A stretch of 38,055 nt of DNA from PVC group bacterium (GTDB lineage: Bacteria; Verrucomicrobiota; Kiritimatiellia; UBA8416; PXDI01): positions 1-38,055 of the forward strand of contig PXDI01000044.1 in the NCBI GenBank assembly GCA_003565095.1, read 5' to 3'. The notes beneath the pieces are model-generated. The model saw nothing but the letters and a program-made list of their open reading frames with translations. It searched no databases and was not told where the DNA came from. The position numbers and the translations under genes were made by a program. Shown piece by piece: positions 1 through 38,055 of the stretch (position 1 is its first letter; every line of letters begins with the position of its first letter).

Positions 1-521
1 AACCCGACGCCTCCGGCCGGCAGCGCCCCACCCCGATCACGGGCTCCGAATTCGATCTGGAACTGGACACACTGATCGTGGCCATCAGTGAAGAACCGGA
101 TGCCGAGGGACTGGAAGATATTGAGCGCACTAACTGGGGCACATTGAAGGCCCATCCGGAATCCTATGCCACCAGTCGTCAGGGGGTGTTTGCCGGCGGC
201 GATGTGGCAACCGGACCGGCAACGGTGATCGGTGCGGTCGGTGCAGGAAGACACGCCGCCACCATGATCGACCGTTATGTGCGCGGCATGGCGCTGCGCA
301 TTCTGCCGCGACCAGTACTGCCGGCGGTATATATAACTCCGCCGGAAGACAGCTTCAGTGAAGATGAGCTGACTCCGCGCCGGATCAATGCGCCGGAGCG
401 CCCGGTAGCGGAACGCATCCGCGGATTCGCAGAAGTTGAGCAGTGCATCAACGCCCACGACGCGGTACGAGAGGCCAGACGGTGCCTGCGTTGCGATCTG
501 GAGTTTACCGAACCGGCCTGA
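1..521 (+). CDS. GltD-like NAD(P)H-dependent oxidoreductase (glutamate synthase small-chain family), C-terminal part; 5' end lies outside the window
   Basis: The frame is open to the window start; the listed ORF 78..521 begins at an internal GTG. The translation ...EFDLELDTLIVAISEE...QGVFAGGDVATGPATVIGAVGAGRHAATMIDRY...CLRCD matches the C-terminal FAD/NAD(P)-binding region of GltD/SudA-like proteins. It lies directly upstream of an [FeFe]-hydrogenase gene. Confidence 0.6.
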   Translation, partial: PDASGRQRPTPITGSEFDLELDTLIVAISEEPDAEGLEDIERTNWGTLKAHPESYATSRQGVFAGGDVATGPATVIGAVGAGRHAATMIDRYVRGMALRILPRPVLPAVYITPPEDSFSEDELTPRRINAPERPVAERIRGFAEVEQCINAHDAVREARRCLRCDLEFTEPA

Positions 522-550
522 CCGGCGCAAATAGAAGGAATTACGACCCT

Positions 551-2320
551 ATGAGTAATCTTATAAAAAACGAGGCAGCAAAGCATGAAGGAGCGGTCAT
601 GATTACGTTGGAGGTTGATGGCAAAATAGTTGAGGCAAAGAAGGACGACACTATTCTGAGCGCGCTGAAACGTGCCGGAATTCATGTACCGACGCTCTGT
701 CACATGGAAGGACTCCCTCCCAGCGGCGCGTGCCGCCTGTGTGTTGTGGAGATTGACGGTGCGCCGGGACTTACTCCGTCGTGCTCATTCCCCGTGGCTG
801 AAGGAATGAAGATCAACACCCGCTCACCGCGGGTGATTCAGGCCCGCAAAACAATCGTCGAACTGCTGCTGGCCAACCATCCGGACGACTGCCTTTACTG
901 CGCACGCAATAACCACTGTGAGCTGCAAAGCCTGGCACATAATCTCGGTGTCCGGCAGCGGCGGCTGCAGGGCAGTAAGGCACAGCATGACATGGATGTC
1001 GGCAGCCCGTCGATTATCCGCGATCCCGACAAATGCATTCTCTGCGGACGCTGCGTACGGGTCTGTGAAGAAGTGCAGGGGGTGGCTGCCATTGATTTTG
1101 CCGAACGCGGTGCCGCCACATTTATCAGTACGGCATTCAATACCGGCCTGAATCTTTCAAGCTGCATCAATTGCGGACAATGCGTCGTGGTCTGCCCGAC
1201 CGGTGCGCTGACCGAAAACTCATCGGTTGAAGAGGTGGCCGCCGCACTGACCGACCCCGACTGTTTTGTTGTGGCGCAGCATGCACCCGCGGTATCGGTA
1301 ACGCTGGCCGAAGAATTCGACATAAAGACCGGCACCGACGTTGACGGCGCAATGGTTGCCGCACTGCGCCGGATCGGCTTTGACCGGGTTTTTGACACAT
1401 CATTCACAGCCGACCTGACCATCATGGAGGAAGGTTCGGAACTGGTGCACCGCATCAAAAACGGCGGTGCACTCCCGATGCTGACCAGTTGCAGCCCCGG
1501 CTGGATTAAGTTCGTCGAAGAATTCTACCCGGAATTCATGCCGAACCTGTCCACTTGCAAGAGTCCGCAGCAGATGATGGGCGCGATTATCAAGTCGTTT
1601 TTCGCGCAGCGCGAAGCACTCAATCCAGCACGGATTGTCTCGGTTTCCATCATGCCCTGCACCGCCAAGAAGTTCGAGTGCAGCCGGCCGGAAATGACAC
1701 AGAACCATGTGCCGGATGTCGATTACGTGCTGACCACGCGCGAGCTGGGCGAACTGCTGCGGCGTTACGGCATTGACCTGGCCGCAATGGAGCCGGAAAC
1801 AGCGGATACCCCCTTCGGAGAACGTTCAACCGCCGGAAAGATTTTCGGAGCCTCCGGCGGTGTCATGGAGGCGGCAGTGCGCAGCGCGCATTTTCTGCTG
1901 ACCGGTCGGGAAATACCCGAGCTCAAAATCCAGCCGCTGCGCGGCATGCAGGGCTGCAAGGAACTACGGGTCAATATTGACGGGATCGAACTGGGTGCGG
2001 CGGTTGTCAGCGGGCTCGGCAATGCGCGGAAACTGCTTGACGAGATTCGCAACGGGCGTGATGATCTGCATTTTATTGAAGTCATGACCTGCCCCGGCGG
2101 CTGTATTAATGGAGGCGGTCAGCCGCTGAATGCCGATATTGAGGCGGTCAAGAAGCGCATGAAGGCGCTATATGCGATCGACAGCAAGGAGCAGTTGCGG
2201 GTGAGTCACCAGAACAAGTGGGTACAAAAACTCTATGATGAATTTCTCGGCGAGCCGCTGGGAGAAACAAGTCACCGGCTGCTGCACACACATTATGCCA
2301 AGCGGGATGTTTTACTGTAG
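551..2320 (+). CDS. [FeFe]-hydrogenase catalytic subunit, CpI/HndD-like M3 architecture (2Fe-2S, His-ligated 4Fe-4S, 2x 4Fe-4S, H-domain, C-terminal small-subunit-like tail)
   Basis: N-terminal CHMEGLPPSGACRLCVVEIDG...PSC is a plant-type 2Fe-2S motif. HPDDCLYCARNNHCELQ, CILCGRCVRVCEE and CINCGQCVVVCPTGAL are further Fe-S motifs. H-cluster motifs are L1 TSCSPGW (variant), L2 MPCTAKKFE and L3 EVMTCPGGCINGGGQP, plus SGGVMEAAVR. The start is placed at ATG 551 (GAAGGA upstream); ATG 599 (AAGGAG upstream) is an alternative. The 443 start would overlap the upstream gene. Confidence 0.9.
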   Translation: MSNLIKNEAAKHEGAVMITLEVDGKIVEAKKDDTILSALKRAGIHVPTLCHMEGLPPSGACRLCVVEIDGAPGLTPSCSFPVAEGMKINTRSPRVIQARKTIVELLLANHPDDCLYCARNNHCELQSLAHNLGVRQRRLQGSKAQHDMDVGSPSIIRDPDKCILCGRCVRVCEEVQGVAAIDFAERGAATFISTAFNTGLNLSSCINCGQCVVVCPTGALTENSSVEEVAAALTDPDCFVVAQHAPAVSVTLAEEFDIKTGTDVDGAMVAALRRIGFDRVFDTSFTADLTIMEEGSELVHRIKNGGALPMLTSCSPGWIKFVEEFYPEFMPNLSTCKSPQQMMGAIIKSFFAQREALNPARIVSVSIMPCTAKKFECSRPEMTQNHVPDVDYVLTTRELGELLRRYGIDLAAMEPETADTPFGERSTAGKIFGASGGVMEAAVRSAHFLLTGREIPELKIQPLRGMQGCKELRVNIDGIELGAAVVSGLGNARKLLDEIRNGRDDLHFIEVMTCPGGCINGGGQPLNADIEAVKKRMKALYAIDSKEQLRVSHQNKWVQKLYDEFLGEPLGETSHRLLHTHYAKRDVLL

Positions 2321-2342
2321 AAAACGAAAAAAAGGAACAGAC

Positions 2343-2753
2343 ATGAGCGACAAGAAGACTATCCTGATTGTGGATGATGATCAGGATATCATTGATCAGA
2401 TTTCGATCATTCTCAAAAAACAGGGGTTCGAAGTTATTACCGCGGACGGAGAAAAAGAGGGCGAAGAGGCGCTGTTGAAAGGCGGTTTTGATCTGGCGGT
2501 TCTTGACCTGATGATGGACAACATTGATTCAGGCTTCACGCTGAGCCACCAGGCGAAGAAACTGTATCCGGAACTGCCGGTTATTCTGCTGACCGCGGTG
2601 CGGTCAGCCACCGGCCTCTCTTTTGACCCGTCATCACCGGAAGCTGCAAGCTGGATCAAGGCTGACAAGATTCTTGCAAAACCGGTGCGGTCGGAACAGT
2701 TGATTGCTGTGGTCAACCGGATGCTGGGAATTGCACCGGCTCACGCGCATTGA
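2343..2753 (+). CDS. Stand-alone response regulator receiver (REC) protein with no output domain
   Basis: MSDKKTILIVDDDQDI...DLAVLDLMMD...LLTAV...AKP is a CheY-like pattern. The protein is about 136 aa, which leaves no room for an HTH. The start is trimmed from 2235 to ATG 2343, because the extension overlaps the hydrogenase 3' end. Confidence 0.85.
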   Translation: MSDKKTILIVDDDQDIIDQISIILKKQGFEVITADGEKEGEEALLKGGFDLAVLDLMMDNIDSGFTLSHQAKKLYPELPVILLTAVRSATGLSFDPSSPEAASWIKADKILAKPVRSEQLIAVVNRMLGIAPAHAH

Positions 2754-2876
2754 TGGTTTACGCCGGAATATATGCAGCCGGATGAATCCGGCCGGCAGCA
2801 GCAGGCTTCCGGCTGATTACGGAACAACGGCGACGTACCAGTTGACCACGCGAAGTATCCGGCGAGGTGCTGTATT

Positions 2877-4877
2877 ATGGAGCGCGACAACATGGAATCT
2901 TCGAATGTTTTTCAGACTATTCAAACTGTACCGGAACGGTGCCGGGTATGTTACACCTGTGTCCGCGAGTGCCCGGCTAAAGCTATCCGTATTATAGATG
3001 GGCAGGCACGGGTCATCCATGAACGCTGCATTGGGTGCGGCAACTGCGTGCGGGTCTGTTCGCAACGTGCCAAGATAATCAAAGACACCATTCCCAATGT
3101 CCGGCGGATGCTGAAAGGCAAGGCTCCGGTGGCGGCAATGCTGGCACCCAGTTTCCCGGCCGAGTTTGCAAAAGTCGAAAGCGGGCGGCTCGTTGCCATG
3201 GTCAAGGCACTCGGCTTCGCACGTGTCAACGAGGTATCATTCGGCGCCGACCTGGTTGCCGCGGAATATCGTAAATTGGTCGAAACCACCGGAAAGTCCT
3301 ACATTGCCACCAGTTGCCCGGCAGTAATTTTCTACGTTGAAAAATATTTTCCTGAGCTGGTTGACGAGTTGGCCCCGATTGTTTCCCCGATGGTTGCCAC
3401 CGCCCGCTGCCTGCGCCACCTTTACGGCCCTGATCTACGGGTGGTTTTCATCGGCCCCTGTACCGCAAAGAAAACTGAATCAGCCGACGAACAGCTCGAG
3501 GGGGAGGTCGATGAGGCACTCACGTTTGTTGAATTACGAACCATGTTCGAGGAGGCCGGCCTCAGCCCGGAAGCAGTCAAGCCGGTTGAATTTGACGAAC
3601 CGCGCGGCGGTCTTGGCGGTCTTTTTCCGCTTAGCGGCGGACTACTGCAGGCCGCCGATATGCGTGAGGACCTGGTGGAGGAAAATGTGGTTACCGCCAC
3701 CGGCCGCAGCTTTGTGGATGCCGTCAAGGAATTCGCGTGCGGCGATATGTCAACCCGGTTGCTGGAAATTCTAGCCTGTGACGGAGCCTGTATCATGGGC
3801 GCGGGCATGAGCGTTGATACCCCGCTGTTCAGCCGCCGCAGCCAGGTCAGCCGGTATATCCGCGAAAAAATCTCACGTGAAGACACCGCGGCGCATGCAA
3901 AAAAACTCAAACAGTTTGCCGCGGTGAATCTGCGGCGCGCCTTTATGACGCGTGATCAACGCGTGAAGGCACCGCAGGCAGATGAAATTTCCGCCATTCT
4001 ACAACGGATGGGCAAGAACGCTCATGAAGATGAACTGAATTGCGGCGCCTGCGGCTATGAAACCTGCCGCGAACATGCCGTCGCCATTCATAAGGGACTG
4101 GCCGAAAGCGAGATGTGCCTGCCATACACGATTGATCAGCTCAACAGCACTATCAAAAAACTGGCCAGCACTCAGGAGGCGCTAATGCAATCTGAACGTC
4201 TCGCCAGCATGGGACAGCTTGCCGCCGGCATTGCACACGAAGTCAACAATCCGCTCGGTATCGTGCTGATGTACGCCCATCTGCTGCAAGAGGAAGCTGA
4301 GTCCAACAAGTCGATTGCTTCAGACGCAAAAATAATTGCTGAACAAGCCGACCGTTGCAAAAAGATTGTATCCGGTCTGCTGCATTTTGCCCGGCAGAAC
4401 CGCGTGCTGCGCGAACCGGCGGATATCCGGGAGGTTATAGCAAACTGCTGCCGGAATATCGTCACGCCGGGCAATATCAAGCTGGAGGTTGAACACAATC
4501 TAAACGACCCGGTTGCCGATATTGACGCCGACCAGATTGTGCAGGTGCTGACAAATCTTATCAGCAATGCACATGCCGCCATGCCTAACGGCGGCACATT
4601 GCGTATTATCGCCACGGATACCGGGGAAAATGTAGTTGTTACTGTCAGCGATACCGGTACCGGCATACCGCCTGACCTGTGCGCCAAGATTTTTGAGCCG
4701 TTCTTTACCACCAAGCATATCGGCAGCGGTACCGGTCTGGGGCTCGCCGTCACTTATGGAATTGTCAAAATGCATCAGGGCGATATCAGGGTAAAATCCA
4801 ACAGCAATCCGGCTGAAGGCCCCACCGGCACAACGTTTGAAATAGAGCTGCCGCGAAAAATGGAGGAGCAAACTTGA
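2877..4877 (+). CDS. [FeFe]-hydrogenase-like (HydS-type, putatively sensory) Fe-S protein fused to a HisKA/HATPase histidine kinase
   Basis: Two ferredoxin motifs: [12 protein letters not shown] and [11 protein letters not shown]. The H-domain-like region has ATSCPAV (single Cys), [11 protein letters not shown] and [40 protein letters not shown] gives a Cx2Cx4Cx16C motif. The H-box is [22 protein letters not shown]. The ATPase N/G boxes are [21 protein letters not shown] and [16 protein letters not shown] lies 7 nt before the ATG. Confidence 0.85.
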
Positions 4878-6028
4878 ACACACTGCGAATTCTTGCCGTG
4901 GATGACGAACAGGGAATGTTAACCGGTATTGAGCGCGCTTTGCGTAATCTGCAGGTTGAAGTTCCGGATGTCAATGAAACGGCCTGCTTCGAAATTGTCA
5001 CCGCAGCCACCGGACAGGCCGCAATCGATGAGATAAACAAGCAAACGCCTGATATTATCCTGCTGGATTACAAACTTCCCGATATGACCGGACTGGATGT
5101 TCTCAAAACCGTCAGCAACCTGAATCCACTGTTTCTGACCATTATGATTACCGCATATGCGTCAATCCAGACCGCCGTCGCGGCAACCAAACAGGGCGCA
5201 TATGATTTTCTGCCGAAGCCGTTCACGCCCGGTGACCTGAAACATGTTGTACGCAAGGCCGCCATCCGCCAGGTGCTTGCGCACCGGGCACGCGAACTGC
5301 AGGAACAAAACCGCCGGGCACGTTTCGAGTTCATCCGCGTACTGGGCCACGAACTGAAAGCCCCGCTAGCGGCCGTCAGCGGCTATCTGCATCTTATCCA
5401 CGACCGTGATCTCGGAGAGGATATCGCCGGTTATGATGAGGCGGTCGACCGCAGTCTTGTGCGCCTGGAACAAATGCGTAAACTGATTATGGACCTGCTG
5501 GACATGACCCGGCTTGAGTCCGGCGAAAAACAGCGCCGGATTGAACCCGTCGATCTTGCCGCCGCGGCACGCGACGCGCTTGATGTTGTGCGCACCGAAG
5601 CCGGTGAGCGCCGTATCACGCTCGACATTGAAGGCCCCGGACAACTCGAATTCACGGCCGACCGCGGGGAAATCGACATGGTATTCAACAACCTCATTTC
5701 AAATGCCGTGAAATACAATCGTGACGAAGGGCAGGTGCTGGTGCAACTGACCCCGCAGGATGACCATTCAGTGCAAATTCGTGTCATCGACAACGGCATC
5801 GGCATGACCGAAGAAGAACAACAGCGGCTTTTCAGCGAGTTTACCAGGATCAAGAACAAGCACACCCGTAACATTCTCGGCAGCGGGCTGGGGCTCTCCA
5901 TTCTAAGAAGGATTGCCCAGCTCTATGACGGAGAGGTCAGTGTGCAAAGTACCCCCGGCGAAGGCAGCACATTTACGGTAATTCTGCGAAAAACACCCGG
6001 TGTGACGCCGCCGACGGAAGACGCTTGA
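4874..6028 (+). CDS. Hybrid REC-HisKA-HATPase protein (N-terminal receiver fused to a histidine kinase core)
   Basis: REC: LRILAVDDEQGM...IILLDYKLPDMTG...PKPF. H-box: FIRVLGHELKAPLAAVSGYL. ATPase: NLISNAVKYN, DNGIGMT, GSGLGLSI. TTG start at 4874 is preceded by GGAGGAG and overlaps the upstream TGA stop (TTGA). Confidence 0.85.
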   Translation: MNTLRILAVDDEQGMLTGIERALRNLQVEVPDVNETACFEIVTAATGQAAIDEINKQTPDIILLDYKLPDMTGLDVLKTVSNLNPLFLTIMITAYASIQTAVAATKQGAYDFLPKPFTPGDLKHVVRKAAIRQVLAHRARELQEQNRRARFEFIRVLGHELKAPLAAVSGYLHLIHDRDLGEDIAGYDEAVDRSLVRLEQMRKLIMDLLDMTRLESGEKQRRIEPVDLAAAARDALDVVRTEAGERRITLDIEGPGQLEFTADRGEIDMVFNNLISNAVKYNRDEGQVLVQLTPQDDHSVQIRVIDNGIGMTEEEQQRLFSEFTRIKNKHTRNILGSGLGLSILRRIAQLYDGEVSVQSTPGEGSTFTVILRKTPGVTPPTEDA

Positions 6029-6036
6029 ATTGGCGC

Positions 6037-6066
6037 TTGAAACCGGCATTGTCTTATGTCTACTAT
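6037..6066 (+). promoter_or_regulatory. Candidate sigma70-like promoter for the downstream REC gene
   Basis: TTGAAA (6037-6042), an 18-nt spacer, then TACTAT (6061-6066), about 45 nt upstream of ATG 6113. This is a motif match only. Confidence 0.3.
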
Positions 6067-6112
6067 TATGGCGGTAGCAGTTTGAGATTCGATATAAGAA
6101 GGGAACTAGGAC

Positions 6113-6508
6113 ATGAAAAAGGTGTATCTGGTGGATGACGACATTGATCTGGTCAGCGTTACAAAAATAGCGCTGCAGGCCAGAGGCTTTGAAGTTGAAT
6201 CACAGTATGACGATGAGGATCTGGTGGATAACATCCGGCAGTTTAATCCTGACGCCATCATTCTTGACGTAATGTTCCCGGATGATAACGGCGCAGGCTT
6301 CAGAATGGCACGGTCAATCCGGCACCATGACGATATAAAAAACAAACCGATCATCATGCTTACAGCGGTAAACCGCGACGGCGATTTTCCGGGCAAATTC
6401 ACCGATAAGGATATTGACGACATCTACCTGCCGGTCACCCGGTTTATCGACAAACCGGTCGATCCCGACAAACTGGCGGCAACCATTAATGAGCTGACCG
6501 GAAAGTAA
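6113..6508 (+). CDS. Stand-alone response regulator receiver (REC) protein
   Basis: MKKVYLVDDDIDLV...AIILDVMFPDDNGAGF...IIMLTAV...IDKPV is a CheY-like fold pattern of 131 aa with no output domain. The gene is visibly more AT-rich than its neighbours. Confidence 0.8.
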   Translation: MKKVYLVDDDIDLVSVTKIALQARGFEVESQYDDEDLVDNIRQFNPDAIILDVMFPDDNGAGFRMARSIRHHDDIKNKPIIMLTAVNRDGDFPGKFTDKDIDDIYLPVTRFIDKPVDPDKLAATINELTGK

Positions 6509-6521
6509 AGAAACCGGGAAC

Positions 6522-6570
6522 CCGCTTCAGTGTGAGCGGCTCAAGCAGCTGCCACGTTGCGCATGGCAGC
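6522..6570. terminator. Two small hairpins in the convergent gap between the REC gene and hypB (weak terminator candidates)
   Basis: CCGCT(6522-6526)/AGCGG(6535-6539) and GCTGCCA(6548-6554)/TGGCAGC(6564-6570). There is no clear U-tract on either strand. Confidence 0.3.
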
Positions 6571-6621
6571 CGGATTCGCAGCAGGCACGCAATCTACTGT
6601 ATTAAACCGTCCGGCATGTTT

Positions 6622-7404
6622 TCAGCCCGTCAGGCCGGCCAGATATTCAATCCAGCGGTCGATGCCTTCGCCGCTTTTTGCGCTGAGTTCGAAGGTGTAG
6701 ATACCGGGATGGATTTTGCGTAGATACTCGCGACAGCGGGTCATATCGAAGTCAAGATGCGGCAGCAGATCGGTTTTGGTAATAACAACGACCGGCGCTT
6801 GTGAAAAAAGTGCGGGATATTTGACCGGTTTGTCTTCGCCTTCAGTAACCGACAACAGCGCAATTTTGAAATGCTCTCCCAGATCAAATGCGGTGGGACA
6901 AACCAGATTGCCGACATTTTCAATAAAAAGTAGTTTAACATCCGGTGTAACCACTTCCGGCAGCAGTTCCCCCACCCTTTCGGCTTCAAGATGACAGGCG
7001 CTGATCGTTTCGATCTGCCGTACCGGCGCACCTTTACCGGCCAGCCGGCGGGCGTCATTATCGGTTTGCTGGTCACCCGTAATCACCGCGCAGCCGATGC
7101 GTTCGCGCAACCGCTCTAGCGTTATTTCCAGCAACAGGGTCTTGCCGCTCCCCGGCGCGGATATCAGATTAACCGCCACGACACCGCGTTCATCCAGCCA
7201 TGCACGGTTTTTTTCAGCAAGTGTATCATTTTTTGAAAGAATCTTCTCGCGCAGCGCCACTGTCGTTTCCGCTTGGGCGTGATCGTGACGATGGTCATGG
7301 GGATGGCTATGGCCCTGCTCATGATCATGGGTATGGTCATGCCCGTGTTCGGTGTCATGATGGTGGTGGTGACTTTCGGTACCGCATCCGCATGTGTCAC
7401 ACAT
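6622..7404 (-). CDS. hypB: Hydrogenase nickel-incorporation GTPase HypB with an N-terminal CxxCGC motif and a His-rich tract
   Basis: MCDTCGCG..., the His-rich run HHHHHDTEHGHDHTHDHEQGHSHPHDHRHDH, the P-loop SAPGSGKT, and ENVGNLVCP. Start is set at ATG 7404 (GAGGAGG 6 nt upstream, 1 nt after the hypA stop) rather than 7419. Confidence 0.9.
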   Translation of the reverse strand: MCDTCGCGTESHHHHHDTEHGHDHTHDHEQGHSHPHDHRHDHAQAETTVALREKILSKNDTLAEKNRAWLDERGVVAVNLISAPGSGKTLLLEITLERLRERIGCAVITGDQQTDNDARRLAGKGAPVRQIETISACHLEAERVGELLPEVVTPDVKLLFIENVGNLVCPTAFDLGEHFKIALLSVTEGEDKPVKYPALFSQAPVVVITKTDLLPHLDFDMTRCREYLRKIHPGIYTFELSAKSGEGIDRWIEYLAGLTG

Positions 7405-7405
7405 T

Positions 7406-7756
7406 TCAGTCCTCCTCAATCAAGGTTACCGTTTCTATCAGTAATTCACGCCCCTGTATAATCCGCACATCCGCCGATTCACAGTGAGCACAAACCGCAA
7501 AACAATTCTCCGGCTGCGACTCGCAACCGCAGGCACTGCAATGTATTTTGGCAGCCACCGGCACAATTTTCCACTCCGTTTTTCTCAGCGCGGTGTTTTC
7601 AACAACCAGCGGCAGTGCCTGCCGCAGCGCGGTACAATCGATCCCAGCCAGGCTGCCAACCTGCAAAACAACACGGCTTACCCTGGACGAATGCCGCTCA
7701 TTCCGCAGATTCTCGACCCTTTCAACCACTGCCTGGGCTATTGATAACTCATGCAT
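7406..7756 (-). CDS. hypA: Hydrogenase nickel-insertion protein HypA
   Basis: MHELSIAQAVV N-terminus and the zinc motifs CSACG...CAHC, in a protein of about 116 aa. Confidence 0.9.
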   Translation of the reverse strand: MHELSIAQAVVERVENLRNERHSSRVSRVVLQVGSLAGIDCTALRQALPLVVENTALRKTEWKIVPVAAKIHCSACGCESQPENCFAVCAHCESADVRIIQGRELLIETVTLIEED

Positions 7757-7765
7757 AAACTATTT

Positions 7766-8794
7766 TCAACATATTCGTGGCAGAATCTCGCCGCCGGGAA
7801 GATCGACTATGCGGCGACCGCCGGTCACTGTCAGCGCGGCCACCAGCCCGGCCAGCGGCGCTTCCGCGGAAACATGCCCCAAACGCGCCGCCTGTGCACC
7901 ACCGGGCAGTTTACTCCATGCACCCAAAATGGCATCCGCGGCACCGGCCGCGCATACCAGCAGCACACGCCCTTCACAGGCGGCATACAACGGATCCAGT
8001 CCCAGCATATCGGCAACCGCCTGCGTTCCCGGCGCCAACGGCAGGCATGTCTCGTCAATTTCAATGCCGGCGGAGGTTGCACCTTCCACCATTTCGTTCA
8101 GCACCGCCGCAACTCCGCCGCGGGTCGGATCACGCATAAAGCGTACCTCCGCCGCATACGGCAGAGCCGCGTCAACAAACGGGTAAACGGAGGCGCAGTC
8201 ACTCACCGGCCCGCCCGCCGCCATGCCGTTCCGCGCCGCCATAATCGCCATGCCGTGATCACCGAGCGTGCCGCTTATCAGAATCACGTCACCGGGACGC
8301 ACCGCCGCGGCATCCAGCCGCCAGTCCTCGACACGTTCGCCAATACAAGCGGTATTAATATACAGCCCGTCGCATTTACCGCGCTCGACAACTTTAGTGT
8401 CGCCGGTGGCAACAACTACATCCGCCTTCGCAGCGGCATCCCTGACGGCATCAAGCACCCGGTCAAGCACAGCGAACGGCAGCCCCTCTTCCAATATCAG
8501 CGCTAGGGAAAGCCAGCGCGGCCAGCCGCCGGCGACCGCCACATCATTGATGCTGCCATGCACAGCCAGATGCCCGATGTTACCACCGGGGAACTCCAAC
8601 GGGGAAACCACAAAACTGTCGGTCGAGAAAACCACCTCACCGGAATTGGCAGACAGGGTCGCGGCATCCGGCAGCCCGCGTAAAGGACCGTCACCAAAAC
8701 GGCTGACAACCGCCATGTTGATCAGCTCACGCGACAGCCTTCCGCCCCCGCCGTGACCAAGTTGAACAGTATCCGGTTTCATGTATTTTCCCAA
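7766..8794 (-). CDS. hypE: Hydrogenase maturation protein HypE (carbamoyl dehydratase)
   Basis: AIR-synthase-like fold pattern and the diagnostic C-terminal ...PRIC. Confidence 0.9.
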   Translation of the reverse strand: MGKYMKPDTVQLGHGGGGRLSRELINMAVVSRFGDGPLRGLPDAATLSANSGEVVFSTDSFVVSPLEFPGGNIGHLAVHGSINDVAVAGGWPRWLSLALILEEGLPFAVLDRVLDAVRDAAAKADVVVATGDTKVVERGKCDGLYINTACIGERVEDWRLDAAAVRPGDVILISGTLGDHGMAIMAARNGMAAGGPVSDCASVYPFVDAALPYAAEVRFMRDPTRGGVAAVLNEMVEGATSAGIEIDETCLPLAPGTQAVADMLGLDPLYAACEGRVLLVCAAGAADAILGAWSKLPGGAQAARLGHVSAEAPLAGLVAALTVTGGRRIVDLPGGEILPRIC

Positions 8795-9910
8795 TCAGTA
8801 AGCATGTTGTCTAATATCGCGAAATTTATATGCCGCCGCACATGATCCTTCGGCACTGACCATACATGGCCCGACCGGATCATCCGGTGTGCATACCTTT
8901 GCAAACAGCGGACAGGCGGCAGGATTCAGTTTGCCTTTAATGACATCGCCGCAACAGCAGGCGGCATGTTCAACACCGGGGCCGATTGTGACTCCAAACC
9001 GTACCGCCGCATCGCGAGAGCTGTAAGCCTTTTTCAAACGCAACCCGCTGGCAGGAATAACCCCCAGACCGCGCCAAAGCGCATCTTCCGGTTCAAGCAG
9101 CCGTTGAAACAGCACCTGAGCGCGGCGGTTGCCTCCGGCTGTAACCACGCGCGAATACTGGTTTTCCACTTCTGCGCGTCCCTCGATTATCTGCCGCAGC
9201 AGCCCTTCGATGCCCAGCAATATATCCAGCGGTTCAAAACCGGCCACCACGCACGGTATTCCGTGCTGCCGCGCATACGGCAGATAGGCATCCGCACCGA
9301 TAATCGCGCTGACATGCGCGGGACACATAAAACCGTCGATGCGCAGTTCCGGGTCGGCAATCAGCGCATCCATTGCGGGCGGAATGGTCTTGAATGAAGT
9401 CAACAAGGAAAGATTCCCGATTTTTCGCTCATCCGCCAGCGGCACCAGGCCGGCGACCGGAGCGGTCGTGGTTTCAAAGCCGATGGCAAGAAACACGCAT
9501 TCGCGTTGCGGTTCAGCAGCGGCAATTTGTAAGGCATCCAGAGCGGAGTAGACCACCCGGATATCACCGCCGGCTGCGCGGGCGCGGGCCAGTGAAGACC
9601 GGGACCCCGGCACATGGAGCATGTCACCAAAGGAAATCATTATAACGCCCTGCCGGGCCAGCTCGATCGCTGCATCCAGATAGCCGGCCGGGGTCACGCA
9701 GACCGGACAGCCCGGACCGCTCACCAGCGCTACACCCTCGGGCAAAGCCTCACGGATGGCATAGCGCGCAATCGCCATGGTGTGGGAACCACACACCTCC
9801 ATAAACGTAACCCCGTTACCGTCTTTCAATGAAGACTGCCCCAGCAGACGCAGTTTTTCCACAAGCGCGCGGGCGGCACGCGGTTCCCTGAATCCTTCGA
9901 TATATTTCAT
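8795..9910 (-). CDS. hypD: Hydrogenase maturation protein HypD
   Basis: MKYIEGFR...EVCGSHT..., GPGCPVCVTP, FETT and C-terminal cysteines. Its start is abutted by the hypC stop (ATGA overlap at 9907-9910). Confidence 0.9.
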   Translation of the reverse strand: MKYIEGFREPRAARALVEKLRLLGQSSLKDGNGVTFMEVCGSHTMAIARYAIREALPEGVALVSGPGCPVCVTPAGYLDAAIELARQGVIMISFGDMLHVPGSRSSLARARAAGGDIRVVYSALDALQIAAAEPQRECVFLAIGFETTTAPVAGLVPLADERKIGNLSLLTSFKTIPPAMDALIADPELRIDGFMCPAHVSAIIGADAYLPYARQHGIPCVVAGFEPLDILLGIEGLLRQIIEGRAEVENQYSRVVTAGGNRRAQVLFQRLLEPEDALWRGLGVIPASGLRLKKAYSSRDAAVRFGVTIGPGVEHAACCCGDVIKGKLNPAACPLFAKVCTPDDPVGPCMVSAEGSCAAAYKFRDIRQHAY

Positions 9911-10140
9911 GTACGCACCGCTCCGGCCGCCGCCAGATCGGAAAAAAGCTCCAGCCGTGCATTGGCCTCTTCCACGTCCAGCCGTTCAATCGCAAATCCG
10001 GCATGAACAATAACAAAATCCCCCGGGCGGGGATTCTCGATCAGGCTTACATCAACCTCAAGCCGGCTGCCACCCAACTCAACCGTGGCAGTGGAGACTG
10101 TTTTCACTTCTATAATCTGCATCGGTACAGCTAAGCACAT
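9907..10140 (-). CDS. hypC: Hydrogenase maturation chaperone HypC
   Basis: MCLAVPMQIIEV N-terminus (essential Cys2). Start is trimmed to ATG 10140. It overlaps the hypF stop by 10 nt. Confidence 0.85.
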   Translation of the reverse strand: MCLAVPMQIIEVKTVSTATVELGGSRLEVDVSLIENPRPGDFVIVHAGFAIERLDVEEANARLELFSDLAAAGAVRT

Positions 10141-12452
10141 ATTCTCCCCGCAATTACCGCCTGGCCGAATGCAATGCACCCATCCCCGGGCGGTATCCGG
10201 TGATGGACAAGTACCTTAGCCGGCATGGCCGTCAGGCGCACCTGCAACAGCCGCGTTAATATTTCATTCATAAATACACCGCCCGAAAGCGCCACGGTGC
10301 GTTCCTTGCAAAAATCAAACGCATATTCTACCATAGAAATCACTGCCGACGCAACCGCCAGGTGCAATGCCATGGCCTGCCGCGGTATATATTCAGGATT
10401 ATCCCGCTCGACCGCTCTGCGGAAGGCTTCGGCCCAGTCTATTTGCAGCATCCCGTCTTGAACAGCGGCGGCGAAAGGCAGCTCGGGCAGGCTGACCGTG
10501 GCGGGACAAAGACGGGCGGCGGATTCCAGACGGATCGCAGGCTGCCCGTCATAGGTAGCCACCGCCCCGGCGGCACCAATCCCGACAGCAAAAGCGTCAA
10601 ACAAGCGACCCGCCGCGTGGGTCAGCGGTGCATTGATTCCGGCCTCCGCCTGACCGCCCCAGGTGTCAAAGGCCGCCTCATCCATATTCAGGCGCTGCCG
10701 CCAGGCCGGATTGTAGCGGATACCGTATGCACGGCAGCGGGCGGCAAACTGCCGGACAGGAAACCGCACCGCATTATCACCGCCGGGTAGCGCCACCGGT
10801 TTAAAGGTCGCAAGCCGGCGGAATCCGTCCGGGGTAACGTGTAACAGCTCAGCACCCCAGATATTACCATCCGCACCATAGCCGCTTCCGTCAAATGTTA
10901 CAGCCAGTCCGCTTGTACAGCCGTGTTCGGCCAGACAAGCGGCCGCATGGGCATGATGATGCTGCACATGCTGCAAAGCACAACCGTATTGGCGTGCCAG
11001 TGTTACGCCCAGGCGTGTGGAGTGCATATCAGGATGCAGATCAACAGCAATGCAGCCGGGGTTGAACGCCAGAAACTCAGGCAGTTCCCCGGCCACCCGC
11101 CGCAAACCGGCCAGCGCCTCGGGTGTATCCAGATCGCCGACATGCGGTGAAAGCACCACCCGGTCGTCATGACCGGCCGCAATCGCATTTTTCATTTCAG
11201 CGCCCAGCGCCAGCACCGGCCGCGACAGCCGACACGAAAGCAACAGCGGTGTTGGCGCATAACCACGCGCACGCCGCCAGACTTGCGGCTGGTCGCCGCG
11301 CAGCACACACACCGAATCGTCATTACGCAGGTTAATCTCACGGTTATGCATCAGGAAACAATCCACCAGACCGCTCAATCGCTCAACCGCCTCTTCATTG
11401 GTAATGCAAAGCGGTTCACCGCGGCGGTTACCGCTGGTCATCACAAGCCAGCGCAACGGCGGCACAGGATCGTCAGGCAGAGGCTGAAAAAGCAGCAGAT
11501 GCAACGGTGAAGTCGGCAGCATAACTCCCAACGAAGCACTGTCCGGAGATATCACGTCAACCGGCAGACCGCTCTCGGTAATATCGCCGCGTAACGGCAG
11601 GATCACTATCGGCCCGGCCGGCGAAGCCAGTAGTGTTTCCGCCGCCGGACCGGTCTCGCATACGGAACCGACCGTCTCGATTGATGCGGCCATCAAAGCA
11701 AACGGCTTATGCGGACGCTGCTTACGCTGCCGCAGACGGCAGATTGTTTCGCGATTGGCGGCATCTGCCGCCAGCAGGTAGCCGCCAATACCGCGTACCG
11801 CAACAATACCGCCGGCGTCCAGTACCGACCGGGCATACGCTAAAGGCTGCGCAACGCTCAAACGCCGCCCGGCGGCATCCGCAACATGCAAAGCCGGCCC
11901 GCAGGCCGGACAGGCAATACTTTCCGCATGAAAACGGCGGTCGGCGGGGTCAGTGTATTCGCGCCGGCAATCCGAACATAATGGAAACGCTTTCAGCGTG
12001 GTGCGCTCCCGGTCATAAGGCATCTTTTCCACCACGGTGTAACGCGGACCGCAAACGGTACAGGTGGTGAACGGATAACCGAACCGCCGGTCACCGGGAT
12101 CAAGCACTTCACGCCGGCAGTCATCACACATACGCAAATCCGGCGGAATCACAACAGCCAGTCCGGCACCGGTCCGGCTGGAAACAATCTGGAATTCACC
12201 TGAAGGGACATCGATTGACTCACAGGCGGTTTCGCTTAGCGCTGCCAATACCCCCGGCGGCGGAAACTGTGACTGTAATGCGGCAATAAAACCCTCAACA
12301 GCATTAGCGGGACCTTCAAGCACCAGCCGTACCGAACCGGAACGGTTCTGCGCTGAACCGCCGAGCTTCCATTCACCGGCCAGCCGGTGCAGCACGGGAC
12401 GTAAACCAATCCCCTGAACAATGCCGGTCAGTTCATAGGTTTTACGAATCAC
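10131..12452 (-). CDS. hypF: Carbamoyltransferase HypF
   Basis: Acylphosphatase-like N-terminus (GIVQGIGLRP), paired zinc-finger motifs (CDDCRREVLDPGDRRFGYPFTTCTVCGPRY; CSDCRREYTDPADRRFHAESIACPACGP), and YrdC-like and Kae1-like regions. 773 aa. Confidence 0.9.
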   Translation of the reverse strand: MIRKTYELTGIVQGIGLRPVLHRLAGEWKLGGSAQNRSGSVRLVLEGPANAVEGFIAALQSQFPPPGVLAALSETACESIDVPSGEFQIVSSRTGAGLAVVIPPDLRMCDDCRREVLDPGDRRFGYPFTTCTVCGPRYTVVEKMPYDRERTTLKAFPLCSDCRREYTDPADRRFHAESIACPACGPALHVADAAGRRLSVAQPLAYARSVLDAGGIVAVRGIGGYLLAADAANRETICRLRQRKQRPHKPFALMAASIETVGSVCETGPAAETLLASPAGPIVILPLRGDITESGLPVDVISPDSASLGVMLPTSPLHLLLFQPLPDDPVPPLRWLVMTSGNRRGEPLCITNEEAVERLSGLVDCFLMHNREINLRNDDSVCVLRGDQPQVWRRARGYAPTPLLLSCRLSRPVLALGAEMKNAIAAGHDDRVVLSPHVGDLDTPEALAGLRRVAGELPEFLAFNPGCIAVDLHPDMHSTRLGVTLARQYGCALQHVQHHHAHAAACLAEHGCTSGLAVTFDGSGYGADGNIWGAELLHVTPDGFRRLATFKPVALPGGDNAVRFPVRQFAARCRAYGIRYNPAWRQRLNMDEAAFDTWGGQAEAGINAPLTHAAGRLFDAFAVGIGAAGAVATYDGQPAIRLESAARLCPATVSLPELPFAAAVQDGMLQIDWAEAFRRAVERDNPEYIPRQAMALHLAVASAVISMVEYAFDFCKERTVALSGGVFMNEILTRLLQVRLTAMPAKVLVHHRIPPGDGCIAFGQAVIAGRICA

Positions 12453-12919
12453 GGCTTATCCATTTCCGCCACGGCGGCGGCAACATAATCATCCATCCGT
12501 GCGGCAAGAGCCGCCGAAAGACCGCCATCCATTTGCATGGAGAGCGGCTGGACCGCAAGAATGCGGATTTGCGGAACCGGCAGCCCCAGAGTCCGGCCCA
12601 TTTCAATCAACCGCAAGACGTCGCCTTCGTGTGTTGAGATACCGCCGGCATATTTACGGGTTTCCACGTCCTCCGGCGCAAAGAAAATAAACTCACCCGG
12701 CGCCCCCCCGAAATCAACGGCATCCACAATCAGGAGTTTATCGGTTTCGGCGCTAAAATAAGTGAGCACCAGCATGCCGTCATTGCCGGCCTCTACCACA
12801 GTGAAACGCCGGTCCAGACCGCGGTCGGCAATCTGCTCGACAATCTGCAGCCCGATGCCGTCATCCCCCATCGCATAATTGCCGAGCCCCAGTATGTACC
12901 GCCGGGATTGACTTGTCAC
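12449..12919 (-). CDS. [NiFe]-hydrogenase maturation endopeptidase (HyaD/HoxW/FrhD family)
   Basis: ILGLGNYAMGDDGIGLQIVE...LLIVDAV...HEGDV in a protein of about 156 aa. It has 4-nt overlaps with both neighbours. The large subunit carries the matching DPCxxCxxH plus C-terminal tail substrate. Confidence 0.8.
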   Translation of the reverse strand: MTSQSRRYILGLGNYAMGDDGIGLQIVEQIADRGLDRRFTVVEAGNDGMLVLTYFSAETDKLLIVDAVDFGGAPGEFIFFAPEDVETRKYAGGISTHEGDVLRLIEMGRTLGLPVPQIRILAVQPLSMQMDGGLSAALAARMDDYVAAAVAEMDKP

Positions 12920-14256
12920 TTTCTGAATGTCACATCCAGATAGTGCGTTGAACAGGAAATGCAGGGATCATAGCCTCTGACCAGCATCTCCAGCCGCAGC
13001 TCCATCTGCTTTTCGGTTAAATCCTGCGCCAGCATTTCCTGCACCATTTTATCAAAATCGCACTGGATATTAGCATGATTCTGGTTAGTCGGAATAATGC
13101 AGTTGCCCATTTCACACATGCCGTCGCTGTCGTACGCATATTCATGAAAGAGAATACCGCGCGGCACATCAGCCGCACCGGCACCGCGTCCGTAGCTTGA
13201 CGGGGCAACCGGTTTTTCATCCTTCAGCCCGACAGTCAATAGTTCATCAATATATTCAACCGCCATATAAACGCAGTGAACCGCCTCAATAAACTGCGCA
13301 ACGCTGTTCATGTACGGGTTACAGCAGATCGGCTTGAAGCCGAGTCCGTCAGCCAGTTTGCGGGCCTCGGGATGCAGCCGGGCATGATTGATATTCAACC
13401 GGGCCAGTGCGCCGACCATATAACTGTCCAGCTTGTGCTTCGCGAACTTGGCGGTAGACTGATCCGTCACATACTCATTGGTAACGGTGCGGTAGTCCTG
13501 CACATCCACCATTTCAAGCGAACCGTCCGGCAGCAGACAACCGATCGCTCCGTCATATAAACCGTACTCCAATTCATCCACCAGTCCGACAAATTCGGTG
13601 GGACGTTCAAATGCGGGGATATTGCCGGCCAACTCGCACAGCAGCTTATAGGTTTCAACCGCATCAGGAACAACCGCCAGCAGTTTATCTTTCAGCTCGC
13701 GCAGATGCGCCTCCGCTTCACGGACGGTGCGTGCCCCACCGGGCAGACTGGCAAACCCGCCGACAACCGGCCGCGTCGGATGGGTGGTACGTCCACCGAG
13801 GCACGCCCCCCATTCATGACCGAGGCGTTTCATGCGTAAAGCGCGCTTGACCACATCGCCATGCGTCGGCACCAGCGGGAATACGGAAGGCGCCCCCAGC
13901 AGATCAGGCGCAATCAGAAAATAAACATGCAGCACATGCGAGTCATAGTTTTCGGCATGTTTAAGAATACGTCGTAAACGATCGGTCTGATGCGAGACTT
14001 TAATTCCCAGCGCTTTTTCCGATGCCTTCAGCGAGGCCAGTGTATGGCCGACAGAACAGATGCCGCAAATGCGACTGGTAATGCGTGCCACTTCGCTGTA
14101 ATGGCGGCCGCGCACCATCGCCTCGAAAAACCGCGGTGCCTCCGGCACCTGCCATTCGCATTTTTCGACGGTACCGTCGGTAACATTTACAACAATGTTG
14201 CCGTGGCCCTCGACACGTGTGAGATGGTGTACGTTGATATTGACGTTTTTACTCAT
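12916..14256 (-). CDS. hydA: [NiFe]-hydrogenase large (alpha) subunit, group 3b / sulfhydrogenase-like
   Basis: RVEGHG, RICGICSVGH (L1) and DPCISCSTH (L2), followed by an 8-aa cleavable tail. The gene order beta-gamma-delta-alpha matches Pyrococcus-type hydBGDA. Confidence 0.9.
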   Translation of the reverse strand: MSKNVNINVHHLTRVEGHGNIVVNVTDGTVEKCEWQVPEAPRFFEAMVRGRHYSEVARITSRICGICSVGHTLASLKASEKALGIKVSHQTDRLRRILKHAENYDSHVLHVYFLIAPDLLGAPSVFPLVPTHGDVVKRALRMKRLGHEWGACLGGRTTHPTRPVVGGFASLPGGARTVREAEAHLRELKDKLLAVVPDAVETYKLLCELAGNIPAFERPTEFVGLVDELEYGLYDGAIGCLLPDGSLEMVDVQDYRTVTNEYVTDQSTAKFAKHKLDSYMVGALARLNINHARLHPEARKLADGLGFKPICCNPYMNSVAQFIEAVHCVYMAVEYIDELLTVGLKDEKPVAPSSYGRGAGAADVPRGILFHEYAYDSDGMCEMGNCIIPTNQNHANIQCDFDKMVQEMLAQDLTEKQMELRLEMLVRGYDPCISCSTHYLDVTFRK

Positions 14257-15005
14257 TATGCATCACCCCTGAAGTTGGCCGTGAACATGCGGGAAAGGTT
14301 TTCCGCGCGCTGTTGCGGTAGTTTTCCATTATCGACAAGAACTTTAACCATGGCTTCCTGATTGGGCTGTTCGGCGAGACCGCGGCAGGCTTCGCACGGA
14401 ATCCCGTCGGCCGGACACGGAGCCCCGCATCCTGCCCGCGCAATCGGCCCCAGACAGTATTCCCCGTCGTCATAGCGGCAGACTGTCTCGCGGCGTTTGC
14501 ACTCAACACAAACCGGATAGCTGGGCACATACACCTTCGCCGTGCCATGCACCACCTGCTGAACTATGCGCAGCAACTCATCCCGGTCCATCGGACAGCC
14601 GCGCACCTCATAGTCCACCTTGATTGCCGCCGAAACCGGCAGTGCTTTCGCCGAATTCAGATGCGGACGGTCCTTGTCGGCTCCGTAAACCTCCCCGGCA
14701 TAATCATCCATATGGTTTTTCAAGGCGTTGATTCCGCCGCTGGTGGCGCAGGATCCGTAAGCCACAACCACTTTGGCCCGCGCACGGATTTCCTCGAGGC
14801 GCCGCCGGTCAGCCTCACGGGTAAAAGAACCTTCAATAAAAGCCACATCAATCGGTCCGGTTGTTTTTTCCGACATGACCTCGCGGAACTCAACCGGTTC
14901 AAGATGCTCCAACAGTTGAACAAAAGGCTCACCGTAGTTGGTCAACTCGACCTGACAGCCCTCACAACAGGCAAAATCAAACCATGCACATTTCAGTTTA
15001 GCCAT
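14256..15005 (-). CDS. hydD: [NiFe]-hydrogenase small (delta) subunit, group 3b-like
   Basis: N-terminal FACCEGCQ proximal-cluster motif, GSCATSGG, and further Cys clusters. TAATG overlaps occur at both ends. Confidence 0.85.
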   Translation of the reverse strand: MAKLKCAWFDFACCEGCQVELTNYGEPFVQLLEHLEPVEFREVMSEKTTGPIDVAFIEGSFTREADRRRLEEIRARAKVVVAYGSCATSGGINALKNHMDDYAGEVYGADKDRPHLNSAKALPVSAAIKVDYEVRGCPMDRDELLRIVQQVVHGTAKVYVPSYPVCVECKRRETVCRYDDGEYCLGPIARAGCGAPCPADGIPCEACRGLAEQPNQEAMVKVLVDNGKLPQQRAENLSRMFTANFRGDA

Positions 15006-15853
15006 TAGATTGCCTCCTCAAGATTCTCAATGTCAGAAAAACGAAACACCGGGCCGTCTAGGCAGACATATTTGTCATTGATCTGGCAATGTCCGCACTT
15101 GCCGACCCCGCATTTCATGCGGCGCTCAAGATCAACAAAAACATGACCGCGCGGAACTTTCAACTTATCGAGTTCGGCAATCACAAACTTATACATAACC
15201 GGCGGCCCGCAGATGATAACATGGGTATCCGGGCCGATGCCTGCTGCCTGCGGGAACAGCGTAGTGATGACCCCCACGTTCCCCTGCCAGGCTTTATCAG
15301 GCCGGTCAACTGTCTCAAAATAGTGCACATCAGTGCTGGCGCGCCACTGCTCAAGATCCTCTTCAAACAACAGATCCTGCGGTGTGCGCGCACCGAAGAA
15401 CAGGGTAAACCGCCCGAACTCGCCGCGATGCTGAAGAATGTACTGAATCATGCTGCGCACCGGACATAAGCCGATGCCGCCGGCAATAATCAGAATATCT
15501 TTGCCTTTCAGTTCATCGACCGGAAAACCGTTGCCGAAAGGACCGCGCACCGTCATCGTGTCACCGGTATTCAATTCACATAAGGCCTGAGAGACCTTGC
15601 CGATATTACGCACTACAATATCAAACGTCTTTGCGTTCACCGGGGAACTTGACAGCCCCAGCGGAATTTCACCGAAACCGAATCGCCCGGCTTCAATAAT
15701 CTGTCCGGGCTGATAATCAAACATGTCACCATTATTCAATCGCAGGGTAAAATGTTTCTCCGTGGGGGTCACCATTTGTGCATTGACAACTTCCGCCGCC
15801 TTCGGCATGAAGATACCCGGATCCGTCTTTTCTTTGCTGTTTTTGCAACTCAT
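15005..15853 (-). CDS. hydG: Hydrogenase gamma subunit, FAD/NAD(P)-binding ferredoxin-reductase-like with a C-terminal 2Fe-2S motif
   Basis: Flavin-reductase-like pattern (GPFG, IAGGIGLCP) and C-terminal CGVGKCGHCQ...C. Confidence 0.85.
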   Translation of the reverse strand: MSCKNSKEKTDPGIFMPKAAEVVNAQMVTPTEKHFTLRLNNGDMFDYQPGQIIEAGRFGFGEIPLGLSSSPVNAKTFDIVVRNIGKVSQALCELNTGDTMTVRGPFGNGFPVDELKGKDILIIAGGIGLCPVRSMIQYILQHRGEFGRFTLFFGARTPQDLLFEEDLEQWRASTDVHYFETVDRPDKAWQGNVGVITTLFPQAAGIGPDTHVIICGPPVMYKFVIAELDKLKVPRGHVFVDLERRMKCGVGKCGHCQINDKYVCLDGPVFRFSDIENLEEAI

Positions 15854-15854
15854 A

Positions 15855-16877
15855 TTACTGCTCCAATACCTTGTTGATTACATTAACCGGATTGGCAATA
15901 TCAGCGGTGCAGGCCCCGGAACAGCGCCCGCAGCCCGTGCAGGCCGGGCCGCCCAGTTGATCATTCAAGTAAGCCGCCTTGCGCATGTAGCGGTGCCGGT
16001 AGCGTTCGGCTCGTTTATCACGGAAATTCTCGGTTCCCCCCGGACCGGTCACCTCCGAAAACTCACTCGTCAGGCAGGCATCCCACAGCCGGAAGCGGCA
16101 GCCGGAAGCACCGTCAACGTTCCACTCATCCTGCACATCAAAACAATAACAGGTGGGACAGACAATATTGCAGCTTCCGCAGGAAAAACAGTCTTCCGAC
16201 ATTTCATCCCAGAGCGGCGACTCGTAAGCCGCGCGAACCTTCTCCCTGATCTCTGCGGAACCTCCGTTCAGTTTCTGTGGACAGTTTTCCATGGCAGCGG
16301 CATTCACCGCTTCGGCTTCAGCAATCTGCGCGGGAGATGCCTCACTGAAACTACCGCATGCCAGCAACTCCGCACCTTTATCGCTGACAACCTCAATAAC
16401 GTAACCGCCATCGATTTTTGTCATAAACAGATCGTGGCCGGATAACGGCTTGTCGGCATTAATTGAACCGAAGAATGCATACTTATAGTGCTGCTGGACG
16501 CTAGAACCTATAATATAGGTTACCTGACGGTAAGCCATGTAGTTGTTGTCAAAATGCCGGTCAGAATAAAACCTGTCCGACATCGCAATACCTTTAATGT
16601 CGTGCGGATGCACTCCCATCAACACCTGCGCTTGAGGCTCAATGCAGGCACTGAATCCCTGCTGATCAAAATGAATCAAATCCTGTCGCGATGGGAAAAA
16701 AACCTTTTTCGGTGGCAGTACCGTCGTGTCATAATCCAGCCGCAAATCATCAGCGGCTATCAACTTCTCAAAAACAAACCGGGTACGTTTTGCCACCGGA
16801 GCAATCACCGGATACCGGTTCATCAAGCCTTCAACAAACGGCATCAAATCGTCGTCGCGTAAAAACTGCTGCGTCAT
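15855..16877 (-). CDS. hydB: Hydrogenase beta subunit, 4Fe-4S protein (sulfhydrogenase/sulfite-reductase beta-like)
   Basis: CFSCGSCNIVCPTCYC and CTGCGRCSGACTADI motifs. It is the first gene of the operon, 1 nt upstream of gamma. Confidence 0.8.
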   Translation of the reverse strand: MTQQFLRDDDLMPFVEGLMNRYPVIAPVAKRTRFVFEKLIAADDLRLDYDTTVLPPKKVFFPSRQDLIHFDQQGFSACIEPQAQVLMGVHPHDIKGIAMSDRFYSDRHFDNNYMAYRQVTYIIGSSVQQHYKYAFFGSINADKPLSGHDLFMTKIDGGYVIEVVSDKGAELLACGSFSEASPAQIAEAEAVNAAAMENCPQKLNGGSAEIREKVRAAYESPLWDEMSEDCFSCGSCNIVCPTCYCFDVQDEWNVDGASGCRFRLWDACLTSEFSEVTGPGGTENFRDKRAERYRHRYMRKAAYLNDQLGGPACTGCGRCSGACTADIANPVNVINKVLEQ

Positions 16878-16941
16878 ACCGGCATCCTTTCCCCTGCTGA
16901 TCGTTAATTATTTGACAATAAGTCATTAAGGATAGGCCAAC

Positions 16942-16970
16942 ACTATATCTTAAACAAGCACTTTTTTCAA
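16942..16970 (-). promoter_or_regulatory. Candidate sigma70-like promoter of the hydBGDA-hyp operon
   Basis: On the - strand: TTGAAA (16970-16965), a 17-nt spacer, then TATAGT (16947-16942), about 65 nt upstream of ATG 16877. TTTGAAAA occurs twice nearby on the - strand. Confidence 0.4.
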
Positions 16971-17050
16971 AGCATGCGCAACTCAGAACTTTTCAAACTT
17001 CAGGGTATGAACAAACCCCATATTTAAGAGCCCCTGCATTGTTAGCACGG

Positions 17051-18778
17051 TTACTGGCTGGCGCAAACTGCTTCAACCGCATCAACCAGAGTCTGGTAAT
17101 ACATTTGCGGGGTGGCGGCATTCATCAGGGTATCCCTGATTTCATCATTGCTCAAGGCTTTGGCAATCGCGCCCAGAATACGGATCTGCTGTTCAGCGTC
17201 ATCCGCAGGGGTCAGTAGCAGGAAGAACAGCCGTGCGGGGACGGCATCCGGCGCATTCCAGTCAATGCCATGCACCGACCGCCCCATAACCACCAGCGGC
17301 TTTGTTATATCCGGCAGCCGGGCATGCGGCACCGCCACCCCGCCGCCCAGTGATGTACCCATGGCATCTTCACGCTGCGCTACCGCCATGTGCACTGCGT
17401 CAGGATCCAGATCACGGTTCAGTCCGGCGGCCACCCGGCAAAGCTCACGCAATGCCGCTGCGCGGTCACGGGCATTCATATGCAAATACACCGCTGCCGG
17501 CTGCAGAAACTCCAGCACCGGCACGCGCAGCGCTGGACGCATCGCACGCCGCATCCACGGACCCAGAATTACCGAACTGAACACCGCGCCGAAAATTACC
17601 GCAACATATACCGGTTCGGAAATCACGCCATACTCCAGCGCCAGCATGCCTATCACAATTTGCATTTCACCGCCGGGTGTATGCGCGGCGGAGATAATTG
17701 TCCAGTTGCCGCGCGGCTGCCGGCTGAGCCATGACCCGACCCATGCGCCGGCAAACCGTCCACCGATACCCACCACCAGCAGCAATACTACAAGCCCTAG
17801 ATGAAATCCGGCCGCAAAGTCGATTTTCAAACCGATTGTAGCAAAGAAGACCGGCACCAGCACCGCCCGCACCATCTGGCTCATAACCTGGCGGGTGTTT
17901 TCCTTCAGTGCGCGCGATTCTCCGGCCATGATCCCGGCAATAAAGAAGCCGAACAGGGCATGAATACCGATCCAAGCGGTAAAGACTCCGCCGAGCAGTC
18001 CCAGCAGACAGATAAAAGTCAGTGAAGTACCGGGTTCCGGCAGTTTCCACAGACTGAACTGTTCCAGCGCGCGATTGGTCAAACGCCGGCCGACAGACAG
18101 ACATGCCACGGTAAAAGCCACAGTTGCCAGCAGAATCAGCGGAATTTGCGCCATGCTGACGATGGCCTCACCGGCGATGCCCAGAATAACGGCAAACACC
18201 AGCCAGCCGGCCACATCGTTAATTGTCAGCGCGCCCATAATCAACAGGCCGGTATCCGTGCGGTAGAGCTTTAGTTCCTGCAGTACGCGGGCGGTAACCG
18301 GCAGCGCACTGATCGTCATGATTGTGGCGACAAAGAACGCAAACATCAGCCGTCCTTCCGGATCAACCAGAAAATGGTCAGGCAATAGCAGGCAGGGAAT
18401 AAAGGCGATGATCATGGGCAGAATCAGGTCGGAGAATGAGATGATTAATGCGCTGTGCCGTTGCCGCCATGCGGTTGCAAAATCTGTTTCCAGTCCGGTA
18501 TCCAGAAGAAAGAACAGAATACCGATCCAGGCAACGGCTTCCAGCATTCCCTGCTGTACCGCATCCGGAGGAAAAAGAGCCATATGCAGGCCGGGCAGCA
18601 GACGACCGAGAATTGTCGGGCCGAAAACAATACCAACCAGGATCTCCGCGGTAATGGAAGGCTGCCCGTAGCGCGAAAACAGCAAACCGAGCCCACGGGC
18701 ACAACCAAGCAACAGAAAAACCTGTAACAAAAACAGCTTTATTTGATGCTCTTCAATTACATGAACTATTTCCAGCAT
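17051..18778 (-). CDS. CPA2-family cation/proton antiporter fused to a C-terminal PTS EIIA type-2 (PtsN-like) domain
   Basis: About 12 hydrophobic segments typical of Kef/NapA-type exchangers. The C-terminal domain is ...REDAMGTSLGGGVAVPHARL...LFFLLLTPADD. Start is trimmed to ATG 18778; the 19132 extension overlaps hemL and has no membrane or domain signal. Confidence 0.8.
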   Translation of the reverse strand: MLEIVHVIEEHQIKLFLLQVFLLLGCARGLGLLFSRYGQPSITAEILVGIVFGPTILGRLLPGLHMALFPPDAVQQGMLEAVAWIGILFFLLDTGLETDFATAWRQRHSALIISFSDLILPMIIAFIPCLLLPDHFLVDPEGRLMFAFFVATIMTISALPVTARVLQELKLYRTDTGLLIMGALTINDVAGWLVFAVILGIAGEAIVSMAQIPLILLATVAFTVACLSVGRRLTNRALEQFSLWKLPEPGTSLTFICLLGLLGGVFTAWIGIHALFGFFIAGIMAGESRALKENTRQVMSQMVRAVLVPVFFATIGLKIDFAAGFHLGLVVLLLVVGIGGRFAGAWVGSWLSRQPRGNWTIISAAHTPGGEMQIVIGMLALEYGVISEPVYVAVIFGAVFSSVILGPWMRRAMRPALRVPVLEFLQPAAVYLHMNARDRAAALRELCRVAAGLNRDLDPDAVHMAVAQREDAMGTSLGGGVAVPHARLPDITKPLVVMGRSVHGIDWNAPDAVPARLFFLLLTPADDAEQQIRILGAIAKALSNDEIRDTLMNAATPQMYYQTLVDAVEAVCASQ

Positions 18779-18822
18779 GCTCAGCCCTTTCTCCCCTCCA
18801 CACAACCACTGAATAATGTGAC

Positions 18823-18850
18823 ATATTATCGCCACACGCGCGCATGTCAA
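18823..18850 (-). promoter_or_regulatory. Candidate sigma70-like promoter of the antiporter gene
   Basis: On the - strand: TTGACA (18850-18845), a 16-nt spacer, then TAATAT (18828-18823), about 45 nt upstream of ATG 18778. Confidence 0.45.
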
Positions 18851-18869
18851 GATTGCGGCTCCGGCAGCC

Positions 18870-20138
18870 CTACTGAACGGCTTCTTGCACCGCTGCCGCA
18901 AAACCCATAACCTCTTTACGGCTATGCGCGGCACTGATAAACGCGGCTTCAAACTGCGATGGCGGCAGATAGTATCCACGCTCAAGCATACGATTGAAGA
19001 ATTCGGCATAGGCCGCCGTATCACACTCTTTTGTTTCGTCCAGATTGCGAACCGGGTTGCGACGGAAGAACACGGTAAAGACCCCGCCCATTTTCGCCAC
19101 ATGCAACGGCAGCCCTTTGGCAACCGCAGCATCGTTAACCTTCACGGCCAATTCAGCCCCCAGTTCAGCCAGCGACGGATATGGATTTTCCGCAATCAAC
19201 AACTCGATCGTTTTCATTCCAGCGGCCACCGCCACCGGATTTCCGCTCAGCGTTCCGGCCTGATAAACGCTGCCGCAAGGGGCCAGGCACTGCATGATGT
19301 CACGCCTGCCGCCCAATGCCGCCAACGGCATTCCGCCGCCGATAATCTTGCCCAGGCAGGTGATATCCGGAGTGATTCCCGCCAGCGCGCCATAGGTTGT
19401 CGGCGCAAAACGGAATCCGGTGATCACTTCATCAAAAATCAGCAGCGCACCGCAGCGGGCGGCTTCGGCACGCAAATGCTCCAGAAACCCGTCTTGCGGT
19501 GCCACCAGCCCCATGTTGCCGGCCACCGGCTCGACAATGATTGCCGCAAGTTCATCGCCGTAGCGGTTGACGATCTCCGAGACCGCTTCTTTGTCATTAT
19601 AGGCCGGCAGAAAGACATCGCCCTCATTAATGAAAACTCCGGCCGAGGATGAAATGCCGCCGGTCAGCAGCCCGCTGCCGGCCCCCGCCAGCAGTCCGTC
19701 GGAATGTCCATGATACCCGCCGTCGAACTTGACAATCCGGCGGCGTCCGGTGAATCCGCGCGCCAGACGCAGAGCGGTCATAACCGCCTCTGTGCCGGAA
19801 CTTACAAGCCGTACCTGCTTCATCGACGGAACCTGTGCGCACAGCAGCTCCGCAAACTCAACCTCGCGCGGTGTATTGATGCCGAAAGTCGTGCCGTCGC
19901 GTGCGGCCGCGGCAATTGCCTCGACCACCTCCGGGCGTGCATGTCCCAGAATCAACGGCCCCCATGAGCCGCAGAAATCAACCAGCTCGCGGCCTTCAAC
20001 AGTTACAATTTTTGAACCGCGGCCGCTGCGCACATACACCGGGTTGCCGCCAACCGCATTGAATGCCCGCACCGGACTGTTCACCCCGCCGGGAATCACC
20101 GCCTGCGCACGTTCGAACAGTCTGCTGGATTGTTTCAT
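18870..20138 (-). CDS. hemL: Glutamate-1-semialdehyde 2,1-aminomutase
   Basis: MKQSSRLFERAQAVIPGGVNSPVRAF..., DEVITGFR and CLGKIIGGGMP (PLP lysine region). 422 aa. Confidence 0.9.
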   Translation of the reverse strand: MKQSSRLFERAQAVIPGGVNSPVRAFNAVGGNPVYVRSGRGSKIVTVEGRELVDFCGSWGPLILGHARPEVVEAIAAAARDGTTFGINTPREVEFAELLCAQVPSMKQVRLVSSGTEAVMTALRLARGFTGRRRIVKFDGGYHGHSDGLLAGAGSGLLTGGISSSAGVFINEGDVFLPAYNDKEAVSEIVNRYGDELAAIIVEPVAGNMGLVAPQDGFLEHLRAEAARCGALLIFDEVITGFRFAPTTYGALAGITPDITCLGKIIGGGMPLAALGGRRDIMQCLAPCGSVYQAGTLSGNPVAVAAGMKTIELLIAENPYPSLAELGAELAVKVNDAAVAKGLPLHVAKMGGVFTVFFRRNPVRNLDETKECDTAAYAEFFNRMLERGYYLPPSQFEAAFISAAHSRKEVMGFAAAVQEAVQ

Positions 20139-20148
20139 CGTTATGCTG

Positions 20149-20550
20149 TTATTCCGGGCTGATCAATCTGACAGCCGGAAAGTAGGTACTTATTCTTTTG
20201 GTATCACGGGTTAATAAAGGTATTTTCAAAGCCTGTGCGTGCCCACCGATAAAAAAGTCCGGAAGCACCGAAACTCTGGGACCACTGCGTTTTTTGTATT
20301 GTCCAAAAGCTTTTGCGGCCATAAAGAGTCCCTGACGTGGAATTTCCTGATAAGAAAGAAAAAAACTCCTGACAATATCATCAACAAATTCAACAGATGG
20401 GCTGCCGAAACAAAGTTCTGCATATATGACGGGATTGATCAATAGTCCGGAGTTACTGTTTGCTTCGAGCTGACCAATAGACCACTCGGCCCATTCTGAA
20501 TCATCGGTAAGAACATCAATAAGGATGTTTGTGTCAACCAATACAGGCAT
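20149..20550 (-). CDS. vapC: PIN-domain ribonuclease toxin (VapC family)
   Basis: MPVLVDTNILIDVL N-terminus with conserved acidic residues. 133 aa. It lies 3 nt downstream of an AbrB-type antitoxin gene. Confidence 0.85.
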   Translation of the reverse strand: MPVLVDTNILIDVLTDDSEWAEWSIGQLEANSNSGLLINPVIYAELCFGSPSVEFVDDIVRSFFLSYQEIPRQGLFMAAKAFGQYKKRSGPRVSVLPDFFIGGHAQALKIPLLTRDTKRISTYFPAVRLISPE

Positions 20551-20553
20551 CCA

Positions 20554-20775
20554 TTATCCCCTGGTTTGCCGCATCCATTGCTTCGTAGTCTGTTTCCCCT
20601 TCAGAACACCACGCAGTTTTTGAAAGCGTCCGCGTACACTGCGAGCAGGGGCTTCCCTGGTCAAAACTACCGCGCCGTTCGCAATACGAAACTCAACATT
20701 ACTATGCGGAGCTATACCCAGATAGTCACGTATTCGTGCCGGTATCGTTACTTGTCCTTTTGTCGTCACTTTCAT
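20554..20775 (-). CDS. vapB: AbrB/SpoVT/MazE-type antitoxin (VapB)
   Basis: MKVTTKGQVTIPARIRDYLG is a swapped-hairpin motif. Start is trimmed to ATG 20775; the listed 20940 extension overlaps the hemB 3' end. Confidence 0.8.
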   Translation of the reverse strand: MKVTTKGQVTIPARIRDYLGIAPHSNVEFRIANGAVVLTREAPARSVRGRFQKLRGVLKGKQTTKQWMRQTRG

Positions 20776-20806
20776 GGTATTACTATTGCATGTATTACAT
20801 TTGCAG

Positions 20807-21787
20807 TCAAGCTCCGAACATTTCGCGGTAGCGGTTTGCCCAATAGGAAATGATGATATCCGCCCCGGCGCGCTGTATGGCAGCGATACTCTCACGCACC
20901 ATTGCGCGCAGATCGCCATCACCGCGTTCCGCGGCGGCAATCAACATCGCATACTCACCGCTGACATTATACGCCGCCAGCGGCAGCTCCGTTTTCTCAC
21001 GCAGCCGCTGAATCACATCCAGATAAAACAGCGCCGGTTTCACCATCAGGATATCTGCGCCTTCGGCTTCATCCAGCACGGATTCACGCAAGGCCGTATT
21101 CAAATCGCTGTATGCAGCCTGATAGCCTTGCCGGTCACCATGTGACGGAGCGGACTGTTCAGCCTCGCGGAAGGGTCCGTACATCGACGAAGCAAACTTG
21201 GTCGAATAGCTCATCAGCAGAGTGTTGTGCGCCCCGGCGTGATCGAGCGCCGAGCGGACTGCCTGCACCTGCCCATCCATCATTGCGCTCGGGGCAACGC
21301 CGTCGGCGCCGGCCTGCGCATGGGAAACCGCAATCTTCTGCAGCAGTTCCAATGCCGCATCGTTATCAACCTGCCCGGCTTTATCCAGCGGCCCGCAATG
21401 ACCGTGATCAGTATAGGCACACAAACAGACATCTGTAAAAACCGTCAGATGCGGATGGGCATACTTGATAATCGGCAGCGCCTGCTGGACAACACCACCG
21501 GAATCATAGGCAGCCGTTCCGTAGGCGTCCTTCAGGGATTCATCAACCACCCCGAACAGCAATACCCCGCCAAGTCCATCTGCAACCAGCGGATCGAGCT
21601 TCTTGACCAGCACATCGGCGCTCATCCGCGCCTGTCCGGGCAGCGCCCGCAAAGGCTCATCAATCCCCTTCCCCTCCCGCAGAAACACCGGCCAGATGAA
21701 TTTCTCCGGCCCGGGCAGCGCCCGGCCAAGCATTTTGCGCATTCCCTCCGTTCGCCTTAGACGACTCAATCTTGTTTCTGGGTACAT
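20807..21787 (-). CDS. hemB: Porphobilinogen synthase (ALA dehydratase), Zn-type
   Basis: DVCLCAYTDHGHCG is a Cys-rich zinc site, with active-site Lys regions (MVKPAL...). Start is at ATG 21787, with AAGGA 6 nt upstream. Confidence 0.9.
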   Translation of the reverse strand: MYPETRLSRLRRTEGMRKMLGRALPGPEKFIWPVFLREGKGIDEPLRALPGQARMSADVLVKKLDPLVADGLGGVLLFGVVDESLKDAYGTAAYDSGGVVQQALPIIKYAHPHLTVFTDVCLCAYTDHGHCGPLDKAGQVDNDAALELLQKIAVSHAQAGADGVAPSAMMDGQVQAVRSALDHAGAHNTLLMSYSTKFASSMYGPFREAEQSAPSHGDRQGYQAAYSDLNTALRESVLDEAEGADILMVKPALFYLDVIQRLREKTELPLAAYNVSGEYAMLIAAAERGDGDLRAMVRESIAAIQRAGADIIISYWANRYREMFGA

Positions 21788-21833
21788 GCTTCGTTTCCTT
21801 ATATTTCCGGGCAGGGGCATCCCAGCGGTGCGG

Positions 21834-21845
21834 CCCAAGGGACTG
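21834..21845 (+). repeat. Left copy of the 12-bp direct repeat CCCAAGGGACTG flanking the Phd-VapC cassette
   Basis: An exact 12-mer is also present at 22708-22719 in the same orientation. It is adjacent to GGCATCCCAG, whose reverse complement abuts the right copy. Confidence 0.6.
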
Positions 21846-22023
21846 GACCGCCCCTACTGACGGACAACACTCCAAATCGTTCCATCGGGCTTGAGAACAT
21901 TACAACCATATCCACAATGCATCGGTTTGTCCAGCCTCCGGTAGTTCAGCAATTCCGCAAGTAGTATTCATTTTGAAACTTTATTGTGTTGCATAATGTG
22001 AACTTATGTGGTATCCATAAATT

Positions 22024-22254
22024 ATGAAAACAATCTCTGTTCGGGAAATGAAGGCGCATTGGGCTGAAGTGGAGAAGCAGGTCGGCCATGGCGAAACCTT
22101 TGAAGTTTTGAACCGCGGAAAGCCGACGGTCATGATTATTCCAGCAAAACCGCGCCAGGTGTTGAAGTGGGATGACCATCTGGCTACTGCCATAAAGTCA
22201 ACGGGCCGCTCCGCAAAAGAAACCGTTGCCGCCGATCGGGAGGGACGCTGGTGA
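22024..22254 (+). CDS. Phd/YefM-type antitoxin
   Basis: MKTISVREMKAHWAEVEKQVGHGETFEVLNRGKPTVMIIP. 76 aa. It overlaps the downstream PIN gene by 4 nt. Confidence 0.8.
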   Translation: MKTISVREMKAHWAEVEKQVGHGETFEVLNRGKPTVMIIPAKPRQVLKWDDHLATAIKSTGRSAKETVAADREGRW

Positions 22255-22676
22255 TCTATCTGGACACAAGCGCCCTGCTCAAGCTGTATTTTCTCGAAGA
22301 CGAATCCGAACTTGTTCAGCAATATGTCATGCAACAAAGCGATCCGCTCCCTATATGGGAATTGCAGCAGTTTGAAATACTCAATGCTTTCCGACTTAAA
22401 GTCTTCTGGGGAGAAATGACCGGTTCTGATGCCGAAAAGCTGGTTGAAATGTTTGATCGACGTATGAGCAACGGGCAGTATTACTGTCCGGAAATCGACC
22501 GGAGTGAACTGATGCTGACATTCCGCAGTCTGACAAAACGGACTCCGGACACCGGCTGCCGCACCATGGATATACTGCATGTTGCCTGCGCGTTGCAGCT
22601 TGCCCCCGAGCTTTTCATTTCCTTTGACGACCGGCAACGCAATCTGGCAAAGGGTGCAGGACTGCACGTTCCCTGA
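22251..22676 (+). CDS. vapC: PIN-domain toxin (VapC family)
   Basis: (V/M)IYLDTSALLKLY..., ...TMDILHVA..., ...SFDDRQ acidic quartet pattern. GTG start overlaps the antitoxin stop. Confidence 0.8.
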   Translation: MIYLDTSALLKLYFLEDESELVQQYVMQQSDPLPIWELQQFEILNAFRLKVFWGEMTGSDAEKLVEMFDRRMSNGQYYCPEIDRSELMLTFRSLTKRTPDTGCRTMDILHVACALQLAPELFISFDDRQRNLAKGAGLHVP

Positions 22677-22700
22677 TTTGACAGAAATGCTCCCCCATCT

Positions 22701-22728
22701 GGGATGCCCCAAGGGACTGTGGCATCCC
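22701..22728. terminator. Perfect 8-bp stem hairpin between convergent vapC and the hemC-fusion gene (candidate bidirectional terminator); its loop carries the right copy of the 12-bp repeat
   Basis: GGGATGCC (22701-22708) pairs with GGCATCCC (22721-22728) around the 12-nt loop CCAAGGGACTGT. There is no U-tract. The last stem base is part of the - strand stop codon. Confidence 0.4.
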
Positions 22729-24812
22729 TAGAGACAAGCCGCTGCAAGTGCCAGCAGGTTTTCCTCGACGGTTCCGGCACCGATTGCAACATGCGCCTTG
22801 ACGCCGTGCACCTGTAATTCGTCCGCCGTCGGTCCGCCCATCGCCAGAATCATCTTGCCGGTCAATATATCCGTCTGCCACTGCCGGACAAATGATGCCA
22901 CCGCCGAGGCGCTGGCGAAAAACACCGCATCGAATTCCGGCTGTTCGGAATATGTTATATCACAGTTCTCATACAGCACACAATCGGTCACATCCGCCCC
23001 GGCCGTGCGCAGTCCCTCTGCCAGATCCGCACCGGCTCTGGCCGAGCGTAACCGCAGCACCTTTTGTCCCTTGACCTGCCCAGCCGCCGCCGCCAGCAGT
23101 CCGGCCGAACTGAAATCCGCCTCCGGCACCAGCTCGCACCCGAGCCCGGCTTTTTCCAACGCGCGTACCGACCCGGGGCCGGTGGTCATGATCCGCGGCA
23201 TAGAACGCATATCCAGCCGCTCGCAAAGGATCACCTCATGCAAACAGCGCACTGCGGAAGGTGAAGTCAACGCAATCCAGTCAAAATCCGCCATGTGCCT
23301 GACAATATCGGCCGCCTGCGGCAATATTTGCAGCCTGATTAGCGGCCGTTGTACCGGCCGGGCGCCCAGATCATAGACCGACTGAACACAGCGCTCCATC
23401 AATGCTTCACTGCACGTCAGCAGCACGCGTCGCCCGCCCAGTGCGCCGAGTGCTGCATCAAAGCCATAACAGGCAATCTCTCCGACTATCAGCAAGCCCG
23501 GCAGCTTACGCTGCCGGTCAGGAATAGTCCCCAGTGTTGCCTCAAGCGCGTCCAACGGGCATCTGTATACCGCCTCGTTATCCGCTCCGGCCGCAAACAC
23601 CAGTACGCACGGCGTATTGCCGGAAAGACCATCCTCCATAAGTTCAGCGGCAACCTGTCCGGCTTTGGTTACAGCCATATAGAACACAATCGGCAATTCG
23701 GCCCGGGCGGCGGCATCCACCGCGCCGGTCGCACCGCCCTGCAGCCGCGGCGTCATCACGGTAAAACCGCGCGAGACACCGCGCCGCGTCAGCAGCACGC
23801 CGCTGCCGGCGGCCGCGGTCTGCATGGCGCTGATACCCGGAATCACCCGGGCAGGCAAACCTAGCACCTCCAGCGCCTCAATCTCCTCTGCAAGCCTGCC
23901 AAAGATGCCCGGATCGCCGCCCTTCAAGCGAACGGTCCGGTATCCTTTGCGGACGAAATCGCACAGCATCCGGTTGATTTCCTCCTGCGGGCGGCTGTGT
24001 TCACCCTGCCTTTTGCCGACGTATATTCTTTTTGCACCGGCCGACAGATGGAGCAGCACCGCGTCATCCATCAGCGCATCATACAGACAGACCTCTGCAT
24101 TGCGCAGTGCGCGCATGGCATCCAGCGTAAGCTGTCCCTCACCCACCCCGGCACCGGCAAATACCGGCGTTTTGATAAACAGTTTGCGAATCGCCTGCAT
24201 GCGCGGGTCACCGCGCCGGAAAGTAACCGCCAGCGCCCCCTGCCCCTCCGGCGTATCAAGCTCCTTCAGCGGAATCCATTCCGTAATCCGCTGCTCCAGC
24301 CCCAGGCGTTGCAGCGCCACCCCCGCCATGATCAATAAGTCGAACCGGCCCTCATCAAGTTGCTGGAGCCGCTCGCCTATATTGCCGCGCAGCGGTTTTA
24401 GCTCGGCATCCGGAAACCGCCGCGCGGCATATTCGGCACGCCGCTGACTGCTTACACCGATTAGCCGCGGCGCAAGGGAACCCACCAGCGCATCGCGGCG
24501 GTCACCGGCCGCCGGCAGCCAAAACCAGTCAAGTCCCTCCGGCAGCGGTTCCGGCAGATCCTTGGCACTGTGCACCGCCAGATCAATCCGCTCTTCCAGC
24601 AATGCCGCATCCAGTGTGCGCGAAAAAAAATCCGGCGGGCTGCTGCGTAAATCTGTTTCACGGTCCAGATCACCGGGGGTGTCGATTTGGACTGTCTCAA
24701 AATCGGCCATCGGCAACAGCTTGCTGATATGCTTGATGACATGGGCGGTCTGCCGCAACGCCAGCGGACTGCTACGCGTTCCCGCCCTGAAAACTTTCCA
24801 TGAGTCGGTCAT
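22728..24812 (-). CDS. Tri-domain tetrapyrrole fusion: HemC-like porphobilinogen deaminase domains 1-2, uroporphyrinogen-III C-methyltransferase (CobA/SUMT), and uroporphyrinogen-III synthase (HemD)
   Basis: HemC motifs: FRAGTRSSPLALRQ, TPGDLD, HSAKDLP, LRGNIGERL and EGQGALAV. SUMT motifs: FAGAGVGEGQLTL, LKGGDPGIFGR and VIPGISA. The C-terminal ~240 aa are HemD-like (two Rossmann-like halves). Start is at ATG 24812 (GGGAG upstream) and overlaps the upstream gene by 41 nt. Confidence 0.8.
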   Translation of the reverse strand: MTDSWKVFRAGTRSSPLALRQTAHVIKHISKLLPMADFETVQIDTPGDLDRETDLRSSPPDFFSRTLDAALLEERIDLAVHSAKDLPEPLPEGLDWFWLPAAGDRRDALVGSLAPRLIGVSSQRRAEYAARRFPDAELKPLRGNIGERLQQLDEGRFDLLIMAGVALQRLGLEQRITEWIPLKELDTPEGQGALAVTFRRGDPRMQAIRKLFIKTPVFAGAGVGEGQLTLDAMRALRNAEVCLYDALMDDAVLLHLSAGAKRIYVGKRQGEHSRPQEEINRMLCDFVRKGYRTVRLKGGDPGIFGRLAEEIEALEVLGLPARVIPGISAMQTAAAGSGVLLTRRGVSRGFTVMTPRLQGGATGAVDAAARAELPIVFYMAVTKAGQVAAELMEDGLSGNTPCVLVFAAGADNEAVYRCPLDALEATLGTIPDRQRKLPGLLIVGEIACYGFDAALGALGGRRVLLTCSEALMERCVQSVYDLGARPVQRPLIRLQILPQAADIVRHMADFDWIALTSPSAVRCLHEVILCERLDMRSMPRIMTTGPGSVRALEKAGLGCELVPEADFSSAGLLAAAAGQVKGQKVLRLRSARAGADLAEGLRTAGADVTDCVLYENCDITYSEQPEFDAVFFASASAVASFVRQWQTDILTGKMILAMGGPTADELQVHGVKAHVAIGAGTVEENLLALAAACL

Positions 24813-26259
24813 AATGCTCCCGGTGCGCATGAACAATCTTACGGCAACGGGCGGTATATTTCTTTATATCCGCCTGCTTTCCGCCATACGTGTGTTTCAG
24901 TTTTTCGATATCGATGATCCTCAGAGAACCCGCCGTCTGCGCCAGCGCCGGATCAATATTACGCGGAACTCCGAGATCGATCAGTGTAACTTGCTTTTCA
25001 GAATTAAAGCAGGGCGCATGACCGCCGTGCAGCACAAAACCGGCCGCCTCCACTGCACAAACCACCGCGTCCGCGGTTTTCAGGCGGCTTTTGATTGCGC
25101 TGAAAGTACACAGCTTCACATGGCCGGACCATTCCGGCGGCAGTTCCGGTTTATTGCGATGATAGCACCAGAGCACCTTTGCGCCGGACCGCAATGCGCC
25201 GGCGGCAAGACCGCGGCCGACCATGCCACTGCCGATAAGCATGATAGTCTTATTTTGCAGGCCCCTGTACTGTTCTTTGAGCGCAAGCAGAGCCAGATCT
25301 TCAATTTCACAAACCGGAATCTCCGGCACCACGTCGTTTTTGATATGTTTCGACATATGCAGGGCGGACGCCAGCCATTCCTGCAACATGCCCCCGGCCC
25401 AGCCTTGCGCGACCGAGAACGACAGCGCCTCCTTCATCTGGGCGGCAATGTGGTTTTCGCCCGGCGTCTGTGAAAACATCCCCGCACATACCAGTGCCGA
25501 ATGCTCCCACGCAGCCGGTCCCGCTAACTGATAATATTTATCTTTATGCAACCGGTCAAAACCCAACGCATGACACAAGATACTCTCTTTAATTGTCGGA
25601 CGCGATGCCACCGCCAGGATTTCAATCCGGTTGCATGTGTTCAACAGGACAAACTCGTGTACACCCCAAAGCTGCATCAGCATTGTGCCCACACGCTCCA
25701 GCCGCGCTCCGGCAAGGTGAAAAGGCTCACGTTCCTGCAGCCCCAGAAAGCGGTGATCGGTGCCGGCCACGACCAGATCGGCCGTTTCCATGCTCTCAAT
25801 ATGACGCGCCAGCGACTCCTTGACCAGTTTTGCACGGCGGCATGACTGTCCGCCGGTTGAAACAGCCAACGTCAGTCCGCCGTTACGGGTAACCGCCGGG
25901 GATGTAAAATCGCTCTGCGACCAGTTACCGTCCACACAACTGCACAGAACCCGCGCCTTGCGGCAGGCTTCCAGAATGCGACGATTCACCGTACGCTTAT
26001 CGGTACAGGCAAACACCAGTGCGGCATCTTTGATGTCGGCCAGCCGGAATGGACGCGCAACCAGTTCCAGTTTGCGCTCCGCGGCAAGCTTTGCAAGCTC
26101 CAGACCGACAGCCGGACTTACCACCCGCACCTGCGCCCCGGCGGCCAGCAGGCTGCCGCATTTGCGCAGTGCCACCTTGCCGCCACCCACCACCAGGCAC
26201 AACCGTCCTTCAAGCAACAGATTGACCGGCAGCGCCTTTGTTTGTTTGCCCGCTTTCAT
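24772..26259 (-). CDS. Fusion of a SirC/CysG-N-like precorrin-2 dehydrogenase domain with glutamyl-tRNA reductase (HemA)
   Basis: N-terminal LVVGGGKVALRK...VVSP...FTSPAV...LAVSTGGQS is CysG_N/Met8-like. The HemA region follows: LLNTCNRIEIL (catalytic Cys), GENHIAAQMK, IGSGMVGRG and LIDLGVPRNIDP. Confidence 0.8.
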   Translation of the reverse strand: MKAGKQTKALPVNLLLEGRLCLVVGGGKVALRKCGSLLAAGAQVRVVSPAVGLELAKLAAERKLELVARPFRLADIKDAALVFACTDKRTVNRRILEACRKARVLCSCVDGNWSQSDFTSPAVTRNGGLTLAVSTGGQSCRRAKLVKESLARHIESMETADLVVAGTDHRFLGLQEREPFHLAGARLERVGTMLMQLWGVHEFVLLNTCNRIEILAVASRPTIKESILCHALGFDRLHKDKYYQLAGPAAWEHSALVCAGMFSQTPGENHIAAQMKEALSFSVAQGWAGGMLQEWLASALHMSKHIKNDVVPEIPVCEIEDLALLALKEQYRGLQNKTIMLIGSGMVGRGLAAGALRSGAKVLWCYHRNKPELPPEWSGHVKLCTFSAIKSRLKTADAVVCAVEAAGFVLHGGHAPCFNSEKQVTLIDLGVPRNIDPALAQTAGSLRIIDIEKLKHTYGGKQADIKKYTARCRKIVHAHREHYDRLMESFQGGNA

Positions 26260-27260
26260 TCTTGAAAATAATGCATACTGCTCTTTTTAAACTCACGCAA
26301 TGAAATAAACAGTTCACCGTCCGGCAGACCGCATGCCGCGGTTATTTTATCAAACAGCGCCTTCGTCTCCGCCGGACTTCCGGTATGAATCATGGCATAC
26401 AAATCAAACGGAAACCCCGGCAGACGCGGACGTTGATAGCAATGCGTCACTTCCGGTCGTGACGCAACGCGGCGTCCCGCAGCAACGATATCGCCTTCCA
26501 CCGGCCAGACGCACATACCGTTGGCTTTAAAGCCGGCCTCACGATGATACAATATTACGCCGACGCGACGCAACACTCCCTTCCGGCGCCAATCGTTTAG
26601 CCGCGCGAGCAGCACTGAAACCGGAATGCCAAGCTGCCCGGCAGCCGCGTCAAACGGCCGCGCACTCACCGCAAGATTTCCCTCCAGTGCACGCACAATG
26701 GCGCGCTCGTCTTCCGTGAAACTTTCAAAAGATTCCGTGAGCCTGCTTTGGGCGGAAGCCGGAGCCGCCGCACCCGGAAATGTTTCATCACGCTCCTGTG
26801 TGCGCAAGTCAAACACCACATCAATTTTAAAGCGACGCAGCGCCGGCAGCAGCAGCACCCGTTTTGCTCCGAGCTGCATCTGCATTTGAGCGAGGCCTTC
26901 ATCAAACCGGTCATGCAGCAGCGCCAGCGTGAACCACAGCACCGGATATTCCCTGCCGCCAACCACAGGGCGGCGCTCATAGCAGTGGGTCACACCGGGA
27001 TGTGCGGCAATCATCTCCGCGGTCTGCTCCATTTGCGACTCATCAATATCCACCGCGCACAAAACGCTCTTGTAACCCAGCCGCCGCGCATCAAACACCC
27101 CGCCGAAACGACGTATCAGGCCTTCCGCCTGCGCACGTTGCAGCAAATCGACGACAGCATCCTCCGGCAGCGGCATATTGCAAAACGGCCGCTCGACCGG
27201 CTCCACCCCGCGCTGCAGGGCGGTCAGCACCGCTTCTTCCTGTCTGGTTAGTTTCATCAT
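26256..27260 (-). CDS. ahbAB: Siroheme decarboxylase, fused AhbA-AhbB (NirD/L/G/H family, two Lrp/AsnC-like halves)
   Basis: Two homologous halves, each with an N-terminal wHTH-like segment followed by ...GVTHCYERR... / ...EVTHCYQRP... signatures typical of NirDLGH/AhbAB. ATGA overlap with the downstream gene. Confidence 0.75.
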   Translation of the reverse strand: MMKLTRQEEAVLTALQRGVEPVERPFCNMPLPEDAVVDLLQRAQAEGLIRRFGGVFDARRLGYKSVLCAVDIDESQMEQTAEMIAAHPGVTHCYERRPVVGGREYPVLWFTLALLHDRFDEGLAQMQMQLGAKRVLLLPALRRFKIDVVFDLRTQERDETFPGAAAPASAQSRLTESFESFTEDERAIVRALEGNLAVSARPFDAAAGQLGIPVSVLLARLNDWRRKGVLRRVGVILYHREAGFKANGMCVWPVEGDIVAAGRRVASRPEVTHCYQRPRLPGFPFDLYAMIHTGSPAETKALFDKITAACGLPDGELFISLREFKKSSMHYFQE

Positions 27261-27334
27261 CTCACCTCGAACAAAATTACCGCAAATTCAAGCTGTTTGT
27301 CAAAACAACCGCCTGTTCTTTAATTATTTTACGC

Positions 27335-27363
27335 TTGAGAAGATTAGACCATAACTATAGATT
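27335..27363 (+). promoter_or_regulatory. Candidate promoter of the MNT-HEPN module (would give a near-leaderless mRNA)
   Basis: TTGAGA (27335-27340), a 17-nt spacer, then TAGATT (27358-27363). The ATG is at 27373 and no SD is visible. Confidence 0.3.
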
Positions 27364-27372
27364 CAACAACAT

Positions 27373-27717
27373 ATGAATCTCTCAAATAATAATCTAGAGG
27401 CCGCCCGTGAAGCTTTTCGCGTATATGCCGAAAGAGTGCGCGGACATTTTGGCCGACGGTTGGTAAAGATATTTCTTTTTGGATCAGCGGCACGCGGTGA
27501 CTGGGTAGCTGAATCGGATATTGATGTTTTGATTCTTCTGGAACAAGAAGAGGATAGCGATATGACATGGCTGGTTAAGACCGCCTACCAGACTGGGCTG
27601 GTCGAAAGACATTTGCTTTTGCAACCGGTAATGATGACAAAAGCCGAGTTTGACGAACTGGTGGCAAGAGAACGCAGATTTGCCACAGATGTATTGCAGG
27701 AGGGCATAGCGGCGTGA
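27373..27717 (+). CDS. Minimal nucleotidyltransferase (MNT) antitoxin of a HEPN-MNT module
   Basis: LFGSAARGDWVAESDIDVLILL matches the GSxxRG...DxD motif. 114 aa. 4-nt overlap with the HEPN gene. Confidence 0.8.
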   Translation: MNLSNNNLEAAREAFRVYAERVRGHFGRRLVKIFLFGSAARGDWVAESDIDVLILLEQEEDSDMTWLVKTAYQTGLVERHLLLQPVMMTKAEFDELVARERRFATDVLQEGIAA

Positions 27718-28106
27718 CAGAACAAAACGGACGGGAAAACGCCATTGATGAAGCACGCAAGGGCGACGAATGCCTTGCTGAAGCCCGCTATCTCGTGGAT
27801 GGCAAATTTTATAATGCGGCCGTTTCACGAGCATATTATGCGGCTTTCCACTGGACCCTCGCATTGCTGATGCTCAAGGGACTGCAACCAAAAACACATC
27901 GCGGAGCAATTCAATTACTTCATCTGCATTATATTGAAAATGGCCGTTTGCCACTGCATGCCGGCACATCTCTGGCGGAACTTGAGACTTACCGGGAACT
28001 GAGTGATTATAACAGCAAGGCTTCTTTTGATGCCAAGCGAGCGGATCAGGAAATTCTCAGAGCTGATGAGTTTATAAAAGCCTGCCGGGGCTTGAATTTG
28101 ATTTAG
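27714..28106 (+). CDS. HEPN-domain protein (putative RNase toxin)
   Basis: YNAAVSRAYYAAFHWTLALL helix and KTHRGAIQLLH (an R-x6-H type motif). 130 aa. Confidence 0.8.
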   Translation: MTEQNGRENAIDEARKGDECLAEARYLVDGKFYNAAVSRAYYAAFHWTLALLMLKGLQPKTHRGAIQLLHLHYIENGRLPLHAGTSLAELETYRELSDYNSKASFDAKRADQEILRADEFIKACRGLNLI

Positions 28107-29049
28107 CCATCAACTCCCCCGTCTGCGCGTATATCCGGGCCGGGCATTCGCCGAAAGGATCGAGTTTACGCATTTGCTTAAAGACCTCCGACTCTTCATA
28201 CAGCCGCACAAAATCAAAATCGGCGGACCGCAAATTACCGCAAGGCAGGTCCAGAAATCCGCATGGCTGCAGTTCACCGATGTGCGAAATAAAAACAAAG
28301 CCGCGCCCGCCCATGCAGCCGCGGAACGGCGGCAACGGCCGTCCTTGATCATCCGCCTGCCGGAAATGACGATATTGCGGGGCACAGGTGGTTTTGATCC
28401 GCAGAGGAGCACCGCGTTCCTGTTCAGCAATCCAGCGCAGCGCCTCGTCGCGCGCATCCGCAGCCAGAGCCAGATCCGCCAGCTCCGCCCCGCGTCCGGC
28501 GGGCACCAGAAAAAAGAAATCCATCGTCGCGGCCCCCATGGCAATCGCTTTTTCAAGAATCCGCGGCAATTCATTCACGTTGAGTTTAGAGACTGTGGTG
28601 TTGATCTGAAAAGGCATTCCGGCCGCTTTCAGACACTCGATACCTTCCATGGTTTTTTCATACGCCCCCGCTACGCCGCGAAATTCATCATGCGCCTGCG
28701 GCGTTGCCGCATCCAGACTGACGCTGACCGCCAGCACTCCGCTGGTTTTCAGTTTCTCCACTGTTTGCGGCGAAAGCAGGTGTCCGCAGGTTGCCAGCAC
28801 CACCCGGCAGCCGTTTTGGGCGGCATACCCGGCAATCGCGAAGATATCGTCACGCATCAACGGCTCGCCGCCGGTAAGGATAATCAGCGGGCGCGAAACC
28901 CGTACCAATGCATCCACGGTTTTAAAACATTCTGCGGTAGAGAATTCCCCGGCATAATCCATATCATGCGCCGCTCCGCGGCAATGCCGGCATTTCAATG
29001 CACAGCGCCGCGTCACCTCCCAGGCAATTACTTGCGGTATGTGGTTCAT
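28072..29049 (-). CDS. ahbC: NirJ-family radical SAM enzyme of the Ahb pathway (tentatively AhbC, Fe-coproporphyrin III synthase)
   Basis: CALKCRHC radical SAM motif (Cx3Cx2C) and GGEPL. The C-terminal auxiliary region is reduced to CMGG...GELQPC...C...GEC. Context is next to ahbAB and a second NirJ-like gene. The AhbC versus AhbD assignment is tentative. Confidence 0.6.
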   Translation of the reverse strand: MNHIPQVIAWEVTRRCALKCRHCRGAAHDMDYAGEFSTAECFKTVDALVRVSRPLIILTGGEPLMRDDIFAIAGYAAQNGCRVVLATCGHLLSPQTVEKLKTSGVLAVSVSLDAATPQAHDEFRGVAGAYEKTMEGIECLKAAGMPFQINTTVSKLNVNELPRILEKAIAMGAATMDFFFLVPAGRGAELADLALAADARDEALRWIAEQERGAPLRIKTTCAPQYRHFRQADDQGRPLPPFRGCMGGRGFVFISHIGELQPCGFLDLPCGNLRSADFDFVRLYEESEVFKQMRKLDPFGECPARIYAQTGELMAKSNSSPGRLL

Positions 29050-29103
29050 TGGTAATTCATCTGTATATGTTGATTAAGCCGCGCATCCATGCGCTGATCG
29101 GAT

Positions 29104-29360
29104 TGAGAGATACGTGTGTAAGAGTAGGTGTAAGAGTATGTGCCGACAAGGGCATCCGCTGTACTCGTACACTTCCTCTTACACTCAAATCAAGAATTCC
29201 GCAAACGATTCTCCGCCAAATACGGATGCTTTTGATCCAATCGAAATTAACCGAGAGAGATACGTGTGTAAGAGTACGTGCAAAAGTACGTGACAGCAAG
29301 TGCATACCCCCGTACTCGTACACTTACTCTTACACTCAAATCTCCCCATTCCCCAGACGA
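29104..29360. repeat. Two tandem, diverged copies (period 150 bp) of a hairpin-forming element built from GTGTAAGAGTA-like 11-mers
   Basis: Copy 1 has 11-mers at 29115-29125 and 29127-29137 (direct), and at 29161-29171 and 29173-29183 (inverted). Copy 2 has them at 29265-29275 and 29277-29287 (direct), and at 29312-29322 and 29324-29334 (inverted). Both share GAGAGATACGTGTGTAAGAGTA on the left and CTCTTACACTCAAATC on the right, plus a similar ATTCC(G/C)CA(A/G)ACGATT tail. Confidence 0.75.
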
Positions 29361-29379
29361 TTAAAGAGCCGAGACCTTT

Positions 29380-30564
29380 TCAGGCTGAAATCTCCTCATC
29401 CGTCAAATAGCAGGCGGGGTCGACACCCCAGAAGCGGCCGGTGGCGGCCACTGCCCGCGCGCGGAAATTTCCGCCGCAGACGGACAGAAAACGGCACTTC
29501 ACACATTTGCCGGTCACATGTGCGGACTTGTTGCGCAATGCTGCCAGCATCTGATTATCCGGATCGGTCCAGATGCGGCTGAACGGCTGTTCGCGCACAT
29601 TCCCCTGCGGGTAATCGCGCAGAAACTGATCCGGATAAACGGTTCCGTCCCAACTGACGCAGCCGATGCCGTGTCCGCTGCTGTTGCCGCCGTTCATTTG
29701 CAGCAGTTCCAGCACCCGTGCGGCATCCGCCGCGCGCCCATCATTGAGCAGCCGCAGATAAATATAAGGCCCGTCACAATGATTGTCCACCGTCAGCACC
29801 TCTTTGCGCATTCCGCGTGCATGCATCGCGGCGGTGCGTTCCAGAATCAAATCAAGCGCGCGGCGGGTCCGGATGTGCGACAGATCATCATCCGCAATGT
29901 TCTTAGCGCGACCGCTGGGCACCATATGATAAAAGCAGACGCGCGGGATATCTTCGGATTCAAGCAGATCAAAGATACCGGGCAGGTCATCGATATTATG
30001 ACGGGTGATCGTATAACGCAGTCCGACCTTGAGCCCGGCCTGGCGGCAGGCGCGCACCCCGGCCAATGCCTGCTCAAACGCACCGTCTTTGCCGCGGAAG
30101 CGGTCATTTGTCGGCTGTAAACCGTCGAGACTAATGCCGACATACGCAAGACCGATCTTCTTCAGGCGCGCAGCAACACGCTCGTCGATCAGTGTGCCAT
30201 TGGTGGAAACAACCGCCCGCAGGCCCTTGGCTACGGCATACTCAGCCAGTTCCGGTAAATCTTCACGGCACAGCGGCTCGCCACCGGAGAACAGCAGAAC
30301 CGGCGCTCCGAACTGTGCCAGATCATCGATCAGCGCACAGCCTTCAGCAAACGACATTTCATCCGCCGCGGGCTGATTTCCGGCATGTGCATAGCAATGG
30401 ATGCACTTCAGGTTGCAGGCGCGCGTGCAGTTCCACACCACCACCGGTTGCTTGTCCGCCGAAAACTGCAGCAAATGCCCGGGCAGCGCCCCCGAGCGCC
30501 GCCCGTAACGCAACACATCCGACGGCTCAACCGTCCCGCAATAAAGTTTTGATATTCCGATCAT
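29380..30564 (-). CDS. ahbD: NirJ-family radical SAM/SPASM enzyme of the Ahb pathway (tentatively AhbD, heme synthase)
   Basis: CNLKCIHC radical SAM motif, and C-terminal CVKCRFLSVCGGNFRARA...DPAC (Cx2Cx5Cx21C auxiliary-cluster motif). 394 aa. The AhbD versus AhbC assignment is tentative. Confidence 0.6.
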   Translation of the reverse strand: MIGISKLYCGTVEPSDVLRYGRRSGALPGHLLQFSADKQPVVVWNCTRACNLKCIHCYAHAGNQPAADEMSFAEGCALIDDLAQFGAPVLLFSGGEPLCREDLPELAEYAVAKGLRAVVSTNGTLIDERVAARLKKIGLAYVGISLDGLQPTNDRFRGKDGAFEQALAGVRACRQAGLKVGLRYTITRHNIDDLPGIFDLLESEDIPRVCFYHMVPSGRAKNIADDDLSHIRTRRALDLILERTAAMHARGMRKEVLTVDNHCDGPYIYLRLLNDGRAADAARVLELLQMNGGNSSGHGIGCVSWDGTVYPDQFLRDYPQGNVREQPFSRIWTDPDNQMLAALRNKSAHVTGKCVKCRFLSVCGGNFRARAVAATGRFWGVDPACYLTDEEISA

Positions 30565-30582
30565 CCAGTCTGCTTATTTGTC

Positions 30583-32943
30583 CTAAATACCATACCGTAA
30601 CATGCCTCCGGTGATATTGCTATTTACCTTTTCGTCATTCATGCGAAGTTCCGGATTGCCGGCTACACGAATGACCAGGTTTTTCACATCACCGCGCACA
30701 TCAACTATGTCAGTGCCGATACGCACAAAACCGTGACCGGTAAAGGTAAAACTTTCTTCTCCGTCGCTGAGTGTAACCGGTTTATCAACCGTGGCGCCCC
30801 ACGCAAAAAGCAAGCGATCATTCACCGCGCTGCCAGTACGACCGCTTACTCGCACTGCCAGCGCTTCCGCAGTCTGCTGAATGCGCTCATAGTTGGCAAC
30901 CTGCGCGGCAGCGGCCCCGCCCTCAAACGGCTCATGCAAGACCGCAAAGACAACCGACGGCGCGTCGCGACTGGCGAGAACACTCACCCCCTGCGCATCT
31001 TCCCCGATTCCGGGCGGACGCGATCCCAGCACCAATGTGTCCTCTTCGCCCAGCATATGTATTTTCACGCCCACTTGACGGGGATTTTCCGGATTTACCT
31101 CATCCTGTAATACGACCGCGGTCCAGTCGGCGGTTTCCGGATGCATCACATGCATGTCGGTAAGATGCGGACGTTCAATTTTGCGCGGTTTATCCCACTC
31201 TGCCGCCGGCATCCATGGCGCGCCGTCCAGCCCCTGTAAGCGGCCGATCGCCAGCACCTGCCAGTCATAGGTGCGCTGACGCGGTGAGGATAACTGAAAA
31301 ACATCAAACAGGTACTGATCGGTCAGCAAGAACGCGCGCTCCTGATTTACATCAGGATAAACACCTGCGGCCTGTACCGCGGTAAAACGGACCGGGCCCT
31401 CGAAGCCAGTGCGCACACGGTGATTAGGAGTGCCGTGATTACCGCGATCAACCGGGCTGGCACGCAGACCGTCGACCACCACCCCGCTATGGCCGCGGAC
31501 GTGATTACGCCAGGCATCGCCGCCGGCATATCCGCGCGCGGTATTACCCATGCGGTCATACAGCAGCCGATTATGCGCAACATACTGCATCAGCGCAAAG
31601 CAGTCATGCACGTAATGCACGTAATACATGCCGAATTGCAGCGCCACCGCCGGACGCGGCGATTCCCAATAGTCTGGTGAATGATCCATCCGCAACAGCG
31701 CAAACCCGCGCTCACGCGATGCATATGAGCCGCCCGTCGGAGCCGGCGGCTTGACTTGATTGACAGCAATCGGCTCCAGCCCCCAGTAGAGACTCGGCAG
31801 ATAAGTATCCTCACCGGGCATCCGAAGCTGCGCCAGAAAATAATCAAAGCCGGCATCAGGAAAGCGGCGCTGACCGATTTCATACCACAGCGGAACCCCG
31901 AGTTTCGGCAACGGCCCGTTCATGTGTGAAGAGCTCCAGATGCGGCTGCCGCCGCGGCCCTGCGCATCGCGGGCGCCAATGAAACCGGTATTGCCCGCGT
32001 CACCCATGGTTAAGGCCGGTATTCTGGAAGTTCCGCCCTTTACGGCTTCAAGACGCGGATAACCGATCCGCGGCAGCATTTCCAGATGCTTGCGCATTGT
32101 CGCCCCGCCGCGACCGGTGTAACCGTATCCGAGCTGCCCGAGATTCAGCCGCTCCAGCGCCTCACAATACATCAGCATTGTTCCGATATTGGAGTAATAC
32201 TTACCGAACTCCTCCATATAGAAACCGTCCTCACACAGATATTCATCCAGATACCATTTATATCCGCCGTCAGATTCAAACATTGCAAGGATCAGTTCCG
32301 GATCCTGCAATGCCACCGCCATCAGGTGTGTACCGATCGGTCGCGGCCAATGCATATTCGGCAGCCAGCTCATACGGTCATAACGGAAATCGGGATGGCG
32401 CGGCAGACCGCCGTCGAGATGGAACTGGATATAATCCTTCATGGCCCGTTCGACACCCTGCCGCTCTTCGTCGGTCAGCAGATGATAAAGCACATCATAC
32501 CGCAGCGTATTCAACGTCTGTTCATCGCGCTGATGACTGTCGCCGGCGGACGGCATACCGACATTCCATTTCAATGATTTCAGATCGATGTCCCACGTCA
32601 TCGGCTCCGGCTTACGCCCGACAAAACCGCGCAGATTATTCAATTCACGCTGTCCGGCTTCTTCATCGCCCATGACCATGTAATTAAACAGATTAAGCAT
32701 CGTCCGGTTACCGCGCCCGATATCGGTTGCCTGCATATTCTCATACTGGCGGCGGGCCGCCGGATCATTCTCAATCCGCTGCCGCAGCTCCGCGGCCTCA
32801 TCCGCTGTCCACAGCAGAAACGGCCGATCAACGGCACGAAACGAATCAACGGATACACGCTCCCCGGCCACACCCGGCATAGTCACACCAAATACAATCA
32901 ATAATCCAACCGCCACCGACATTACATTTCTACTACCCGGCAT
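30583..32943 (-). CDS. Secreted heparinase II/III-like (alginate-lyase-fold plus beta-sandwich) family protein
   Basis: Signal peptide MSVAVGLLIVFGVTMPGVAG. The N-terminal DRPFLLWTADEAAELRQRI... is typical of an (alpha/alpha) toroid lyase N-domain. HYVHDCFALMQYVAHNRLLYDRMG resembles the heparinase II/III signature. AAGGAG lies 8 nt before the ATG. The family call is from motif memory only. Confidence 0.5.
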   Translation of the reverse strand: MPGSRNVMSVAVGLLIVFGVTMPGVAGERVSVDSFRAVDRPFLLWTADEAAELRQRIENDPAARRQYENMQATDIGRGNRTMLNLFNYMVMGDEEAGQRELNNLRGFVGRKPEPMTWDIDLKSLKWNVGMPSAGDSHQRDEQTLNTLRYDVLYHLLTDEERQGVERAMKDYIQFHLDGGLPRHPDFRYDRMSWLPNMHWPRPIGTHLMAVALQDPELILAMFESDGGYKWYLDEYLCEDGFYMEEFGKYYSNIGTMLMYCEALERLNLGQLGYGYTGRGGATMRKHLEMLPRIGYPRLEAVKGGTSRIPALTMGDAGNTGFIGARDAQGRGGSRIWSSSHMNGPLPKLGVPLWYEIGQRRFPDAGFDYFLAQLRMPGEDTYLPSLYWGLEPIAVNQVKPPAPTGGSYASRERGFALLRMDHSPDYWESPRPAVALQFGMYYVHYVHDCFALMQYVAHNRLLYDRMGNTARGYAGGDAWRNHVRGHSGVVVDGLRASPVDRGNHGTPNHRVRTGFEGPVRFTAVQAAGVYPDVNQERAFLLTDQYLFDVFQLSSPRQRTYDWQVLAIGRLQGLDGAPWMPAAEWDKPRKIERPHLTDMHVMHPETADWTAVVLQDEVNPENPRQVGVKIHMLGEEDTLVLGSRPPGIGEDAQGVSVLASRDAPSVVFAVLHEPFEGGAAAAQVANYERIQQTAEALAVRVSGRTGSAVNDRLLFAWGATVDKPVTLSDGEESFTFTGHGFVRIGTDIVDVRGDVKNLVIRVAGNPELRMNDEKVNSNITGGMLRYGI

Positions 32944-33040
32944 TATGCTGTCTCCTTTCGTCTATATGGATAACGCTGTCAATAATGCATAAATCATACC
33001 AGAATGTGCAGCAATATACACCAAAAGTTATCTATTGCGC

Positions 33041-33117
33041 AAAATCGGGTTGGATTCTCCCAAAGTAGTGCAAGCTTCCAGCTTGTTGGGAAAACATTCC
33101 AAATCCAACCGGATTTT
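33041..33117. repeat. 77-bp imperfect palindrome (three nested stems) in a 466-bp divergent intergenic region
   Basis: AAAATCGGGTTGGATT (33041-33056) versus AATCCAACCGGATTTT (33102-33117), 15/16 complementary. TCCCAA (33058-33063) pairs with TTGGGA (33086-33091). Central CAAGCT-tcc-AGCTTG lies at 33071-33085. Confidence 0.6.
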
Positions 33118-33225
33118 GTGTTAGCAGAAAAACATCATTCTGCAATCCGGCTGAGAGCAACACCATATCAGCGCCTCAACCTTCGTCCATTTCTCCGGCA
33201 TATGGCATAAAATCTGCTTTTGTTC

Positions 33226-33245
33226 ATTTATTAATATTTATTAAT
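33226..33245. repeat. Perfect tandem duplication of ATTTATTAAT (AT-rich, possible promoter or UP-like element)
   Basis: ATTTATTAAT at 33226-33235 is repeated at 33236-33245, about 165 bp upstream of the GTG start at 33410. Confidence 0.5.
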
Positions 33246-33409
33246 AGCGGATGCGTCGTTTTATGTATAACGGCAGGCGAAAAGAGTGGCGGCAAAAGAG
33301 TGCCGTCAATAGCTAAGGAACGGAAGCCTGTCGGCCTTTGGCGAGCGGGTGAAAACGATCCGCAAAGCTCTTTAGCCTGAATTATTCACGAGTCGGGAAT
33401 ATAACTTAA

Positions 33410-36400
33410 GTGCACAATATCATTAGAATTCTGCTTACTGTAATATTGTTCGCTGCGCAGATTCCATACACTATGCGGGTTTATGCGGATGTAGCCCCGC
33501 TGCCGTTAAGCAGGACTCCCCGGATTATTTTCAAGGGTGCGACGGCGCAGGATCGCGTCAGCGAGGTGGATGAACTGCTGCGGCGCATGTATCCCAAGGC
33601 GGCGCATGATGAACGTTTGTTTGTGGAGTTGACCAGTCATCTGGCGCAAACGGCGGTACCGGATGAAAGCGGGCGGTTGTGTATTCATCCGCGGGTCTGG
33701 GCGGCAGCCCTGGCGCAGCACAACCGTTGTGCCCATCTGATTATTGAGCTGCGGCGCTTTCCGATGCCGCCGCCGTTTAGCGCCTATCTGGAAAAACATG
33801 TCGTTGACCTTATTCTGCGTGACAGTATAGATGTCGGCAACGAATGGTTTCTGGCAATGGCGGGGTTTACCAGAGCGGAAAGCACGGTGCTGGAGCAGCC
33901 GACACCCGGCTCAGTGACCGGATGGCTGCAGGCGAATGTGCCCGACTATGCGCAGTGGCATCCGCTGGCGCAAAAGACACTGCTTGACGCGCTGGCCCGC
34001 ATCAACCCGAATTTCTGTCTTGACGGTCTGCTTGTTTTTGACCGGCTGCCGGACACACAAACACACGATGCCGCGACTGTTCCGGACGGGCGGGGCCGTT
34101 ATTATGTTTACACTTACAGGATAATTGATCCCGCCGCTCCGCTTGTCATTCCGCCAGTCAGTATGCTGCAAGGGTTGCAAACCCTGCAGCACGCCGATTT
34201 ATCGGATTTTGCCGAATTCGATCTGCGCACCCTGCCGGCGGAAGATGTCCGTATGCTGGATCTTTCGCATACCGCCTTTGATAATCCCGCCGCACTGACG
34301 CCGTTTAGGGCGCTGCAATCCCTGCGTTTACGCGGTACGCCATTGAACGAAGCAACGCTGCCGGAGAACCTCCCGCTGACAACACTCGACATCTCCGAAA
34401 CCGCGGTGACAGATTTGACGCCGCTGAAAGGTCTGCCGCTGGAGCATCTCTCAATCCGCGCAACCAATATTACCGATCCGGCGCCACTGGCTGAATTTCG
34501 GCGGCTGAAAACACTTGATATGCAGGAAACTCTGATTGAATCGCTGTCACCGCTGGCGGATTTGAAGCTTGAAGAACTGCTGCTTGACCGCAAACCCTGG
34601 CCTGATATGAAGGTTATCGAGCATATCGGCACGTTGCGGACAGTCTCCGATTACCCTCCGAAAGACTGGTTGGCCGGTACAGCAGACAGCAAGTGGCGGC
34701 AGCCGGCACGGGTGCGGCTGCCGGGAATGCGAGGCGGCAGAGAGATCGCACTGACACTTGACAGCCGCGGAGACAATCCGGCAGCCCCTCCTTCAATTGT
34801 TGAACGTACACGGCTGTTCTTCCGTTTTGACGAGGAGGGCGAACTGAACCGGGCGTATGCCACCGAAGATGGCGAATATAATATCATCTACATTTTTGAT
34901 CCGTTGCTGCTCAAACAGGAGGGCGACAAACTGATCTGTGAGGCGGTGGTGAATCTGGCTCACGGTTCCAAGAACCGCAACCCCTACACCGGCCGGGTTC
35001 CGCTGTATGAGTACAAATTAACAATGACGCAGAACGGCAAAGCGGTCAGAGGCGCTTTTGACCTGCGTTATGAAATCGAGGTATTCGATCCGCACGCCGG
35101 TTTCCGTGTTGATGTTATCGAGCAATCAGGCACTTTGACCGGGACCTTGCTGCCGGTTGATCATAAAAAGGAACGGACCAGTGATCTGGCCTTAGAGGCG
35201 CAGTGGCCGTCCTGGCGCGGTCCGCACGGGAACGGTGCGGCGGCACTGGAGGGCAAGCCCGCTTATCTGCGGCGGGCGCCACTGGTATGGGTTTCGCACG
35301 CGGCAATACCGGCTTCGGCTGCCAAAGACAGCCGTGCGCCGTTTTCGCGGGGCGAAACCGGGCTTTCCGGCGGCTATGGCGGACCGATTGTCTACAGTGG
35401 ACTGGTTTATACAGCTTACTACCGGCCAACGCGCGGGGCGGTTTTTGACCGGAAACTGGTCGAACGGCATATTACACGGCACGGCTACGGACGTGACAAA
35501 TGGCATATCGAGGCGGATGACGTAATTGTCGCGATGGACGCGACTGACGGCACTGTGCGCTGGAAGCGTGTTTTTCCGCGCCGCGGAATGAATTTCAACG
35601 GCTTTAATGAGGATCGTTCGCAGCCGCTTATGACGCCTTGCGCTGATGACGGGCGCGTATTTTTTACCGGTTCCGGCGGCTGGGTTTATGGGCTGGACGC
35701 ACACAGCGGCCGGACGCTGTGGATTTCCGCGCTGGGTGAGCGAACTCGCATGATCGACGCAGTGCGCGAAAAGGCTGTCCGGGAAGCGAAGCTGCCGCGT
35801 TTCCGCGCGGATTTCGGCAGTGCTCCGGTTGTGGCCGGCGGCACGCTGGTCTTGAACGACCACGTCGAATATATGGGAGGTCAGCGGAAAAGATTGAGCG
35901 GACTGACCGGCCTTGACCCGGAAACCGGCCGCGTGCGCTGGCATTTGCCGGAGGTTTGCGGACTGACGGTTTCCCCAGTAACATGGCGTTTTGAAGATAA
36001 AGAGTATGTGCTGGTTTCCGGAGAGGATAAGATCACCTGCGCAGACCCGGAGAACGGACGGATTATCTGGACCCTGCCGGGCTTTATGTACTATTTCACT
36101 CCGGGTTTGCATGGCGACATTCTGGTGGCTCAGAAAAAAAACGGCGGCAGATTGCACGGATTCCGCATGAACACGACCGGTGCGCACAAGCTTTGGCGCA
36201 GCCGGGATGCCGAATTACACATGACCACCGCCGTGCCGGCAACCGTGGACGGCAATATATGGTTCCAGATGCAGCACACGGCCCGGCTTGAGCAGCGGAT
36301 GGTTTGTGTTGATGCCGAAACCGGGCTGCTGCGCAGCGGGATGGTTTCGACAGACCCGGCACCGGCGGCCATGACCGGCATCGGTTCGGTTATACTGGGC

Positions 36401-36628
36401 GAAGGCTTTTACTCCGCCACATATGAACGCTACGTAATGCCCGACACAGTTGCACCGAACGAAGGTTCTAAGGCCGCGACGGAGGACGTTACGAAAACTG
36501 TCATGTCATGGATGCCATCGCATGCCGTTGGCACAGCACCTGCTTTTGTCGATGGACGGCTGTTTGTGCGCGGTTTGAATCGCATTTATTGTTATGATGT
36601 CCGCGACACATCACCGGGAGACGAGTAA
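33410..36628 (+). CDS. Secreted multidomain protein: unknown N-domain, internalin-like leucine-rich repeats, middle domain, C-terminal PQQ-like (BamB-type) beta-propeller
   Basis: GTG start. Signal peptide IIRILLTVILFAAQIPYTMRVYA. About 22-aa LRRs (LDLSHTAF..., LTTLDISETAVTDLTPLKGLPLEHLSIRATNITD...). WPSWRGPHGNG is followed by repeated propeller blades: VAMDATDGTVRWK, YGLDAHSGRTLW, GLDPETGRVRWH, CADPENGRIIW and CVDAETGLL. Confidence 0.7.
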   Translation: MHNIIRILLTVILFAAQIPYTMRVYADVAPLPLSRTPRIIFKGATAQDRVSEVDELLRRMYPKAAHDERLFVELTSHLAQTAVPDESGRLCIHPRVWAAALAQHNRCAHLIIELRRFPMPPPFSAYLEKHVVDLILRDSIDVGNEWFLAMAGFTRAESTVLEQPTPGSVTGWLQANVPDYAQWHPLAQKTLLDALARINPNFCLDGLLVFDRLPDTQTHDAATVPDGRGRYYVYTYRIIDPAAPLVIPPVSMLQGLQTLQHADLSDFAEFDLRTLPAEDVRMLDLSHTAFDNPAALTPFRALQSLRLRGTPLNEATLPENLPLTTLDISETAVTDLTPLKGLPLEHLSIRATNITDPAPLAEFRRLKTLDMQETLIESLSPLADLKLEELLLDRKPWPDMKVIEHIGTLRTVSDYPPKDWLAGTADSKWRQPARVRLPGMRGGREIALTLDSRGDNPAAPPSIVERTRLFFRFDEEGELNRAYATEDGEYNIIYIFDPLLLKQEGDKLICEAVVNLAHGSKNRNPYTGRVPLYEYKLTMTQNGKAVRGAFDLRYEIEVFDPHAGFRVDVIEQSGTLTGTLLPVDHKKERTSDLALEAQWPSWRGPHGNGAAALEGKPAYLRRAPLVWVSHAAIPASAAKDSRAPFSRGETGLSGGYGGPIVYSGLVYTAYYRPTRGAVFDRKLVERHITRHGYGRDKWHIEADDVIVAMDATDGTVRWKRVFPRRGMNFNGFNEDRSQPLMTPCADDGRVFFTGSGGWVYGLDAHSGRTLWISALGERTRMIDAVREKAVREAKLPRFRADFGSAPVVAGGTLVLNDHVEYMGGQRKRLSGLTGLDPETGRVRWHLPEVCGLTVSPVTWRFEDKEYVLVSGEDKITCADPENGRIIWTLPGFMYYFTPGLHGDILVAQKKNGGRLHGFRMNTTGAHKLWRSRDAELHMTTAVPATVDGNIWFQMQHTARLEQRMVCVDAETGLLRSGMVSTDPAPAAMTGIGSVILGEGFYSATYERYVMPDTVAPNEGSKAATEDVTKTVMSWMPSHAVGTAPAFVDGRLFVRGLNRIYCYDVRDTSPGDE

Positions 36629-36629
36629 A

Positions 36630-38055
36630 ATGAATGACTTTGTTGCGAAACCGGCGGGAAAAACGGGCAATTCAGGATGCCTATGCATGTTTCGGAAAGT
36701 TTCACGGCGTGCGACCGCCGGCGAGACCGTTCTGCATCGAGTAATTCGCGGATGGTTAGTTGCGGCGGTGATTGTATCAGCGCTGCTGACGACCGTCGGC
36801 TTGACGGAAGCGCGGCCACCCCCGCCGCCGCCCATGCCCGGACATGTGCTTACCGGCAAAACCGCCGCCGGAATTGCCGCGGAACTGGACGTGATTGTTC
36901 CGCCCCTGTTTAAGGAAGCCGGCGAGGATGCCGTTAGCGCCATGCCGTATTTAATCCAAAGACTGGCGGCAACGGTGATCACGGATGCGCATGGAAAGCC
37001 GCGGCTTTCGCCTGAAGTATGGCAGAGTGCGGTTGCCGCCATGCTGCGGCTTTCCGATCTGCGGCACGCTGCCGCTGCGGCCGACGTGCCCGGGGAATAC
37101 GCACGTTATCTGATTGAATGGAGCGCCAGACGTACCGTACGGAACGGTTTTGAATGTGATTTTGACGGTTTAATCGTAATGCTGCACGCACTGCCCGCCG
37201 GTTGTGAGGTTGTCAGACTCCAGGCGGCAGGCTTGACGGAAAAAAGCTTTGCGCAGCTTGACCCTGTTTTTTTAAACCGGGCGCCGTTTGTCCGCAAACT
37301 GCTGATGGATCATTTCACACACCTGCATCCGTGGCTTGAGGCCGACGGCTTTCTAATCGCGGAATCCACGGTGCCGGGCTCCCTCCAGATTGCCGTGCCG
37401 GCTTCAGGTTCAGAACAGCAGTTCTTTTTTTATCGCATGACAGATGCGGATGCGCCCTTTTTGCGACTTCCCGCTCCGGCACTGGAACAGGCCGCGAGCG
37501 CCAAGGCAATACTCGATTTGCGGCTTGTTGCAACGCCGCCGGACAGGCTGCCTGACGGACTTAGTCCGCAAATAATCGATTTAAGCGGCGCGGGGTTAGC
37601 CGACATTAGCGCTATTACGCGCTGGAGCGGCACGCGGGAGCTGTTGCTGGCCGATACGGTGGTAGCGGATATATCGCCGCTCAAAGGGATGGCGCTGCAC
37701 AAACTCAACCTGGCTAATACGCCGGTAACCCGCCTTGCGCCTTTGCAAGGCATGCCTTTGCGGGAACTAACGCTGGCCGGCACGCTGGTAACCGACCTGA
37801 CAACGTTAAAAGATATGCCGCTGACTTTTCTGGATTTGCGCGATGTCCCGGATATCAGCCTGGCCCCACTGGCCGGCAGCCGCATTGAAACACTGCTGCT
37901 TTCGCCGCATATCTACCGTGACATGGATACGCTGGAAAGAATGCCGGCACTGAAATCCGTCAGCGATTACACGCCCGATGCGTGGATGCACCTGTTGACC
38001 AATGCTCCCGCAAGCGCCGGAAGAACCGGCGCTTGCGGGAGCAGATCGGAAGAGC
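36630..38055 (+). CDS. Membrane-anchored leucine-rich-repeat protein, paralog of the upstream gene; 3' end lies outside the window
   Basis: This gene is not in the supplied ORF track, probably because no stop falls in the window. I translated it by hand: ATG 36630 lies 1 nt after the upstream stop, and 475 codons are open to the window end. It has the TM segment GWLVAAVIVSALLTTVGL, a Pro-rich linker, an N-domain resembling the upstream protein (QQFFFYRMTDADAPFLRLPAP versus RYYVYTYRIIDPAAPLVIPP), LRRs (VADISPLKGMALHKLNLANTPVTRLAPLQGMPLRELTLAGTLVTDL) and SDYTPDAW (versus SDYPPKDW). Confidence 0.65.
   Translation, partial: MNDFVAKPAGKTGNSGCLCMFRKVSRRATAGETVLHRVIRGWLVAAVIVSALLTTVGLTEARPPPPPPMPGHVLTGKTAAGIAAELDVIVPPLFKEAGEDAVSAMPYLIQRLAATVITDAHGKPRLSPEVWQSAVAAMLRLSDLRHAAAAADVPGEYARYLIEWSARRTVRNGFECDFDGLIVMLHALPAGCEVVRLQAAGLTEKSFAQLDPVFLNRAPFVRKLLMDHFTHLHPWLEADGFLIAESTVPGSLQIAVPASGSEQQFFFYRMTDADAPFLRLPAPALEQAASAKAILDLRLVATPPDRLPDGLSPQIIDLSGAGLADISAITRWSGTRELLLADTVVADISPLKGMALHKLNLANTPVTRLAPLQGMPLRELTLAGTLVTDLTTLKDMPLTFLDLRDVPDISLAPLAGSRIETLLLSPHIYRDMDTLERMPALKSVSDYTPDAWMHLLTNAPASAGRTGACGSRSEE

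Follow-up and report, generated by a model that had tools for sequence, protein, structure and literature searches.

What is a hydrogenase-like protein fused to a histidine kinase, which signal would it report, and which genes would it serve? These questions are raised by a 38,055-nucleotide contig of a PVC group bacterium (PXDI01000044.1; the whole stretch analysed here, called the window), in which a protein of this kind, HydS-HK, is encoded in a four-gene cassette together with two single-domain receivers (REC1 and REC3) and a receiver-kinase hybrid (REC-HK). The open reading frames and coordinates of the original prediction, which was made from the sequence letters, were recovered unchanged and are collected with the neighbouring genes in Table 1.

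Table 1. Features of the window around the HydS-HK cassette; residue numbers refer to the respective protein.
Feature	Position	Strand	Basis
GltD-like (Pyr_redox_2) tail, 3' end of gene upstream of hydA	78..521	+	Weak Pfam Pyr_redox_2 and Fer4_20 matches
hydA, group A [FeFe] catalytic subunit, 573 aa from ATG 599	599..2320	+	Profile matches
REC1, single-domain response regulator	2343..2753	+	Response_reg, E 6e-17
HydS-HK, sensory [FeFe] hydrogenase module with fused histidine kinase, 666 aa	2877..4877	+	
HydS-HK, N-terminal 2x[4Fe-4S] ferredoxin-like domain, residues 17-64	2925..3068	+	Fer4_10 and Fer4 matches (Pfam)
HydS-HK, H-domain, residues 84-309	3126..3803	+	Pfam, alignment to solved hydrogenases, family conservation, Foldseek
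HydS-HK, C-terminal Cx2Cx4Cx16C [4Fe-4S] motif, residues 387-416	4035..4124	+	PF04060; C389...C414
HydS-HK, helical linker from last Fe-S Cys (C414) to phospho-accepting His454	4119..4235	+	Offset of 40 residues
HydS-HK, kinase core, HisKA and HATPase_c, AtoS/ZraS/NtrB type	4209..4859	+	Profile and structure matches
REC-HK, receiver (D65), then HisKA (H159) and HATPase	4874..6028	+	Pfam
REC3, second single-domain receiver (D52)	6113..6508	+	Response_reg only
hypB, hypA, hypE, hypD, hypC, hypF ([NiFe] maturation)	6622..12452	-	NCBIfam equivalogs
HycI-like protease and four-subunit sulfhydrogenase-like (group 3b-type) [NiFe] hydrogenase	12449..16877	-	

Domain architecture of the sensor kinase

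A Pfam HMM search bore out the predicted domain order of HydS-HK, running from two [4Fe-4S] motifs through the H-domain and the Cx2Cx4Cx16C motif to HisKA and HATPase, and detected no PAS domain in the protein. Fe_hyd_lg_C matched over its full model (84-309, E 6e-48), followed by the PF04060 FeS domain (387-416, E 9e-9), HisKA (445-507) and HATPase_c (550-661), and the C-terminal cysteine motif is the exact match that had been claimed. The H-domain reached a Foldseek TM-score of up to 0.69 relative to DdH.

When HydS-HK was aligned residue by residue with solved hydrogenases, the following equivalences to CpI numbering emerged: S146 to C299, C147 to C300, G193 to M353, C195 to C355, K198 to K358, L299 to M497, C301 to C499 and C305 to C503. 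The claim that all four H-cluster cysteines are kept while the proton-relay cysteine is missing stood, but the reading of its TSCP stretch had to be refined: the A-T-S-C-P of HydS-HK aligns with the T-S-C-C-P of solved hydrogenases, so that Ser146 occupies the relay position in place of CpI C299 and Cys147 is the cubane ligand, and no residue is deleted at the relay site in this alignment. The residues at the E282 and R286 positions are altered as well; judged by these three positions, a fast proton relay is absent from HydS-HK. The loss of the relay cysteine, the changes at M353 and M497, and the presence of both the ferredoxin-like and the C-terminal cysteine motifs agree with the predicted HydS-type assignment, and the sequence supports reading HydS-HK as a sensory [FeFe] module of HydS type (group C-like) that continues directly into a kinase.

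In the kinase core, the H (H454), N (N560), G1 (D592xGxG) and G2 (G616xGxG) boxes were all located, and the nearest solved kinase was ZraS (E 9e-36, TM-score 0.82). These features support a complete class I (HisKA) histidine kinase that is predicted to be competent. The AF2 model places helices at residues 415-430 and 435-476, in line with a helical linker.

Conservation across the family

More than 160 full-length relatives were found in at least eight phyla. In 168 of them, the four H-cluster cysteines, K198 (K358), E201, S170, G193, L299 and the PF04060 cysteines are 100% conserved, and the position of CpI C299 is taken by T, S, A or D and never by Cys. A90-P91-S92, which corresponds to the CpI 230-232 region, is invariant in the family, and neither the eight cysteines of the ferredoxin-like domain nor the kinase H, N, G1 and G2 boxes vary in the family alignment (A1). 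With catalytic and ligand residues invariant across these 168 aligned sequences, the pattern exceeds chance.

The linker between the last Fe-S cysteine and the phospho-accepting histidine showed discrete lengths of 40 (n=26), 47 (n=141) and 54 (n=1) residues, which correspond to heptad steps, and a series of 33/40/47/54/68 dominates in the wider set of sensor modules. The L3 motif, which holds the last two H-cluster cysteines, is Cx2C in 165 of the 168 relatives, and every one of the 42 kinase-type representatives whose motif could be detected shows this spacing; the Cx3C of the window protein is secondary in a clade that nearly always has Cx2C. HisKA/HATPase domains are present in 43 of the 150 best sensor-module representatives, and in 14 of the 150 the module is fused directly to a sigma54 AAA+ activator.

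A rough neighbour-joining tree was computed for 140 sensor modules with three group A H-domains as the root, without bootstrap and without Nar1 or TmHydS references; in it, the window HydS-HK groups with sensory and not with catalytic H-domains, inside a kinase-type subclade. Non-kinase forms of ~575 aa, ~30-40% of which have a PAS match, make up a separate Cx3C group in the same tree. A deletion of ~30 aa in the H-domain is common to HydS-HK and PAS-type HydS.

Partner receivers

Pfam confirmed the predicted flanking set of REC, REC-HisKA-HATPase and REC proteins, and the acidic pocket (DD), phospho-acceptor Asp, Thr/Ser and Lys are complete in all three receivers of the window. REC1 lies 5' of the kinase, unlike in most relatives, where its orthologue is placed between HydS-HK and REC-HK; the receivers downstream in other loci match REC1 best (44-52% identity), and across the single receivers the D11, D12, D55, T84 and K113 positions are kept in 40-41 of 41 sequences. 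REC-HK is encoded after the sensor in 53 of 55 loci, its catalytic residues are all kept, and its receiver sites are conserved in 53-54 of 54 sequences. REC3-like genes are accessory and restricted to some lineages: in Ignavibacteriota they follow REC-HK, whereas those of Bacteroidota and Actinomycetota precede hydC. Taken together, these sites support receiver-only partners of HydS-HK that are predicted to keep functional Asp, Thr and Lys positions.

The translational coupling proposed for HydS-HK and REC-HK is upheld by the junction itself: the TTG start of REC-HK overlaps the HydS-HK stop (TTGA) and is preceded by GGAGGAG as a Shine-Dalgarno sequence. Overlap of the sensor gene with hydA and the REC genes is frequent among relatives. 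As had been expected, Pfam and NCBIfam detected no output domain, be it DNA-binding or enzymatic, in the four cassette proteins, so that the cassette does not pair a kinase with an output-domain regulator as a canonical two-component system does. No conserved output regulator was found across the 55 loci, one of which has an NtrC-type neighbour.

Genomic context

In 45 of 55 loci, spread over at least eight phyla, hydC-hydB-hydA is followed by the sensor, REC and REC-HK, with HydA directly upstream of the sensor and 42-68% identical to that of the window. Because of this synteny, HydS-HK is assigned to the [FeFe] operon, and gene order indicates that members of the class nearly always close an operon for an electron-bifurcating [FeFe] hydrogenase. 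The cassette is not wedged between two hydrogenase loci, as the original prediction had it, but makes up the usual 3' portion of the [FeFe] operon; in relatives, hydG/E/F can follow it immediately, and ~25 relatives have these genes in the same gene string. Of the two flanking operons proposed as targets, a link to the [FeFe] operon is strongly supported by the 45 loci, while the [NiFe] operon is not supported as a target: [NiFe] group 3b and hyp genes adjoin the sensor in this window alone among the loci compared. The latter genes are convergent with the cassette and downstream of it, and are context outside the conserved system. Two relatives adjoin another [NiFe] enzyme, of the Hox type, and one locus (L044) has no hydA in view.

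The window hydA, whose open reading frame opens at GTG 443, matched Fe_hyd_lg_C (E 6e-96) and Fe_hyd_SSU and scored 839 bits with the NCBIfam A6 model, above its cutoff of 765. The gene whose 3' end lies before it probably encodes a partner subunit of NuoF/GltD type for the [FeFe] hydrogenase; its homologues carry the source names NuoF or GltD-like, and no equivalent gene was found among 75 related loci. The hyp genes scored above their NCBIfam cutoffs except hypA (74.6 bits against 88.1), and the [NiFe] subunits had their best matches to Shy/Hyd alpha, delta, gamma and beta, under the equivalog cutoffs.

No hydE, hydF or hydG is present in the window, and no sigma54 or Rex site was found there above chance. 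In other loci, rex heads the operon or directly follows REC-HK (22 loci). The locus with the NtrC-type neighbour (L004) has this regulator in divergent orientation and a perfect TGGCAC-N5-TTGC site 46 nt before hydC; across the family, however, sigma54 promoters ahead of hydC are no general feature, being present in 4 of 37 loci where ~2.4 would be expected.

Proposed mechanism and rival explanations

HydS-HK probably passes information on hydrogen or redox state to a small phosphorelay. The H-cluster would react slowly and reversibly with H2, or would equilibrate with the reduced ferredoxin/NADH pool via the N-terminal clusters; the resulting change in the sensor and the C-terminal Fe-S domain could travel along a dimeric coiled coil to the DHp helix, as a rotation or a piston-like shift, and alter autophosphorylation of His454. 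The phosphoryl group would then move to REC1 and/or the receiver of REC-HK, which may act as a second-tier kinase gated by its own receiver, with REC3 as a possible lineage-specific extra sink or connector. As the cassette has no output domain, a terminal regulator would have to come from a gene outside it, with an NtrC-type sigma54 activator as the most plausible candidate; action of the receivers through protein-protein contact would be an alternative. What the cassette would mainly control is the NAD(P)H/ferredoxin-linked [FeFe] hydrogenase encoded in the same operon, together with the maturases of that enzyme. As a whole, this proposal of a C1-like sensor kinase that relays an H2 or redox signal and controls the [FeFe] hydrogenase of its own operon is held with moderate confidence.

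Several observations speak for the proposal: the retained ligands for two N-terminal [4Fe-4S] clusters, the H-cluster and a C-terminal [4Fe-4S] cluster; the heptad-quantised linker, the invariant kinase boxes, the synteny, the conserved partner residues and the translational coupling; and the sigma54-activator fusions together with the regulator and perfect site of L004. Against it stand the L3 spacing of the clade, which is nearly always Cx2C where Cx3C is canonical, the lack of hydE/F/G and of sigma54 or Rex sites above chance in the window, the lack of a general sigma54 promoter, and an NtrC-type neighbour in a single locus. A survey could hardly detect motifs P1-P3 in C1 proteins (PMC11406978), and given this and the Cx2C, [2Fe] binding in the kinase clade is putative; the window protein itself has Cx3C. 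The C-terminal cluster of TamHydS was not reduced under 1 atm H2 (PMC13104023), which makes a simple model in which the redox state of this cluster equals the signal unlikely, and by analogy the C-terminal Fe-S domain may act structurally.

The same Cx2C and elusive P1-P3 motifs favour a redox-pool sensor over an H2 sensor, in which the H-domain would hold the [4Fe-4S] cubane alone, as in Nar1/NARF-like proteins, without [2Fe], and a four-cluster chain would report the reduction state of ferredoxin or HydABC to the kinase. CpI M497L does not hold [2Fe] (as cited in PMC10055695), and Leu is invariant here in the family; the missing hydE/F/G of the window point the same way. However, TamHydS binds [2Fe] despite Leu at this position (PMC8163306), the residues contacting the CN ligands or [2Fe] (K358, the A-P-S of the 230-232 region, E361) are invariant, the window protein has the canonical Cx3C, and ~25 relatives have hydG/E/F in the same gene string, though HydA would need them anyway; this reading is considered unlikely. 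Strict adjacency and frequent overlap with hydA and REC genes, the lack of a conserved member with an output domain, the position of rex in 22 loci, and the treatment of C3 sensors as a T subunit ('BfuT' proposed) in PMC11406978 would also suit an accessory subunit that docks on the bifurcating hydrogenase and senses electron flux, with receivers acting post-translationally on the enzyme or Rex. Such a complex is hypothetical, the relatives beside Hox enzymes or without hydA in view oppose obligate HydABC docking, and the fusion of this sensor to sigma54 activators suggests that its outputs are transcriptional, which leaves it quite improbable. Low H2 turnover has been described for TmHydS and TamHydS (PMC8163306, PMC10055695), and might suggest a catalytically relevant hydrogenase with an incidental or degenerate kinase domain; the missing relay cysteine in 168 of 168 relatives, the invariant kinase boxes, the conserved dedicated receivers and a bona fide HydA encoded next door make this very improbable.

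Comparison with known systems

The control logic resembles that of HoxBC/HupUV with HoxJ/HupT and HoxA/HupR, in which a slow hydrogenase-like sensor signals through a kinase to hydrogenase genes, and both kinases are of a type that pairs with NtrC-family regulators. However, the sensors are unrelated ([NiFe] against [FeFe]); sensor and kinase are separate and PAS-bridged in the former and fused in HydS-HK; and the output regulator, known and adjacent in the HoxA/HupR system, has no counterpart in the cassette. The group 2b sensor, PAS kinase and NtrC-type regulator of [NiFe] regulatory hydrogenases were not found together here, the window [NiFe] enzyme being sulfhydrogenase-like, and the likeness to Hox extends to the logic alone. 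Leptospira LvrA/LvrB and Myxococcus RedCDEF likewise combine a sensor kinase, a REC-HisKA-HATPase protein and stand-alone receivers in operons without a DNA-binding member, and LvrB is among the structural and NCBIfam matches of the HydS-HK kinase core; orthology is limited to generic domains, and the wiring of the cassette is a prediction.

Among sensory [FeFe] hydrogenases, Thermotoga maritima HydS (TmHydS; group C, M2f, PAS-containing) is characterised and shares 2x[4Fe-4S], a short H-domain, Cx2Cx4Cx16C and Gly at M353 with HydS-HK. C299 is lost in both (Ala in TmHydS, Ser in HydS-HK), but TmHydS ends in PAS without a kinase and has Ser instead of Leu at M497. Thermoanaerobacter mathranii TamHydS (group D, M2e) resembles HydS-HK in lacking PAS, in its Leu at M497 and in its C-terminal Fe-S motif, and differs in having Ser instead of Gly at M353. 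Its gene adjoins those of a bifurcating hydrogenase and a HATPase-type protein that is encoded on its own, whereas in HydS-HK sensor and kinase form a single polypeptide via a heptad-phased helix. Both TmHydS and TamHydS bind an H-cluster and turn over slowly (PMC8163306, PMC10055695).

HydS-HK belongs to a known class and is not a new kind. HydDB lists '[FeFe] C1, histidine kinase-linked (putative)' (PMC5037454), and the supposed rarity of the arrangement did not hold, as the class already has this name and is common in sequence data. The genetic linkage of a sensory H-domain to a histidine kinase that marks C1 is found here within a single ORF. Placement in this C1-like branch rests on the fusion and on literature anchors (PMC5037454, PMC11406978, PMC7768429) and is reasonably probable. 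I found no experimental study of the kinase-fused form in the literature. Published examples are the Hydrogenedentota proteins with HATPase_c, described in a 2024 survey as C1 proteins adjoining A3 hydrogenases (PMC11406978), and Petrimonas mucosa ING2E5A_0849 (PMC7768429); like HydS-HK, C1 combines a sensory-type H-domain with a histidine kinase beside a bifurcating (A3/Hnd-type) [FeFe] hydrogenase, and a protein from a Hydrogenedentota MAG is 57% identical to HydS-HK. There is no substantive difference from C1, although the window has Cx3C in L3, REC1 before the kinase, an extra REC3, a GltD-like partner and a [NiFe] 3b/hyp neighbour. The new details are the heptad-step linker, the L3 Cx2C of the kinase clade and the sigma54-activator fusions.

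Domain architecture and active-site residues of HydS-HK

The four open reading frames of the cassette were found exactly where the original prediction had placed them, and a Pfam domain search confirmed that HydS-HK joins two ferredoxin-type 4Fe-4S motifs, an H-domain, HisKA and HATPase in one chain, with no match to PAS. The Cx2Cx4Cx16C motif is likewise exact. Aligning HydS-HK to solved [FeFe] hydrogenases residue by residue refined the earlier 'TSCP' reading: Cys147 stands as the cubane ligand (C300 in CpI numbering, used for all such equivalents), and A-T-S-C-P aligns with T-S-C-C-P and thereby puts Ser146 at the proton-relay position C299. The predicted loss of the relay Cys therefore holds, and no Cys occurs at position 299 in an alignment of 168 relatives, which have T, S, A or D there. 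Residues C195, C301 and C305 are the equivalents of C355, C499 and C503, M353 is replaced by Gly193 and M497 by Leu299, and K358 is retained as K198. In the group A proton pathway, counterparts exist for E279 and S319 but not for E282 or R286. An AlphaFold2 model (mean pLDDT 83.5) could be superposed on [FeFe] hydrogenases across 370-440 columns and reached a TM-score of 0.82 against the ZraS kinase core; no HydS-type structure was among its PDB matches.

Coordinates of the cassette, the domains of HydS-HK and further features in the window and at related loci
Feature	Position	Strand	Content or evidence
GltD-like gene end, 5' of hydA	78-521		Pyr_redox_2 tail, not a plain HydB (NuoF) C-terminus
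L1 motif of window HydA	1484-1504 (HydA residues 296-302)		TSCSPGW, not TSCCPxW
REC1	2343-2753	+	Receiver only (Pfam)
HydS-HK	2877-4877	+	666 aa
Two ferredoxin-type 4Fe-4S motifs	HydS-HK residues 17-64		Pfam
Fe_hyd_lg_C, complete	HydS-HK residues 84-309		Pfam, E 6e-48
PF04060 'putative Fe-S cluster' domain	HydS-HK residues 387-416		Pfam
HisKA	HydS-HK residues 445-507		Pfam
HATPase_c	HydS-HK residues 550-661		Pfam
L3 motif of HydS-HK (last two H-cluster Cys)	3777-3791		C301-D-G-A-C305, Cx3C; gcc tgt gac gga gcc tgt
REC-HK	4874-6028	+	Receiver, HisKA and HATPase_c (Pfam)
REC3	6113-6508	+	Receiver only (Pfam)
Na+/H+ exchanger fused to PTS EIIA-2 domain	17051-19132	-	Directly upstream of the [NiFe] hydrogenase operon
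PIN-domain toxin and MazE/PrlF-type antitoxin	20149-20940	-	Between an aminotransferase gene and hemB
Tetrapyrrole cluster	20807-30564	-	hemB, hemC-cobA-hemD fusion, sirC-like/hemA fusion, NirDL-like siroheme decarboxylase, two radical SAM genes
Hox-type locus, L003	4320-13365		Sensor kinase and REC-HK divergent from [NiFe] hydrogenase
Hox-type locus, L009	4285-13233		As L003
PAS-type HydS without kinase, L020 (Bacteroidota)	545-2401	-	Divergent from hydC
PAS-type HydS without kinase, L023 (Bacteroidota)	3119-5155	-	Divergent from hydC

Family, fusion partners and conservation

The rarity implied at the outset was not borne out: the class had already been published, and the protein database contains more than 120 full-length relatives (~665 aa) with 59-72% identity and an identical Pfam architecture. 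The nearest relatives come from MAGs of Planctomycetota/Phycisphaerae and Verrucomicrobiota. Searching the sensor half alone against 1.84 billion representatives gave 1,043 clusters at E<=1e-30, and among the best 150 of these, 43 carried HisKA/HATPase, at least 30 (roughly one in four or five) PAS, and a few GGDEF, MCP or REC; in 14 the HydS sensor was fused to a sigma54 AAA+ activator with HTH_8 as a one-component protein. With partners this varied, the HydS sensor is an input module for general use, and its fusion to a kinase ranks among the commonest forms.

When genomes were scanned, one for each species, ~55 loci proved to carry a true HydS-HK orthologue, all of them in MAGs. These MAGs belong to Planctomycetota, Verrucomicrobiota, Bacteroidota, Ignavibacteriota, Actinomycetota, Latescibacterota, Hydrogenedentota and others, and some of them bear the labels Nitrospirales, Gemmatimonas, Clostridiales and Anaeromyxobacteraceae. 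All 168 aligned sequences conserve the four H-cluster Cys, K198, E201, S170, G193 and L299, along with the four PF04060 Cys and the H-box AHExNNPL.

Spacing of the L3 motif

The canonical L3 motif is Cx3C, and 165 of the 168 relatives deviate from it with a C-x-G-C (Cx2C) spacing, as do all 42 kinase-type representatives with a detectable L3 motif. The extra residue of HydS-HK is an Ala whose codon lies within a gcctgt...gcctgt context; among the relatives only P0033 and P0054 also have an additional residue at this place. A rough NJ tree gathered all kinase-fused and sigma54-fused forms and some ~600-aa PAS forms into one Cx2C clade and the ~575-aa forms into a Cx3C group. Since HydS-HK was nested in the kinase clade, its Cx3C spacing is a secondary one-residue insertion. 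A 2024 survey 'hardly' found the P1-P3 motifs in C1 proteins, the HydDB group 'histidine kinase-linked (putative)' (PMC11406978), and the Cx2C deviation is probably the reason. Given this deviation, [2Fe] binding in the Cx2C clade must be regarded as unproven; one rather unlikely possibility is that the clade has a non-canonical H-cluster geometry tuned for sensing.

Linker and signal transmission

The distance from the last Fe-S Cys to the phospho-accepting His was 40 residues in 26 sequences (HydS-HK included), 47 in 141 and 54 in one, which are exact heptad steps, and a 33/40/47/54/68 series dominated the wider representative set. Together with the helix that AlphaFold2 placed across this linker in HydS-HK, the stepped lengths are the hallmark of an unbroken coiled-coil signalling helix and argue for mechanical coupling of the Fe-S domain to the DHp. 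A 2026 study has called the favoured 'C-terminal cluster redox' signal into question, and the C-terminal Fe-S domain is treated here as a structural transmitter and not as a redox switch.

Partner proteins and operon context

As originally predicted, none of the four cassette proteins contains a DNA-binding or enzymatic output domain recognised by Pfam or NCBIfam. The TTG start of REC-HK overlaps the stop of HydS-HK (TTGA) just after a GGAGGAG Shine-Dalgarno sequence. Among related loci the catalytic residues of the partner receivers and kinases are all conserved, so that a real multi-step phosphorelay is likely. The second kinase of Ignavibacteriota and Actinomycetota carries a PAS domain between receiver and HisKA. 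Chloroflexi matches from the locus scan were rejected as relatives and left out of the family statistics, as their sensors are Cache-HAMP and only the kinase core is in common (~45% identity over residues 393-662; Chloroflexota loci L054-L060 and L067). REC-HK follows these kinases as well, and the kinase/REC-HK pair thus resembles a portable unit to which different sensors have been attached.

The cassette had been described as wedged between two hydrogenase loci, and the synteny of 55 loci corrects this picture, showing it to be a regular part of an [FeFe] hydrogenase operon. The genes hydC-hydB-hydA, for a trimeric NuoE/NuoF-type, bifurcating-like enzyme, lie directly before the sensor kinase in 45 of the 55 loci, a contig edge cuts seven of the remaining ten, and REC-HK follows in 53. 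A single-domain receiver orthologous to REC1 sits between the two kinases in ~44 loci, frequently with 4-nt overlaps; hydG, hydE, an aspartase-like gene and hydF extend the string in ~25, and a rex-like gene stands at the operon head or after REC-HK in 22. The window is a variant of this order, with REC1 before the kinase, REC3 as an extra gene, a GltD-like end on the HydA partner and hydG/E/F out of view.

On the same strand 5' of the cassette, the 3' end of the GltD-like gene is followed by a 573-aa group A HydA that passes the NCBIfam A6 'NADH-dependent' model. Only 22 nt separate hydA from REC1, and the cassette is thus probably co-transcribed with hydA. Fragments homologous to the product of the GltD-like end go by the names NuoF or GltD-like, so the partner of HydA may be a NuoF-GltD fusion, possibly NADPH-linked; at locus L044 a GltD-like gene lies directly 5' of the sensor kinase. 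The Ser of the window HydA L1 motif falls by register at the cubane-ligand position C300, and TSCSP[GA]W is common to 26 of the 49 sensor-adjacent HydAs of related loci. A TSCSP variant has been noted in trimeric confurcating hydrogenases (PMC3787301). At L020 and L023 a kinase-type HydS after hydA accompanies the PAS-type one, giving two different [FeFe]-type sensors at one hydrogenase operon, and the PAS-type HydS of L020 lacks the C499-equivalent Cys.

Convergent to the cassette on its 3' side are hypBAEDCF, a HycI-like protease gene and a four-subunit sulfhydrogenase-like [NiFe] hydrogenase. The suggestion that this operon is a target found no support, as the [NiFe] 3b/hyp neighbourhood occurs in the window alone. 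Two relatives, L003 and L009, adjoin a Hox-type enzyme (HoxEF fusion, HoxU, HoxY, HoxH) and a gene whose product has a receiver at its C-terminus, with no [FeFe] HydA in view, so that association with [NiFe] enzymes is possible but not the rule. The more distant tetrapyrrole cluster looks like a siroheme-dependent alternative haem pathway.

Possible output of the proposed relay

The kinase core of HydS-HK belongs to the AtoS/ZraS/NtrB type, which usually pairs with sigma54 activators. One related locus, L004, has both an adjacent NtrC-type regulator and a perfect sigma54 promoter before hydC, and it is the only related locus where such a regulator was seen as a neighbour; sigma54-like sites preceded hydC at 4 of 37 loci against ~2.4 expected, so this is not general. 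In the window, the sigma54 consensus matched less often than in shuffles and nowhere sensibly near the cassette, the Rex operator consensus gave three weak matches (chance level), and a promoter and terminator scan of positions 1-7000 yielded counts at chance level. Neither the 123-nt gap ahead of hydS-HK nor the convergent gap behind REC3 gave an RNA fold better than those of its shuffled versions. A relay that needs no transcription factor, in which H2- or redox-dependent phosphorylation of the stand-alone receivers directly tunes the bifurcating hydrogenase complex or the co-operonic Rex, seems improbable to me; it would, if true, amount to post-translational, hydrogen-responsive control of electron bifurcation. 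Domains, synteny and conserved residues support the core reading, in which a sensory-hydrogenase kinase feeds a receiver-only relay linked to an [FeFe] hydrogenase.

Comparison with known sensory hydrogenases

Of the [FeFe]-type sensors of anaerobes, TmHydS and TamHydS are the two characterised proteins, neither with a readable output. The kinase-fused class is a good experimental entry to H2 sensing: sensor and kinase in one chain offer a direct biochemical readout, autophosphorylation with versus without H2, and the family analysis adds a mutable heptad-phased linker, a natural Cx3C/Cx2C pair, defined receiver partners and a conserved target operon. Such proteins are very common among uncultured fermenters (sediments, digesters, guts), so their function is relevant to the control of fermentation by H2 partial pressure.

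A kinase-linked sensory gene near hnd is known from Petrimonas mucosa (PMC7768429), and a 2024 survey described 53 C1 proteins from Hydrogenedentota that have HATPase_c, of which 21 lie beside A3 hydrogenases (PMC11406978); a literature search found no biochemical or genetic work on the kinase-fused form. HydS-HK is a further member of this known, uncharacterised class and the window an ordinary representative that in itself adds little beyond one more member; added here are the heptad-phased linker, the conserved kinase/receiver/receiver-kinase trio, the Cx2C clade and the operon context. HydS-HK combines Gly at the M353 position, as in TmHydS, and Leu at the M497 position, as in TamHydS, with the absence of Cys at 299, and this set of features agrees with published descriptions of sensory enzymes (PMC8163306, PMC10055695).
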